A stretch of 61,267 bases of DNA, the filler included, from Platydemus manokwari (lineage: Eukaryota): NCBI GenBank assembly GCA_037951405.1. It is 6 parts of 6 records of this genome, joined end to end, with 100 filler letters (N's around TTAATTAATTAA, not from the genome) between each part and the next. Parts side by side here need not be neighbours in the genome. Positions count along the whole stretch, not along the records: positions 1 to 9,364 come from JBBMOY011259430.1; 5 more parts are not named here. The stretch is one strand, 5' to 3'. Numbering within the stretch: the stretch's first letter is position 1; every line of letters begins with the position of its first letter. The notes under the pieces were generated by a model that was not told the DNA's origin, ran no database searches, and saw only the letters and a list, made by a program, of their open reading frames with translations. A program made the translations under genes and the position numbers. This document shows, piece after piece, positions 1-61,267 of this stretch.

Positions 1-214
1 ATGTAGAATGACTAAACAACAGAGCACAAAGAAAGCTTTAAAATGATATATTATATGAATAATTTTCATAAGATCTTTAATTTAATATTTAAAAATGAAA
101 AGCCAATTTAAAAAAGGCCATTATTTTTGCACCAACCTAATATTCCATCCGCTGTGGGCGGTGGTTGGCAAAATTCATGTGGATATATATGTGTTTTTCC
201 TTTAACTGGTTAGT

Positions 215-2090
215 ATAATGACTGTGGTTGCGTTAACTGTGGTGGCATTCTAGGGTCATATCATCCTGCTTTTAGCAATTCTATATCCTTTTGATGTTTT
301 ACTGATATTAGATACTTTGCTATTGGTGGACAAATGAAGCACATTACTTGCCAAGAATAACCGACTACATCCTTCAAGGTTTTCATCAAAATTGTTGATG
401 AAAAGATCATTTTTATCAAAGCTATAATGTAATTTATTCCCATAGAGAATGAAAAAAAAAAGCTTCCATACAGACTATAAAACATTTCTTTAAAGTGATC
501 CGCCGATAACAAAGCTTCATAATTGAATGATCCATCTATACTTCCTTGCAATACTTTTTCACCATTTTCATTATAACTTTCTCTCGTTGTTTTGGAAATA
601 ACATGTGTTTTCTTGCTTTTTCTATATCTTCCGCTACATATATCCCATTATTGTCCATATCATTTACTGGTTTAAATGCTAAATTTCCTGTTGGTCCATT
701 TGCTTTTAATGTTTTTACATCAGTACGCGGTTTCTTATAATCCGTTCCTATCCATCTCCCATCGTCAGATCGAAATACAGGATCCATTGCATTTGAACAA
801 GAATCTATTGGTGGTGCTTTATAATTGTGTCCTAATATGATTCTCGTAACTGGTTGTAAGAATGTCTTTTGATTATTGTAAATTATCAGCATTTCGTTGG
901 TACAATGCTTATGTTTTCTTACTACAAGATTCGTCACTTTTTTACATTTAGACGTATAGATGACTTCTACTACTCGAGCGAAGGTTCCTTTTTTCTCAAA
1001 TATTATTGGTGCGACAAGTTCTGGGTTTTTTATAGCTAAAGCTAACTTGGTCTTGAAGACTTCCCTATTTAGCTTACAATCATTCAAGATTAACTCCATA
1101 TAAACTTTCCAATTAATCCTTTGGCTAGGTGATAGAAATAGTCTAACTTATTGTTAAAGTACTGTGCCAGTTTCGCATCTAACTTATTTAGTTCTCCCTT
1201 AGTATCTTTTATCTCATTCTCACTTAGATATATTCCTTTATAATTTGTGACTATGACCATTTGAGCACATCTCTTATCATGTCTTTTATGTATGAATCTC
1301 ATTGCACTTTTCCCTTCTTCACTCATGTACAGTGTTGATATTTCTTTCATTCTGATTTCAGATGTTTCTCTTGCTATCAGATAAATAACTTTCCGCAAAT
1401 TTTGTCTCCTTAAATATTTTACCATTTACTGCATGTAATCATTCCTTTTTTAGTCATGTTAATGGACTTATACATGATTAGTGATATTCCATATTCACAA
1501 TTTGTCCATGTTGTCATCTTTTTAGTTTGTGCATCAAATGTTGCTTGGAATTCTCTTAACTCTATGATGTAATGTTTTAGTGCAACTACATTTTCTAATG
1601 TCTTATTCCACACTTGACATTCAGATTCCTTACAATATCCTCCTGTTCTTCTCCAATCTGCAGGTCCTATTTTTTGTCTTGTAATGGCTTTTCCTAATGT
1701 TATTGCATATCCTTATGATGTGTAATATGCCTCTAACTCAAATGTTTGTCTGCATTTTTCCTCTGTTGGTATTTCTGGCATTGTTGCATATACTGGTTTT
1801 AATATTGTTGTGTATGCTCTTGATGATCATGAGCAATGAAATGTCAGCTCTTGATACATTATTTTACACTCTCTGGCTTTTCAAACAGAAATTCGGACTC
1901 ATGATACACATACATTTCCTTAGCTATAGATTTTGTTAAATTTACAGGATATGCCTCTGGCATTTATCTGTATCTAATGAGTGTTTTTGCCCCCATTGTG
2001 GTTTTCCGCAATCATAACCACCTATCCCTGCATCTACTCCTATTAATCCTACTAGATACATTGTTAATAATGTTTGAACTATGGTGTAAA
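215..2090 (-). pseudogene. env: Envelope glycoprotein, chuvirus-G-like (class III fusion protein), frameshifted
   Basis: Signal-peptide-like VQTLLTMYLVGLIGVDA then GYDCGKPQWGQKHSLDTDKC (YDC at 2008-2016). Further motifs: GGYCKESECQVWNKTLENVV; CKLNREV..LALAIKNP..GTFARVVEVIYTSKC..CTNEM..YNNQKTFLQPVTRII..C..PVF..DGRW; GIY..EDIEKARKHMLFP. C-terminal hydrophobic segment. Confidence 0.75.
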
Positions 2091-2157
2091 TTTAGATTTT
2101 TGTTTAGATTGCTGACTTTCTGATTGCTTTTCTTCCTCTTGAACTATAAATTTTCTT

Positions 2158-3566
2158 CTATCTGCTAATTGTTCTAACATTGTTTACTAATTTAGTCCAT
2201 CCAACATTTTGATTTATTTCATTCTCATATTCATTTGCTATTAATTGCGCTCCCTCATCTTTGATCATTATTTGATTGTCTATTAAATTTAAAATTATTT
2301 GTAATGTTGTTATCCTTTTTCCAGGTGTTTTTTCTTTATTCATTATTTTCATAACTTTCTTAACTGTTTCCTTATCTGATATTTTATTGCTTATTCGATT
2401 TATTTCGTCTTTGTATTTATCTGTGCAATGCTCTAATGCTTTTATATGCAATTTCTCATTTTGATCTAAAGCGCTGGCTTCGCCACTAAGTGCTTGTAAA
2501 TATTGTTTGATTTGTTCCTTAACTTCTTCTTTCTGATTAAATTCTCTTATTACCTGTGCATGCATCTCATTTTTATCTAATGCCCAGATTTCGTCACTAA
2601 GTGTTTTATATTTAATTCTCCATTTCGCTTTTTCTTCTATGTCAGAATCTTTAGGTGGTATGTCTTCTTCATTTAAATTTATGGGATCATCGTAATTTGT
2701 GATATTATTCTAGATTTTATTCTTAACGTCTGGTGGCCTTTCTCTAGTTTTTCTCATTGTTGTTTCTTGATCTCTTATTATCTTTCATTTCTTCTTCTGT
2801 TTCAGTCCCTTTTTCTATCTTATCTTCTTCCCTTTTTCATAATTCATTTTTTTCATTCCATTTCCCTAATTTATTTTCTTCTACATTATTTCCTTGAACT
2901 TTTTGTTTTATTATTTCTCCATTGTCATCGTAATTATATGTTATTAATTGATTTATTGGCTCATTTATGGCTTGAAATGCTCTTGATGTTGATGGTATAT
3001 ATTCTTCTCTTATCATATTTCCATAATTATCAAATGGGAATTGTGGTATATAACCATAATTATTTTGTTGTTGATATTCAGGTGGATAAACTGGTTGTTG
3101 CTGTATACGATCCTCTTCATATATTATCTCTTCTTCTATTTTATCTTCTTCCTCATTATTCATTTCTGGTGTTGTTAAGTTTATTTCCTCTCGATATGGG
3201 TAAATTATTTTCTTGATCTCAAAACTATCTCGTTCACTTTTATTGTGACTTTGCAAAACATGGATCATTGTATTGTCCTTGTAAACATTCCATACAATTT
3301 CCTGACTCATCTTGTTTTTTTCTTATCTGCTTATTCACCTTATATGTTTCTGGTGATTCTATCAATTTCATAAAATCTTTTCCTGATGACTCAGTATCTT
3401 CTGCATTCTTAGCGTCCTTCTTCTTTTTCTTCTTCTTTGATGCTTCTCTTTTCTCATCAATGCTTTTGTCATCTCCACTTGCTACTTCATTTATTATTTC
3501 ATCCAGGTCTACTGACCATTGCCTATTAACTTTTCTTTCTTTACTCTTCTTTCTACATTTTTCCAT
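2158..3566 (-). pseudogene. Charged, low-complexity and coiled-coil linker between the Ubl array and env
   Basis: ORFs 3240-3566, 2837-3310 and 2158-2565 are K/E/Q-rich and have no convincing PR/RT/RH/IN motifs. Homologous sequence precedes the second glycoprotein copy. Confidence 0.55.
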
Positions 3567-3599
3567 TTCTATTTTTTTCCCTTATTGTTGATTTTATCA

Positions 3600-5420
3600 C
3601 TTTCCTTTTCTTTTTCCTCACACTTTATCATGTTTATGTCATTATATCCCCAACATACATTGAAGCTTATATACTTCCAGGGTATCGTCTTAGGTACATT
3701 TGGTATTGGTGTTATTATGTTAACTTTCACCACATTTATCTCATCTTCTGAGAATACATTTTTTAGTTCTTCTTCCTCTATTAAGGTTCGTTGTTTATAC
3801 TTCATAATTATTTTATTTAATCCCCATTCTCTCCTATTTATGTATTGTTCTTCTATTTTCCTCTTTAAATGTTTTACTTCCTTCTTTTTCTTTATTAACT
3901 TATAATCCTCTAAATCTTCCTGATAAATATTCAACACTTCTATTTTCACTATGTATTCATCTTCTTCACTTATTAACCCTATCTCTATACTATTCAAACC
4001 TGTTGGCTTTAAACTATGATGCAAAAACTGATAATCATCATCCAATTTTCTTTAGATTTCTTCTTTCTTTCCTTTATGTTCATATTTTAATTCCATTCTA
4101 CTTGGTATGCTTTTCAATCTCACTATGTATTTTTCCTGTGGTATTCCTGTTTGTTTAGATGTCCAATTTTTAAACCACTTAATTAATGCATTTCCACTTA
4201 TTCTGAATTCTTCTATTTCTTTCTTTTCCCTTATATTCACTTTTAATTGATATACAGGTGCTGACAATAACCATATTGGTAATTTAATACTATCCTTATC
4301 ACTAGTAATTCTTTCATCCCATGTTCTCATAACTGTTATTATCCTATTTTCTTATTTGCACTTATTCGATAATATACCATAGATTGTTCGTTATTCATAA
4401 ATATTCCTTTTGTTATTTGTTCTAACGTTATTCCTAATAAAGGTTCTCCTTCTCTCTTTAACTTTCCTACATCCACCTTATATGTCATTTTTCTTATTCC
4501 TTCTCTTTTGAACGGTCAAATTCGATCTATTTCAAATTTTAGATAATCTACCGTTACTGTATCTTTTATTCTTATGATCTTTATTGCTTCATTGCCTGTA
4601 TTATCTATCATTTTAACTTCAATTTCTATTTTGTTCTCTTGTTTAATTTCTTCTGCACAAGTTTTCATATTTATTTCATATTGATCCCATGGTATTGATT
4701 TTGTTGTGTAGTCATGTTTTCCTGTATTGAATTTTATTTCTATTAAGTTTATCTCGTCGTCCTTGAATATGTCTTTTAATTTAACCTTATCCACCATTTG
4801 TTCTTGATTATGATATATGTTTATTTTTACATTCTCCCACTCTGTTTGGTCAAATTAAAGTTCTCGTATTGCTTCTCGTACTTCATTCATTGTTCGATGT
4901 TTAAACATTAACTCATTTTCCCTAATTATATTAGTGTAATAGTTAGGTTCTATTATCATCTTAACTATGTAATATGCATATGGTGCTCCTTTTTCTCCGT
5001 CTTCTTTTATTGATGTGATCACTATTTCATTCTTATAATATTCGTTTAATGGATAATACCAAAATTGAAGTTCTTCATCTAATATTTCCCATTTTCTTAA
5101 CTCTATTTCTCTTTCTAATGTGCAATTTCTTTCCCCCTGTCTATATCTTTCTTTCCTCCATCTTATTATATATTTATCCGGTGGCTTTTCTTGTTGTTTG
5201 CTAACCCATTCTCGAAACTATTGTATTGATGTGATCGCTATATCATTCTTATAATATTGATTTTAAACTTTATTTTCTTTTCACTATCGTGTATCTCTTT
5301 TCCAATTGTTATTTCTAATTCGTAAGCTGGATTTCCTTGCAATTTAACCGGTTCTCTTCTCCATTCACTAACATATTTTCCACTGCTTATTCTTCTTGTT
5401 GCAAAAGTCCATGGCCTCAT
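3600..5420 (-). pseudogene. Tandemly duplicated unit with about five ubiquitin/SUMO-like domains, directly downstream of the capsid
   Basis: The two units align: IQ*FREWVSKQQEKPPDKYIIR / IKWFKNWTSKQTGIPQEKYIVR; LDEELQFWYYPL / LDDDYQFLHHSL; LKDIFKDDEIN..KSIPW / LKNVFSEDEIN..KTIPW. Ubl-like patterns include VKHLKRKIEEQ...KIIMKYKQRTLIEEEELKNVF and TVDYLKFEI. Confidence 0.6.
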
Positions 5421-6400
5421 CATGGCTATAACATTATTCTCTTTATTTTTATCGTCTTTAATTTGAAACTGTGTTAACAGTTTGTTTAATTGTTCCCATG
5501 TTACATTCATGTCAGGGTTTTTTTCATGATCTTTAGTCGCTATGTTATTTTTACTAGTAGTCGGTATCTCTTTTTTATTTTTCTTAAATGTTACTGCACT
5601 TATTAATGGATAATTTCCAGGTATCCCATAATTTATATTATGATTTGTTAAACTATTTGACATGTAAATAATTTCAACTCTTCTAGCTTTTTGAACTAAT
5701 TTCTCAAAATTTTTATATTCTGCTAATGCTATTGGACTTATTAATATGAGTATTATTTCCCTTCTAAATTGATCTATAACCATTTGCTCGCGACCCTCTA
5801 CAGATACATATTTGCCATAAGCCTTAATTACTAATTCTTTTATTGCCATTGAATATTCTCCTACACTTTCACCAGACATTTGGTATCTATCATTAAATTG
5901 CTTTACATAAAATTCATGCACATCATCTCCCACAACTAATTTGCTTTTTAATTCCCTAACTAAATCCTTATAACATTTAATTTCTTTAAAATCTAATCCT
6001 TGTAATGCTTGTAACGCCTATGATTTTAAATACAATGACAATCTTTGAAATTGTTCTGCCTGCGTCAAGCTATATGCTTCAGTTAATCTATTATATTCAT
6101 TGAAGAAATCATCAAACCCTTCCTGTTTTCCATCATATGGGTTAATTGGTATATACACATTTTTGCTATTCATAATTACATCATTCATTTTGTCTAATAG
6201 TGCTTTATATTTTACAATTAATTCACTATCTATTTGGGTGCATATTTCAATTATTTATCCATCAATTTGGGTGCTTATTTCTCTACAATCGATTATTTCA
6301 CTATCAAATTGGGGGCTTATCTCTCTACAATTCACTATTTCACTATCTATATCAATTTGGGTGCTTAGATTTTCTAAATTATTTCCTAATATTATTGTTC
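5238..6400 (-). pseudogene. gag: Gag capsid (retrotransposon gag, Ty3/gypsy-like) with an in-frame stop at 6018-6020
   Basis: Manual translation: PINPYDGKQEGFDDFFNEYNRLTEAYSLTQAEQFQRLSLYLKS*ALQAL...FNDRYQMSGESVGEYSMAIKELV (MHR-like QxxxESVxEY). The N-terminal part has ISTQID-type repeats. No CCHC knuckle seen. Confidence 0.85.
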
Positions 6401-6775
6401 AATTTGAACTACTTTTTTCGGTAAATTACTACTGCTAAATTATGTTGATTCACACTGCTTATCAAACTTCAATTAATATCAAACTACCTAAGTCTATTAA
6501 CGCTTTTCTCAGATATTTAATCAACACTTTTCGTGGAGTAAACTTGAAACTTTTCCTGGAACAATCGATGATATTACGAAACAGACTTATTAAGTTATCT
6601 ATCTTCTTACTAATTAATGTCACTTAGAGCAGGGTGTAGACCTCTCAAATTGTTAAATTTGTTGCGATAAAGTTGAAAACCTTAATCTATTTTTCTTCTT
6701 TTTATATACCGAAGTTACAAATTATGCGTCGCTAAACTAGCTCTCCGGTTCACGCAATAAAAACGCGCTTTAATT

Positions 6776-6915
6776 ATCAAATTTATCAAATGCTCCTTGG
6801 CTCAAATTGACTTTATCTCTAGCTCCTTGGCTCAATTTAACTTTATCAACTTTATCTATAGCTCCTTGGTTTGATTCGAATTTATCAAATTTATCAAATG
6901 CTCCTTGGCTTAATT
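6776..6915 (-). repeat. Short tandem repeats in the retroelement leader (LSQGA-x-DK in ORF 6770-6982)
   Basis: GCTCCTTGG occurs four times with TTATCAAA/CTTTATC spacers. Confidence 0.75.
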
Positions 6916-7014
6916 CAATTTCGTTTATTTTATCTATTCTAATTCTAGTAATTTCTAACTTCACTAATTTACCTATTTGCAACTTTAACTTCTCAATTTT
7001 GAATTCACAATTTC

Positions 7015-7267
7015 AAACTTTTCACTAATCGAGCACCAATTATCTTATTCAAATTTAATGGTTAATTTTAAAACTTTAAACTTAATTTTTACTTCCAAAT
7101 TTATCCTCACCCGTATCACCAATTGTTGTTTAACTTTTAACGATTTTTTACACAAATTTCTCCTCACTCGAACACCAGTTGTTGTTACTTAATTTCTAAT
7201 TTTACACCTTCAACTTTTAATAATTTTTAAACTAAAATTTCTCCTCACTCGGTTACCAATTGATGTT
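7015..7267 (-). repeat. Array of four PBS-like motifs with AT-rich spacers
   Basis: Minus strand: TGGTAACCGAGTGAGGAG (from 7258), TGGTGTTCGAGTGAGGAG (7177), TGGTGATACGGGTGAGGAT (7121), TGGTGCTCGATTAGTGAA (7038). The first three are preceded by AACA(A/T)CA and followed by AAATTT. Confidence 0.7.
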
Positions 7268-8553
7268 TATTATTTATACTTGCAAACTTCTAATGATTTT
7301 TCAAACAAATTGTTATGTTTGGGGCTTGCTAATTTTATTTCTTATCTTATCAGTCTCGTAATTCAATTTATCCTTATTATTGTTGATGATCACTGTTGTC
7401 TTAATCAGTCACACGTGGTTCTGATTAAGCCCTAGGTACGAACTATTGAAACTATTTATTTCTTTCTTCGCCTCGCGTTTATATGATGATAATATCAAAC
7501 GGCAAAAATGATCAATTATTACTACCAAAATTATTCCTATGTCAAGACTATGAATTTTAACAAAACTATCAGTCTCTATTTTAATTCTATCAGTCTCAAA
7601 AACTTTGATATCAATATTATCAATTCTTACTCAAATCAATAACAAACTCGTTGACTACAAAATGTTTATTGACATCAAATTTACACTAAACAATTATATA
7701 AATTACTACGTTTACAATGGTTAAATATACAATTCAAAAATACGAACAACCTTATCAAGCTTCTGGGGAAGATTTACGATTAATAGACTGCATTCTATTG
7801 CAGCAAAACCACCTTTCAAGATATTTGAGACAAAGCTCTATAGTAAAATAATATACACGGCGTATATAGTATTGATCAGTGGTTTACAGAATTAATCTGA
7901 CTTACGTTAACGAGCATATACTTGAACAATGGCTGTGGCAAATATGGATAGGATCGAATACGAGCTTCTACTGGCGACTTCACGTAACAGGAGGTTTTGT
8001 GTAGTTTGTAACGGATTATTCTATGTTACAGGCAGTTCGAATGTTATGACGTTTCCCCCCCTATTTATATGAATCGGGAGACGAATTTCGTCGTCATGGA
8101 TTATTGGTGAAAATGGGTTCAATTAAATTTATTCCCATGAGATTTCCCTTTTATTTTATTAAAATAAACTTGCTCGTTAACTTTGAGATAATGAAATATA
8201 AATAATTTAATATTCTTCTACGTTTAATTCTTAACATTTTCTTGGAAAGGTGCTATAATATTTATCAACCGTAAATAAATTATCATTATCATTTTATGAT
8301 AATAATAATTATTATTATTCTTATTTTTTACCAATTCAATAATCAACCAGAAGCTTGATTTACAAAATAAAATTTAATTAATTATAAAAAAGGTAAAAAT
8401 AAAATACATTGCTTGATTAACCAAGCCATTTATAAAAATTGGTACAATAATAACCGCTTGAATAATCAAGCCTGAAAATTGCTACACTTATTTATAAAAA
8501 TCGATATCAAATGTTGTCAAGCGAAACTATTTGAATGGCAAAAATTTGTTACA
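7261..8553 (-). repeat. Putative 5' LTR (~1.3 kb)
   Basis: Minus strand starts TGTAAC (8553) and ends AACATCA (7261), followed after 2 nt by TGG of a PBS-like site. Internal TATA box. No second LTR is present to confirm the boundaries. Confidence 0.55.
8055..8070 (-). promoter_or_regulatory. TATA box of the putative LTR
   Basis: Minus strand reads ATATAAATAGGGGGGG and points toward gag. Confidence 0.5.
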
Positions 8554-9364
8554 GTTTTTCATATTTGGATTGATTATAGTTTTCATTTTGCCATTTTCCC
8601 AACAATTCAACTTCTACGATAAGGTTGAAATTTTTTTCAAAATCTTGATTCATATGTTTTTACATTAAAAAATGAAACATTTTCATAGAAATCTTTTACT
8701 TACTGTTTGTTGTCTGTATGCTTTGCTTTTGAAATCAAACAAAACCGTTTATTTTTCTGCTCTTCTGTGTTTTTGTAAATGATTTGGAAACATTTGCTTA
8801 TTTTTCAGCTTGATGTATTTTCCTTTGTCGATAAACAAATCTTAAATAAAACTTTCATTATTTTTTAAAGTTATCTTATTTGTTTAGTTCTGTAATTTTT
8901 ACATAATTCTAAAGGATAGCACAAAATAACACATTATCAAATTACCTCTAGTTAGATATGATGGTTGTTTTAAAAAATAAACTAAAAGAAAAGATTTTAA
9001 AATATTTATCAAAGCTTGTCGATAACTTGAATAATTTTTATTTTCCATTTGAAGCCACGGAGGACATATATAGAATAAATAATCAAAATATAAAATTTGA
9101 TCTCGATATAATTGTAATTATTCAGTTGATATAGGAGTGAAAAATGCGTATTTTGTAGGTTGATTTTGACAGTATTAAGAGCTATGACTTAATATTTTGG
9201 GATCATCAGCATAAGCAATAATATGGATTTTCGTATTGGAAACCTAATAGGTTGATGCCTACTAATTACACTTAAACGAGAATTATATATTAGGTGTATT
9301 AGTATGATTCCGGCTTTTTTTTAAAAACAAAAACATTTTTTAAAATATTTATTTAATGAAATTC

Positions 9365-9464
9365 NNNNNNNNNNNNNNNNNNNNNNNNNNNNNNNNNNNN
9401 NNNNNNNNTTAATTAATTAANNNNNNNNNNNNNNNNNNNNNNNNNNNNNNNNNNNNNNNNNNNN
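9365..9464. other. Artificial contig spacer
   Basis: N44-TTAATTAATTAA-N44, which has stops in all frames. Confidence 0.95.
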
Positions 9465-9879
9465 AAATATTAAATAGACTATAGATTAAAAAGCTCCTGA
9501 AATTTGATTATTTGAAAAAATGAAAAAAGTATGTCGAATTACAATTTATTTAAAATTAGTGAAGATCCCTTTTTAACATTAGAAGCGAATTATTTTATAA
9601 AAATAAGTAATTATGCTATTAAATATATCTGTAATTAACTAACTCCATTTATAATTAAAAAGTTTAAATTTAAAAAGTCAAATAATAAAGTGGTTAGAAA
9701 GGGAGCTTGGTTTAAAAATATGTTTTATCCATATTAGACATCTTAAAAATGAGATATTAACTGAATTATACGAATAAATAAAACATAGCAGTTATATATA
9801 AAATTAAGTTATAAAATTATCTCATGTGCGAAAATTCTTTGTACGAAAGTAGGTTAAAGGACCCTTTTTCTTAACTTAA
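9465..9879 (+). mobile_element. MITE family A copy (left end cut by the gap)
   Basis: Core CTCCTGAAATTTGATTATTTGAAAA and right end GGACCCTTTTTCTTAACTTAA are shared with three other copies. Confidence 0.7.
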
Positions 9880-11727
9880 ACCGAAATTTATTTTTATAAA
9901 ATATTCAAAATCAAAACATTTTTAATTTAATTATCTTTTTTTAATTCTTTGAATTTGTTTTTCGTATTTTTTATTTTCCTCACAGTCATAACATGGAAAC
10001 TGATACAAAACAATAATAAAATTTAATTTATGAATTAGATTAAGGAAATGAAAATCACTACAATGATAAATCAAAATTAAAAAATCTAATTGGTAATGCT
10101 GTTTTTTCAGTGATTTTCAAAATACTTTTAAGTCGAAGTGTTTTACCATCTCAACAGCAAAGGTTTCAATAATTTCCACAATTTCCATGTATTTAAATTA
10201 TTTTCTGAATAAATTTGTTATCCATAATTTCAATTCGGAGAAGAATTTTTTTTTTGGTAATTGGCAATTTTGTTGTAGGATGGATTGTATGAATTTTTCG
10301 ATAATCTTTTGTCCAATATTTTCTACACCAAACTATTAATAACCATGTTTTTATAGACATTTTATAAATACTTTAATTTCCATCCATCGATATTTTCAGC
10401 TAAATCAATCTTGATAAGGATTTCGGCATCGAAATAGCAATTGTTAGTAAATAAATTATTTGTGCATAATATGTCTAGAATAATATTGAATGTGTTTGTT
10501 TTTCCTCGTTTGTTCTTGATCTATTTCTGGTCTATTTTGAAAAAAAAGTCCTTCTTATCATCTGCATTTAATATGGATGCAAATTGCTTTCCTTCTCTCT
10601 CTGTAAGATTGAAATCAAACTTTCATTACAAAAACCAAGTGGCAATAATTCTCATTCAATTGTTTCGGGTTAAATCATAACAAGAAATTATCAACAAATA
10701 TCATCAAGAGAAAATCGAACCATAATTAGGCAATTTCATACAAAAAATTGATAAAATCTTATTTTCTTGTTATAATTCAGCTTCTTGATTTTTTCTTTCC
10801 ATTTATTTTTTACTAATTGCCTGGATATGAAAGATTTAAAATAAATGAAACAATCAAATTTAAAACCAGTGATGATAGGAGGGAAATTTTCTTTTTTCAC
10901 GATTGCTATAAAATCTGGATTCCTGTTTCATGGCTAATTATTCATTCATCAGTTTTTATAGTTAAATTAAGAAGTTCATTCGAAATTAAAACGAAATAAG
11001 ATCATTTCAGGTGGTAGACGATATTATTATTCTATTGGTTTTATTAAAATAAATTGCGATTTTGGGGGAAAGTAATTCAAACCAGATTTGCCAAAAATAT
11101 TATTAATATTATAATTATTTTCTTCTGAACACATGCGTTTGAATAATATCTAAAACTGATGAGTAATAGAGAAATTTTTATTTTCCATTAATTTAGTGGA
11201 TTCTGAACATTTTTCATGTTCTTAAGTGGAGTGCATTTTAGATTTAGTTAGTCAGTGATAAGATTGAAAAGTAAATAATTTAGTACCCCAGTTTTGAGAT
11301 TGTAGTATCAAAAATAATTACCGGAAAGTTAAATTAAACTAAACTTCACATATGACAATTTTCCTTATATGCCAAAATATTTTATTAAAACTTTTTAAAA
11401 TTTCTTTTGTAAATTAATTAAAAAATTACATTTAAAATAAAATATATGAAATTTAAATTTTATTATAATAATCGTCTAGACTGTTCAACGAAAATTTCAA
11501 ATAATATATAGAAAGGTAGTGGCTAACATTTCGATTCTGATTAATTATACTTTGATAAAAGGATAAAATTACATAATAGTAAAAAAGAAATTTAAAAATT
11601 TAAAATAATAAAATTTTATCATTAGAATCACATCATAACTTAAGTATAGCTTGTTATCTTAATATACCGGTTATAGGCATTTTGACAAATAAAACTTATT
11701 AATGTTTAATTTAAATAAAAAATCGGC

Positions 11728-12063
11728 TTAAGTTAAAAAAGGGGTTCTTTGACCTACGTTGGTAATAATGATTTTTTGCGCATGAGATAATTTCACTTCT
11801 GAATTTTATTTATAATTGCGATTTTTGATTGATTCGTATAATTGCAATTCGACGTACTTTGATCTGTTTTTCAAATAATCAAATTTCAGGAAATTTTGAG
11901 GCTCTATTGTATGCAATATTTGTTTTCAAATAACTAGAATTCTTCTTTAATATTTAAAAAAATCAAAATGTTTTTAACGAATATAATTAAATAAATCGTA
12001 TAGATTTTTGCAATACTCTCAGCAAATTAAAAATTTTATTTTAGGGCCTTTTTTCTTAACTTT
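11728..12063 (-). mobile_element. MITE family A copy (inverted, internally deleted)
   Basis: TIRs TTAAGTTAAAAAAGGGGTTC ... GGGCCTTTTTTCTTAACTTT, with the reverse-complement core TTTCAAATAATCAAATTTCAGG. Confidence 0.7.
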
Positions 12064-13970
12064 ATCACGAAAATCGAAAATATCGAACATTTTTTTTACA
12101 TTGAAAATTAAAAAGCTATAAGCATTATTTCAAATTTATTCATTATTATTTTCTTCCATATTTGTAAATAAATATTGTATTGATATATATTAATGCCCTT
12201 TTAATAACATAATAAGCTTTAAATTTCAATGTAACGGAACAATTATCAGAGAAATTAATTTTAAAATTCGTAAGTATTATTTTGGCTTGTGTGTATAGAA
12301 ATAAATAAAGGAATTAAAAATGAGCTGAAAAGTACGCATCGAACAACACGAATCAGCTGATTATTAATTTAATTCATATTTTTAATTTAGATTTTACATG
12401 GAAAATGTTATTTCATAACATTTTCATTACCATCAGCTATAAGGATTACATATATGTATTCTATCACTCAAATCAGTCATTATTTTTCGTCCGCAATATA
12501 TGGCATCGTCTATTTTTTGTCATTAGCCATACATTTTTCTGGTATAACTCAGATTGGATAATGACTTTTTATAATTTTATGGTGCTTCACCAACAGGATA
12601 TAAATTCATGTTTTTATTTTTTCTGTTTGATGGTTAACCTATCGAGAGATATAATAATATAATAATATATTTTTAAATAACAAGTAATTTTGATTAAAAA
12701 TTTAAATCATTTTTTAAGGATTTAATAATAATTATTATATTTATAAGAAAAATTAAGAAGAAAAATAAATATAATTAAAAATTGGATTTAAATAATAAAC
12801 TCGTTTCGAAAAACGAGATTTTTGATAGAAATTCGGAAGAAATGCACAAGATTGGATTAATCAAGGATTAGAATAGGAATATATGAGAAAATGTGAAATT
12901 CTCACAAGTATATTATAAACTTCGACAAGACAGATGGAATAACTAGGTAAATGACTTCCATGTATCATGTTCAAAAAATAAATGGTCAACCAATTCAAAT
13001 CGTCAAACCATTTCAAATCGCCAGAGTGTAAATAAACGATGACAATATTTCAAGTTATAATTATTCTTGGAAATTCTTTGTACTATTTTTATTCGGATAT
13101 GTTAGTCACTCTCTTAATATTATGCATATCTTTGAGAGTTTTCAATTTCCATTGTATAAAGCTAATATCAAATAACTAAATTTAACTAACAATTGAGGTG
13201 CAAGAATAACCATGAATGAAAAAGAGCTGAGTGAAAAATATCATCAATAAATAATCGATATAAACATAATTAAATTATTAATTTATATAAAAATTCAATA
13301 AAAAGAAATTAATAAGCTTAAGCACTTTATTTAGGACACAAATTCGATAAAACATAATTCGGTGAACACAGTTAATGAAAGCAGGAATTATAATTGATAA
13401 CTGGTGAACTACTATTAGGATATCATTGTAGCGATATTGTGAATATTTGAATTATACGTCGAAATAGTTATTGAAAATGACATTTCAGTGCAGAAATTTG
13501 AAAAGAAATGTAATAAAAGTAGTAAATGTATTTTTTTTATTATTTATTTGTTTGTTTTAAAACTATTAATGAAACATGTATTTCAGCATTTAAGTAACTA
13601 TTACCTTTTAAAATTAATGCTCTTAAACGGCTATCTTCCATTCAAAGAGTTACATTAAGCAAATGTTTTCAATTTTATGTTGTACGAATTCAACTAATTT
13701 CAAGTAATCATTATGAGACAAATTGATCAAAATTTCTTAAAAAATGGTGCTTGTAATTTGATAAATATTTTTGTTCTGTACATTCAAAGATTGTTGCTAA
13801 AAGCAATTACCTTACACAATCATTTCTTATTATAATAAATTGTCAAAAAACATTATAATTCCATTTGTATTGGCACTGATTGTGAAAGTAATATTTAATT
13901 GATCCAAACTGACATCTAGATATAAAAGAACTCACATAAAAATATTAACACGAAATTAGTGTTGGGTAAA

Positions 13971-14399
13971 TCACAAATCAATGAAAATGGTCACTATAAC
14001 CAAGAAAAAAAATCCTAAAAGTGGTCAATACACACTTACCGCTAACCAATCAGATTCTTTCTACTGTTAATCCATATTTAAAAGCTAAGAATCGATAGAC
14101 AAATGTCTACAAACGGTAGCAAGCTCAAATATCCGCCAATACCACTGGACATACGAAGAAATTTTCAAGTAAATCGATTCGTAAACAAATGCACCAAATA
14201 TAAAAAGAAGTTTCTCGACATCAAGCAGACACATAAAAGAGATTGATTTCCATGAATATCTGCCACTTTCTTTTTTGGTCGATAACTTGAATATTGAGCT
14301 CATCTTTGTGTGATTTTTAGTAATCAGTCTTTTAGATTACTTTCAATTCTGTTTTTGACTTTCGGTCACTGATCTCGTCTTGAGTGATTTACTTTGTGA
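13971..14399 (+). mobile_element. Interspersed repeat family B (MITE-like)
   Basis: Colinear with 18253-18701 (ACCGCTAACCAATCAGATTC, GTTAATCCATATTTA, ACATCAAGCAGAC). Ends TCACAAA..TTTGTGA. Confidence 0.65.
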
Positions 14400-15367
14400 A
14401 TAGTGAAAAGATTTACTGTAAGTATTAAGATTCTCATTGTGATATTTTGGTTAATACAGTTTTCAGATCTAAATTGTTGATTGATAATACAACATTAACA
14501 ATATACACGAGAACACAATTAATATTTTTCTCAAAAACATAGTAGTGATTCGAATGAACTTGCCCAACTAGCTAGTTTATTGGAATCAAACAATAATATT
14601 GAGTGAGATGAAATTCTGCAAAAGAAAAACGTATTTGCACCTTAGAACCCCTATTTAATCTTTAAACATTGGCATCCCTACCCAACCACACATGCATAAC
14701 AGCTAGTCAATAATTACGGAGTTGAATGTTAAACGACAATTGGAAAAAAAGAACATGGCCACACTACAACACATACATAGATATTGACCAATCCTACTCA
14801 TCCTTAAACTAACAAGCCGGATAGGAACATGGAAAAGCAAAGATCGAATCAAAACATGATGAAACATGTCACAAAAATTACACACAGATTTCGAGTATAA
14901 ACATCGATGTAAAGATGGTCAGTGCCCAATTGGAAGTCAGGTTTTGTTATATTCTTCAGTTGAGTGTGATTATGAATTTTATAAGTCGGACTGAGTACGC
15001 AATTGAAAATAAAGTAAAGGCCTTCTAGTTTTTGGAGTAAGCGATTTGTCAATTATTGAGAAGTATCCCAACAATATACAAAAACCATATTTCGAAAACA
15101 AAAATTAATAAATAATAATAAATTGAATTAATAAATTTTTTTATTTATCAATGGATTACTTTCACGTGATAAATATTAGTTTTTAATAAAATATTACATC
15201 GATGAAGTGTACCGATATGTGTGTGTACAAAATGATATTCAAAGAGTGACTAAAGTGTGCAAAATTCAATTTCTACACAATACATTTCATTGAAACTAGT
15301 GTATTTGAGAAGTAGTAAAGTATAGTTAAGAAGATTGTACTTTACCAGTCTAGGACACACGTAATAG

Positions 15368-15472
15368 CAGAGGTGGCCAACTTTTGTGTACTTAAGATCG
15401 ACTTTACATTTGAATAGCGTCTCACACGACCGACTAAAACTGGCTTCAAGATCGACCGGTTGGCCACTCTTG
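15368..15472 (-). mobile_element. hAT MITE (~105 bp)
   Basis: TIRs CAGAGGTGGCCAAC / GTTGGCCACTCTTG. Reverse complement of the copy at 54163-54269. Confidence 0.8.
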
Positions 15473-18252
15473 ATATATAGTATCCAATTTTATTACGGAA
15501 ATTTACTTAAACAATTAAAAGGAATTTCTGAGTTCCGAGATCAGCGCAATTATTAAGTCTAACTCCTCGATTGACAACTATTTGATCATAGAGTTTGTAG
15601 TCTATTAAACATTTTAAAGAGTTACTGTATTTAAGAAATTTGTGTAAACAGAATAGTTTTGTTATCACTCTTAGAGTAAACCTGAAATAGTATTGAGATG
15701 CACAAGCTGAGTTTGAGTAATTTCAAACTTAAAATTTTTTCTGAAAATATTACAAAAAGATATGCCAGTAAAAGGATAATGATTTTTATATATTTAATAC
15801 CAGGGCATAATTTAATATCTCATTAAATAGTGGAATGCTAATCCAAGTAGTAATCAATTTCGTTAATCATGATGAGAAATAGAATGATGTTAATAGCTGA
15901 TATATCTATAATGCTTTATGACGAACAATGTTTTTATTATTTCCCTTAGGATTGTTTTATATATTTATAAATATATTATTAATATCATTGTACCAATTCT
16001 ACTTGTATAATGTACTCGCAATTTGCTGAAACCAAATAAAATTTTGAAACTCAGGGAAATAAAATTATTGCAAAAATTAATTTTTATTTATAAAATAAAA
16101 CGAAAACAAACTTTGGAAATTGAATTTGCTTCGAGTTGGTAAATATTTAAACAAAGATGAATAGAAGTTTCAGTTGCCACTGCAGAAAATTGTGTAGATA
16201 TTGTTATTCATTAAATTTTTCAGAATAATTGATGGATAAATCTCTACTTAATGTCAATATTTGCATGAGGAGATTTTCTCATGTTAGGTCTGATAAAAAA
16301 TTATATAATCAAAAATTTATGACATAATAAATAAGAATTTGTGATGAAAATATTTTCCAAATATCTTTCACTACCAATTTAGCCTTAAAATTATTTATGA
16401 CTCTAGAGAAATTCTTGACATTCACATTGAATATTTTCATTGAACCTCTCAATATCATTTTATATCATGTCATTTATATGATTTTCAAATAATTTGTCCT
16501 ATTATAATTTATCATTTTAATAAGAACCTAATATGAACTATTAAATTTGATAATCTTTATCATTTTATTTCATTTCAAATATATTAATTTGTGTTTATGC
16601 CATATCATAACATTTTACTTCATTTATATAAGAGATACTTCACAAATTACGTTAGATTGTGGGTAATTTATTTCGTTTAATATCCATAAAAACTTATTTT
16701 CTTACTTTTTACTTATATCATTTCAACTGATTTAATTATATTTATTCTGCTGAATTATTTGAAAAATGAAGATAAAAACAGGGTGACAGTTCTAGCAATT
16801 ATAAAATGATGACAAAATTATGTATAGTTCTAGATTAATTTAAAATACGTTAATGTTTGCCCGTGATTTTAAATTTTTTATCAGTTTTAATAATTTTTTT
16901 AGCTTTTAGTTAACATACTTAATATCACAGATGAGACTGATATACAATCATGATAGATATTCAGTCAAATAGTAAATTAATAGACTCTAAATGAATTTTA
17001 TGTCCATGTCCGCTTTTGTCCAACTTATTAAATAACAGATCTTAACCGATACTGCTAACTAGAAAAGACTATGGAACCCATCTGTCAGTAGACTTTATAT
17101 TAAAGTTCATACCGGTTTAATCAACTATATCTTTAATCGCTTACACTTTTATCCATTTAATATTCTAAGAAAATCTAATAATAGATACTGTTTTTATAAA
17201 GATGTTCTTTTTATTTTATTATCAAAAAATAAATATTTGAATTTCTGGGAAATATATTGAAGCTTTCGAAACAGAGAAACGAAATCGCTGCAACTGATAT
17301 TAAACGTGGCTTATACACAATGTCTAGACGGTGAAGAATCTAAATATTCAACCAATTTCAAGATGAACGAAATTAATATGTTCAAATAAATTAATCAAGA
17401 TATATAATTTTGAAATAGAATTGCAAATTCATATCACGAAGAATCTAAAATCAAAAAGGCAAATCATCAGATTTTTATTCACAAATTTATTTACAGCTGA
17501 AGAGAGAAAATAATAAATAATATTAAAAGTATTAAACAAAAGTCTTAAGATATTATTTTCAATAAATCAAGACTTAGATTGAAATATCCTATTAATAGAA
17601 AATGATATTAACCATATTGAATTATGCTAAGAATAATATTTAGTAGTTAAATTGACCCTCAATAATATGTATAATTATACTTTTGAACTTTTTAGGGGGA
17701 TAACAACTAATTATCTGAACACATTACAAATATCGAATTGCCAGTCTTATTTTATTGATAAAACCAAATATTGGATTGTTAAGTTGTGTATTAATAAAAT
17801 TCCAAGCAACTATCTTAACCTGATGATAACATTGTAATGATTGATTCAACAATATAGCAATGGACAATATAATTCACGATTTTGTTTCACAATTTTCATT
17901 TTTATTTCATGTATAACGTATGATTAGTTTTGTATTTTTTCAAAAATCCATGTATGAAATAATTATTAATTTTGTTTTTTTCTATATAAGAATCAAGGAA
18001 TGAGCTAATGATAATTAGATAATTATTAAATTTAAATTAATTAAGAAAAAAGAAAAAAAATATTAATTAATGACAAAACAAAAATCTTTCAAAACTCAAA
18101 CAAATCTATTTATGTAAGTAACACCTACGTGTTGAATAGATAAAATAACATTTTTATAATCGCCAAACCGTTTTGTTTTATATAATTCTTCAAATATTAC
18201 CAAAAATATTTTTAATTAATATGCATAGTTCATAAATTTGTGCTGGGTTATA

Positions 18253-18701
18253 TCAGAAATCAATCAAAAAGGTCACTATAAACACGAAAAAACACTAAAT
18301 AGGGTCAGTTCACACAGAACCGATAAACACACTCACCGCTAACCAATCAGATTCGTTCTAATGTTAATCCATATTTAGAAACTAAGAATCGATAAACACC
18401 TACAAACAGAAACAAGCTCAAGTATCCACCAATGGCACGAAAAATATTATGAAAATCTCAAGTAAATCGATCAATAAACAAATTCAGCGAATTGAAAACG
18501 AAGATCCGTGACATCAAGCAGACTCACTAGATAGGTTATTATAAAAGAGGTTGAGTTCCATGGAGTCCTGCTAGACTTTTTTGGTCGGTAACTTCAGTGC
18601 TTAGCTTTTGTCTGATTTTAAGTAATCAGTCTTTTTGATTACTTTGCATTCTATGTTTGACTTTCGGGCTCTGATCCTATCTTGATTGATTTTCTTTGTG
18701 A
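18253..18701 (+). mobile_element. Interspersed repeat family B copy
   Basis: Direct repeat of 13971-14399 with inverted ends AAATCAATCAA / TTGATTGATTT. Confidence 0.65.
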
Positions 18702-19706
18702 ATTGCGTTGAGATGATTTAATAAAATATCTTTCCTTCAACTCGATTGAAATGGCTGTTTACTAAGAAGTTTAACAGGTGAGTGATTTTGTGACTGACAA
18801 ACTTTATTATTATTATCATTTTACAATTGCCTTAGTCATTATGACACTTAATATTTCAATTATTCTGAATCCATGTGAGGTAAATTTTTATTGACGTTAT
18901 AATTAACTGCATATCAACTGCTATTTTGAAGATTATGGTCTTTTCATATCTAAAAATTAGCTCAAACTTGGTCACACCTAATTTATTTTACAGGGGGCTT
19001 GTCCGATAACTAAGTTGTCATACCTTTTATTGTTCTTTTGAGGTATTTTACGTCCTCAACAGTCATTATTTATCTACTGATTATTTAAAATTTAATCTAA
19101 ATAAATCAAATATATTTTATAGGCTTGTCTCGATTGTCATTGATGGTAATATAATTAGTATTTATATTTTAAAAATTAATTCATTGTATTGTCCCGGGAT
19201 TATTTAGCAGCAACAACCTTTATTCGTTAAAGTCCAGATAAAGAACTTCTGAATCTAAAAAAACAATCTTTGAAAATAAACTTAAGTTATTTGTCATTAA
19301 TACAAGATAATTCTGAAACTCCCAACAATTAATTTTTAAATGATAATTTCTTAAGTGTCAAAAATTAGTGTATAGAACTAGCAATTATGTTTAAAACTTA
19401 TTCCATGTATACCATTTCATTTAAACCAATATTGTTTTATTAAGTCAATTCATTTTTAATTATTTCATTTAAAAAATCATCAACTATGATTCCAAAATAT
19501 TTGTTAAAAAAAATGTATAATTTTTATTTTAAGCAAAACTCACAGCTGTACAAATTATATTTGAAAATGAATTCCAGTCATCATAAATATCTCACTTATG
19601 CAGCTATTGATATTTGTGATATTGCGTAATTTTTACATTTTATTTCTGTAAATACTATTATTCACTTGTAAAATTCAATATCTGAAAAATATTACATATC
19701 TAATAG

Positions 19707-19852
19707 AATCGGTTTAGAAAAGACGACAACGTTTTGGAAATTAATTTCGGTTTGGGTTATGGGCTAGAAAAGGTCATAGAGGTTTTAGCTGAAGGCAATG
19801 GGAAATTGTTTGGCATTGAATTGTCGGAATATTTAGTTTCTAAAGCTTACAA
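19707..19852 (+). CDS. Internal exon of a class I SAM-dependent methyltransferase
   Basis: AG...GTAAGC-bounded exon encoding DDNVLEINFGLGYGLEKVIEVLAEGNGKLFGIELSEYLVSKAY (motif I plus post-I acidic residue). Confidence 0.65.
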
Positions 19853-20224
19853 GTAAGCATATATTTATATTGTTTAATTATCTTTTTAAGAGTAAATCAT
19901 TAAAATTTTAAATGGATTTTGGTATTTATAATATTTTTTTAAATTTATGAATGTTGATTATGAAATTCGATATTACTAAAGTAGATTAAAAAACTGAGTT
20001 ATGTTTTCGGCCATAAATATTAGTTGGTAAAATTTTCTTATTGTGTTGATATTATCATTTCTTCCATGCATATTATTGATTTTGAAAAAAATTTTACTGA
20101 TTTTCCCATAAGTATTTCTTTATACTTCCTTAATAATGTCATACTTGTTCAATCTTCTATTTATCAAATAACCTTAGCCTAGACATCTTTTAAAATTTCT
20201 CGTGCCTAAACTCTCCTTATTATA

Positions 20225-20324
20225 NNNNNNNNNNNNNNNNNNNNNNNNNNNNNNNNNNNNNNNNNNNNTTAATTAATTAANNNNNNNNNNNNNNNNNNNN
20301 NNNNNNNNNNNNNNNNNNNNNNNN
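20225..20324. other. Artificial contig spacer
   Basis: Same 100-bp linker. Confidence 0.95.
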
Positions 20325-20367
20325 GAATCGTAAAAAATCGTATTTTATCATATTCTGTTAATTATAA

Positions 20368-20448
20368 TTGTCTATATATTTGTGAATAAATGTCTTTATA
20401 TGATTGAATAAATGTCTATATATTTTTGAATAAATGTCTATATATTTA
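20368..20448. repeat. Minisatellite, ~22-bp unit x3-4
   Basis: Repeats of GAATAAATGTCTATATATTT. Confidence 0.75.
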
Positions 20449-21922
20449 TGCATAACCCTGTATTGTAAAACCAGTTTAAAATATCTATTAAAACACAAGT
20501 AAATATTAATACTACTTAAAAACGTTTGAAAAATTAGTCCTATGATAAAAATACCCATAAATCAATAATAATAAATAACCAGTTTTGTATTATCGAGCAG
20601 TAAATTAGCTATCACTAATACAGTAAATAAAATATTAAGCCAGGATAAATTAAATGGCCATGAATAAAACAAAATGTGTTAGCTGCTAACACTTTTTCAT
20701 GTTTCATGTTTAATTGAGAAGACATAACTTTACCGCACAAATAATATATTTTTACAGCACAGCTTTTTCAAACAAATATTCGATAATTTTCAACATTCTT
20801 TAAAAATTCAAAGTAAAATTAATTTAAAATTAAAATGCACATTTTAAAAATCATTTTTTAACATATTCTTTTTTAACAAATTGAGAGATTACAGTGATGG
20901 TTTGAGCAAGACCATTTTATAAATACAAATATTAAATATTTTTAATATAATAAATGAAAAATATTTTGTAATTATTAATCTCTTTTGAATTATAAACTTG
21001 ACAAAATGTATTTAACAGGAGGTAATCTCACTATGATACAGTAGAATTAATGTCTCTCTGTCACAATAAATTCCAGTGCAAGAAAGATATAGGCACTGCA
21101 TTGAATAAATATTAGTAGGGAATAGCTACGAATGAGTCACCGCTGCCTACTCAATGTAGTAGCCGCAATTTTAACAGACATAGTTATTACGTAGCTATTA
21201 CATACGAAGTCCGACTGCGGTATAGAAGCGCTATAATTCGTAACATCGGAATTAAGATCCAGCGGAACAAAAGAAGATTTTATTACATAAGGGTTCCAAA
21301 ATTTGTACACGTAGGAAGATCCAGTATGCCATAATGTTACAGAACCAGATTATCAAATTAAGGATTTTAATCAATCTTAATCTTTGTATTCTCGACAACC
21401 ATAATGGAATCATCTCAATCCTTGTCTTATACATTATTTCGATAAGTATTTGTAATCTATTAAATTGATGTAAAACTTGTTTGATTAATACAAATACAGA
21501 GCAACACGAAAATATTATAATTATTTTGATAAACTTTAAAATTTTATCAATTTTATCCAGTGGTTCGATTTATTTAATTAATGTTTTTTAAAATATAAAA
21601 TAATAAAATATTTGTATTTGTTTTGATAGTTAACATAAATTTTCATAATTTGAAAACGATAACGAGTAAAGCAGAAAATAATTTTTTAAAATCTTGTTAT
21701 AAAAAAACTTTTAATTAAAAAATATTTATTAAACTTTAGAATTTAATTTTAATATTTAATATTTATTACATCGATAACTAAAAAGTCTCATTGATAAGTA
21801 TGGATAATGAAGTTATCATTAGTAAGCCAGTTAAAATATATAAGCGACAAAGGTTTCTGTCTTGCCCTTCAATTAATGTATGGAGATTATAACCAATGAA
21901 TCATGTTAATGTTGAAATGTAG

Positions 21923-24900
21923 GAACATTTGACTACTTCCGCATTAATTCCGAATGTACCACAAATCGAAGAATTCGATTCTTTACGTACAAATTATACA
22001 AGGCTCCATAGCACCAATTCCGAGCCAGAATCGCCTGAATTGTTTCAATCGAATGAAATTGGTGTGAGATCATTTAACACTTGGCGACCTCGAAAGAATA
22101 GCACAACATACGAAATTGATATCTTGCAATCGGTAGCCTATCGAGCTACATCCGCTCTAAATGAAGATCGCGTTCTGAATGAAATGAATGTCGATACGAA
22201 GCTGGTTCTCGATTCAAAACCGAATCCAGTGGAAATGTTTTACAAAGATCGAAAACAGAATCCATTCAAATCTGATCTGTATTTGCGAGTTCTCTATTTG
22301 GTGATTGATTGCTTGTTATCATGGTGACAAATATTGATTATTGTTTTTCATATAGATCGGTTCAATGACAGCCAGCGATGATGAAATGGATCGAAATTCG
22401 ATCATTATTCAGGATCAATTTCTCAGCGATGAGCAGATCAGAGAGAATCAATTGAAGGAGCAATTGGGTGGAGTTGAGCGAATGAAACATGAACTGGCCA
22501 GTGGCGATATCGGCCAACCCAGAAGCGGTATGATTGACAATATTGATTATTTTCTGTGGAGAAATCGGTTTTTATGGTCTTCGGGTGATGATGTGATATC
22601 GTTATGGTGTGTGTGTGCGTGCATGCTTGATTATCATTTGATTTGAGTGCGTGTGTGTGTGCGTGCATCAATGGGGCTCTGTGATTGGCTAGATTGTTGA
22701 TGTTATTTCTTATTGAAGATATTGTTGATTTATTGTGTGACGATGTCGCCATTGGCTGATGTGGAACACAGGATGTCCCGCATCGATCACCCACATTAAC
22801 CATTAGCTGCCAAACCATTTAATAAATTTTATTTTCAAAATCTCCACCAATTAGCTGCTCAACAAATCGATCGAATACGTCTCAACAGCCCTTCATCGAT
22901 GTCACGAGTAGGCGCGAATTCCATTTTCAAGTAGTTCATCAGAGGTTTCAGGGTGACACTGATTCATCACTTCTTTGGAATGACGTCACAGAAAGATCTT
23001 GCGGGGAGGGGGTGCCCCATAATATTTGTCCGGTGATCATTCCAGGAGTCTGGAGTGTTACGGTTGAAATAATTGATGACGAGTCAGTAGATATGTGCTG
23101 CGGTTCCATGCTACATGAGCACACCTTGGCGTTCCGCATTATCTGGACTCATGTTTGGAAGCACAACTAATGATTTTCACTATTAATAGTTGTTCTGAAC
23201 AAATAGGCGCAGTAATTCCTTGAGCGACAGGGCCGCCAATACAGTGTAACTGAGTTGATCCATCGATTTTGTATAAAGATAATTTTAATGTTTATCGATG
23301 AGCACAATCATGATGATTTATTGATTCATTAAAATAGAAAAAGACACCAATTATCCCAATAATTTTCTCCATCAGTTGAGGATCTTGTTGTAATCATCGA
23401 TCAGGCTTATCCATATTAAGCTCCTGAACTGATAGTGATGAGACCCAAATCGATTTAAAATTGAGATCAACCAAGGATTCTGTGCATGTGGCATTCTAAA
23501 ATGCTCTTATTAAGGGATAAAATATCACCAATTTTATTCACAACATTAGCAATTTGATCAACTTTATTGATGCCATTGCCATCACCATGGTTGACGTGTG
23601 ATTTTTCTTCAACATTTTACAATCGATTCCAATCTCTCAATGAAAGCAGGAATTGATCTGTAATCGATTTAACATCGACAATATCTTCAAAATGTCGACG
23701 TAATTCGCGACAATTGACTGTTTTAGTAAAATTCTTTACAATCAAGTTGCGCTTTTTATTGATTTGACCTGGTGATATGGTTGAAAATGAGTAGTGCACA
23801 CACTAATGAAAAATATTTATTTAGATTTGAGAGAGTTAGCTGTGGATCACCCTGTATTATTATTGATTAATTCTCTTAATACTTGCAATGATATCACCTG
23901 TTCCGCGTTAAAATAATGATATCGATGACTGGTGCATCCCCTATCGATAATCATGGTTGCCATAGTTATTAATAATCACATAGCTAAATATCAGTATTGA
24001 GAATTGATATTCAATTTGATATCGGCATTTCCACATTGTCACAAATCATCATGTTCGTATTGGTATCGGCCTTCCAGTTGAAATTAATGTCTATATTGAC
24101 TGCTATTTAAGTATTGTTATATATAATTGGTTTATTTAATTTTATCGGTAGTATATAAATGGCCAATGCTTTCAACAGAATTGTACATGTATTGTCGATG
24201 ATATCTATTAGTTTTAACTGTCAATATTACTAATATATCGGTATGTGTCAGAGATGCGGTTAATTGATTGAAACATAGAAAATTCCAATTGAAGTACTTT
24301 CTACTTGCGTCAATTTCACTGCTAGATAATTAGCTTGTTGATTGATTTGAATCCACGATCATTACACACACACACACACACATTCACAGGATCATTATCA
24401 TTTTTCCTTTAACCTATGCAGAAATTCATTTTTGTTTCATATCAACACATCCGTCACAATTTTGGCTTTTTTATTTGATTGTGATATCAGAAATCAATGT
24501 TTTCGAGTTTCATAATGGCACTGATATTGATATCGATATTGCCCAGTTTTAATCGATTAATATTTCCTACAATATTTACAATACTATTGGTAAATTATTG
24601 ATTGTTAATTGTTTTCTCTGTGATAATCAATAAAAATTAATGTCATATATTTGTCGCAAAGCATGCGGTTATTGACATAGAATATACAATTGAAAGGCGG
24701 AGATCAAATTATTAGGTGTCATTTATAAGTGTTGACATGGAATAAATGGTGTTATTTGTGGAAAATAATCCGTCGTCAATATCATTTATAATCTATTATT
24801 CATTATCATTTATTTAAATTAGGCACTTGTAATATGAACTTCACATTTTGTGACCACCCAAAATTATATCATTCATTCACATTTATCGAATACATCTGTT

Positions 24901-25949
24901 TGATTTTACCTGATCATGGGCGCCTCGTACCCATCAGTTGCCAGATTTAATATTTTAGGATTATTTTATTAATATTTTATCATTACTTTACAATATTTTT
25001 ATCTTGATTTTTTGATTGGGTGTTCCTGTAAATAATCTCAATCTAAAATGATATAAATGAAAATTATGTTGATGAAATTATTTCTTCAAGTCAGGGGTCT
25101 CCAGACTCCAGCCCATAAGATAAAAATATAAAATTATATATGACAGGCTGGTCAGATAATCACGTGATTATTAGCAACAACTAAGATCTCTGAAACAATA
25201 TTTTTATCGAATTAATTTGATTTCAAAACCGTTTTTTAACAGCTGGAGAATATCATCAGGATATACAGCTAATGCAAAACATACCCTTTAATGCAATATC
25301 GTAGTTCGTTATATTATATTATATTTCATACACTGGAAATAAAAATTTAATCATTTCACTCAAATGGTTTAGATAACCTGTTAATTTCCTGTCAACAACT
25401 AAAAATTAACAATGTGTGTGTATGAATATATGAGGAGAATAATAATTGATCAAAATGTTCTCCTAGATTTTAAATTATAAATTAATTGAAGATGATTTTG
25501 TGTGTTAATTTGATCAAACTAATTCCGACATGATTTAATTAAATAAAAATTTTAAAAATCGCCGAAATATCAAGGAGAAATAAGATCAGTTTCAATGAGA
25601 TATTATTTTGAAAATATAAATTTATTTTTATTGGATTTTATCGATCGAAATATTTATAAATAATTAATTGATTTTTACGATGAAATCATTTGGAATTTAA
25701 ATATTATACTAATATAAATCACAAATATAATATGCAGCCATTTAATAATTATTTATAATATAAATTTCGATAATTTTATTAACTTTGACCCGAATGAAAT
25801 CCATACGAAATACATTAATTCGAATGTCATTCATGTTCGATTATAATCGTATTAATCTGTAATAATAATAATAATAAGATTTCGTCAACTATTTTTCAAG
25901 TTCAATAATTCAATATTATGAAATTATATTTGTATTAATTTCATTATTG

Positions 25950-25985
<36 letters not shown>

Positions 25986-28924
25986 TCTATTCAATTCATC
26001 AATATCTCTAATTCTCGATAAAAAAAAAAGACAAACTAATAATTATTGTGCGGTTTATTTAAAAATGCGATAAATGATTAAAATTCACATAGGATTAAAT
26101 TTATGAAAAATTGAGTCAAAGGATATGTTAAAAATAAACATGCCATATTGATATTTATAAAAGGATCTTGCTAAACAGTACTGTTAAACTGTCGGTATTA
26201 AAATAAAATTGAAAATTGTATTAAAAGGCTATAAAAATGTGGGAATATTTATATTTTGATAAAAAATGTAGTCAAATATGATGGATCGAATTTAAATGTG
26301 TTGGAAATGTGATGTAATAAATAATGTGTGTGTGTGCTGCTAAACAAAAACATGACTTCTGACTTAAATCTCAAAAATGAAGAATTATTGGCGACCAACA
26401 ATTGTGAAACGATTTGAAAGATGTTCAAGCTTGATAATACTTTATTTTCGGATGCCAACTCCATAAGGAATTACAAAAAATGATATTATATATTTAAAAA
26501 CTCGATATAAGCCTGTTCATTGGTTATTTATATAAATTGAGTTTGATATTTATAATAAATATTTATATCAAAGGTCACGTTATCTGTATCTGAGTTATTG
26601 GATGTTTTGCACTTTTATTTGAAATAGCATTTTTCTCCATTTTGATTAATATGATATCGTATATTTACAAAAAAACTAAACAATGGAAACTCCATTAAAC
26701 CAATAAATTTATGATAAAATCAGAACATTTTCAACTCAGTTCTTCATTAGAAATAAACCTTATGAGAAATAATGAATTCAAATCAATATTTTATATTGAA
26801 TATTTACCTAATTGGAAATATTCGAGATCAATAAAATAATAAAGCCAATCCGAGTGTATTCATTTGTAAAACATGATTTTATTTTTCAAAATAATAGCTT
26901 TGTTCACCATAAATGGGAATAAAATATTATTATAAGTTGATTGTGTTAAGCTCCTTTCAATATAGTGATTTAATAAACGCATACTTGAATAATTATGACA
27001 ACAGTTATCATTCGTCAAATCTATTCACAATACACATATTTGACAAATAATGATCACAAGATAAATCATTGATTGATGATGAATATGATGATGATGATGA
27101 AATGAAAATGATCTTGTTTATAAAAGATATAAAATAAAGGTGAATAACGATAGGTGTTGTATTGGACATGGTTTATACGTTGCCAAAACATTGAAAATTG
27201 TTTGTGTTAGGAGAATTTTATGGAAATAGTTCAGTGACGAAAAAATATCTAGAGCTCGAAGGAAACAAGACAATTTTAAACTATATTGATTTTATGATTT
27301 TAGACTGGAATAACAAAATGTGAAAGATGCTCATGTGAAGTCAAACGCATTCGTTTCAAATCACTTCAATTACAGTAATTACAATTTCAATGGTTCAGTT
27401 AAGGAACCGTTAATAAATTACTAAAATTAGCACGAATGAAAATGAATTTATTGAAACAAAGAATATTCCCGATTAAAAATACTTAATGTTATCCTATTGA
27501 ACTGAAAAATAAGAAGTCCCATTTCGATAAAAGGGGTCTTAAAATAAAATTTTTAATGTGTTGAGTGTATTTCAAAAATCAATATGGTTTGTCTGATTAC
27601 ATTCTGTAAAACATTTTGAATTTGTTATTTCAGTTGTTTGAAATCGAATATTAAATACACTGGAGCTTCATCATCTCCTAAAATTTGATTATTTGAAAAA
27701 TCGATCAAAATAGGTCAAATTGTAATTTATTGAAAATTATCGAAGACCCCTTTATTGATATTAGTACCAAATTTTAAGTTATTTTATGAAAACAAGTATT
27801 AGCAGACTTAAACACGACATGAGTTAACTAAGCCCATTTATGGTTGTATAAATTTAAATTTACAAAATCAAAAATCTGTGTAGAAGTGTTGCGATTAGAA
27901 AACTGTGTTTTCTCTCTAATGGAAATCCTAAACATTGAGGTATTAACTGAATTATTGGAATAAATTAAACATTTCAAAACAGTAAAAAGTCAAATAAAAA
28001 GCTAAACATTTTAATAAAAAATATTATTGCATAAAATTTGCTGCTGACTTCTTATTTGTTTTTCTGAGCCGACTTGTTGCAAACCCAGACGAAAGATTAC
28101 ACAAATTTAAAATTAACATCTGATAAAATTAAGTTATAAAATTACTTCATATACGAATATTCATCATTTCTTAACTTAAACCAAAATTTCCACCTCCTAT
28201 TCACTGTTTTCCCAGGTCGTAATTATTGGATTAATGAAATATTTTCATCACTCAGTGCTGATTCAAAAACATTTAAATATCCTGGTCACGTGATGTTTAA
28301 AAACCTTTGAAAAATATAATATATCAAGTAAATGAATATCTGTCATCCAAGTAGATATTATTCCCCACCAATCATTTACACGATATTTATCCTTTCATAT
28401 CAACAAGTATTCTCCTTAAATATGATCAACGAATCTGAGTAGGAAAAAGAAGAATTTGAGCAATAAGGTGTATAAATTTTATTTATATAAATCGATATTA
28501 TAAAATATTTTTTTCATATTGAATCTAATTTTTTAAATATTATTTTTCTATTAATCGATACTGAAAATATTTTATTGATTTTTATATATTAAAGTTCAAT
28601 ATTTTTAAAAACAAAATGTGTGTGTGTCGAGTGGTAATGTATGATATATTTGTTCCATTTCAAAACCGTTATCATCTCTAATAATCAGGTACTGTGACAC
28701 CAGCAGAATTTATCTATCAGTCAATACCAAATATTATCAAGCGTAACTCATTTAACAATTTCAAAATCGACCCTGATCCAATTCCCATATATGTTCCTGA
28801 ATCGAAGATGGAATCGATCAAAGTATCTGTTGATGATTCAGTTGATTCTTTTAATATCAAAAATAAAAGTTCTCATAAATTGACACGAATGGAAAAATGT
28901 ATGCTTGCACCTTTGACATTTTGA
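21923..28924 (+). CDS. Last three exons of an unidentified protein (approx. 21923-22300, 22356-22527, 28689-28924)
   Basis: Open exons with AG acceptors. The phase-1 donor AGCG|GTATGA at 22527 joins in frame to CAG|GTACTGTG at 28689, and the protein ends EKCMLAPLTF*. The first donor is uncertain. Confidence 0.5.
25951..25983. repeat. (TAT)n microsatellite
   Basis: Direct reading. Confidence 0.9.
27525..28179 (+). mobile_element. MITE family A copy
   Basis: Colinear with 50935-51523 (AAAGGGGTCTTAAAAT...CTCCTAAAATTTGATTATTTGAAAAA...TTTCTTAACTTAA). Confidence 0.7.
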
Positions 28925-29319
28925 GACAGACAGCTTTATACTTGTGAAATTGTTTCGATGACTAAAAGAGGTGTTTTAGTTTGACTTCATCACAACCACA
29001 TTCACCAGACAGTCAAAAACATCTACGTTTGATAATAATAATTTATTATTATTAATATATCACGGAAGTATTTTCTGATGTCTATCCCGGTATTTATTTA
29101 TATCACTGATGCTCGATAATTTCTGATATTGGAGATATTTTTAATATATTACTCGTATTCATTAATATTTACATATTTTTATATTATTTATGTGATGTTG
29201 TCCACATATTTACCTCTAATATCCTATATTATTAATCGATAATATATTACCAATAATTATCAATAATATTGTATTACCAATAATTGTCGATAATATTACA
29301 TATCAATATATTTATCTAT

Positions 29320-29419
29320 NNNNNNNNNNNNNNNNNNNNNNNNNNNNNNNNNNNNNNNNNNNNTTAATTAATTAANNNNNNNNNNNNNNNNNNNNNNNNN
29401 NNNNNNNNNNNNNNNNNNN
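29320..29419. other. Artificial contig spacer
   Basis: Same 100-bp linker. Confidence 0.95.
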
Positions 29420-30901
29420 AAAAGATTGAAAATAATTAAAATTAACAAAACCACACACATACATAATAGATGAATAATAATAAATTGGTAATGTTTAATG
29501 ATTATGACAATATATAATTATTTGTTAAAGTACTTTTACTTTTCGAATTCTTTAAATTAAATTCATTAAATTTATATTTGATTGATAATTCAATTATAAA
29601 TTTATTATTTTATTGAATCATTAATTATTAATTCATTAAATCATTTCCACATACCTATGTTCTTTGGAAATTATATCAGGATAATGTTAAAGTAAGTTCA
29701 AAATAATACACCAGATTTCTAAAAGTTCATCAATAATGTTGACAAACAAATCGAAGGTCAAGTAGCAAATCTTAATTTGACACATCAATTATGCTTCGAA
29801 TTTGTGTGAGCTTAACTAATTAAGATTTATTTATTATTAGTTTTCTGTTTATTTATAAATTAGTCATAAATATATAATCTGGAAATCAAGCATTTTGTGG
29901 AAACGAAGGCTTTGTGATATTTGCTTAGTGTCAGACTATTGAAGGAGAACAAATTTAGTAAAACTTTACAAACATAACAATGGTTCTATATCTAGAATTA
30001 AATCAATTTTCAAAATATTTTTATCCAAGCAAGTCTTGAGTTATTCATTTTACTTCATTTGTTTACTTAGGAAATACAAATATTACCCATACCATGATTA
30101 TATCATTAATCCTATAAGATAGAAAATGTACTCATTTCTCTTAATTAAAATATGACTTGGTCCAATAATTTAAAAGAATTCGTATGTCAAAAAATATAAT
30201 TTTAATATAATGTGAATTAATCATGATATTATGTAAATTTTCAGCAACGTGCGTTGCAAATAAATAAATTTTCAATTAGATGTAAATAATATTCTTAATA
30301 TTAAATTAAAGTCAAAGTAAATACTGACCACAATAAACACGAATTGACTATTTTTAGTTCATTTTAATTTTCAAATTATATCAAATTTACAATTCGTAAT
30401 AATATTTTATCAAAACAAATGTATAATCAGTTGGATACTATCCACAGATACCATATATTCAAACAAGAAATATTTATTACAAGTTTGATGAAACAGTAAT
30501 GTATTAAATTTTAAAATTAAATTATATTGGAAGTCAAGAATCTATATTCGCATGTGTATTTTAGATTGATTTTCTTATTAATTTAATCTTGAACTTAGAT
30601 TTAAAGTTTAAATATCTGTAAAATTTATTTTGCATATTAAATTAAATTCATTTCATTTTAAAATTAAATTTTATCATTGTCAATATATATTCAGAACTCT
30701 TTTTATACAAAGTGAAATAAAATGATAAATAAATTGAACAAGAATTCGTCTTAATTTTTATAAGAGATTTTAATAACTATTTGAAAACATGATTTATCAC
30801 ATGATATTGTGTTTAAATTAAGTAAAAGCTTTATATTTTTTAGTTAGACATAATTTTTGATATACATTGAAGTGTATCCATATTTGTTGTTATCCCTTGT
30901 C

Positions 30902-32646
30902 ATGATAACATTAAGTGAGAGATTGCAACTAGAACTGAGAAATCGAGATCCTTCTGAAGTATATTTATGGTCGGTTGTAATGCTACTTAACAATTTATTA
31001 CAGATAACAGAACTAATATTAGATAATTCCAAGGCTAATGAAATTGAAGGATTAGACAGTACCTATATCAATCTTCGTGAATTATCATTAGTAAATGTTG
31101 GCCTTACAACGCTCAAAGGATTCCCATCACTTCCTAATCTGGAAAAAGTTGTTCTTAGGTTTTATATTATATTTTAACATGTCTTGCAGTTGGATCTTAG
31201 CGACAATAAAATATCAACTGGATTAGAAAACTTAACAAAATGTAGTAAATTGTCACAGTTATTATTAACAAACAATCGTTTTAAAAATATAAAGGACTTG
31301 GAATGCTTAGCAAGTTTTAGTCATTTAGAGATTTTAGATCTATTTAATTGCACTGTATCACTTGAAGAAAATTATCGAAAAGAAATATTTAGTCTTGTTC
31401 CAACTTTAAAGTATTTAGATGGTTTCGATGAGTATGTTTGTATAGTTAATTAAATAATACTATATTCAATGATTTATAAAAGGAAAAACGAAGAAGAATT
31501 GAATGAAAGTGAGGATTATGAAGATGAAGAAGAAGGTGAACTTGGGACTGAATCAAATATTAAAGATGTTTACGAATTGTCAGATGAAAGTGAATCGGAA
31601 GAGGAGGAAGAATATGAAAATGAAGGTTACCTAATTTTATTAAAATCAAATTGTTTATTTTATTTTTAAGTGATTGTATCAATAGACAGTAGTAATGAAT
31701 CTAATTACAAAAATATAATAACGCTTAAATTGTTAATAGTAAATATTCCAAAAATTGTCTATCACTGATTGGATTTTCGCATGTTTTAATCACATGTGTG
31801 ATTACATTAATATGTCGCCTCAAATGTTTGATATTAAGTTTCGTTGACAATAATAGTATTTAATAGAAATCAATAATAAAAAATACTTCTAATAATCGTT
31901 GTTTGTCCCAAAAAAATATTGATTAAGAGAAGTCGTTAATTTTTTACACGTGTATGGTCTATTTGTTTACATGGAAGATTATGAGATTGAGGGGGGTGGG
32001 TTTGGCAAATATGTTGGTTAAATTCAGTGGGTATTTTGATTTATAAGTACTTAGTTGCCCGCTTTTGTGAATATTTCCAATTCTAATTAACTCTTTGTCT
32101 CAAGTGGTTCAATGGAATAATATTGTGTCATTATTGATTGGTATTTATGTGAATTTCATTTGTATTTCAGAAGTTCTCAACACAAATCGAACCAGTGGTA
32201 AAGCTCCGAACACTGGGGGCAAGGATATGAATCTGTATCCGAATGAAGTTGTCGAAATTTCCGATGAAGAAGAGCTTGACGATAATATCGATGAATACGA
32301 TGAAGACGACGATTACGATGAGAAAGCTCTCGACGATATCATTGAAACCAATGGTAAAAGCAAAGTCAACAATTACGTCACCGAATCCGATGATGATGAT
32401 GATGACGATGACGAGGAAGACGAAGAAGGTGATGATGTCGATGAATCGTCGTTGAATGGTGATACGAATTCATTGATTAATGGTATCGATAAGATCGATG
32501 AAGAGATTTTACCGACATCTTTGAAACGAAAATACGATAATGCTTTTGAGGAATGTTATGATGAGGAATCTTGTGATATCAAATCTTTAAGAAATAATTC
32601 AGATTTCGAATTGACTGATGAGTCGTCATTGCTTGATAAAGTGTAA
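30902..32646 (+). CDS. ANP32: Acidic leucine-rich nuclear phosphoprotein 32 family; exons 30902-30958, 31004-31147, 31190-31431, 31483-31625, 32171-32646
   Basis: RLQLELRNRDPSE|ITELILDN, LRRs (LSLVNVGLTTLKGFPSLPNLEKLDLSDN), LRR cap YRKEIFSLVPTLKYLDGFD, D/E-rich tail and KRK NLS. All GT-AG junctions are phase-compatible. Confidence 0.95.
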
Positions 32647-35429
32647 AAATTGTGGGGTTTTTTTTGTAAAAATGATGCTGTTTAACAAAAAAAAAAGAAA
32701 AATAATGATGATGATGATGAGTGCAGCTATTTGTATTATATAATCTCAGCGACTGTAAAAATTGTAGTGTATCCTCCTGTACAGTAGTACATATTCTGAT
32801 TGATTATTTTTTGGAAAAAAATATGTAATATTTATCTCTCTATTTATTGCCCTCCTAATCGATGACAACATTTTCATGGTGTGTACATTTAATATTTGAA
32901 ATTCCGATTCGAAATGGTTTATATATATACATATATTCTTCAATGCTTATTTAATCAATAATTATGATAATTATTTGTTTATTGATTGTTGACAAGAACG
33001 GTTCAACTAAAAATTTTTAATTAAATAGAATCACATTTTTATTGGACTTTGATTTATATAATCCTTGATTTGAGGCAAATAATTTGATTGTTTATCAGAA
33101 TATTTTTGAAATTGTTTACAAATATTTTGTTTGTTTTTTTTATTTGTTTTATAATTTCCATGTAATTAGTGTCTGATATCAAATTTGGTGTGGCAGATTA
33201 GTAATGATGCTGATATTTTTAAAAAAAAATTAATTAATTTTTGAAAAAACTTTGTTATTGATTCATGTATGTACATGATTTATTTGATTTCAAGCTATCT
33301 ATGCAGCGCGCTTATCAAACAGTCGGTAGCAGAGATAGCTGTGCTCTGGTTTAAAAAATCAAGAAATTATTTTTTTAAATTTGAAACACTTTATTAAGAT
33401 TGATTTGGATTAAATAGCTATTTTTAGAATTGTCTCTAAATGTCAATGAGTTTCTTTATAAAAGGATGAAATGTTATAACTGATTTTTGAAAAAATTATT
33501 GTCTGACTGATAGTCGGTATTATATTAATAAGTGAATTAAGATATTTTCTATTGAAAATATTCAAGTAGACTACTTTGTGAATTATACCTGTTTAATTTA
33601 TAGATACTTAATTGGTTTTTACTGTCGGGAATATGCGAATGGAAATTTTGTCGCCATTATGTTTGCTCATTTGTCTATCAGATTTTTGCAATACGATTCC
33701 ATAATTATAATACTAACGGATAAACTTTTTCAAGGTCATTTCGTTGTTTCGTATCGTATTTAGTTATTTGGGTATTGCATTGGATTTGTTTTATTATTTT
33801 TAAATCCCTCATTAATCTTATAAATTCCAATAAGTAGTTTGCCTAAAAATCCATTTTTTCGTATTTGATTTCTTTACTTAATGTTATGATCACTCCAATG
33901 ATATGAAGATTTTGTAGAATTTTATTTATAGCCAAGCTTTTAGTTGATAACAAAAATAGTACACAAATCTAGTTGTAATTGCTGGTGATATCCAAAATCT
34001 ATGATTTAGAATCATCTAATATTATTTTGATAAATACAGTTCAATTCGTTAATACTGACTAAATTCGATGTATTGTGTTTGTGACAATTGGATAATCAAT
34101 ATTTATTAATAATATACGCTGATGAACAACACAAGTTCGTGATGGAATATTATTCGCAAGATATAATTTAATCGTTCTCACTAAAGAAAATTCGGGAAGA
34201 TGGTCTACTGATAAATTTAGTTATAATATGTCTTCGAAAATATTCTTTATCAGGATCGTCTTTTAAATGCTAAATAAATATTCACAAATGATGTTTAATC
34301 TGCCTTTAAAAATGCGAAAATAATATCTTAAATTATGTCCTTGAGTACTTTGTCTTTGTTTATATATTATTTTCTGCCTCCACAAAAATTTATGCTATAA
34401 TTATTATAATTGTCCATCCTTTTGATTCTATTTTTAGTCTTTTTACTTTGAATAATTACCGTGATTTTTCTCTGACTGTTTTGTTGATTGATTTGAATTA
34501 CATTTTATAGCAATATTTTCATCATCATTAGATTTATTGCAAGGATCTTCGACTATTTTATTTATTTGTTGATTCCATCTTCTAAATTAAAATCTTAATC
34601 TTCCCTGTTGTACTGGCACTATTATAACATGATACATTTACACTCATTATTGAATAAGAAAGATACGTACGCAATGTAATACGCATACACACTAAACTAT
34701 TATAAAGTTAAGATGAGATGTTAGACTCACTGAATTTAATTGAGCTTCTTTGTTTTGATTTCTGAATTGATATTCTGGGTGTGTTGTGTCCCAGGTTTCG
34801 AATTGGTTTCTTTTGGCTGATCTCACTGTATTACTTGTGCTTGTTGCTAGCAGTCAGCTACAATATTTTCTGTATGAACAAAGCACGAAATCATTATCAA
34901 ATTTATTTACTTATATTAAGATAACAAATCTATGCAAAATCTAAACAACGATAACAATTTATAATTAATATTGAATAACTTCCTTCTCTCATTGGTTTTG
35001 GAGATTTTACCAACAATTCAATTCTTCCTATTTTGGACTGTCTTGGGAAGTCAATAAGCACTCGATGATTTTTGGTAGCGTGTAAAATAAGTGAGAAATA
35101 GACAGCGTGGCTTTATTATAATAACGTAAATGTTGTGATTTTTAAAGGGGTAAGCTATCTTGATTTAAAATTGGTTCGTAAATACTTAAAAAAATTTTAA
35201 GTGTGAATAGATGAGTTTTTTAGGGTGTGAGTAACCTGTTTTCGAAAAATTCCATCAGTAGGTTTAGAACTTGATCATACCCTTACTTGTGATAATTTAA
35301 CTGGAATAATTGTAAAGGTATGAGTAGTATGAGCATATTTAATTAAAAAATTACCAATTTTAAACCAGAATTTTTGAACGAGTACTTCTTGTTGAGATCA
35401 AATTTTGTATCTTTTTTGCTTCTTTTTCC

Positions 35430-36300
35430 TTCTTTATAATGGAAATAGAAGTCCGGGAAATTGAGTGAGAATGGGAATAAAGTAAATTAAAGAAAAAGAT
35501 CGCATCCAGTAAATATATGCATTCCAACAAACTAATATTGAAACCAAAGATAAGCATGTCTACTCGAAAATCTAGTGGACGGCCATTAGGATCAGCAAAT
35601 GCAGTGAAAAGGATGATAGAAAAAGCCAATCCGTACGGATATATGATCAGAGAACGCTTATAATAACATCCGCGGCACAAATAAAGCAAAAAATCAGGAT
35701 ACAAATAAACCAACCGTGATCAAACGACCAAAATGTCTCAATGGCATTAAGAAAAAACAAGATGATAATATAAAAAATTCGACAATATTTAAAGGCAATA
35801 AATTATTTATTGTGTACACATAAGTGCAATGAGTGGCACAAGGTGAATAGATTATGAGAACTGATAAATTCAATCAAAAATACATTAAAGGAAATACAAT
35901 ATTGTGGCAATAAAGAAAAATTGAAAACTGTGGTACAATCAGTAAATTAATAAGAAACGACAGTTGGAAGAGTTGCGATTACGTTAAGTACGATGCCTAA
36001 AAATGTAGATAAGGTAATAATAAGTATTTATGAGAAGCAGAAATAATGTATGACAAATATAACAGGTGATAAATGAATTAGGGAATTGACTCCTAGAGTT
36101 ACTGCATATGAGTAAGAATGCCAGTACAATCAGAACAAGGACCCATGACATGATTAGCAAACATTATTCACCATATACGTAATACGTGCTATAGAAGGAG
36201 TAGAGACAGGAATTAGTGAATATGATTGCAACATACCACGGCGGTGAAAGAAATATTCGTTATTGGGCATAGATGGATGCTCAGAACACTATCCGGTATA
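35430..36300 (+). pseudogene. Second retroelement copy: linker and glycoprotein N-terminus
   Basis: QTLFTIYVIRAIEGVETGISEYDCNIPRR*KKYSLLGIDGCSEHYPV matches copy 1 QTLLTMYLVGLIGVDAGIGGYDCGKPQWGQKHSLDTDKC/PEAYPV. Upstream YGYMIRE, KIRQYLKA and NKEKLKTVV..TVGRVAITL match the copy 1 linker. Confidence 0.7.
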
Positions 36301-36949
36301 TGGACAATTCTGTTATTTATTTATGCTTATTTTGATGTTCTTTATTTCGCAATTTGTATTGACGGTATTTGACAATTGAGAAGACATTTGCTGTCAGTGT
36401 TAGAAGTCAAAAAAATGGTTATACGCAATAATGAAATAAATAATAATATAATGTCACAAAATATATTAACAATAATCATACCAAAATAAATTATTAACCT
36501 AAAATTATAATAATCTAGAATTGAAAATTAATATGACCATTTGTATAAGATATAGAATAATAAAACCAATAATTCCAATCAGCAAATGTTAAATTCCAAA
36601 TAAAATCATATCAAATCGCATGTCAATATGTCAAAAACCTTCTATTGGAGTCGTGTGGGAGTTGACAAAAGTGTTTTAAATCTTGAGCCACATTAGGAGT
36701 GACCATCAGAATAAAAACAAGAGAGTAAATCTTAAGAAGAAAGAAATCTCAAGAATTAATAAAGGACTTTATTCGAATTACTTACGACAAGGTAAAATTT
36801 TCAACTGTGAGCAGAAAAAATCAAGTAGTGTATTTTTAAATTGCTGTCATGTGATTTTTGTAATAAATTTTTAAATTTCTTGTCATTGCATTATTATTTA
36901 AATAATAATTTGATAACTTTAATGCCGTATAATTGAAGAATCTTTCCAA

Positions 36950-38560
36950 TGAAGACCTTTGTTTCTATCATTCAAGACCAAGGGCATGTCCGCCCTCAAC
37001 ATCAAAGGATAAAGTGGGCCCTTTTTGATCATAACGAACCTACTATCGATGAAACCCGTCTCACATCAGCCAGATATAATGCCAAATATAATAATGCCGA
37101 ACATTTTCGGGGCTCTCGCAACCAACACAAATATATTATCGACCTTGAAATTTGAGCACCGCACATTCTCTGTCAAACTAATCACCGTTATTTCAAAACC
37201 TGCTGAAGATAAATTGTTCAATAGATGACTCCACTGAAGCAATCGGACCTAATGTCAAAATATCAAATCCAGATACTCAATATCTGTGTAATTCAGCCAT
37301 AAAGCTCAAAATTTGTCCAAATCTAACCAACTTCTGACTACTTAGCAACTATCTGGATATCCTATCTTTTTCCTTCAAAGGCTGTCAACAATATGCGAAG
37401 ACAATTGATCACTTCTTATCTCCCAATCAAGCAGATGTCAAGCAGTCCAAATATATCAAAAAATAACTAAAAACAGGCAAACACCGCACACTAAACGAGC
37501 TCCTCTCACTCCTGAGCTGGTGATGGAATCAACGCATGAACAAGGACATCAATGTTTTCCAGCCTCCTCATCCTTTCCCCCAGAAGTCCAAGAACACTTT
37601 CAACAATTCCATTATCTAAATACACCTTCTAAATTTACTTTTCAATGCTACTGTTGATTCATTAGAGCAGTGGTCCCCTCGAAGCTACATTTGTATCAGC
37701 ATAATATTGAAATCCTGCAAATCAATCAGACTCTTCTTCAATCTTCAAACCACATGTACTAGAAGTCTATTTTTTCACGGAAATGTCCAATTTCAAACCA
37801 GGTAAACATTCAAATTTTCACATTGTCTCATCATGAAGGCCAAAGCTCTCAAGGATACATCATAAGGAATCTTTGTAACTATCCTTAAACTTTGGTTTCT
37901 TAACTGAAACTAGGAAGGCAATCTTCTCTCTCCAAATCAAAAAGCAATGCTTACCTTTGACCGATGCGCCGAACACAATAACTATTTATTAACTCTATTA
38001 GAATATATCACTGAATATCACAAAAATATACACCTCTGCTGGATTGACTTGAAAGAAGAATTTAAATTTTACCATATCATGTCATATGGTACGCATTTGT
38101 CAAAATTGAATGTAACTCTCACTAAATATAAATGGTCAAAGTTCTGTACCAGGATCCAAAATCAACCTACTCTTACGGCCAACTTAAGACACCACTAATT
38201 CCTATCTTTTGCGATGTCAAGCAAAAGATGTCGTTAATCGACTTTCTCATCAGATCATCTCTAATACTTCCAGAGCCATTGACCAACAATTGACACGAAT
38301 TCTCAACTCCAGCCTAAGCCGATGGCATAGTCATCTTAGGAAATTCCGGCCAAAACCTCGAACTTAGACTGAATCATTTCATTAAAGATGCGAGAGACAT
38401 TCATCGATGTGCTTAAGTGTGTGTACAATACAAAAGTTAGAATTTTTGATCAAGCAGTGTTGACTGTTGACAACACCAACTTCAACAAAAACTTGGAAGT
38501 AACATTCAGTCTTCCAAAGCGAGCACTACAATCCATCATAACGAATTTTGAAGTAGTGGA
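36950..38560 (+). mobile_element. Degenerate non-LTR retrotransposon (R2/NeSL-like RT fragment)
   Basis: FDRCAEHNNYLL...KNIHLCWIDLKEEF resembles GCxEH...WxDLxxAF of RLE-clade RTs, and a VKQ remnant lies near 38215. C/A-rich composition. Boundaries approximate. Confidence 0.6.
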
Positions 38561-38579
38561 CACATAGTGAGTAAGGTAA

Positions 38580-39310
38580 TGGAACACGTGGTACTGAAGA
38601 GCAATTAATAATGTACAAGACTAATTCTTACAAATGCCCATTAATGTTACTGAAAAAAGCAAAATTTAGAGAAATTAAAGTGACATTGTTCAAGGAAATT
38701 AATTTTTTAAAGAATTAAATATAGGCACGCCAACAGACACAGTAGAAATAAAAATGAAAGAAACACCAGTACTATATATGGCTAATAAAACCAGTATTGT
38801 AATGGGATTTTGCCTTAAGGAGTTGATAAGAAGTGTGCACAACAATGGATAGTCACAAATTACAAGGGGATGTCTCTAGGTGAATATGAAATGAAAATGT
38901 AAAAACAGAGCTGAGCAAGTAGGGGTTAAGTTATCCCAGTATTTCGACAACAAAATTGATTATTTTTATCACCTTAATTAGATATATTTGAAGAAAATGT
39001 ACATGGGAATGCTGTTTAACAAATCTAAGACAAGGCGCGAAGTTTTACAAGCAAATATTGTTTTATCAGTAACAAATTAGGAACTGATAGTTCCATTGAT
39101 ATTTGATGATAAAGAAACGTTCGAAAGAGTAGTAGGAGATATTACTTTCATATTTCAATGCAGAATGGTGAACAATTTACTAACTAGGAAATATGACTAC
39201 TATGTAAATGAAATGAATATAATATACAACAATAGACAGCTATTCTTATAACCAGAAACAAGAATTGTATTGAGAGAAAATTGCAAAGCAGTAAAAAGAG
39301 GCTTATATTC
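38580..39310 (+). pseudogene. env: Second retroelement copy: central part of the chuvirus-like glycoprotein
   Basis: DKKCAQQWIVTNYKG..LSQYFDNKIDYFYHL..ELIVPLIFDDKETFERVVG..NEMNIIYNNRQLFL*PETRIVL aligns with ORFs 1090-1425 and 536-1099. Confidence 0.85.
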
Positions 39311-39522
39311 AAACAAGCTAAATCTCATAAAGATATCTTAAGAAATCACTGGAAAATAATAACCAATCGGAAGCCATAGATAAGATACATCTATTATTAA
39401 CATTCGCTATTAGTTGGAACGTCGCGAGTATTTTCCAGTCCGGAGAAAATCAAACAATAAATCAGTCAAGCGTAAAATGAACTCTCCTGGCTACATAAAC
39501 AAAAATAATTTTTAAATCTTAA

Positions 39523-39755
39523 CCCTTTCAACACGACTTTTGGCCAGTGAAAATATTTTTATATAACTGAACTATATGTGCTGCAAGTAAATAAAGGAAC
39601 ACATTTACATAATTTCAGGTTTTTAGAAAATATGGTTTTTTGAAAAAATGCCTTGGGACACATATGTCTCTGCAGTAGTTTAATGCGAACAATTTTCGCA
39701 TCAGTAATTTTTGAATATTCTCTGGGGCTTATATATCCCCGCAGTATTGAAAGGG
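39523..39755. mobile_element. piggyBac-type MITE (233 bp)
   Basis: TTAA|CCCTTTCAA...TTGAAAGGG|TTAA, with duplicated palindromic subterminal motifs GGGACACATATGTCTC / GGGGCTTATATATCCCC. Confidence 0.85.
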
Positions 39756-40817
39756 TTAAGATCGTAGACTAAGAATTCATACAGTTTTGTCTTTATACTA
39801 GTTAATGAAGCTCTCCAGAACTAGTATAAATAAATATTAAAATCCTAAATTTATTTTATTTCTTTTTTCTTCTTTCTTGGTTAATAAAGGCCAATCAATT
39901 TTTTATTTAATAATTTTTGTTTTACTTAGAATTTTTTTTTATTTTGTGACTTTCTTTCTTAACTTTTTAATTTTTATTAATTATTTTATTAATTATAATT
40001 GTATTTTAGTTGTCTATCATTGTTAAGAGACTCACCCGCCCTATCACTTCCAACTTAACATAAAAAATCTATAATTTCCAACCAAATATACAATATTCAA
40101 TCCTCACATGATTTTACTACATCTATGGTATCCAACAAAACATAAAATCTAAACCGAATTCAAAATATACAATATCGATCTGAATTTGATCCTAAACGTT
40201 CAACTCAATTAAACTAAATATATTTCATACAACAATTGAACTCTTACTTTGTTTTTGCTTATGATTGATGTGTTGTGAAAATAGTTTACAAAAAATATTT
40301 ATGGACTAGAAATAATATTTTATAAATATTGCATGAATATGATTTTATAAATTTTGTATGTTTGTAATCTTTTAAATTGTAAGTCAGAGTAAATAAAAGA
40401 GGCGACAAAGATCAAATAAAAATCATTAAAATCCTGAATAATATATATATATATATATATAGTCTAAAATAATAGTGTGACACAAGGAAGTCAATACTTA
40501 ATTTACCAACTCTTAAGTTTCTAAAATATATTCGCCTTGTTTGATAAAGTTCCTTGTTTAATTCAATTATTAATGCTATTAAACTCAATTTCATGGATTG
40601 ATGAGAATACAATGATTCAAAATCATGCATCAATTTATGGTAAAGATATGTAAAGGATTTATAACAGTTTGTGATAGTCATTGACTATGACTTAAATATT
40701 TTTTGAAATTATTGAGAATACTCTTAATATTGCTTTAAAGTGACGAAGTACAGGTGTTTAATGTAACTACAATATGATGATATTATATATTGAGCAATAG
40801 TAGTTCATATATGTCTT

Positions 40818-40917
40818 NNNNNNNNNNNNNNNNNNNNNNNNNNNNNNNNNNNNNNNNNNNNTTAATTAATTAANNNNNNNNNNNNNNNNNNNNNNNNNNN
40901 NNNNNNNNNNNNNNNNN
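40818..40917. other. Artificial contig spacer
   Basis: Same 100-bp linker. Confidence 0.95.
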
Positions 40918-41010
40918 TATATATTCACTTATTGATGGATTATTATTATATCTCAGATAATCACATGATAAATAAAGTCAAAAATATTTCTTTATATTCA
41001 TGTTTTTCAG

Positions 41011-44000
41011 ATATTTGATGTTCTTTTTCCCGGTCTTGGGAAATCTATCAGCTCTGAGATCGTTACGAGTTTTGAGAGCATTGAAAACAGTAACAACAGT
41101 GCCTGGTAATGATAATTTCAACAATCAAATAAATATCTATCTATTTCACTTATAATTCATACGATTTTCTTTTTATTAATCGATAATATTTTTCTGGACC
41201 TAATCTCAAGTTTGTTATATATTCATTTCCATTCGCTTAGTCAATCATAAAGATATGACAGCAAGATAAGAATCTTAATAATTAAAATAATGAAAACAAT
41301 TTCTTTTTAAGTTTTTTAAAATAATGAAATTGATGATATTTATCTATAAAAATAAAATTGTCTAAAATTGTTAATTATTTTATATTTCAGTAGATTATTT
41401 GATTCAATAAATTATTTTGTTCCTTACATTAACTCATATATTATACATTGATAATTTTGATTTTTTTAATAAAATTAATTAGATGAATATTATTTATTTC
41501 ATTTTTTAAATGATTTAAATAATTTTGATTATAACAATATTGTTTAGTTTAATAATTTTAAAAGTTTATAACACATTAATGTTAGAATATTTATTATCCA
41601 ATAAATTCCAATATAAATGCCAGAAAATCAATGCAATTCTATGATTGATTTCAAACTATCAAGTCAATGTATATTTGCTCAACAAAGATGGCATTAAGCT
41701 GAAATAAAAAATTGAAATTAAGTTTTTAAAGTAAAAAATCTATTTATTAAATATATAAAAAAACATACGATTCCAACCTTGAAAATAACTTTCAAAATTA
41801 TAATAAAACTATTAGAACTCATGAGAGGCTCATCTCCTTGGACATTCTTTAATTTCAGGTATGAAAACCGTTGTTGGTGCTCTTTTGGAAGCTGTGAAAC
41901 AATTGAGAGATGCTATGGTTCTAACGTTATTTTTACTATCGATATTTGCACTAATCGGTTTGCAGCTATATCGAGGAACATTGTTGAAAAAGTGCGTCAA
42001 GGAATTCAACGAAACTTTGATCTATAGCGATACGGATTTCTATTACAATCTCACCGACAGTGAAAAGTGGAATTTAAAATATGCATTTTTTAATGACGAT
42101 AGTGTGTGATATTAAATTGTTAAAACTATTTATCTATCGCCACCAGGTAATTGGCTCGATCCAATGCGTCTGTGCCTAAATTACTCCAACAATGACTGGT
42201 TATTGGTGGCAAATTTGAAATGATTGATTAATTAAAGTATCCTCAGGTCGACATCTTGTCCAAAAGGTTACGTTTGTATTCAAACTAAAACCGGAAATCC
42301 TAATTATGGATTCACCAACTTCGATAATTTTATTGTATCTCTGCTGTGTGCATTCAGATTAATGACTCAAGATTTTTGGGAGGATTTATATCAATTGGTA
42401 CTTTTGTCATTTTATGGTTTAATAATTTGTTGATTCTGCTCATTAAAAACCATGATAATACACACAAATAATTTTTAATCTAGTTCTGCCTAAATTTGTC
42501 ATTAATCATAGTCAGACTTCTTCTGTAGATTTTTCCCCTAATTTTTATGGAATATTTTTTCGAATTTAATTAAATCGGTTTAAATCAATCCTATCAATTG
42601 AATTTAATCCAATTTGTCAAAGTGATATTAAACCATTCAATAACCATTCAATATTTTATTGAATAAATTACAATTTATCGAGCTCCAATCGAGTTTGGAT
42701 CCAAAGATATTCCAATCCCACAAATAATATTTGAATGATACATAATACAATTCCACATTTAATTTATTTAAATAGCTTTTTTTCAAAACGATAAAGCATA
42801 TTATTTATAAACTTTTAGGCTTTTTCTGATTTTCGTAATCAGAATTTTCATTACATATATGAAATTGAAAACTAAAATATTAATAAAATAAATTTTAAGA
42901 AGCTTAAAAATTGATAGTCTTGATTAATGTATGAGTTATGGATAAGTTAATATGATTATATATATATCTAAATTATTAAGTTTTTTGTAATGTTAATTCT
43001 AATATTTTTCTTTGATAACTCAAAAATATCAATTCTTAAATAGGCTATAAATTTTTGAATAAAAAACTAAATTGCGTTAACTAAAAATATTAAAATCAGT
43101 TGAAAAATATTTATTTCAGATCTCAGTAGAATAATTTCATATTATTAAAATCTCTAATTATCATATCTCTGCAGTAAATATTAATTTCAAATCATGGTTA
43201 ATTTTTTATAGACTATTCGTACCAATGGTGACATTCACATTCTTTACTTCATGATGGTGATGTTCTTCGGATCATTTTATTTGATAAATGTCATCTTAGC
43301 CATTGTTGCAATGTCGTACGATGATGTTCGAACGGCAATATTAGCAGAAGAAGCCGGAGATGAAGTTGAGAGAAAGGTATGCATTGTGTGTTTGATTAAA
43401 TCAATTCTCAAGGACGCTTTAGGAACAGGAAGAAATGAGAGAGAAAATTATCGATCGCATAGATGAAGAGCTGTGTGCAGAAAGTTCGGAAGATCTGAAT
43501 TTTCGAATGAACGATAGCACAGCAATTCTTCGGTCCAAAGAATGTTGGAGTGTGCAATCAGAAATGAGAAAACCAAGTTTGTTAAAGCCTGGATTAAATG
43601 ATGATTATCAGGTAATCCAAACGTTGAAATGCAGTCCATGTACATCATTTTCCGTAGACTAAAAGTTACCAAGTATCCAACGCTGATGAAGAAAGTGAAC
43701 CTCGATTCAGTATCTATGAAAATGATATTGGAGATCGCCCAGTGGACGTGAACAGATCTCAGTGTCCTTTGGAAATTTATTACAAAGGTCGTATTAGTTT
43801 TAATTATGTCGATAAGTCCGAATCGGAAGCAACAACGCCCATGCTACCTCGTTCACCGAAATACTTAGCACCTTGTAAGAAGACTGTTGGATCTGTCAGT
43901 TCATATACACCAATGCTGGAGAAAAGAGGGTTTATCTTTTATAATTTTAGCTATTGATTCTTTTCATTTATTTTCAACGGGTTGATTGTAAGTAATTCTG

Positions 44001-47000
44001 ATCTTGCATAACATCAATAAACAATAAATAAATTATTAATTTAAATTATTATTCTTTGTATTTTCTAAAGGCTAAGATCATACTTGGATCCGAATTCACT
44101 CTACAAAAGCAATTCAAGAATGTTAATAGCACAAAAGATTTCAGAAGCCGATAAAGAATCTCGAATAAAACGTCAACTCTCGCAAAGACTCCGGAGAAGA
44201 ATGTCCAAAAATCAATCATTCCGAAATAGATCGGAAAATGTGTCGATCAATAGCGATTTATTTCTCAAAGTTAATCAAGACGGTATGAAAATTTACAGAA
44301 ATGATATTATGAGTTCCATAGAAGCATCTAATTTATAATAATATAATATTGAATGAATCTATCGTATATGCTTGTAATACAGATTCAGTGTACCTCAAAT
44401 CCAATGCTTTGGTGCACAAATTAGAAGTTAAGTTTATCTTTCAAAACTAATCCAGTTATTTCTGCTATTTTTATGAGAGTTTGATAAATGAATACTTACT
44501 CAATTATATTAGTTAACTCACATTATCAATGGCTGTGTAATCCTTTCAGACCAAGAGTAAAAATTGCAATAACTCATTCATTGGTGGATTCGAATATTTA
44601 CATTTCGCTTGCACGTTATACTTTCAAAGTATTTAACTCATCAAGGAACCTCACACACACACACATATATATATAATTACAATTATTACCTTTATTAATA
44701 TTATTTTATTATTTTTTTATTTATATTTAAAAATACACTTTTTTGAAATATTCAAACATATCGGATCCTGTCATTATTAGTATTGTCTTTCATCTAAGGG
44801 ACCATTTTCACGTATGACTATTTCGTTTTTGTAATATTCGTCTTTATAATTCATTATCTTTTTTTTCTTGAATAACTTGAAATAGAAATATCTGAGAAAG
44901 TTTCAGTGATTTTCTTAGTGATTAACATCGATATTTTTACAGACAACAATGTGATATCAGAAATTAACCAATACATAAAAGATACAGAACTTCAGTCGGC
45001 CTTGAGTGCTATGAGCATTTACGAAACAGAAACGAAAATCAAAAAGCGGGAACTAATCAAACAGTGGCTCCTGAAAACGTTTTGCAGTTGGACTTGCTGT
45101 CCATGTTATTTCAAGTTCCAGTCGTATGTGGCTTTATTTATTCTTGATCCATTTGTGGAGTTATTTATCACGCTCTGTATTGTCACCAATACAATTCTGA
45201 TGTCCATAGATACGCCTGCTAACAATCAAGATATGAATCATTTCCTTAAATGTGCCAATTATGTAGATTTGTTTTATCGTTCTTAAAGCATCATGATAAA
45301 ATATATTTATTGTCTTAGTTTTTCACAACAACATTTGGATTGGAAGCGTTTTTAAAACTTATTGCATTGGGTCCAAATACGTATTTCCAAGAGCATTGGA
45401 ATGTATTTGATTTCATCATAGTCATACTGAGTCTTGTTGAGATTCCAGCTGATAGCTCAGGAATGTCTTTATTAAGAGCCTTTCGATTGGTAAGATATTA
45501 TATATAATTATATATAATTATATTCAAATGATGTTATAATATAGTATTAAGTACTTTACCTGAAAGCCTTATATATAAGGTTGGTATATCTCCAATAATT
45601 TTTAACAAAATTTTGTTTTCTGCAGTCAAACCTATAAATTTATACGAATATACTTTCTATAGAATAAAATAGTACGCATGAATAACTTTGAAAATAATTT
45701 GCATGTTATAAATCACTTTATAAATAAGTGACAGCATCTAGAAAAAATCCTTGCCGAACTGGTGAGCAATGGATTGCAAATAAGTGCTTTCTTACAAAGT
45801 GTAATATCATCTTTTATAATTTTTCAGCTAAGAGTATTTAAATTGGCAAAGTCGTGGCAAACTATGAATCTGCTATTTATGATTATTGGAACGACTGTCG
45901 GAGCTATTGGAAATTTGTGTATAGTTCTCGGTATTATTATTTTCATATTCGCTGTAGTCGGAATGCAACTATTTGGAGAGCGCTACGCGAATTTCAGAAA
46001 CGAAACACTTTTCCCCTCATTTAAAGGAAAAGAACCCCGGTGGAATTTTAATGATTTTACTCATTCATTTATGATTGTATTTCGAGTGCTATGTGGTGAA
46101 TGGATAGAATCGATGTGGGATTGCATATTGGTTAATGGATATCAATGCGTTCCATTTTTCTTACTGACTATGGTTTTGGGAAATTTGGTGGTATGAATGA
46201 TATTTTTCCTTATTTTAAATATTCAATGATTTAATATTTAGCTGTTGAATCTGTTCTTGGCGTTGTTGCTTAGCTCGTTTGGTAGCGAGAGTCTTCAGAA
46301 GAGAGAAGATGATTCTAATGAAACAAATAAACTCCAAGAAGCCATTGATAGAATTTACAGAGCCGTTGTGTGGGTGAAAGTTCAGACGAGATTATTTGTG
46401 AAGATCACGAAACAGCATTTCGGAAGATTTATAAAGTTTGAATACATAAAATGTGTATAATTTCCAATATTTATGGTGAAAGATATATTACAATCTCCGA
46501 TAAAGAAAAATTGATACTTTCCGGGCCTTGATATTTAGTTTATTATATCATTGTATAAGAAGTTCACTTTTCTCTATTGATTAGATGAAAACATGCTCAG
46601 AGATATTTAATCTTGTTGAGTTTCAAAGTTTCCAGATTTGCTTTTTGATTTCAGACATTATTGAGTTTCGTCATGATTCTTCCATCATATTTATGATGTA
46701 AGAATCGTTTTATTCAAACGGCCAACTCCAACTTCCAAGCATCACATGTAGATATCTAAATGAAGATCACGGAAAAATCAATATTTTATGAAATGAGTTA
46801 AGGGTTCGCTGATTAAATAATTATCACTGATAGACCGGTTTTGCAGTCTTCTATTCATCATCATGGGTATCTAACCATATATCCATCATCTGAGCCTACA
46901 TTCACCATACCTAATTAGCTTTCACAGGTTGATCATGGTGGTACCAGTAATTATTCACTTTGAATTTTATATTAGCAAATTCTTCAAAGATTTCAAACAA

Positions 47001-50000
47001 TATTATTAAGTTATTTCAACAAATCAATGACTCTGGTTTTCAAAATACTCCGGATATCGTAGAATATACATATCGATGAATTTAAAAATATCAATAATAA
47101 TATTAACAATAATTATTTTTTAAGTAGAATAAAAGCTGTTTTATAGAGTTAAATTAATTTCAGGAAGAACCGGAAATCGAAGAAAAACAATCTGGTCTGG
47201 GATTCTTATAATATGAAATGCGAAAAATCATTTTATCAAACAACAATGGCCAATGACAACAAAAACCTAGGTTAAATCGTCTATTCTTTAATAATAGAAA
47301 TGTTTACAAAAATGGTGTTGATTTAAAAGTAGATTTTGTGATTCAGTGTTGTTGGTGTATCAATTAATTACTAAATTAAATGGATTAATTAATTAATTGA
47401 TTTTTTAAAGAAATCTTTCAAAATGAATTATTTGTGACAAATATTTAGAAGATTCATTGGCAAATCAGGAAATATGGTTCAAATACTCATTAAAAGAAAC
47501 CGAAATACCTCGATTTGATGAAGATCCAGAAATTAATGAAGTAGAAATCATCTATTCCACATCGCCAGAAGACTGCCTGCCGACATTTCTTAGTAGGATC
47601 TTGGGAAACTTTTACGATATAATTTTTGAAACAAAAATCGGAAAATTGTGGTGGAATTCTCGATGTATGGCATCAAAATTTGTAGAACATCAATTTTTCG
47701 AAACTTTTATCATTGTGATGATAGTCATTAGCTCACTCACTTTGGTTAGATCATTAATATGATTCTATTTTTTACTCTTTACAATGAAATATTAATTAGA
47801 AATACAAATATTAAAACATTATCTTAAGGTTTACACTAGTGTTTTTCAAAAGGAGGGAAGCGCACCTACCAGTGAGTCACGAAAAATTTATGGGGGTCTC
47901 GAGAAATTTCAAAGTTATAGTAAAGAAAATATTCTTTAAAGATGAGAAGTTTAATTTAAAATAATTTTCAATACAATTATTCTTATTGATATTGATTTAT
48001 TTTATTGATATTATTAGACGACAAAATGTATTTCATTTTTTAATGCAAAAATAGTCTCAACAAGAGTATGTTCTAAATATTTAAAAAGTGAATCATCTCT
48101 CACTTAAAGCCCAAGAAAAGTTTTCAGTACTCTCCAGTGATTTGAGCTTGAAAGTAAATTTTTCAAAAAAATTCCTTGTGGACTGGTGTAGAAACAGAAT
48201 ACCCACTATTATCGGAACTGGCCATATTTTCTCTCCTTCCTTTTGCCTCTACTTATTTATGTGAAAAATCATTTTCGACACTGACTTAAATTAAGATAAA
48301 ATATAGATCGAATTTTAAAGATCTGGAATTAGAACTGAGACTAGCCATCACCGAAATAGATCCAAGATTTGATATTTAATGCTAGAATATACAAAATCCT
48401 TGTTATTATTAAATATTTTGTAAATTTTGGGGTTAGAAAAAATTTATTAAAAAAATTTACTTTATCATTTTTGTTTTAGTCCCTAGGGGTCGCGAAAAAA
48501 ATTGAACTCGTAAAGTGGGTCACAACACAAAAAGTGTGAAGACCACTGGTTTACACAATGACACGACTTAAATAAATTTAGATTTTTGAAAGAATTAAAT
48601 GATAACCTTCTTAATGAATCTTTAATTAATATTTTTATATTTCTCATCAGTCCAATTATAATTGAAAAATATTTAAAGTTAAATACCGAGTTTTAACAAT
48701 AAATGAAAACATATATCTATAAATTTCAGACTAAATATTTATCTATTATAAAATTATCAATCGTTATTATCCAATCACATAAATTTTCAATGAATCTGAT
48801 TGAAATTTATCAATGATTAATTTTTAGACATTAGAAGATAAAAACCTTCCCGAAAGACCAATCTTGAAAACAATATTGGAAATTATGGACAAAGTATTTA
48901 CGATCATATTCACCTTGGAAATGCTTATCAAGTGGTTTGCTTTTGGATTGAAAAAGTATTTTAAAGATGCTTGGTGTTGGTTGGATTTTATAATTGTAAC
49001 GGTACGTTTGGATATTTAATGAAAATTATATTGAAATATAAACATACTTCTTACAAACACATCCAATTAGAAATTATATAAGCACCCAAAATAAAAACTA
49101 GCAATAATAATAATCGAGATAAATAGATTCAGAGCCAAAATACGCAATTGCAATTGATGTGGGCATTAGAGTGGTGAATCAGAGGTGTCTTAAGTTAATT
49201 ATCTGTAGTTTCGAATCCACCAATGAGAAAATTATTCCACTGTGTATTCGATACCCTATCACATCCAAACAAGTGTAACGTTAATTTAGTTCTCAGTGGT
49301 TCAATACAGTAAAACCACGTAACCCTTACGATAGCAATATCAAACTCCTTCAATAATATCTAAAGATGAAATAAGTAAGCTAGTAGAACATTTTCTTTTT
49401 TATGGATTTTTCATAAATTAGTTAGATAAGTATTTTCAGTACTTTAAGTCGGTTTTTGGTTGACAAAGATTAATACATAAAACTGAATGATTGTACTAAC
49501 GATTTCTATTGGTTGCGTAATTAATATCTTCTGAAAATAATACCGCTGTATAGCTTATGAATTGCATGGAAGTCTATCCTATTTTATTATAAAGAATTAA
49601 AGAATTGGCATCACGTGTGAATAATTCATCGATTTGAAGAATAATAAAATTATTGGCCTTAAGTTAGTAATCTTAGGAGAATATGAGAAGCATTTTTTTC
49701 TTAATTCCAGCTCAAATTATGTACAAATAACTACTTCACTTTTTCTTCGTCCAAAATGACAAGCTTAAACTAAATTCTAATTCCTTTTACTATTTATGGA
49801 ATTTGTTTTTGATAATAGTGTGTCATATATGAGTTCTGTTCGTCAGAAAACCATAATAATAATTGTAAATTATAAAGATTATTATAAATTGCAGTCTCTC
49901 TAAAGATATTAAGTGAATCATTTCTGCTAATCCTGAGCTGATGTCGTACATGTTGTGAGAAAACTTTTGCACTTGAACCATTGACTATACTTACCAATCA

Positions 50001-50744
50001 TTCGCCAATACAAGTGTTCTTAAGTTTCTACTCCGATAGCATCTCACTATTCGTTGTATTATAACCTAATGACAGGACATGTGTACTTATTGAGATTTAC
50101 ATATTTAGTTCCGTGTTACAAGAATAATCCACTGCTTTGTGTAGTTGTGAAAGAAAGATTTTATCAATCAATTTAATTTAAGCTGGAAATTGATCAGATT
50201 TAAGTTATCAAACTCAAGTTTTATTTATTAGGAAAAGTATGACCGCCTGAAAATCCGAAATAATACGTTTTATAACAATCTTTATCATTATAGTATATAT
50301 GACACTTTATGGCATCATTTCATTTCCCTTTAGATTGCTTTAGTAAGTCTTGTTTTGTCATATATTGGAACATCCGCAGGAGGAATGGGTGCATTCAAAG
50401 CCATGAGAACTTTAAGAGCCTTGCGACCTTTGAGAGCTGTGTCTAGATGGGAAGGAATGAGAATAGTTGTCAATGCATTGATACAGGCTATCCCATCAAT
50501 ATTCAACGTACTCCTTGTCTGTCTTGTGTTTTGGTTGATTTTCAGTATCATCGGCATGCAACTGTTTGGAGGAAAGTTTTACAAATGCGTTTCAAACGAA
50601 ACTATGGAAAAGATATCACCGACAATTATTAGAAATAAAAGTGAATGCCTGATGATGAAAGAAGCATATGCCAATGTTTCTTGGGAGAATTCTCAATTAA
50701 ATTTCGATAATGTTCTCAACGGTTATTTGTGTTTATTTCAAGTA
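41011..50744 (+). CDS. Voltage-gated sodium channel alpha subunit (Nav1/para-like), partial: DI-S3 to DIII pore. Exons include 41011-41105, 41859-42101, 42147-42198, 42247-42397, 43212-43376, 43423-43611, 44943-45262, 45319-45489, 45828-46190, 46242-~46435, ~47449-47743, 48828-49001, 50334-50744
   Basis: S4 motifs [20 protein letters not shown]|[10 protein letters not shown] and [20 protein letters not shown]. Pore motifs [11 protein letters not shown] and [16 protein letters not shown]6 motifs [18 protein letters not shown] and [12 protein letters not shown]. Confidence 0.97.
47837..48548 (+). mobile_element. Non-autonomous hAT (Charlie/Buster-like) element in a Nav intron
   Basis: TIRs TAGTGTTTTTCA / TGAAGACCACTG with a perfect 8-bp TSD GTTTACAC. 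Internal dimerization-domain remnant [50 protein letters not shown]. Confidence 0.92.
49160..49345 (+). mobile_element. Possible degenerate tRNA-derived SINE
   Basis: A-box-like TAGAGTGGT and B-box-like GTTTCGAATCC at tRNA-like spacing. No intact cloverleaf. Confidence 0.3.
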
Positions 50745-50934
50745 GTAAGTTTGTTTTTTATATTTTTTTAATTCATTTTTCATCTTGTTGAATTTTTATA
50801 TTTTTTGTTGTTATTATTTAATCGTGAAATGAAATAAATTTAATTTATTTTTTCCCATTTGTTCTTAAAAATTAAAATATTCATTGTTGAAAGCAGTTGG
50901 ACATCTGATTTTCGTATTACCATCACTCATGGGA

Positions 50935-51523
50935 TTAAGTTAAGAAAAGGGTCCTAAAATAATTTTTTTAATTTGTTGAGTGCATTGCAAAAATCTATAC
51001 AGTTTATTTAATTATATTCTTTAAAAACATGTTGAATTTTTTTATTTAAGTAATTAAGATTAATTTAAGCTATTTGAAATACAATGGTAAATAGATTAGG
51101 TCCTCAAAATCTCCTAAATTTTGATTATTTGAAAAAGGTATCAAAGTAGGTCAAATAGCAATTTATTGAAAATTATCGAGGACCCTTCTTTAATATTAGA
51201 AGTAAATTGGAAAATACTTAAATTTTTTTAAATTATTTGATAAAAACAAGTAACACTAGACTATTAAACATGCCATGGGTTTCCTAAATTCATTTATAAT
51301 TAAATAAGTTTAAATTTACAAAATCAAAAAATCATGTAGAAGCGTTGTTGTAGAATAGAAACTTAGTTTAAAAACAATGTTTCGTCCTTATTCGATATGG
51401 TAAAAATTGAAATTTGAATTGAATCATATGAATAAATCAAAAATCGCAATTATATATAAAATTAAGTTATAAAATTTCATCATGCGCGAAAACTAGATCA
51501 AAGGATCACATTTCTTAATTTAA
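50935..51523 (+). mobile_element. MITE family A copy (in a Nav intron)
   Basis: TIRs TTAAGTTAAGAAAAGGGTCC ... GGATCACATTTCTTAATTTAA. Superfamily unresolved. Confidence 0.7.
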
Positions 51524-51574
51524 GCTTAATTCTAATGTGTGGCCAATATTGTGTAAATTCATATGAGGTTAACC

Positions 51575-51674
51575 NNNNNNNNNNNNNNNNNNNNNNNNNN
51601 NNNNNNNNNNNNNNNNNNTTAATTAATTAANNNNNNNNNNNNNNNNNNNNNNNNNNNNNNNNNNNNNNNNNNNN
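51575..51674. other. Artificial contig spacer
   Basis: Same 100-bp linker. Confidence 0.95.
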
Positions 51675-54162
51675 GTTCTTACATTGTATTACTGATATAT
51701 TTGGAAAGAGATTTTGAATGTGGATTCTCTATTTTAAAACATATTGAAAGATTCAATATATCCTATTCGAACATGATTATGAAGAAGATCTAATAAGTGG
51801 AAACAATCTGTTAGAATTATCAATTAGAATGATGATTATAAAATCTATTATTTGCATGGAATTGTTTAAATTGCCCCAGATAACCAGATTAAAACAAAAT
51901 ACAATATGAAGCTACAAGAATCTTTTCAAAAGATCTTTATCAATTTATATTTTATTGGTTTGATTTTTCTCTCTGTTCGATACTGTTATTGTAGTAAAAG
52001 AATATTTTTCAATTATTGGAGAGTTAAAAAACTTATTAGTAAGAGAGAATTTCTTACCTAGGTAGTTACAGATACAATATTATTTTTCAAGAATATTGTT
52101 ATTATATTTTTCCGGTTCCAATAATGTGTCGAGGGATAATAAATATTCACAATATCTAACAAATCTAATAAACAATAACTAATTTGTTATGCCTTGACAA
52201 AGCGGAATATATCTTTACATCAGTTTATTAATAAGTTTAGAATTTTTAAAATTCACAAACCAAGACTAGTGCGATATCAAAGAACGATAAGGATGGATAA
52301 ATTAAATAAAGAAAATCGTCAAATTGAATATTTCTATAAATAATATTGGAAATATATCAGTGTGGAAGACACTCCAGTTATCAATGATTGGTGATAACAT
52401 TTACTTGTAGCTTGTAATCAAACCGATAGAAAATTGTTGATAACTTAGGAGGATTGAGTAGAACCATTGAATAGATGGTTGGAACAAATAAATATTCTGG
52501 ATAGATTCTTCATTACATAATTCATGTTTCTATACAAGAATATTTGGAAATTATAAAATTATCTTGCAATTTACATTTATCTGGAGATTTAGTTTATTAT
52601 TTGAGAAGATTTTATCGATGATTTAAAATAGATAAAATCATTAAAGAGATTATCACAGAAATTATCTCGAATAACTGATTGATTATCTCTGGGAAAAATT
52701 GTACAAGAATTTCAAGAATTTGACCAAATAATAGAAAATACTGGTAAAATCAATAAACAGTATTTATCAATAAGTATTTCTCATTTATCTCTGATCACTA
52801 ATCTGATGAATTAGCTAATAATTATTGTAAAACTAGAGAGCTTAATGGGTGAACAATACAAACAATTTCAATATATTTTCCATCGATAGAACAGTTTTCT
52901 AGTCTTTATTGTTTTAGATGGAAATGATAATGAACGGTCAATTTGACTGGCATCAAAAGCACAACCAGAAACTCTTAAATCGTCATTTTAACATGTTAAA
53001 GGTTCTCATATTTAATAAAGTATTTTTATCTTGCTTCATGAAACCATTTATCACAGAATCAATGGTCAGTGTATCCCATTATCAAATGGATCATCAATCA
53101 TCATCAAACCGTTTAAAATAACCAAAATTTTCTTCAAAAGCATAATATTTCTTTGAGCGATTGTAAGGGTATATCTCAGAAACGTAACAGTAACCGATAC
53201 TATAAATACAAATGATTCCCTCGTCATGGTCAGACCTAGGGAGAATTAAAATAATTTATATCAAATACGTGAAGTGAAGTGGTCGAAAATAAGATATAAT
53301 AAATTCCATATTTTCAGTCAGCTATGCTCGTATCTAGCTATTGATAATTTGCGTGTCAGTATCATACAGTCTCATTATCCAATATCACTATTACTTACCA
53401 TATGACTGTGAGGATTTGTTGTAATATGATTTTAGTATCACTTTGGCCCATTACTGACATCACAATGGAATTGTTTAATGTAATGGGTATGACAGCTTAG
53501 GTGATAATCTAAATAATGTCGCAGTACTGCCCAAGGGTCTTTCTGTATCCCAAATCTGAATCCCAATTTAGAGCTTGTTAATGACGAATACTTCACAATA
53601 AGTGAACATCAAAATAATAATTTTCTTAGCAATTAATATTGTTTTCATCCATTTAATGAGGCTATATAATCTTGAGAAATGCTTTAAAATAATCTTATCT
53701 TAAAGCTTCCCGAATATTAGCATCATTTATTAATACGTGAAAAAACCAAACCACCTGGCTTAATCAAGTAGGTGATCTAGTTATAAAGTTTCACATCATT
53801 TATGTTCATTTATCATTGAAAAATAATTGGTGACCACAACCTTGGAATTCATCACATACATGGCTTCTTTACAATGAACAGAAATGTTATAATGATATCA
53901 TATCATAACATATTATTATGTTGGGCCTGGTTTTGTTATTCCAGTATCTGTTGCATGTTACTTGTTGACTGGTATAATTCCATAAGAAAACATCAGTTAA
54001 AATGGAGTCTAAGAATTGCAAACGAATATTCGAACAAATCAAACTGATCATTTCCTATTTAAAATGATTGATTACATATAAATTGATTTTCTTTCGATTT
54101 CCTATGAAGGAATTTCCTATCTATTCTTACAAATTTCCTTATATTCATTATATGCCATATAT

Positions 54163-54269
54163 CAGGGGTGGCCAACCGGTCGATCTTGAAGCCAATTTTA
54201 GTCCATCGCGCGTGAGATGTTATTCAAATGAAAAGTCGATCTTACGTACACAAAAGTTGGCCACCTCTG
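54163..54269 (+). mobile_element. hAT MITE (107 bp)
   Basis: TIRs CAGGGGTGGCCAAC / GTTGGCCACCTCTG with a perfect 8-bp TSD CCATATAT. Confidence 0.9.
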
Positions 54270-57071
54270 CCATATATCTTCTATCTTCTATACTATCCAG
54301 TTATTTTCAACCACAAACCATATTGGATTGATATATTCCAACATATTAATCAAATCATTGTTCACATAATTGTTCATCATATTACAAGATTTATTGGCCA
54401 ACATAGATCATGAAACCTGGAGAATATTTAAAATAAATAATAATTAACTGTCAAGATTCTTCTAGCATTTCACATATCACAGACATAGAGCGATTTGGAA
54501 TATCCTTCGATTCTGACTTCTAAAGCTTCATTTCAGAGGTCACAACAATTCAATATAATATAAGAGATAAAAAATTAATGATCCGATATTTTACGATGAA
54601 AATCAACTCTTTTTCTATCAAGCCAATAATCAGGCCAATGTTATCAAGATAAGGATGAAGAATGAATTTCATGTATTGGTTTGATGTGATATTTTATTAA
54701 GTTTCGAATGTAATGCTTAATAGAATAACATTGAAATTTATATACCGTTCAATTCATATCAAGATCCAAATCGTTGATATTTTTAAACTTGGATTATATC
54801 CAAATATTTCTTATCAAATAACACGAATAGAATCACCTAATCTAATATGATGGAAAAGGGAACCGTTAATATTTCAAGAATGATCACACAGATCTAGAGC
54901 TTGATGGAGTTTATCAATTCGAATATCGAAAAAATATCGAAAGAAATAACCACAAAATCCCACTCATCAATGCCTTGAAAAATGAAGTTCTTTGTTAATA
55001 TGAAGAAGAATAAATTTGCATTGATATCATTGGCCATTCCTTATCATTGGACACACCGACTACGTCCGACCAACAAATAACCATTGGCAGAATCATTTCC
55101 TGCTTGGAAATACCTTTCTGCGGGCTCATCATTTTTACATTATTTTTAGATGAAGAGATAATCAATTATTTGTGTAAATTGTAAAATGGTTATATTGGAA
55201 TGAAATTCTCCAATATTACTATATTCTAGTTCTCGTAGAATGACATTTTATTTATCGTATAACTTAGTATCTTACCGCCGGATATTGGTCGAATAGCAAT
55301 GACTTTCCATTAATATATTAACATTAGATTTAGTTGTGACTTTTGGTCTTTTTTTCAATAATCACTGAGGTACCGGATGAGACGGAAAGAAATGATTGCA
55401 TAAATATGATCTGTAATCAGCTATCGAGATGGAATCGTGCCTGTAACGGGCGCTACAAAATTTGTGAAGTGTTGTCATCCCTTTGATGTTTACCGCTATA
55501 GGAACAAACAAAGAAATGGTGTGCAGATGAATGGCAAAATCAGCAGTGAATTTGTTTACAAAATACCGTTTATGTTGTGAACTTAATTAGATGATATTAA
55601 TAATATTGGGAACTTGTCGACGAAGGGGGATATAGGTCAAGGGTTTATTAAGCACATATAGCGGGGTTTCAATCACTGATTTCGAGGTTTATTTCTCCTA
55701 TACATATATCTCATAAATATATCTCGAATTACTTGAAAAAGTCTCCAAATCGAAATCGATCTGACAAAATCGTTCCGTTATCGATATTGTCCGTCAATTG
55801 TGTGACAGAGCTCTGTAATGTGAGATGAATTTTTATCCCATTAACTGGTGGGTTCAATCATCCACCAAACACATAACATCAATGGATTCACCACCAACAC
55901 AAAATTTGTTAGAAAAATTCCCCTTTAAAATTGTTTATTTAAATGTTTTTTCTTGGATAGTTTTCGAATTAATTGTACTGTGTAAGCGAATCCTGTCGAA
56001 AGGAAAACACAACATTGAACATTCATCCCATAATTTATCGGTATACCTTGGCCCATTTATCAAATTGGTTCTTGTAATTGCCAGTTTTTATGATCGCACA
56101 TCTGATAAAATCAATTCAACTATGATTTATCGGTACCATGGCGAGTGCCTTACATTATCGATCAGTTCTTCATGAAAGTGGAAATGTTTCCCTCTTTCAG
56201 AGTTTCTACTTTTTCATTGATCACTTCATGTGAAGACTGAGATGTGAATCAGTGAGTTCAGTAATGATTTTCCGTTTGGAATTTCATATAGTTGTTGCAA
56301 AATCTTGTCAATGCGAAGCAATGCTAAGACCGTCTCGAAACAAAGAAAAAGGCCATTGTGAAGATAAACAACGTAGTCTAATATGCATAGCTAAGAATGA
56401 TAAATCGCTCATCTCAAAAATTCTCATTTGCAGATTCTCAACATGATTTATTTTAAATTTTCATAATAGTTTCATCGCTGTTCAGACTTTTCATGGAATG
56501 GAATCGATTGGATGAATTATCAATATTGTCATGGTTACATTGATCATACTTATACTCAAATCAACCAATAAACTTACGAGCCCTTCAGTCTCCATTATTC
56601 ACAATCTAGATTATTTTGTTTATTGAATTGGCGGTTATTTGGTTATTTGTGACAAAAAATATGCATTTTTATCGACCCTGTACACGGTCATTGTCAATAA
56701 GGTTATTATCGCACATTATTTCAAGTCATTTGGGTTATTGATTCGTTTTTGTTTCGTTATACCGATATTCTGTATGGATTAATTCGGAACTGATAGCAGT
56801 AAACTACTGGACCAACTCAAAAAACACAAACCAACATAGCATCAATTGCCTAAATAGGGTGATTTTATTGTCAGCTCGAAGTCGGGTTAAAAAGTTGCAG
56901 CAAATATTAATCCGGGACCTCAAAAATTGTTCTTATTGTTTATATTTATTCTTACTTCCGGGAGAAAAGTGAGAAATCATTGTAAAGCGAATTTTAACAA
57001 AATATCAATCACGCATTGCTCAGATTTGAGGAATAAATTAATCAATATAGGCTATCATGAATCAGGCTTAC

Positions 57072-57993
57072 CAAATATTTTTTCTTCAAGACCTTGAGAA
57101 GCAGTTCATCGTCAAGTCGCCTTATTTGCCGATAGCATATTCGTTGATTACAACCGCCACTCACGCCATGGCACTTACAATGGATTCTCTGGTTATCGAG
57201 TTGAATCTGTATCATAGCAAAAGTTATCACCAAATCCTTCACTTATTTTACCATGATTCCGGCCTCGTAGTTGTGTCCATTTAGTCTCTGGATCTTTCTC
57301 AGCCTTTTCCTCATCGAAGCCTGTGTCTTGGCTCCGAAATAATTGTAACCCTTTTTGTTTGGAGGTTGTTGTTTTGATTTTTTCCGTCCCATTTTATGGT
57401 ATCCAGTGAATTTTCGAACATAATCAATGCCTACATCGGTATTATCGGGGCAGCCTGCAAACATAAGTTTTTCCTGTGAGATATCTTTGTTTGCATCGGG
57501 CCGGGAAGTACCACAGGTGCAGTGAGTCATTTTGTTTTGAGCACATCTTCGCGATATCTCATATAGAAGTGAGGCACTGCTGAAAGCGTGTAAAACAGCT
57601 TGTTCTTGAGTGCCTATTAGAGAATAAATGTATAATATATTTGAAAAACTGTCGCTTCATACCAGACTCAAGATCTTTTCCTATATAGGGCAACCTTTCG
57701 GCTGATGAGCAATTCCACCGATGATCTTCGAAGGTTTTCATGCAGTAATACACAGCAGCTTTTGAGGCTCGTAAAATGCCGTGCATTGCATAACTGTGTT
57801 GAGCATTCAAGCAGAATTTCGTTTGCCGCTTTTGTAATCCGTGATTTAGATTATTGAATCGACATTCTAATGGGCTGAACCTTTCCATTTCAAGGTTTTC
57901 TGAACGGGAGTATCGGGAAATTCCACTGAAAGTTCGATAAAATTCGGCGATGAAAACATGAAATAAACAATTGAAAATAACACTCACAGCCAT
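57072..57993 (-). CDS. wnt11: Wnt11-like ligand, exons 57993(or 58047)-57663, 57613-57252, 57206-57072; 3' exon(s) not found
   Basis: CMKTFEDHRWNCSSAERLPYIGKDLESG|TQEQAVLHA (WNT11-type RWNCSS..DL..GT.E), CTCG, GCPDN, HNYEAG, CKCHGVSGGC..ICYRQ. Short GT-AG introns are in phase. Confidence 0.9.
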
Positions 57994-60900
57994 CGTATTG
58001 AATAATTTCTCTCGATCAAGACAAAGATCACAATAATATATATCCATAATTTACAAATCCGACAATAGCGGGATAATGAATGAATTGTCTTCGCTGAGAT
58101 AAGCATTGTTTGAACAAATGAGGTAATGATAATCGAGTAATTGTTGGTGGATTATATATGAGGTGATTTCCGATGATCAACCTGCTATCAAGACTAACAT
58201 TAAGGTAAATATCAATTTGAAAATGTGGACAATTTTATTGCAACGGTTAGTGGGGACAAGTGGACCAGCAATCGCGCACAGGTAGAGAACTGCAGCAACA
58301 ACTACTAGCCAGTGAGAGTGAGCGAGAAATTCGCCACAGAAATTTAAACAGAAACTCGCATGAATATTGGTCGAAGCCTGAAAACTAATGACCACGGCTC
58401 GTGTTGGTGTGTGATGCATGATTTATTGCATTCCTTTTATGATAGCTCACACTCGTGTTGCGAGGCAACTCTGTCATGCTAATTTACAGTCTCAGAGGGT
58501 CTAAATCGCATCTGGTTTACTCGTTTCGATAATTTCCATGATCCATTTATCGTTTTCTTGAGGTGTGCCCGAAGCACTTGAGTAAAATGTCATCAAATGT
58601 CATCTATGACCGGACATGGCGTTTTTAGTGTTCCAACAAACTTCTGATATGAATATATGTATGTAAATAATAAAAAATTATATTAACAATTTCTTCTACT
58701 CTCACACAGCCAGATTGTTTCCAAGCATCATAGCTTAAATTATTGTCAGCGCCGCTATTTCATGTTACGATCATGATCAATGCAGCAGCCCTTGATGTGA
58801 GAGTCGTAAAATACCGCTTTTACAAACATCAGAAGATGCCGACAAATCTCTGGGAAACCAGTCGGACCAGCTATATTATGACATTTATACTCGAATCGCA
58901 CAGCCAGCGAGTTATTTAACAACTGTTAATTGCGACTATAAATTTTATGACTGTTCTTTTTAATTATGGAAAGGAAAACATGTCATTGTTGAGTGTTCAC
59001 TTCTATGCTCGGTATCTGTCCGGGAGATAATGTTGAGCATTTTAATTTTCTTCAATTACTGAGCTTGTTTGATGGTGAGGATGTTGGTTGGAAAATAGGC
59101 TATCATTTAGGTTTATTGCGGCTAGATTTATTTGATATTAATCTATGATTTTGTGGGTGTAATAAAACATAGATGGACATCAACTATGAGAAATTATGTG
59201 ATTGAACCATTAAATGAATATTAATAATCAAGCTGAAATCCCACAGCGTAAATTGGTAGTTAATTTGATTAATTATGCCTACACTTGAATATATTATTAG
59301 AAATGGCCAAGCTTGGTTGCACTTAATTTTACAATGAAACCGGCAAATTCGATACAACAATACAATTAAATGACTAAAGTTCTGAATTATTAAAATGATT
59401 ATTTAAAACAAGCAATAATTATACCTAATATTAATATTTAAATAGAATAATTGTTTAAAAATATTGTTTTCATGCCTTTCATTAAGAGTATACATACTTC
59501 ATTGTAATATCCATATCAGACTATAGACTAGATAAGTTCTGTTTTATTTAAAATCATTATGATAGTTGGTTTGGTTTTTTTATTTATTTATAATCCTTAT
59601 CACTATTTATGACAATTTTATACAAGTTTTCAACAATTATTTTGAAAACCTAAACAATGTCTTATCAAATACATTACATTTTAGATTTTACTAAATAGTT
59701 CAACTATCAAATAACATATTATTTTTTACAATAGTTGAATGACATTTTATTGTAAAAATGCTCATTTTAGATTGATAAAACCAAAATTATAAATTTGTTT
59801 AACTAAATACCGGAAACATTAATGTTATTCAAAATATTCTGCCGATTCCGAGATTAAATTTCGTAATCATCACATTGATTAACATATTCTATATTTATCT
59901 TTGGTCTCAATAATAACAATGTTAATCAAATTTAATCAATGTTTAACTCGTGATTTAAAATGAAGATACAAACATTCACAAGAAATTTGATCATGATTAT
60001 GATGGATATTTTCTAGAGCAACACATCGTTATTATGGTTGAAGACTTATGTTATTTTCTAGAATTATTAATAAATTGGATATTTATTTATATCTTATTTT
60101 ATCAGTGAATACAAAACATTATTTGTTAGACAAAGAACTGAGTAATCTTTTCTACTCACGGTACAAAAATTGTGATGAGATTTGATGATTAACAGTACAA
60201 ATGAGCGAAAAATGCGATGTTGTGATCATGTGTGTATGTCGCTCGTAATTGGCTATGACATGTTTTATATTTGAATTTTTTGACAAGATATGAGTTCAAT
60301 TTTGTACTGACAAAATACCAAGAAACTGGTTTATCGAAAAAAATCGTTAAATTTGACACCGCGTAGCTTCGAAAACCATTATATAATGTCAAAAATTTTC
60401 CATTAATTTTCATTTGATAGATTTGTTATTAGTGATATGAAAGAATATTTATAATTAATCTTCTTACTCGCTGTTTTATGTTATTAATATGGTAGTCAAA
60501 TCTAATTGAAGATCTTTGTAAGATGATGAGGTAAAAGTTAACAAAAAAATTAATGTGAACGAAACCATTTTTCCATATATTCTTTATTTAGAATCAGTGA
60601 ATTAGGGATTTTTAAAAACAATTCTCTTGTATATTTTCTAGTAGTTTCCAAATCAAATGATTGATTGTCATCATGGAAAATTGAATTTCGGTATTGGTCT
60701 CAATAATTCAATTTTCCTCATCCGATAGCAATTAACACAATAGTGGGATCAATTTAGGTCAAAATATATTGATATTGTTCCAATTATTTCATCACCTGTT
60801 CTTGTGCACAAAAAGAGCCTTAAAAATTATATTCAAAGTAGGTATAATTACTGTACTCATTGGCCAATTTATTAAAAAAATATAAATCGATATTAAAACA

Positions 60901-61163
60901 AATTGCTACGACATATTTTATTTAATCATAATATCATACTTCGGTATAAATCTCTGCATAATTATAATAATCAAAATAACAATTTCACATGAAAATTTAC
61001 CATCTAGATGAACTACGAGTCAATCAATTTGGACGTTAATATTACTTAAGAATAGTAATATCGAATTTTTGTGATTTCGAGCCCTTTATCTACATTACGC
61101 CATGTTTCCTCTTATTATTAAGTAGATTAACTGAAGTTAAATATATTATACCCACTGAATGAC

Positions 61164-61206
<43 letters not shown>
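61164..61206. repeat. (TA)n(TG)n compound microsatellite
   Basis: Direct reading. Confidence 0.9.
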
Positions 61207-61267
61207 TATAAAATAATCCTTACCCAATTCTATTGTAAATTGCATACCAAATAACTACATCGTCGAA

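Follow-up and report, generated by a model that had tools for sequence, protein, structure and literature searches.

Organization of the locus

The window (the whole stretch of DNA analyzed in this study, 61,267 nucleotides with filler, from Platydemus manokwari) carries near its beginning 8.2 kb of a visible element, in which a putative LTR, primer-binding-site (PBS)-like repeats, a gag frame, a long decayed coding region, and a broken env gene follow one another on the minus strand up to the end of a mariner transposon (Table 1). The distance from the start of gag to the end of env is about 6 kb. A previous reading made from the sequence alone had placed a chuvirus-like glycoprotein gene at 215-2090; these coordinates are essentially right, and the strand, which had not been stated, is minus.

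Table 1. Positions of the features assigned in the window
Feature	Position	Strand	Basis
mariner (Hsmar1-type) terminal repeat plus TA	125..142	minus	16/16 match at 125-140, single match in the window
Broken env gene of the gB/chuvirus-like class III fusogens (PF24664)	250..2097	minus	Pfam, tblastn with intact relatives, piecewise alignments, cysteines, motifs
Transmembrane-like segment	405..461	minus	Kyte-Doolittle 1.71; PF24664 positions 550-607
Largest open ectodomain piece	536..1108	minus	77/177 identical to P0002 465-646
Motif FP..R	598-584	minus	Motif scan
Motif GIY..D.E	646-620	minus	Motif scan
Motif FLxPxTRI	862-839	minus	Motif scan
Motif EVIY..KC	967-944	minus	Motif scan
Motif C..R..LA..NP	1078-1022	minus	Motif scan
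Motif GxC..NVV	1640-1584	minus	Motif scan
Motif YDC..SL..C	2016-1960	minus	Motif scan
Signal-peptide/anchor-like hydrophobic stretch, directly ahead of the YDC motif	2041..2097	minus	Kyte-Doolittle 1.84 over 19 residues
Open frame of 183 codons, predicted all-helical, directly ahead of env	2158..2709	minus	Position only
Decayed coding sequence, about 800 codons, between gag and the pre-env frame	2837..5217	minus	Run of minus-strand frames
gag frame, interrupted by one stop; 5613-6155 is capsid-like	5238..6254	minus	Pfam PNMA, tblastn
Tandem array of three PBS-like units that all start with TGGT	7105..7258	minus	Sequence
Putative 5' LTR, TG...CA, about 1.1 kb	7261..8364	minus	Sequence; repeat-depth drop
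Second, more decayed env relic, two pieces	36160..39330	plus	DNA identity, tblastn, HMM, motif

The bounds of the LTR are putative because a second LTR is lacking from the window; nothing resembling an LTR lies past env. The PBS-like units start at 7258, which is 2 nt past the LTR-terminal CA, and at 7177 and 7121; they are spaced by 56 to 81 nt and have a common GTGAGG core with different sequence between. A fourth, looser unit starting with TGG is found near 7040, and short tandem arrays of 30- to 48-nt units (6214-6367 and 6774-6937) occupy parts of the leader between the PBS and gag. No tRNA genes were found in the window.

The minus strand also encodes a Ty3/gypsy-type capsid, 3.5 kb upstream of env. 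In tblastn, the capsid-like part of the gag frame matches gags from two polyproteins that also bear env, P0007 (E = 9e-11) and P0064 (E = 3e-8), in agreement with the gypsy-type capsid that the sequence-only reading had placed beside the glycoprotein, and its match to the Pfam family PNMA (E = 4.2e-5, 23.5 bits) is below the cut-off of 25. The search of the gag frame against PDB sequences gave no match.

The element belongs to a diverse multicopy family. Contigs of one public run (X1) were aligned on positions 1-9000 at a threshold of at least 85%, which gave 5,750 contigs, 972 of them at ≥99%, 1,517 at 95-99%, 2,200 at 90-95%, and 1,061 below 90%. The summed depth, which does not equal copy number, is 1,501 to 19,474 in all 27 bins of 301-8400 (9,310 at 8101-8400) and 229 and 3.2 in the flanking bins of 8401-8700 and 8701-9000, respectively; i.e., the element is about 1,000-fold above the flank, and the edge in depth fits the putative LTR end. 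The bin at 1-300, which bears the mariner end, has a depth of 261,046. Just outside the putative LTR, a small inverted repeat at 8400-8471 (16-nt arms, 29 nt apart), possibly a MITE, has an intermediate depth in the same run. Two contigs that join 142 to 8299 were treated as a chance joint, the short side being 21 AT-rich letters.

A second env relic, more decayed than the first, consists of an N-terminal piece at 36160-36295, with the YDC motif at 36221, and a body at about 38590-39330. It is 65% identical to the first env at the DNA level over 568 nt and is matched by the HMM at E = 8e-21. The approximately 2 kb between the two pieces (about 36900-38350) resembles a non-LTR retroelement remnant by eye, and one frame of it was negative in Pfam. 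The flatworm origin of the DNA, which had been called probable, is supported by a neighboring wnt gene, whose product shares 73% identity with Wnt11-2 of Schmidtea mediterranea and 62% with a Wnt of Dendrocoelum lacteum (2 of 742 candidates matched). Host genes observed in the window are this wnt11-2-like gene (57243-58050), a gene for an LRR/acidic protein (30854-32646), presumably ANP32-like, and a voltage-gated cation channel gene (41800-50800), which we take to be sodium-channel-like. Dispersed repeats with 70-90% identity, probably nonautonomous transposons, comprise one family (9446-9943, 11773-12054, 27529-28162, and 50945-51495) and two pairs (14030-14412 with 18327-18714 and 15364-15504 with 54131-54273). 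Five regular pairs of 44-N runs, 12 bases apart (9365-9464, 20225-20324, 29320-29419, 40818-40917, and 51575-51674), are probably marks of scaffolding or masking.

The decayed env gene

The open piece of env at 536-1147 matches PF24664 (Monjiviricetes_fusion) with 100.4 bits (E = 8.4e-29), and a score above the gathering cut-off of 27 bits was taken as membership in this family. Further matches to the same family are given by the frame of the N-terminal half (48.9 bits, E = 3.4e-13) and by the C-terminal piece (27.0 bits, E = 1.4e-6). All seven motifs named in the sequence-only reading were found in order on the minus strand, from 2016 down to 584 and in three different frames. Of the 14 cysteines of the intact relative P0002 that are conserved in the family, 12 are aligned to Cys in the window env pieces, in keeping with the family's cysteine framework. 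FP..R is short and has chance occurrences elsewhere in the window too, and repeat occurrences of YDC..SL..C and FLxPxTRI are confined to the plus-strand env relic. Six single-frame pieces of env were aligned separately with three intact relatives. In all 18 cases the score was higher than that of any of 200 shuffles, with a narrow margin in two (43 versus 41 and 66 versus 60).

The hydrophobic stretch at the N terminus aligns with the corresponding segment of P0002 and, judging from its sequence, may serve as a signal peptide or anchor. With domain names taken from the secondary structure of the P0002 model, the largest open piece would comprise the end of the long central helix, a β-rich crown-like part, and the C-terminal arm.

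Frame changes, about five in all, lie near 1960, 1880, 1430-1370, 1120, and 555, and the gene also contains no fewer than three stops, two within 1877-1470 and one near 260; the copy is dead, and its reading frames indicate that no working protein would be produced. Intact errantiviruses are defined by uninterrupted ORFs in PMC13524379, whereas stops and frame changes run throughout this element, which is a relic of the GAG-ENV-POL errantivirus kind and not an intact member. A word-indexed homolog search with the env piece gave no match, which is weak evidence; the viral-contig search gave 20 pattern matches, none of which was confirmed, and no match was found in phage records.

Fold of the env family

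The fold was assessed on P0002, an intact relative with 41% identity over the open piece, and not on the broken window gene; the structural model of P0002 and the family profile were built from an alignment of 93 relatives. The AlphaFold model (mean pLDDT = 82.7) takes a gB-like multidomain fold with a long central helix. Against the PDB, the family profile finds herpesvirus gB (best E = 3.4e-4), and the 39 matches at E ≤ 1 consist of 33 to gB at E ≤ 0.017, 5 weaker ones to gB, and 1 to an unrelated protein. The Foldseek comparison proposed in the sequence-only reading was run on the P0002 model, and every PDB match listed is gB (best E = 3.4e-13); VIA-align of the model with gB gives a Z-score of 11.8 and an rmsd of 8.4 over 420 aligned residues. 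In a Foldseek-type comparison with predicted viral structures, the best match is the G protein of Tacheng tick virus 4 (E = 7e-44, 22% identity), followed by other chu-like and xinmo-like G proteins.

These matches to gB and to chu-/xinmo-like G proteins, together with PF24664, make "chuvirus-like class III" a correct description of the family, as had been claimed. By analogy, proteins of this family may form trimers and fuse membranes. That the gene could be an F-type (class I) env or a nonfusogenic host gene has a negligible probability: no point in its favor was found, F proteins are absent both from the 39 profile matches, 38 of which are gB, and from the Foldseek PDB matches listed, and the gene is frameshifted and multicopy. 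The best matches were thus neither F-type envs nor host proteins, the outcome named beforehand as contradicting the sequence-only reading.

Relatives of env and phylogeny

The open env piece was searched with phmmer in a set of 1.84 billion representatives; 323 matches had E ≤ 0.001, and the best 150 of them were used. The best 11 of the 323 are 36-44% identical to the window piece; in eight, an aspartic protease follows env, three of these extending to RT-RNase H and two to integrase, and the remaining three are P0002, with a weak Bcl-2-like piece ahead of env, P0010, with env only, and P0009, a 246-amino-acid fragment. A gypsy-type pol (PR-RT-RH-IN) is located downstream of env in P0003, P0008, P0042, and P0064, and two to four tandem aspartic-protease-like domains, unusual for gypsy pol, follow env in P0001, P0003-P0006, and P0015. 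P0007 and P0064 each match both the window gag and the window env, in the same order (tblastn). Among the best 150 of the 323 matches, the stand-alone proteins (590 to 800 amino acids without a protease motif after env, a class that lumps viruses, EVEs, and separate env ORFs) are at most 34% identical to the window piece, except for P0002.

A quick tree of 89 rows included 88 of the 150 matches, short or low-scoring fragments such as P0033 having been dropped; in this tree, P0002 was labeled as stand-alone by its length and P0096 as a retroelement by its motif. The careful tree of 38 rows contained 12 retroelement rows (P0002 added, P0096 removed) and 25 of the 69 stand-alone rows. A phylogeny with retroelement envs had been proposed in the sequence-only reading. 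In the careful tree, which is unrooted and has about 187 columns, 10 of the 12 retroelement polyprotein envs fall in one group with the window piece (support = 94/84), and the grouping in the quick tree is similar. Against this, an arrangement in which the window piece and all 25 sampled stand-alone proteins form one group was not rejected by the AU test (p = 0.121). Judging from these sequences, the trees point to kinship with retroelement envs and indicate no donor.

These trees bear on a rival explanation, a lone endogenized chuvirus glycoprotein gene (EVE) lying beside a gypsy element or recently captured by one. The chu-like G proteins are the best predicted viral structures, the AU test would allow it, and arthropod Jingchuvirales EVEs flanked by gypsy fragments are described in PMC10084718. 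However, the retroelement envs are closer to the window piece than the stand-alone proteins other than P0002, the repeat depth is unbroken across gag, spacer, and env, and single polyproteins match gag and env together; we consider this explanation improbable. Among the frames scanned around env, Pfam found no L (RdRP) or N genes of the Jingchuvirales.

The missing pol

The relatives' pol contains RT_RNaseH_2 and Integrase_H2C2, which we take to be gypsy markers, and no BEL-type family occurs among the matches listed. These features, the match of the window gag to PNMA and gypsy-type gags, and the position of env directly behind the gag region in the window element speak against an Anakin-type BEL/Pao element with a chuvirus-like glycoprotein, which is highly improbable here even though the same glycoprotein family is reported in mosquito BEL/Pao elements (PMC13524379).

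With 10 long relatives as queries, no match to protease or RT was found anywhere in the window. The sequence at 1-142 is the end of a mariner whose repeat letters at 125-140 are identical to the Hsmar1 end given in PMC5714172; this mariner is a secondary insertion that severs the element about 110 nt beyond the env tail, just short of the point at which the protease starts in the relatives. Truncation by the mariner end and the window edge explains the absence of pol, and by analogy with the relatives a PR-RT-RH-IN pol would lie beyond both. The same lack of protease and RT matches would fit a nonautonomous gag-accessory-env derivative that never had pol and was mobilized in trans by an autonomous relative, and several relatives are known only as far as the protease region. 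Against this, the mariner end stands immediately ahead of the expected protease start, and env is followed by no LTR-like sequence; we regard it as unlikely, and favor the truncated element.

The region between gag and env

The interval between gag and env (5217-2158) holds about 1,000 codons of decayed coding sequence. Its larger part, at 2837..5217, has a strong A-rich strand bias (A = 0.48), and its frames have no Pfam match that reaches the cut-off. MATH, BIR, ankyrin, ubiquitin/SUMO-like, and CCHC domains had no Pfam match in the decayed frames scanned, and a three-sequence HMM was negative. A ubiquitin-like reading of 4339-4650 was made by eye only, and neither the HMM nor Pfam supported it.

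The pre-env frame occupies the site of the Bcl-2-like domain in Burro and in three relatives, and it aligns in register, by eye, with the Bcl-2-like segments of the relatives (possible Bcl-2-like part, 2158-2430). A Bcl-2 identity of this frame was nevertheless not supported by BLASTP against P0002, the ESM Atlas, or an HMM of our own. Its best phmmer matches in the PDB are unrelated proteins (best E = 0.017), hhalign gave a probability of 0.4% (E = 0.16), and its AlphaFold model (pLDDT = 45.8) gave a best Z-score of 6.0 in a wide fold search, with no Bcl-2 among the 50 matches listed. A word-indexed homolog search also gave no match, itself weak evidence.

On the side of the relatives, a W..GGW segment ahead of env was found in 3 of the 11 long relatives, and a profile of these three segments matches Bcl-xL (E = 1.6e-3); since the segments were chosen by the W..GGW motif, this result leans toward Bcl-2. 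The Pfam Bcl-2 family matches P0002 (E = 9.6e-4) and P0005 (E = 0.2) below the cut-off and does not match P0033, whose segment found no named match in the ESM Atlas. A literature search for anti-apoptotic Bcl-2 in env-bearing gypsy LTR retrotransposons gave no match.

Nature of the element

With good confidence, we interpret the stretch as a dead copy represented by its 5' two-thirds, one of many in a Ty3/gypsy (Metaviridae-type) family of LTR retroelements from a triclad flatworm, with a gB/chuvirus-like class III env and, at the same level of confidence, the noncanonical order LTR, PBS, gag, accessory region, env, and (pol). The class III fusion mechanism is established for gB, as is the life cycle for gypsy elements. 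Following these models, intact members would produce gag, the accessory region, env, and pol as one long polyprotein, from which env would be freed by signal peptidase and the element's own protease and would sit in the membrane as an anchored trimer. Class III fusion would then join enveloped particles to another cell, where reverse transcription and integration would follow, and this fusion could allow the family to move from cell to cell in the manner of Drosophila errantiviruses.

The sequence-only reading had also suggested that pairing the glycoprotein with a gypsy-type capsid would bear on the direction of glycoprotein exchange between RNA viruses and retroelements. The pairing does not inform this direction: the tree has no root, the stand-alone grouping was not rejected by the AU test, and the env is nearer to retroelement envs than to stand-alone proteins. 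Which side first held the class III fusogen is a matter for a rooted env/pol phylogeny and not for the window. One could speculate, and we give this only a small chance, that the envs of ancient GAG-ENV-POL retroelements gave rise to the chu-/xinmo-type G proteins of negative-strand RNA viruses, with the triclad family as a long-branch reservoir lineage whose cargo of ~1,000 codons might include a degenerate anti-apoptotic module of the Bcl-2 type and whose PBS would be triplicated. Such descent from retroelement to virus is the reverse of the usual capture story, and the tree at hand is unrooted and limited to 187 columns. The element serves better as a pointer to what seems to be a large family in its host, one in which env forms a long branch and the cargo amounts to about 1,000 codons.

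Comparison with known systems

The env family shares the class III fold of the P0002 model with herpesvirus gB at 10-13% identity. While gB requires the partners gH/gL (PMC13524379), none is evident in the window. With the G proteins of the Jingchuvirales and Xinmoviridae type, such as that of Tacheng tick virus 4, it shares PF24664, the cysteine pattern, and the predicted fold, but the identity between P0002 and the best nine viral models is 17-22%, and the window gene is located in a retroelement rather than in an N-G-L genome. The Anakin BEL/Pao elements and the arthropod Jingchuvirales EVEs (PMC7642597 and PMC10084718) are likewise retroelement-associated chuvirus-like glycoproteins, but they belong to another retroelement superfamily and another host phylum. 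Dezordi et al. (2023) saw the arthropod glycoprotein EVEs as endogenized from viruses, and found no clear capture of them by gypsy elements (PMC10084718).

Burro/GYPSM1, the giant gypsy-like planarian elements described by Arkhipova and Yushenova (2019; PMC6431247, citing Jurka 2007 and Grohme 2018), have an internal region of up to 25 kb and a total length of over 30 kb, and their env, which matches mononegavirus glycoproteins, lies in frame between gag and the protease, behind BCL2. They share with the window element an accessory region between gag and env, and a Bcl-2-like segment precedes env in three relatives of the window env. In contrast to Burro, the window element spans only about 6 kb from gag start to env end, and MATH, BIR, ankyrin, CCHC, and ubiquitin-like domains have no match in its frames.

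The nearest described class is that of Chary and Hayashi (eLife 2026; PMC13524379), whose paper reports that the errantiviruses of Platyhelminthes, Nematoda, and Bryozoa have only gB-type ENV, which resembles Chuviridae envelopes, in the order GAG-ENV-POL, and argues for an ancient association of env and pol; a global class III tree was not inferred there because the sequences are too divergent. The nine flatworm elements catalogued in that paper include six from S. mediterranea (Smed_errantivirus_1-6), with which the window element shares a triclad host, a gag upstream of a gB-type env, and multicopy occurrence (1-215 copies there). The env motifs are also shared: in an ungapped comparison of 1646-1497 by eye, 21 of 50 residues are identical to Smed_errantivirus_3 and 17 of 50 to Smed_errantivirus_1. 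On the other hand, the window host is another triclad, probably not listed there, given the 73% identity of wnt to that of S. mediterranea; the window copy is broken and without visible pol, whereas the listed ones are intact; and it has PBS-like repeats, while the tRNA type of the Smed elements is given as "none." Since the same layout has already been published for planarians (PMC6431247 and PMC13524379), the pairing of glycoprotein and capsid is not surprising, and the element is real but ordinary; as a dead copy it changes little beyond contributing another triclad lineage to a class that was catalogued in 2019 and 2026.

What the first reader, a model, noticed from the sequence alone, without database searches (positions are those of the whole stretch)
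215..8553. Virus-like LTR element built as capsid - poly-Ubl - class III fusogen with no visible pol
Seen in sequence: LTR/PBS, gypsy-type capsid, duplicated Ubl-like units, linker, signal peptide plus YDC glycoprotein, all co-oriented. No PR, RT (YxDD), RNase H or integrase motif lies between gag and env, and there is no CCHC knuckle. The diverged second copy (35430-39310) has the same linker directly before env, so the linker-env junction looks like a family trait. Established: chuvirus-type glycoproteins have been captured by BEL/Pao elements in insects, and gB-like envs occur in some invertebrate retroelements, normally after pol. Inference: this is either a non-autonomous structural-only element supplying enveloped particles, or a family with unusual gag-env-pol order and pol beyond position 1. 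Either would be an unusual infectious-particle architecture in a probable flatworm.
Basis: partly seen in the sequence, partly recalled or inferred. Interest (0 to 1): 0.9.

Follow-up and report, generated by a model that had tools for sequence, protein, structure and literature searches.

The report
Decayed Burro-like gag-env retroelement fragment
This is the broken front half (capsid, a duplicated accessory module, envelope glycoprotein) of a giant gypsy-type retrovirus-like element whose relatives place the envelope gene between gag and pol, a layout already published for planarian Burro elements, so it is a real but largely known kind of thing.

Summary
The features lie on the minus strand and are mostly real. 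The envelope is a Monjiviricetes/chuvirus-type fusion glycoprotein (Pfam PF24664, E 8e-29). The capsid is gypsy/Arc-type. Between them sit a tandem duplication of a ~370-aa module and a low-complexity linker. No PR, RT, RNase H, integrase or CCHC knuckle is present in the piece. "Ubl-like" has only weak support, and LTR/PBS could not be tested.

The copy is dead, with roughly 9-10 frame changes and about as many in-frame stops. The piece ends about 200 nt after env, so the absence of pol says little.

The ten closest env relatives scanned are long proteins from metagenome contigs. They encode gag - env - two proteases - RT - RNase H - integrase, often as one ORF. One relative is flanked by 98%-identical LTRs 20 kb apart.

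This gag-env-pol order, with a Ubl-like and a Bcl-2-like domain before an in-frame mononegavirus-type env, was described for planarian Burro/GYPSM1 elements in 2019. It was described again for Platyhelminthes, Nematoda and Bryozoa "errantiviruses" (bioRxiv 2023, eLife 2026).

Verdict: a decayed member of a known kind. What may still be new is the duplicated, knuckle-less gag extension.

The parts
7450..8553 (-).
   Evidence: Strand skew typical of the coding part stops near 7500. The piece holds no second copy. No tRNA gene was found in the window or the fetched loci to test a PBS. No Rfam family matches.
6190..7450 (-). Leader between the putative LTR and gag, with three tandem-repeat arrays
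   Evidence: Arrays with units of 33/42, 39 and 81 nt. A relative (L003) also has tandem arrays just upstream of gag.
5460..6188 (-). gag, Ty3/gypsy (Arc-like) capsid domain; broken (1 in-frame stop, no frame change); no CCHC knuckle
   Evidence: tblastn with the L004 gag gives E 3e-14, and with P0007 E 2e-10; phmmer. The family profile hits dArc2 at E 1.5e-6, plus dArc1, PNMA2 and PEG10. Relatives' gag hits PF03732 and zf-CCHC. No CCHC pattern in any frame. The pieces alone give no Pfam hit.
4360..5460 (-). Accessory module, copy 1 (three sub-units, the first a candidate Ubl); broken
   Evidence: Colinear similarity to copy 2. No homologue found in two word-indexed protein searches, the metagenome scan or the fetched loci.
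3580..4350 (-). Accessory module, copy 2 (same three sub-units); broken
   Evidence: BLASTP to copy 1 gives E 1e-8 (30% over 84 aa) and E 2e-4 (35% over 46 aa). The AlphaFold models have low confidence (pLDDT 47.7 and 33.7). Weak Ubl signals appear.
2710..3580 (-). Low-complexity linker (Lys/Glu/Asp/Gln-rich); reading frame changes several times
   Evidence: Translations; short tandem repeats; no Pfam family at a meaningful level.
2160..2710 (-). Open 183-codon segment, helix-rich by composition, directly before env; function unknown
   Evidence: Translation. Only weak hits to helical Pfam families. No Bcl-2 support, although relatives have a Bcl-2-like segment at this position.
200..2090 (-). 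env: Monjiviricetes/chuvirus-type (class III by family assignment) fusion glycoprotein with N-terminal signal-like stretch and C-terminal hydrophobic stretch; broken (4-5 frame changes, 2-3 in-frame stops, plus 3 stops in the junction just upstream)
   Evidence: PF24664 at E 8.4e-29 and 1.4e-6. phmmer finds 323 relatives, the best at 44% identity. Colinear chains to ten relatives. Signal-like stretch and Y-D-C.
1..200 (.). AT-rich tail after env, up to the piece's edge; no coding signal
   Evidence: 24% GC and opposite AT skew in 1-150. No similarity to the post-env or protease regions of relatives, even at E 10.

Best explanation
The window holds the 5' part of a dead copy of a Burro-like giant Ty3/gypsy LTR retroelement, an endogenous retrovirus-like 'errantivirus' with the order gag - accessory domains - env - pol. 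It comprises leader, gag capsid, a tandemly duplicated accessory module, a low-complexity linker and a captured mononegavirus/chuvirus-type fusion glycoprotein. In intact relatives pol (two aspartic proteases, RT, RNase H, integrase) follows env directly, often in the same reading frame. Here the piece ends about 200 nt after env, so pol is either beyond the edge or lost from this copy.

Shown: domain identities, their order and co-orientation, the decay of this copy, and the env-pol linkage in relatives.

Inferred, for intact members: transcription starts from the 5' LTR and one giant polyprotein is translated. The glycoprotein enters the ER membrane through its internal signal stretch and is anchored by its C-terminal hydrophobic stretch, which returns the downstream protease and polymerase to the cytosol. 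Signal peptidase and the element's proteases then release the parts. The capsid assembles and acquires an envelope carrying the fusogen. The accessory domains (Ubl-like here; Ubl-like and Bcl-2-like in relatives) would interact with host ubiquitin and apoptosis pathways.

This particular copy cannot make any of these proteins.
For: Env identity: PF24664 at E 8.4e-29. The eight best of 323 env relatives are proteins of 748-2855 aa. Pfam shows env-PR-PR-RT-RH-IN in P0003, P0008 and P0152. P0154 has the same order with extra C2H2, Ank and a third protease copy. P0011 runs env-PR-RT-RH and then stops. P0001, P0004, P0005, P0006 and P0015 have env-PR(-PR).

Gag or a CCHC knuckle lies in the same ORF upstream of env in P0004, P0007 and P0015, or in the preceding ORF in L001, L004 and L007. 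L004 has direct repeats of at least 650 nt at 98% identity, 20,152 nt apart, flanking gag-env-pol.

The window's capsid matches these relatives' gag (E 3e-14), and the family profile hits Arc/PNMA/PEG10 capsids. Window env is colinear with relatives over its full length.

In L005 a sub-threshold ubiquitin hit (PF00240, E 0.0034) and a Bcl-xL-like segment (PDB E 0.01; Pfam Bcl-2 E 9.6e-4) precede env. That is the order reported for Burro (PMC6431247). GAG-ENV-POL elements in Platyhelminthes are reported in PMC13524379. The window's 29% GC agrees with the >70% A/T stated for Schmidtea (PMC11410931). The in-frame stops checked for codon type include all three types, so this is decay, not recoding.
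Against: Pol is not seen in the window, and the last 150-200 nt look non-coding, so this copy may be truncated after env. No close relative of this lineage was found: the best env identity is 44%, and nothing matches the duplicated module. The window lacks the CCHC knuckles that Burro and the relatives have. It shows no Bcl-2-like signal before env. LTR and PBS are unverified. I could not align the window to an actual Burro sequence, and the host is not identified.
Confidence: 0.8

Rival explanations
1. A non-autonomous, structural-only LTR element (gag - accessory module - env, no pol) that depends on an autonomous partner.
For: No pol domain appears anywhere in the 9.4-kb piece. The coding-like strand skew stops shortly after env and the last 150 nt are AT-rich. 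The relative P0007 is a gag-env ORF of 1352 aa that ends 300 nt before its contig end.
Against: Only about 200 nt follow env before the piece's edge, so absence of pol is uninformative. In nine of the ten closest env relatives scanned, protease follows env in the same protein, and in P0002's locus the next ORFs carry PR and RT-RH-IN. The stretch between env and protease is poorly conserved in relatives, so finding no similarity there is expected either way.
Confidence: 0.08
2. A chance juxtaposition: a non-retroviral chuvirus-derived insertion (an EVE of a glycoprotein gene) lying next to an unrelated gypsy gag fragment.
For: The env family is that of Monjiviricetes RNA viruses. Stand-alone glycoproteins of about 620-700 aa make up many of the more distant hits. 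No relative bridges the 3.3 kb between capsid and env.
Against: Capsid and env are co-oriented and sit in the order seen in relatives whose single ORFs contain both (P0007, P0015, P0004). The closest env relatives are all retroelement-borne; the virus-sized stand-alone proteins are more distant (E 3e-15 or weaker against 3e-38). No other mononegavirus gene (N, L) is hit in any open piece. Strand skew is continuous from 500 to 7500.
Confidence: 0.05
3. Host genes domesticated from gag and env (as with Arc/PNMA or syncytin-like genes) rather than a transposable element copy.
For: The capsid profile's best solved-structure hits are domesticated capsids such as Arc, PNMA2 and PEG10.
Against: Every coding part is interrupted by stops and frame changes. 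There is no long intact ORF. In-frame stops of all three types occur.
Confidence: 0.02

Closest known systems
Burro / GYPSM1 giant gypsy-like LTR retroelements of planarians (Grohme et al. 2018; Arkhipova & Yushenova 2019, PMC6431247)
   Same: Gypsy-type gag at the N-terminus. A mononegavirus-type env lies in frame between gag and pol. A ubiquitin-like motif sits between gag and env. AT-rich host genome. Decayed copies with stops and frameshifts are reported in Dugesia japonica. The window's distant relatives also share Ank repeats, duplicated proteases, ORFs of about 4,800 aa and a Bcl-2-like segment before env.
   Different: The window shows no CCHC knuckle; Burro has two or three. It has no detectable Bcl-2-like, MATH, Smc or AIR1 motif. 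It has a tandem duplication of a ~370-aa module that the paper does not mention.
GAG-ENV-POL 'errantiviruses' with HSV gB / chuvirus-type ENV in Nematoda, Bryozoa and Platyhelminthes (PMC13524379; Sacco et al. 2022 for nematodes, cited there)
   Same: Ty3/gypsy backbone, a class III-type captured glycoprotein, and env placed between gag and pol.
   Different: Those elements were catalogued as intact, multi-copy elements with separate ORFs of ordinary size. The window copy is decayed, has about 1,100 codons between capsid and env, and its pol is not visible.
Mosquito BEL/Pao elements carrying a Chuviridae-derived glycoprotein (Dezordi et al. 2020, PMC7642597)
   Same: Same glycoprotein family, captured by an LTR retroelement.
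Exogenous Jingchuvirales/Mononegavirales glycoproteins (Pfam PF24664)
   Same: Homologous ectodomain over the full profile in relatives (profile positions 5-650).
   Different: Here the gene is embedded in a retroelement polyprotein. Stand-alone proteins of virus-like size are only distant hits (34% identity or less).

Membership tests
Ty3/gypsy (Metaviridae) LTR retroelement | Paired long terminal repeats | not testable with these tools
   At most one end of the element is in the piece, and no long direct repeat is present. A relative (L004) has 98%-identical repeats of at least 650 nt, 20,152 nt apart.
Ty3/gypsy (Metaviridae) LTR retroelement | Primer-binding site complementary to a tRNA 3' end next to the 5' LTR | not testable with these tools
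   No tRNA gene in the window or the seven loci to compare with. The LTR boundary is unknown.
Ty3/gypsy (Metaviridae) LTR retroelement | Retrotrans_gag / Arc-like capsid domain | tested here: met
   E 3e-14 to the L004 gag. The profile hits dArc2 at E 1.5e-6. L001 gag passes the Pfam PF03732 cut-off (24.7 against 24.1 bits). The window's pieces alone do not reach Pfam.
Ty3/gypsy (Metaviridae) LTR retroelement | CCHC zinc knuckle(s) in gag | tested here: not met
   No CCHC-spaced pattern in any of the six frames. In a decayed copy, mutation of a knuckle cannot be excluded. Relatives have them.
Ty3/gypsy (Metaviridae) LTR retroelement | pol with the order PR-RT-RNase H-IN | not testable with these tools
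   No pol domain in the piece, and the piece ends about 200 nt after env. The order is present in relatives P0003, P0008, P0152 and P0154.
Burro-like / GAG-ENV-POL elements | env located downstream of gag and upstream of pol, co-oriented | tested here: inconclusive
   The gag-then-env order on one strand is met. The position relative to pol cannot be seen in the window. It is met in all relatives that contain pol.
Burro-like / GAG-ENV-POL elements | env of the mononegavirus/chuvirus (gB-like, class III) type | tested here: met
   PF24664 at E 8.4e-29. The class III fold itself was not tested: no solved structure is detectable by sequence. The assignment follows the family and PMC13524379.
Burro-like / GAG-ENV-POL elements | Ubiquitin-like (Ubi2/SUMO-like) domain between gag and env | tested here: inconclusive
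   No Pfam ubiquitin hit at E 1 or better. phmmer to the ubiquilin-2 UBL gives E 0.65. The AlphaFold model has pLDDT 47.7 with strand-strand-helix-strand-strand order. Foldseek finds nothing significant, but about 14 of the listed weak hits are Ubl domains. BLASTP to the Ubl-like region of L005 gives E 0.065, in register. The second model has pLDDT 33.7 and is unusable. A profile search of PDB finds no Ubl.
Burro-like / GAG-ENV-POL elements | Bcl-2-like domain directly before env | tested here: not met
   hhalign probability 0.6%. No Bcl-2 hit in PDB or Pfam for the 183-aa pre-env segment. It is present weakly in relative P0002.
Non-retroviral chuvirus EVE | Other mononegavirus genes (N, L) nearby, or absence of retroelement genes in cis | tested here: not met
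   No such Pfam hits. A co-oriented gypsy capsid lies upstream.

The most novel reading that the evidence does not exclude
In this lineage the nucleocapsid zinc knuckles of gag have been lost, and a tandem array of ubiquitin-like-containing modules (two copies of about 370 aa, unmatched in any database searched) sits between capsid and the in-frame fusogen. If so, this is a distinct sub-type of Burro-like element whose particle assembly or release relies on built-in Ubl domains rather than a classical NC. Alternatively, the family is truly pol-less.
Probability: 0.15. Interest if true: 0.5.

Novelty: new member of a known kind. Interest (0 to 1): 0.25.

Why it matters
The finding matters little as an architecture, because env in frame between gag and pol in flatworm giant gypsy elements has been in the literature since 2019 and was generalised in 2023-2026. 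Its modest value is threefold. It is another, divergent lineage of these env-bearing elements (env at most 44% identical to anything in 1.8 billion representative proteins). Ubl-like accessory domains appear to recur between gag and env in distant members. And the metagenome relatives found here (single ORFs up to 4,844 aa with env, three protease copies, ankyrin repeats, pol, and a downstream RNase T-like ORF) document that the Burro-type organisation is wider than the few planarians described.

Tried and rejected
- Pfam on every minus-strand open piece found only env; capsid and module pieces gave nothing meaningful.
- Word-indexed protein searches with the capsid piece and the 160-aa module piece gave no hit.
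- A JGI metagenome scan with the env piece found no relative.
- HMMs built from the window's own paralogous sub-units, searched against all ORFs of the seven loci, gave nothing below E 0.3.
- Both AlphaFold jobs gave low-confidence models, so the Foldseek result is only a hint.
- A PDB profile search with the module alignment found no Ubl.
- The Bcl-2-like test of the pre-env segment was negative.
- The search for post-env or protease similarity in the last 330 nt was negative.
- tRNA and Rfam scans were empty, so the PBS is untested.
- A stop-codon reassignment reading was rejected because in-frame stops of all three types occur.
- The long plus-strand ORFs are antisense, low-complexity artefacts of the A-rich coding strand.


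Full report
**1. What is in the window**

The piece (1-9364) is 29% G+C. From about 500 to 7500 the plus strand has strongly negative AT and GC skew, and nearly all sizeable open frames lie on the minus strand.

No long direct or inverted repeat exists inside the piece. No tRNA gene and no Rfam family are present.

**2. The envelope gene**

Four minus-strand open pieces between about 2090 and 200 belong to Pfam PF24664 (Monjiviricetes_fusion, "viral fusion glycoprotein"). The best piece scores E 8.4e-29 (100 bits against a 27-bit cut-off) and another E 1.4e-6.

Colinear tblastn chains to ten relatives cover the whole glycoprotein, for example residues 137-751 of P0003 and 875-1490 of P0004, with outer bounds about 2073 to 249. 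A hydrophobic signal-like stretch followed by Y-D-C is seen at the start, and a hydrophobic stretch near the end.

The gene is broken. The chains need 4-5 frame changes and contain 2-3 in-frame stops. Three more stops lie in the junction just upstream.

**3. The capsid**

The stretch about 6188-5460 gives no Pfam hit piece by piece, because one in-frame stop splits the domain. It does match the gag of relatives:
- tblastn gives E 3e-14 for the L004 gag and E 2e-10 for P0007 (phmmer).
- Those gag proteins carry Retrotrans_gag (PF03732). L001 passes the curated cut-off; L004, L007 and P0015 fall just below it. L001, L004, L007 and P0004 carry CCHC knuckles.
- A profile of the window piece plus five relatives finds Drosophila Arc2 (E 1.5e-6), Arc1 (E 3.9e-4), PNMA2, MOAP1 and PEG10 capsid structures.

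"Gypsy-type capsid" is therefore correct. No CCHC-spaced pattern occurs in any of the six frames.

**4. Between capsid and env**

A module of about 370 aa occurs twice in tandem, at about 5460-4360 and 4350-3580. Three colinear sub-units recur about 1,100 nt apart. With compositional adjustment the pairwise E-values are 1e-8 (30% identity over 84 aa), 2e-4 (35% over 46 aa), and not significant for the third. At 28-35% protein identity the duplication is old, so it is a trait of the lineage and not an accident of this copy.

The support for "Ubl-like" is only suggestive, and only for the first sub-unit:
- phmmer to the ubiquilin-2 UBL gives E 0.65.
- The low-confidence AlphaFold model (pLDDT 47.7) has strand-strand-helix-strand-strand order.
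- The Foldseek hits are all non-significant, but about 14 of those listed are ubiquitin-like domains.
- BLASTP gives E 0.065, in register, to the part of a relative's ORF that has a sub-threshold PF00240 hit.
- The second model (pLDDT 33.7) is unusable, and a profile search of PDB found no Ubl.

No homologue of the module was found anywhere. "Poly-Ubl" is therefore an over-statement of what can be shown.

Downstream of the modules come a low-complexity Lys/Glu/Asp/Gln-rich linker (about 3580-2710) and an uninterrupted 183-codon segment (about 2710-2160) with no detectable family. In particular it shows no Bcl-2 signal.

**5. State of the copy**

- gag: 1 in-frame stop and no frame change.
- Duplicated modules: 2 frame changes and 3 in-frame stops.
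- Linker and its borders: 3 frame changes. This count is uncertain because the region is low-complexity.
- Env and its upstream junction: 4-5 frame changes and 5-6 stops.

In all there are roughly 9-10 frame changes and about as many stops over 6 kb. Of the five single in-frame stops checked for codon type, three are TAA, one TAG and one TGA. This is decay and not an unusual genetic code.

**6. Where is pol?**

However, env ends at about 200-250 and the piece ends at 1. The last 150 nt are 24% G+C with the opposite AT skew. They show no similarity to what follows env in relatives, although that stretch is poorly conserved even among relatives. The window cannot say whether pol follows or was lost.

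**7. Relatives**

A full HMMER scan of 1.84 billion representative proteins with the best env piece gave 323 hits. The eight best (E 3e-38 to 4e-30, 37-44% identity) are 748-2855 aa long. Proteins of the size usual for stand-alone viral glycoproteins (about 620-700 aa) appear only from E 3e-15 onwards.

Pfam gives the following architectures:
- P0003, P0008 and P0152: env - PR - PR - RT - RNase H - IN.
- P0154 (4,844 aa): the same order, with C2H2, ankyrin and a third protease copy.
- P0011: env - PR - RT - RNase H, then the protein ends.
- P0001, P0004, P0005, P0006 and P0015: env followed by one or more proteases.
- P0004 (CCHC), P0007 and P0015 (Retrotrans_gag): gag upstream of env in the same ORF.

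The genomic contexts show a gag ORF of 416-949 aa, then env-pol, then often an RNase_T-like ORF. L004 has direct repeats of at least 650 nt, 98% identical and 20,152 nt apart, around the whole unit. It is thus an LTR element of more than 20 kb.

In L005 a ubiquitin-family hit (E 0.0034, below the cut-off) and a Bcl-xL-like segment (PDB E 0.01; Pfam E 9.6e-4) precede env. All seven contigs come from one ENA assembly (ERZ25039515), and their host is unknown to me.

**8. Comparison with the literature**

Arkhipova & Yushenova 2019 (PMC6431247, section 7) annotate planarian Burro/GYPSM1 elements. These exceed 30 kb and have a 4,873-aa ORF1. The annotated order is Gag (retrotrans_gag plus 2-3 CCHC), other motifs, a Ubi2/SUMO-like motif, BCL2, and then an env region with hits to mononegavirus fusion glycoproteins lying "in-frame ... 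between gag and pol". PR, dUTPase, RT, RH and IN follow. They also note decaying copies with stops and frameshifts in Dugesia japonica.

The eLife paper PMC13524379 (bioRxiv 2023) reports GAG-ENV-POL Ty3/gypsy elements with gB/chuvirus-type ENV in Nematoda, Bryozoa and Platyhelminthes. It cites Sacco et al. 2022 for nematodes.

The window's composition agrees with the >70% A/T of Schmidtea (PMC11410931), but that is only a consistency.

**9. Verdict**

This is a real feature: a decayed 5' portion of a Burro-like gag-env-pol retroelement. It is a new, divergent member of a known kind at most. It may simply be an already catalogued family, which I could not test.

The residual points of interest are the missing zinc knuckles and the old tandem duplication of an unmatched module with a candidate Ubl.

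- Confidence in the main explanation: 0.8.
- Interest: 0.25.

Noticed in passing
P0008 (relative; NCBI HBK71150.1): A 2,627-aa env-PR-RT-RNase H-IN polyprotein is deposited as a hypothetical protein of a Flavobacteriaceae MAG on a 9-kb contig. This is evidently a eukaryotic retroelement mis-binned into a bacterial genome bin.
   Followed up: no
L001 21702-22841, L004 16542-17882, L006 9547-11622: Relatives carry an RNase_T-family (3'-5' exonuclease) ORF just after pol. L001 also has a RING (zf-C3HC4_3) ORF, and L004 has P4Ha_N fragments inside its LTR pair. These are accessory or captured genes of the giant elements.
   Followed up: no
L001 (P0154), L005 13210-14964, L007 12777-14609: Ankyrin repeats sit between duplicated or triplicated aspartic protease domains, and P0154 has a C2H2 finger. 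P0154 is a single 4,844-aa ORF, similar in size and content to the ORF1 reported for Burro.
   Followed up: partly
L002 1-4416 (-) and 4399-8652 (+): Two gag-env copies lie head to head on opposite strands of one 9-kb contig.
   Followed up: no
window 6190-7450: Three tandem-repeat arrays (units of 33/42, 39 and 81 nt) lie in the leader upstream of gag. A relative (L003 209-1222) has comparable arrays upstream of its gag.
   Followed up: partly
window 5005-5047 and 5221-5263: A 43-nt direct repeat at 88% identity, 216 nt apart, lies inside module copy 1. It is much more similar than the old module duplication, so it is probably a later local duplication.
   Followed up: no
window 1-150: An AT-rich (24% G+C) tail whose AT skew is opposite to that of the coding part. 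It could be the end of this truncated copy, a different insertion, or a degenerate env-protease spacer.
   Followed up: partly
L001-L007: All seven contigs come from one ENA assembly (ERZ25039515) yet range from 29% to 44% G+C. This suggests several families, or several hosts, in that sample.
   Followed up: no

Follow-up and report, generated by a model that had tools for sequence, protein, structure and literature searches.

A duplicated block of candidate ubiquitin-like units behind the Gag capsid of a flatworm Ty3/gypsy element

Introduction

Between the Gag capsid and the envelope gene of a decayed retrotransposon in the flatworm Platydemus manokwari lies a duplicated coding block, which raises the question of what the element has placed there and what the units of the block might do. 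The window analysed, a stretch of 61,267 nucleotides from assembly GCA_037951405.1 with a GC content of 22-38%, consists of short contigs chained by N spacers, and the locus lies in the first contig (positions 1-9364), on its minus strand. An earlier note made from this DNA alone had read the block as a tandem array of ubiquitin/SUMO-like domains attached to Gag, and the peptides quoted in it were located on the minus strand at the place it had given.

Organization of the element

Read towards lower coordinates, the element comprises a candidate LTR, a set of TGG repeats, the capsid, the block at 5330-3572, Lys-rich and acidic ORFs, a charged ORF and an envelope gene (env). It is a degenerate copy of a Ty3/gypsy retrotransposon that bears an env and is present in many copies, likely one of the flatworm GAG-ENV-POL type. 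The candidate 5' LTR at 7260-8030 (-) carries TG...CA ends and an AATAAA near its end, and no second LTR appeared when the first contig was compared by blastn with the whole window. Four TGG-initiated repeats at 7020-7262 (-), beginning at 7262, 7181, 7125 and 7041, resemble primer-binding sites in tandem; no tRNA match was made for them, and ARAGORN detects no tRNA in the window.

The Ty3/gypsy-type Gag capsid at 5602-6395 (-), interrupted by two stops, matches Pfam PNMA with an E-value of 6.4e-5 and a score of 22.9 bits, which is under the curated cut-off of 25, and it has no match among PDB sequences. A motif scan of the linker behind the capsid revealed neither a CCHC knuckle nor any Cys. 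Short tandem repeats with a spacing of 30-42 nt occur in the leader (6774-6937) and at the start of gag (6214-6367), where the minus-strand frame stays open.

Downstream of the block, Lys-rich and then acidic, Pro-Tyr-rich ORF pieces at 2840-3581 (-) have no significant Pfam match and include one PPxY at 3074-3085, for which the chance expectation is 0.06 in 1396 residues. The charged ORF before env (2161-2709, -) is probably helical. Its Bcl-2-like motifs were noticed by eye only, and searches of Pfam and PDB sequences gave no Bcl-2 similarity. Two short motifs at 2161-2460 (-) follow what we take to be the BH1/BH2 spacing pattern of Bcl-2 proteins and lie just before env, where the giant gypsy element Burro carries a BCL2-like domain.

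The env itself, broken into several pieces at 107-2085 (-), is assigned to the class III (gB/chuvirus-type) fusion proteins by matches to Pfam PF24664 at 539-1147 (E 8.4e-29), 1093-1425 (E 0.022) and 107-647 (E 6.3e-7); it ends near 107-260, and the window stops about 100 nt beyond it. The gB-type env follows gag, Pfam searches of the intervening ORFs having found no pol domain, and pol presumably lies beyond the left end of the window. A pol-less, non-autonomous element is a superfluous assumption, as pol comes after env in the GAG-ENV-POL type, and identity with Troyka was rejected on account of termini that differ from those in the available part of its description. A second and more decayed gB-type env relic at 38731-39338 (+) shares 65% DNA identity and 42% protein identity with 815-1373; the ORF pieces upstream of this relic (37914-38564) have no Pfam match, and tblastx found no copy of the array there.

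Ty3/gypsy elements with a gB-type env follow the order GAG-ENV-POL in flatworms, nematodes and bryozoans (Chary and Hayashi, PMC13524379). In the Platyhelminthes errantiviruses with HSV/gB-type env (such as Smed_errantivirus_1-6, PMC13524379), of which numbers 5 and 6 exceed the others by 2-3 kb, a gB-type env comes after a Ty3/gypsy capsid without an intervening pol; the present element, whose capsid is probably of this type, has the same arrangement and likewise exists in many copies. The ORF at 1422-1712 matches the env of Smed_errantivirus_3 in the supplement of that paper by eye at 20 of 49 gapless positions. The distance from capsid start to env distinguishes the present element from Smed_errantivirus_1-6, measuring about 4.3 kb, of which the duplicated block makes up 1.75 kb. 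The word 'ubiquitin' is absent from the main text of PMC13524379 and its 7 text supplements. The same env class, the chuvirus glycoprotein, has been captured by the Anakin elements of mosquito (PMC7642597), which, unlike the present element, belong to BEL/Pao, a group whose env-bearing members are described with env after pol; the capsid here scores with PNMA, a family of the Ty3/gypsy type.

The duplicated block and its link to Gag

The block is duplicated in the arrangement A-B-C-A'-B', as the earlier note had described. Its two frame segments share 29% identity over 211 aa (BLASTP, E 7e-14), and none of 2000 shuffles reached the score of either A with A' (z 10.8) or B with B' (z 11.5). The linkers behind B (4624-4716, -) and B' (3572-3703, -) are paralogous as well (z 6.6, 0 of 2000 shuffles). 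The main part of unit A lies at 4990-5226, B with one stop at 4717-4974, the single-copy unit C with one stop at 4345-4635, A' with one stop at 3965-4258 and the stop-free B' at 3704-3961, all on the minus strand. Comparison across the units A, B, C, A' and B' gave no significant pair among eight, the best being C with B' (97 of 2000 shuffles). At the level of sequence, A, B and C are thus without detectable mutual homology, and the idea of one fold repeated in tandem gains no support from this side.

Stops interrupt 3 of 294 codons and 1 of 260 codons in the two coding frames, compared with 28-46 in the other frames, which indicates recently decayed ORFs. Identity between B and B' at codon positions 1, 2 and 3 is 0.46, 0.69 and 0.38, where chance would give 0.31, 0.36 and 0.37; third positions are at chance level while second positions are conserved, a pattern that suggests an old duplication maintained at the protein level. 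The pattern is not seen between A and A' (0.59, 0.54 and 0.59), and the selection signal is restricted to B/B' because the third positions of A/A' are unsaturated.

Two frame breaks were counted rather than the single frameshift of the earlier account: the first separates A from the Gag frame at about 5220-5265, and the second, at the end of C, separates it from A' at about 4340-4395. A probable start of unit A is situated in the Gag frame at 5241-5330 (-), recognized by its likeness by eye to the start of A'; for these first ~30 residues the likeness, taken alone, is insignificant (z 1.5, 203 of 2000 shuffles). A 38-nt segment at the first break (5221-5258) is 92% identical to 5005-5042. As the probable start of A shares the frame of Gag and no Met precedes unit B in the array frame, we infer that the block was translated as part of Gag. 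The proposed attachment to Gag requires reading over a frame break. GG is absent from both array segments and from the Gag frame, in agreement with the observation in the earlier note that C-terminal GG motifs are missing, and this absence supports its suggestion that the domains are integral instead of conjugated.

Presence across the element family and relatives

Family-wide presence was assessed in the one public sequencing run that contains the stretch, which may be the source sample and hence not independent; no RNA run containing the stretch was among the runs listed. In total, 7975 contigs of that run were placed on 1-9360, and the summed contig depth, which is no copy number, was 2158-18368 in all bins from 313 to 8424. 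The five array bins showed 2158-5982 and the gag bins 4739-7368, against 27 in the flank bin 8737-9048, so that in this run the array bins were about 80-220 times as deep as the flank. As the block is covered as deeply as gag and env, it belongs to the element family. At the contig ends, bins 1-312 and 9049-9360 reached summed depths of 251,407 and 152,117, far over the element, reflecting other very abundant repeats.

Word-indexed protein searches with A'-B', A-B-C or the capsid returned 0 relatives, and searches with the block returned 0 in viral contigs and 0 in metagenome contigs. The sole phmmer match among 1.84 billion representatives (E 4.4e-4) was a tandem-repeat protein and was dismissed as chance.

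The fold of the units

A beta-grasp, ubiquitin-like fold is quite probable for A/A', judging from their sequences, and for B/B' and C it is somewhat favoured. With A' alone, the ubiquilin-2 UBL was third of 6 matches in PDB sequences (E 1.1). When the second natural copy, A, joined A' in a profile, the ubiquilin score improved, and ubiquilin UBLs took ranks 1-3 of 7 with E-values of 0.0074-0.021 among 177,635 PDB sequences; another A/A' profile search placed the ubiquilin-2 UBL first (E 0.022). The alignment extends without gaps over 41 columns, beginning with the first strand and including the helix, lies in the first 45 residues of A' and includes 12 identities with A' by eye. The domains concerned, the ubiquilin-1/2 UBLs (PDB 2nbv_B, 2klc_A, 1j8c_A), are likewise integral and without GG. 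They differ from the candidates in that the second half of A/A' does not align and exceeds theirs by about 20 residues; neither B nor C is matched, and the E-value is only 0.007. A further signal came from the ESM Atlas, where a natural ORF spanning the latter half of B and the beginning of C was queried against 7.7 million clusters: 5 of the 6 matches listed were ubiquitin/Rad60-SLD clusters with scores of 0.85-0.87 (recognition 2530), and such scores, under 0.9 with 116-138 shared features, are a lead only on the scale of the tool. Unit B matches Pfam ThiS with an E-value of 0.18 (12.8 bits, cut-off 22.5), and in the first AlphaFold model, which is unusable at a pLDDT of 36.5, it has the order strand-strand-helix-strand-strand-helix-strand.

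These sub-threshold ubiquilin, Atlas and ThiS signals speak for the beta-grasp claim of the earlier note, while no Ubl-clan Pfam family reaches its cut-off in the block, ThiS being the sole match. The SUMO label given to A' in that note is not supported, as the only sequence match is a ubiquilin-type UBL and no SUMO chain came up when the array was searched against PDB sequences. It is unlikely, yet a serious contender, that the duplication is real and the units are small alpha/beta domains of another fold, with matches arising from a K/E/I-rich composition. This explanation draws on the Pfam result, on the four-unit and B/B' profiles, which returned no Ubl in PDB sequences, and on the comparison with canonical ubiquitin. 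For a profile of 86 near-canonical ubiquitins, the counts per 1000 shuffles were 14 for the start of A, 773 for the rest of A, 335 for B, 613 for C, 60 for A' and 589 for B', and hhalign comparison gave 7, 16, 14 and 58 of 100 shuffles; the units are, by sequence, without detectable likeness to canonical ubiquitin. Unrelated proteins also came near the ubiquilin score in the PDB profile searches (CovR, E 0.014-0.047; YmoA, E 0.059), and a second ESM Atlas query gave no usable match. Two AlphaFold models built without deep alignments (pLDDT 36.5 and 35.0, a low confidence due to the lack of relatives) produced no Ubl match in structural comparison by Foldseek, as the earlier note had suggested, and by VIA, with best Z of 5.6 and 5.0; they lend the other fold some support, though models of this quality are too poor to decide. 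Against another fold, two methods applied to different units, one searching 177,635 sequences and the other 7.7 million clusters, both ranked Ubl families at the top, for a fold that had been predicted beforehand, and the ubiquilin score rose with the addition of the second natural copy.

Possible roles of the units

Shuttle factors dock on proteasome receptors through their UBL domains. In the absence of GG the usual conjugation is impossible, and the units would remain in the Gag product. It is conceivable, at somewhat less than an even chance, that ubiquitin-like units without GG, kept in Gag, serve as multivalent baits for host ubiquitin-proteasome receptors. Host Ubl-domain proteins would have been the source of the captured domains, with A being ubiquilin-like, and the domains would have been retained and doubled since their display on assembling capsids was advantageous. 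The displayed units may tie up or divert the UBL-binding proteasome receptors and shuttle factors that otherwise clear Gag, and budding would be left to the downstream PPxY. Three points make this bait role the best guess: the units of type A resemble ubiquilin, the doubling was maintained by selection, and UBQLN2 is reported to restrain the Gag-Pol of PEG10 (PMC10076021). A bolder version is clearly unlikely: nucleocapsid knuckles would have been replaced by an expanding array of five host-derived Ubl domains, at least two of ubiquilin type, and the hundreds to thousands of baits per capsid would neutralise the proteasome-shuttle destruction of Gag.

Other roles were weighed against the bait role. 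It is improbable that the units work within the particle, where they might space its components, assist folding or offer Gag, Env or RNA a surface for docking. They do occupy the position of the nucleocapsid knuckle, no CCHC knuckle follows the capsid, and they have strongly diverged from host-type ubiquitin; yet net unit charges of -3 to +5 are unlike an RNA-packing module, the basic stretch (+8) being the linker at 5331-5660, and ubiquilin-like sequence has been kept in A. A nucleocapsid substitute by charge is likewise unsupported by these values. The integral Ubl domains of coronavirus nsp3 would be a parallel for units acting inside the particle. The earlier note had offered two roles, of which the recruitment of ESCRT machinery is the weaker. 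In it, the units would mimic ubiquitinated Gag, recruit ubiquitin-binding ESCRT factors and release enveloped particles, a decidedly improbable reading in spite of the env carried by the element and of the finding that Gag-fused ubiquitin can stand in for a late domain, with more ubiquitin per particle being better (PMC2958808). The same fusions depend on L8/I44 and are redundant with PPxY (PMC2958808), and budding is rated second-tier because the units are far from canonical ubiquitin, to which no similarity was detectable, and a PPxY is present at 3074-3085. The remaining role, in which SUMO mimics soak up SUMO-interacting silencing factors, is very improbable: Rad60-SLD (PF11976), the family also named for Burro (PMC6431247), is among the Atlas cluster families, but the sole sequence match is to a ubiquilin UBL, SUMO chains were missing from the PDB sequence searches, and a domain borne by Gag would be mostly cytoplasmic.

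Comparison with known systems

The closest precedent is found in the giant Burro/GYPSM1 gypsy elements known from Schmidtea and Dugesia, in which HHpred detected a PF11976 motif, of Ubi2/SUMO-like type, in the Gag-Env interval, with meddling in host ubiquitination as the suggested role (Arkhipova and Yushenova, PMC6431247). A Ubl domain at the Gag-Env position was thus already known, and this precedent raises the prior for a Ubl fold in the present block. In both elements Gag comes first and env precedes pol, in the present one presumably, and the stretch from Gag to Env holds an integral Ubl-like motif, here a candidate one. Burro, for which one such motif is named in the text, has a 4,873-aa polyprotein with CCHC knuckles and MATH, BIR, ankyrin and BCL2 parts (PMC6431247), whereas in the present element the capsid is followed at once by five candidate units with a duplication among them, knuckles are missing and the gag-env region is of ordinary size. 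Searches of Pfam and PDB sequences found no MATH, BIR, ankyrin or BCL2-like cargo between Gag and Env. The difference from Burro thus lies in the internally duplicated array of five candidate units next to the capsid, without knuckles, and no report of such an array in a retrotransposon or gag was found in the literature searched, which was mostly non-subscription. Engineered Gag-ubiquitin fusions also join a ubiquitin-fold unit to Gag, the fold being a candidate in the present case, and they differ in being artificial, with a single canonical ubiquitin whose effect depends on L8/I44 (PMC2958808).

Other observations

Elsewhere in the window, a voltage-gated channel gene with Ion_trans matches lies at 41825-50771 (+) and is likely a sodium channel, on motifs that we take to be of the sodium type. 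Channels of this type are not known from nematodes, and a nematode host was rejected on this ground. A Wnt gene is located at 57243-58050 (-), and a gene at 30854-32646 (+) encodes a leucine-rich acidic protein, presumably ANP32-like. The Wnt, ion-channel and leucine-rich-repeat genes are split into short exons. A dispersed pair of direct repeats, 14030-14412 and 18327-18714, is spaced about 4.3 kb apart and 73-92% identical in three blocks.

Among GTDB genome contigs (L001-L122), many bacterial and some archaeal records contain a near-canonical ubiquitin domain that continues into other sequence and does not end in GG. Some of these records are on large contigs or chromosomes; others resemble contamination by eukaryotic polyubiquitin.

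Implications

Retrotransposon-encoded answers to host restriction at the protein level are barely known. If the reading of the block as an expanding array of host-derived baits were true, the capsid itself would carry a counter-defence, and the engineered Gag-ubiquitin fusions would have an equivalent in nature. The units are small and separable and belong to a many-copy family, which makes their fold and partners directly testable. If the fold holds, the block would be a second and amplified Ubl capture in the Gag-Env interval of gypsy elements, probably planarian ones, beside that of Burro, and repeated selection for interference with the ubiquitin-proteasome system would be indicated.

Follow-up and report, generated by a model that had tools for sequence, protein, structure and literature searches.

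What does it mean when a retrotransposon carries several primer binding sites (PBSs) in a row, given that a single site is assumed for LTR elements? The question is raised by positions 7015..7267 of a 61,267-nucleotide stretch of joined Platydemus manokwari contigs (assembly GCA_037951405.1; hereafter the window), for which the original prediction had described four tandem, non-identical PBS-like motifs following an LTR. These motifs lie within an LTR element on the minus strand that bears gag and env and occurs in many copies; its contig occupies positions 1 to ~9364 of the window. The linkers of the window and the landmarks of the 5' part of the element are as follows.

9365-9465, 20225-20325, 29320-29419, 40818-40917 and 51575-51675: N-run linkers joining contigs
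7311..8486, minus strand: 5' LTR, ~1.18 kb, TG...CA, from the alignment of other copies
7310..7311, minus strand: deletion junction at which the true tRNA-Met PBS is gone, from the alignment with copy L002
7242..7268, minus strand: decayed unit 1, a PBS-like core (7242-7258) preceded by LTR-end-like context; 15/18 with tRNA-Met, -25.1 kcal/mol
7161..7187, minus strand: decayed unit 2, core 7161-7177; 15/18, -26.7 kcal/mol
7104..7131, minus strand: decayed unit 3, core 7104-7121; matching 14/18 of the tRNA-Met gene L075 and, without gaps, 15/18 of a second Met isodecoder
7019..7048, minus strand: decayed unit 4, the most distal, 5' half intact and 3' half broken; 13/18, -18.5 kcal/mol

The LTR is multi-copy by the best 40 scored matches of 575 candidates for the TG...CA stretch 8486..7311. 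Copies L008, L014, L019, L024 and L029 align starting at 8486 and ending at or within a few nucleotides of 7311, where the flanks diverge; the alignments of L009 and L013 reach further, to ~8605. Downstream of this LTR the four TGGT-initiated motifs are indeed found, on the minus strand, starting at 7258, 7177, 7121 and 7038 (spacing 81, 56 and 83 nt). The predicted LTR-end-like context, AACA(A/T)CA, precedes three of them at a distance of 2 nt, and the fourth has GATAAT and the broken 3' half; several other copies have a unit resembling unit 4 at the same place. A pattern derived post hoc from the motifs matches three times in the window, always within the array, against 0.03 matches expected from 100 shuffles. 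The predicted position after the LTR holds only in the broad sense, as the nearest motif begins 53 nt from the LTR end at 7311, not 2-4 nt as for a functional PBS, and the LTR end passes straight into spacer sequence. In a global alignment with L002, the window copy is short of the PBS alone (23 nt), while by an 86% local match it is without the PBS and also without the next unit. Searching with the PBS-less junction pattern recovered only the window copy and one unrelated match; no spread of this form was found. Because the window copy has no real PBS, its four motifs represent the tail of a longer array; it is a one-off deletion derivative and likely dead. None of the four is a near-complete 18-nt tRNA complement: in order, they match tRNA-Met at 15, 15, 14 and 13 of 18 bases, the stretch paired without interruption at the 3' end of tRNA-Met is 4-6 nt long, and duplex energies are -18.5 to -26.7 kcal/mol versus -39.3 kcal/mol for a perfect site.

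Which tRNA does the intact family use? The host genome contains an elongator tRNA-Met(CAT) gene (L075), and the family PBS is the exact 18/18 complement of its 3' 18 nt including CCA. The complement of an Ile(TAT) gene differs at 2/18 positions, so that of the two core types initially suggested, Met and Ile(UAU), the former holds. A tRNA complement directly after the 5' LTR is therefore a property of the family that the window copy lacks. tRNA-Met is the primer of the family, as established by the exact 18/18 site, which sits 2 nt after CA at 36 places in the genome, and by a read-through fossil at L143:481-519 (G000:C1119552), where a related LTR end is followed by tRNA-Met complement (38/39 nt) as far as tRNA position 38. 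At L143:451-519 the LTR end and this 39-nt tRNA-Met copy are followed by unrelated DNA, the sole read-through of its kind found. For HIV-1, the accessible portion of PMC13191261 reports a minor stop of plus-strand synthesis at modified A37, and by analogy tRNA-Met may be modified at the corresponding position here. In each of the distant relatives L193 and L198 (gag ~31% identical), just one Met PBS is present. Of 30 T-arm matches that were fetched, ARAGORN calls two as tRNA and most resemble a tRNA-derived SINE; L060-L088 form a multi-copy, tRNA-derived SINE-like family whose T-arm is common to tRNA-Met. Three tRNA-Met(CAT) genes (L079, L089 and L133) have an intron-like 17-nt insert after the anticodon, alongside uninterrupted copies.

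Is the array peculiar to the window, or do other copies carry it? We examined 66 loci, of which 52 have an LTR-adjacent first site and 14, the window copy among them, were dropped. With a motif model applied to at most 450 nt after the first site, 158 downstream units were called in 42 of the 52 copies, 0-8 per copy, against 0-1 calls per shuffled set in three shuffles. The family is thus not single-site throughout, and the proposal that the motifs reflect successive duplications of the LTR-end/PBS junction gains family-wide support. Half of the 52 copies had been recruited by array similarity and the other 26 by the exact-PBS pattern only; units are present in 16 of the latter. In a split test against circularity, 74 units were called from the 5' block alone and 44 of them have a 3' block with at most two mismatches (0 in 50 shuffles). 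Among 42 gag-selected loci most are rearranged or have too little upstream DNA, and the PBS-bearing ones show 0-2 extra cores, a sample from which the frequency of arrays is not unbiased.

The repeats are polarised. First sites are on average 92.5% intact, and in 24 of the 26 copies found by BLAST they match at 16-18/18, whereas only one of the 158 downstream units reaches at least 16/18, and it is apparently chimeric. This sole downstream 18/18 site is in L037: behind a five-unit array comes a further perfect PBS that lacks LTR context, and then the leader of a different subfamily; L037 is likely a chimera. Units further from the LTR tend to be less identical to the PBS (rho -0.37), as do those of higher rank (rho -0.30; not one of 5000 within-array permutations was as low, although such p-values overstate independence since the copies are related and old). 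The decay with distance lies mainly in the 3' half, which falls from 0.87 at rank 1 to 0.50 at rank 7. The 8 nt before units match the LTR end of their own copy better than that of another (4.94 versus 4.38 +/- 0.13). When the block under study is left out of calling, retention is 0.43-0.76 for G, 0.46-0.58 for C and 0.74-0.85 for A and T, and the centre of the units ranges from 3 to 7 nt. Base retention reflects general decay toward the A-rich composition of the strand, together with insertions and deletions in the run of central C bases, and there is no protected seed. Two further candidates were tried and rejected. A coding array is contradicted by unit spacings that are flat modulo 3 (41/61/56 and 47/58/41), with no reading frame, and by a frame relation of the last unit to the downstream stretch that is not fixed (6/7/6). 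A hairpin array finds no folding signal, the mean z being 0.23 over 28 arrays and +2.4 for the window.

Natural variants in unit number are available in the genome. One leader type is common to 16 contigs and in each starts directly behind a PBS core: nine carry the true PBS only, two have one additional unit and three have two; of the remaining two contigs, one shows two cores with no first site detected and the other is a chimera. At least four LTR-end types stand before this leader. L102 and L112 are alike at 57/60 positions of the LTR end and 81/84 of the leader, and differ by one 72-nt unit whose joint lies inside the core. Variants with zero, one and two extra units imply that the array is dispensable, that it changes by whole units and that the cores mark the joints. 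The leader is also full of other tandem repeats. Priming at downstream units gained no support: 12 copies show an early loss of homology, and none of the breaks is clearly at the CA of a unit.

Based on these observations, we propose that the array consists of a variable number of decayed copies of the LTR-end/tRNA-Met-PBS junction, that it probably expands and contracts through template switching between these repeats as a by-product of reverse transcription, and that only the LTR-adjacent site is likely to prime. It is best read as a tolerated, polarised minisatellite of LTR end plus PBS. In reverse transcription, the tRNA serves as template for a new PBS while plus-strand strong-stop DNA is made, and it is through the PBS that the second-strand transfer anneals. 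An early duplication of the U5 end, the PBS and ~20-60 nt of leader would have created a second junction. The first site would then be kept perfect by recopying from the tRNA in each cycle, while downstream units, without tRNA repair, would decay. Homology within the shared core may allow plus-strand strong-stop DNA to be mis-transferred or the growing minus strand to switch by copy choice, and switching between cores would delete or add units and join the LTR of one subfamily to the leader of another. Three observations count against a pure by-product. In the six closest array pairs the core matches better than the spacer (G 0.87 versus 0.70, C 0.73 versus 0.44), which hints at constraint, and one unit scores at least 16/18 versus 7.9 after column permutation, both the core/spacer and the strong-unit tests being biased toward constraint by the calling threshold and alignment anchoring. 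The near-absence of fresh duplicates speaks against pure drift, as frequent birth from the first site would not predict it. Finally, unit types recur in subfamilies with different LTR ends.

Could the repeats be maintained for a purpose? In its boldest form, this idea would have an env-bearing, Gypsy-like lineage maintain a polarised, CRISPR-like junction record as a selected device, in which capped, half-strength tRNA-Met sites serve primer loading or strong-stop capture and recombination joints swap LTRs, leaders and gag genes; we regard this as possible but doubtful. A plainer version, which we consider unlikely, holds that the units are half-sites that anneal tRNA-Met or plus-strand strong-stop DNA and that selection holds them under full priming strength, for primer packaging, second-strand transfer or as spare sites, without starting internal cDNA. 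The median duplex energy of the units, -18.9 kcal/mol, agrees with this version, as do the better retention of G and C in core than in spacer and the LTR-end-like context, which lengthens the homology to strong-stop DNA. There is also a ceiling at 15/18, the 5' and 3' halves are anticorrelated (r -0.33), and six units pair at -27 kcal/mol or stronger versus 13 after shuffling of the halves; yet the calling threshold and shared ancestry can yield the anticorrelation and part of the ceiling. Moreover, the single-PBS subfamily spread without an array, no copy was found that ends at the CA of a downstream unit, and the PBS-less junction of the window copy shows no spread.

The same units have been suggested to act as a decoy, or sponge, which would draw off 3' tRNA-Met fragments and so prevent them from blocking priming or silencing the RNA at the PBS. 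Repression by such fragments through the PBS is documented for mouse ERVs in the part of PMC7472051 available, and the variable centre of the units lies opposite nucleotides 10-14 of an 18-nt fragment, as in a bulged sponge, with a central mismatch in 157 of the 158 units. A perfect 2-8 seed for this fragment is found in 31/158 units, where independent columns predict 19, and in two of the four window motifs. The full seed is however absent from the remaining 127 units, and once left out of calling no block is specially kept: seed G retention (0.44-0.74) is no better than that of the central C (0.46-0.58). It is the 3' block whose match declines with distance (0.87 to 0.50), the seed of a 22-nt fragment falls outside the 18-nt site, and mismatches outside the seed also relieve the action of the fragments, according to the same portion of PMC7472051. 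We do not favour the decoy, which now appears improbable.

Slightly more improbable still is a role as protein or snRNP binding sites, such as a Gag packaging signal or a U1-type donor-like GTAA/GTGAG, derived from the PBS by chance. Position 5 is A in half of the units, which creates the donor-like word TG/GTAA, but G-to-A change is a general trend of this A-rich strand. The array stands upstream of a conserved TATA-like block, so that it would be carried only by LTR-initiated RNA, and an ATG-less coding-like stretch comes after it; against this role weigh the lack of a structure signal and the subfamily that does without an array.

The weakest reading, that each motif is a PBS for a separate host tRNA and permits alternative priming, is very improbable: although unit 3 fits the second Met isodecoder at 15/18 ungapped and unit 4 fits best with Thr(TGT), whose end is Met-like, Met(CAT) is best for the other three window motifs, 15/18 ungapped to any of 51 ends is reached in six of 158 units and exceeded in one, and a centre of 3-7 nt is unlike tRNA-templated sites. 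The comparison used 56 ARAGORN calls from 58 loci (two were dropped as the T-loop was not parsable), giving 51 distinct 3' ends in a set that is incomplete, being without Gln, Glu, Trp and others, and that may include contaminant genes. Against this set the best fit of any window motif is 15/18; matching the motifs to tRNA 3' ends thus supported a Met origin, with no complete match.

We return to the junction minisatellite and to the element that carries it, the remainder of which comprises the following.

6770..7012, minus strand: leader stretch directly after the array, with a coding-like signal, no ATG and 30/39-nt tandem repeats
6698..6714, minus strand: conserved TATA-like block in the leader; a strict regular expression is matched by 8/25 long copies
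5667..6176, minus strand: gag capsid-like region interrupted by a single stop and sharing 55% identity with L147 gag
536..1425, minus strand: env-like gene in pieces, Monjiviricetes-type fusion glycoprotein (PF24664)

In 25 copies, the sense frame of 6770-7012 (minus strand) has a pN/pS of 0.33, against 0.61 and 0.84 in other frames and 0.40, with two stops, in the same-phase antisense frame, a test controlled by other frames only. Third positions vary at 0.22 versus 0.11 and 0.09, and stops number 8 in 750 codons versus 155 and 134; the sense frame has no Pfam match. Its tandem repeats have periods of 24, 30, 36, 39 and 48. About 300 nt past the array, a conserved, GC-richer block (6698-6750, minus strand) closes with the TATA-like word, and the TATA-like block at 6698..6714 is a possible internal promoter. 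The gag of the sister L147 matches PNMA (E 4.5e-6, over the Pfam cut-off) and Retrotrans_gag (E 1.3e-4, just under it), while the window's own gag pieces have no relevant Pfam match. PF24664 is matched with E 8.4e-29 by 539-1147 and with E 0.022 by 1093-1425, and in this fragmented assembly the contig starts inside env, at window position 1. Env matches in the genome number over 150; one of them, a second, broken env-like fragment of 43% identity, lies on a different contig at window ~38994-39327 (G000:C702208:9575-9907). Between gag and env, 2158-5217 (minus strand) contains several broken frames, some ubiquitin-like by eye only and without Pfam support; the DNA of this stretch is ~80% conserved in L145, which also has 2.5 kb that is not in the window. 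Neither the window nor the nearest copies that were read showed a pol, and querying a protein database with gag turned up no relatives of greater length. Judged indirectly, from the coding order of a distant relative, the element is likely a Gypsy element: L196 has gag, env and then PR-RT-RH-INT in one frame. In L196 (G000:C1468085; gag 33% and env 40% identical) this single long frame, from 1515, encodes gag with zinc knuckles, a Monjiviricetes-type glycoprotein, PR, RT, RNase H and integrase. Env thus stands between gag and pol in L196, and the gag-then-env order is also seen in the window.

How does the array compare with known systems? The canonical U5-PBS of Ty3/Gypsy elements and retroviruses shares the CA end of the LTR, the 2-nt spacer, the 18-nt complement of a tRNA 3' end and the read-through fossil; here, in contrast, the junction is repeated up to eight further times downstream, in decayed form. 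As far as the accessible text of PMC3185550 goes, HIV-1 MAL-type isolates carry a partial PBS duplication (a 23-nt insertion in 14% of isolates) that is likewise PBS-derived, directly downstream of the true PBS, point-mutated and polymorphic, but it is one partial copy without LTR-end context, whereas the present array is multi-unit, polarised and variable in number. The multiple PPTs of Sireviruses, in the excerpted text of PMC2829016, are similarly a reverse-transcription priming signal repeated beside the LTR family-wide; they concern the plus-strand primer, in identical copies, in plant Copia elements, and the site here is the minus-strand one, with extras that are all degenerate. A Monjiviricetes-type fusion glycoprotein in an LTR retrotransposon is also known from Anakin, a BEL-Pao element with a chuvirus-like glycoprotein in the portion of PMC7642597 available; unlike in Anakin, the glycoprotein of L196 is located between gag and a PR-RT-RH-INT pol matching Gypsy-type Pfam models. 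Two proposed counterparts were rejected: Troyka has different termini and no mention of a PBS in the available part of PMC12440569, and the 'PBS-like' sequence of Achilles is a single site in the corresponding part of PMC4580426. A search of mainly freely accessible literature found no printed report of a multiple, tandem, duplicated or decoy PBS array in retrotransposons.

The array is real and family-wide, and apparently undescribed. Annotators should be aware that a PBS-like match behind an LTR may be a relic, and that such matches can lead to miscalled LTR ends. With up to eight extra decayed junctions, and sister variants that have zero, one or two units, the family is a natural test bed for mis-transfer by reverse transcriptase at the PBS, for LTR swaps between subfamilies and for competition of partial sites for the tRNA or its fragments.
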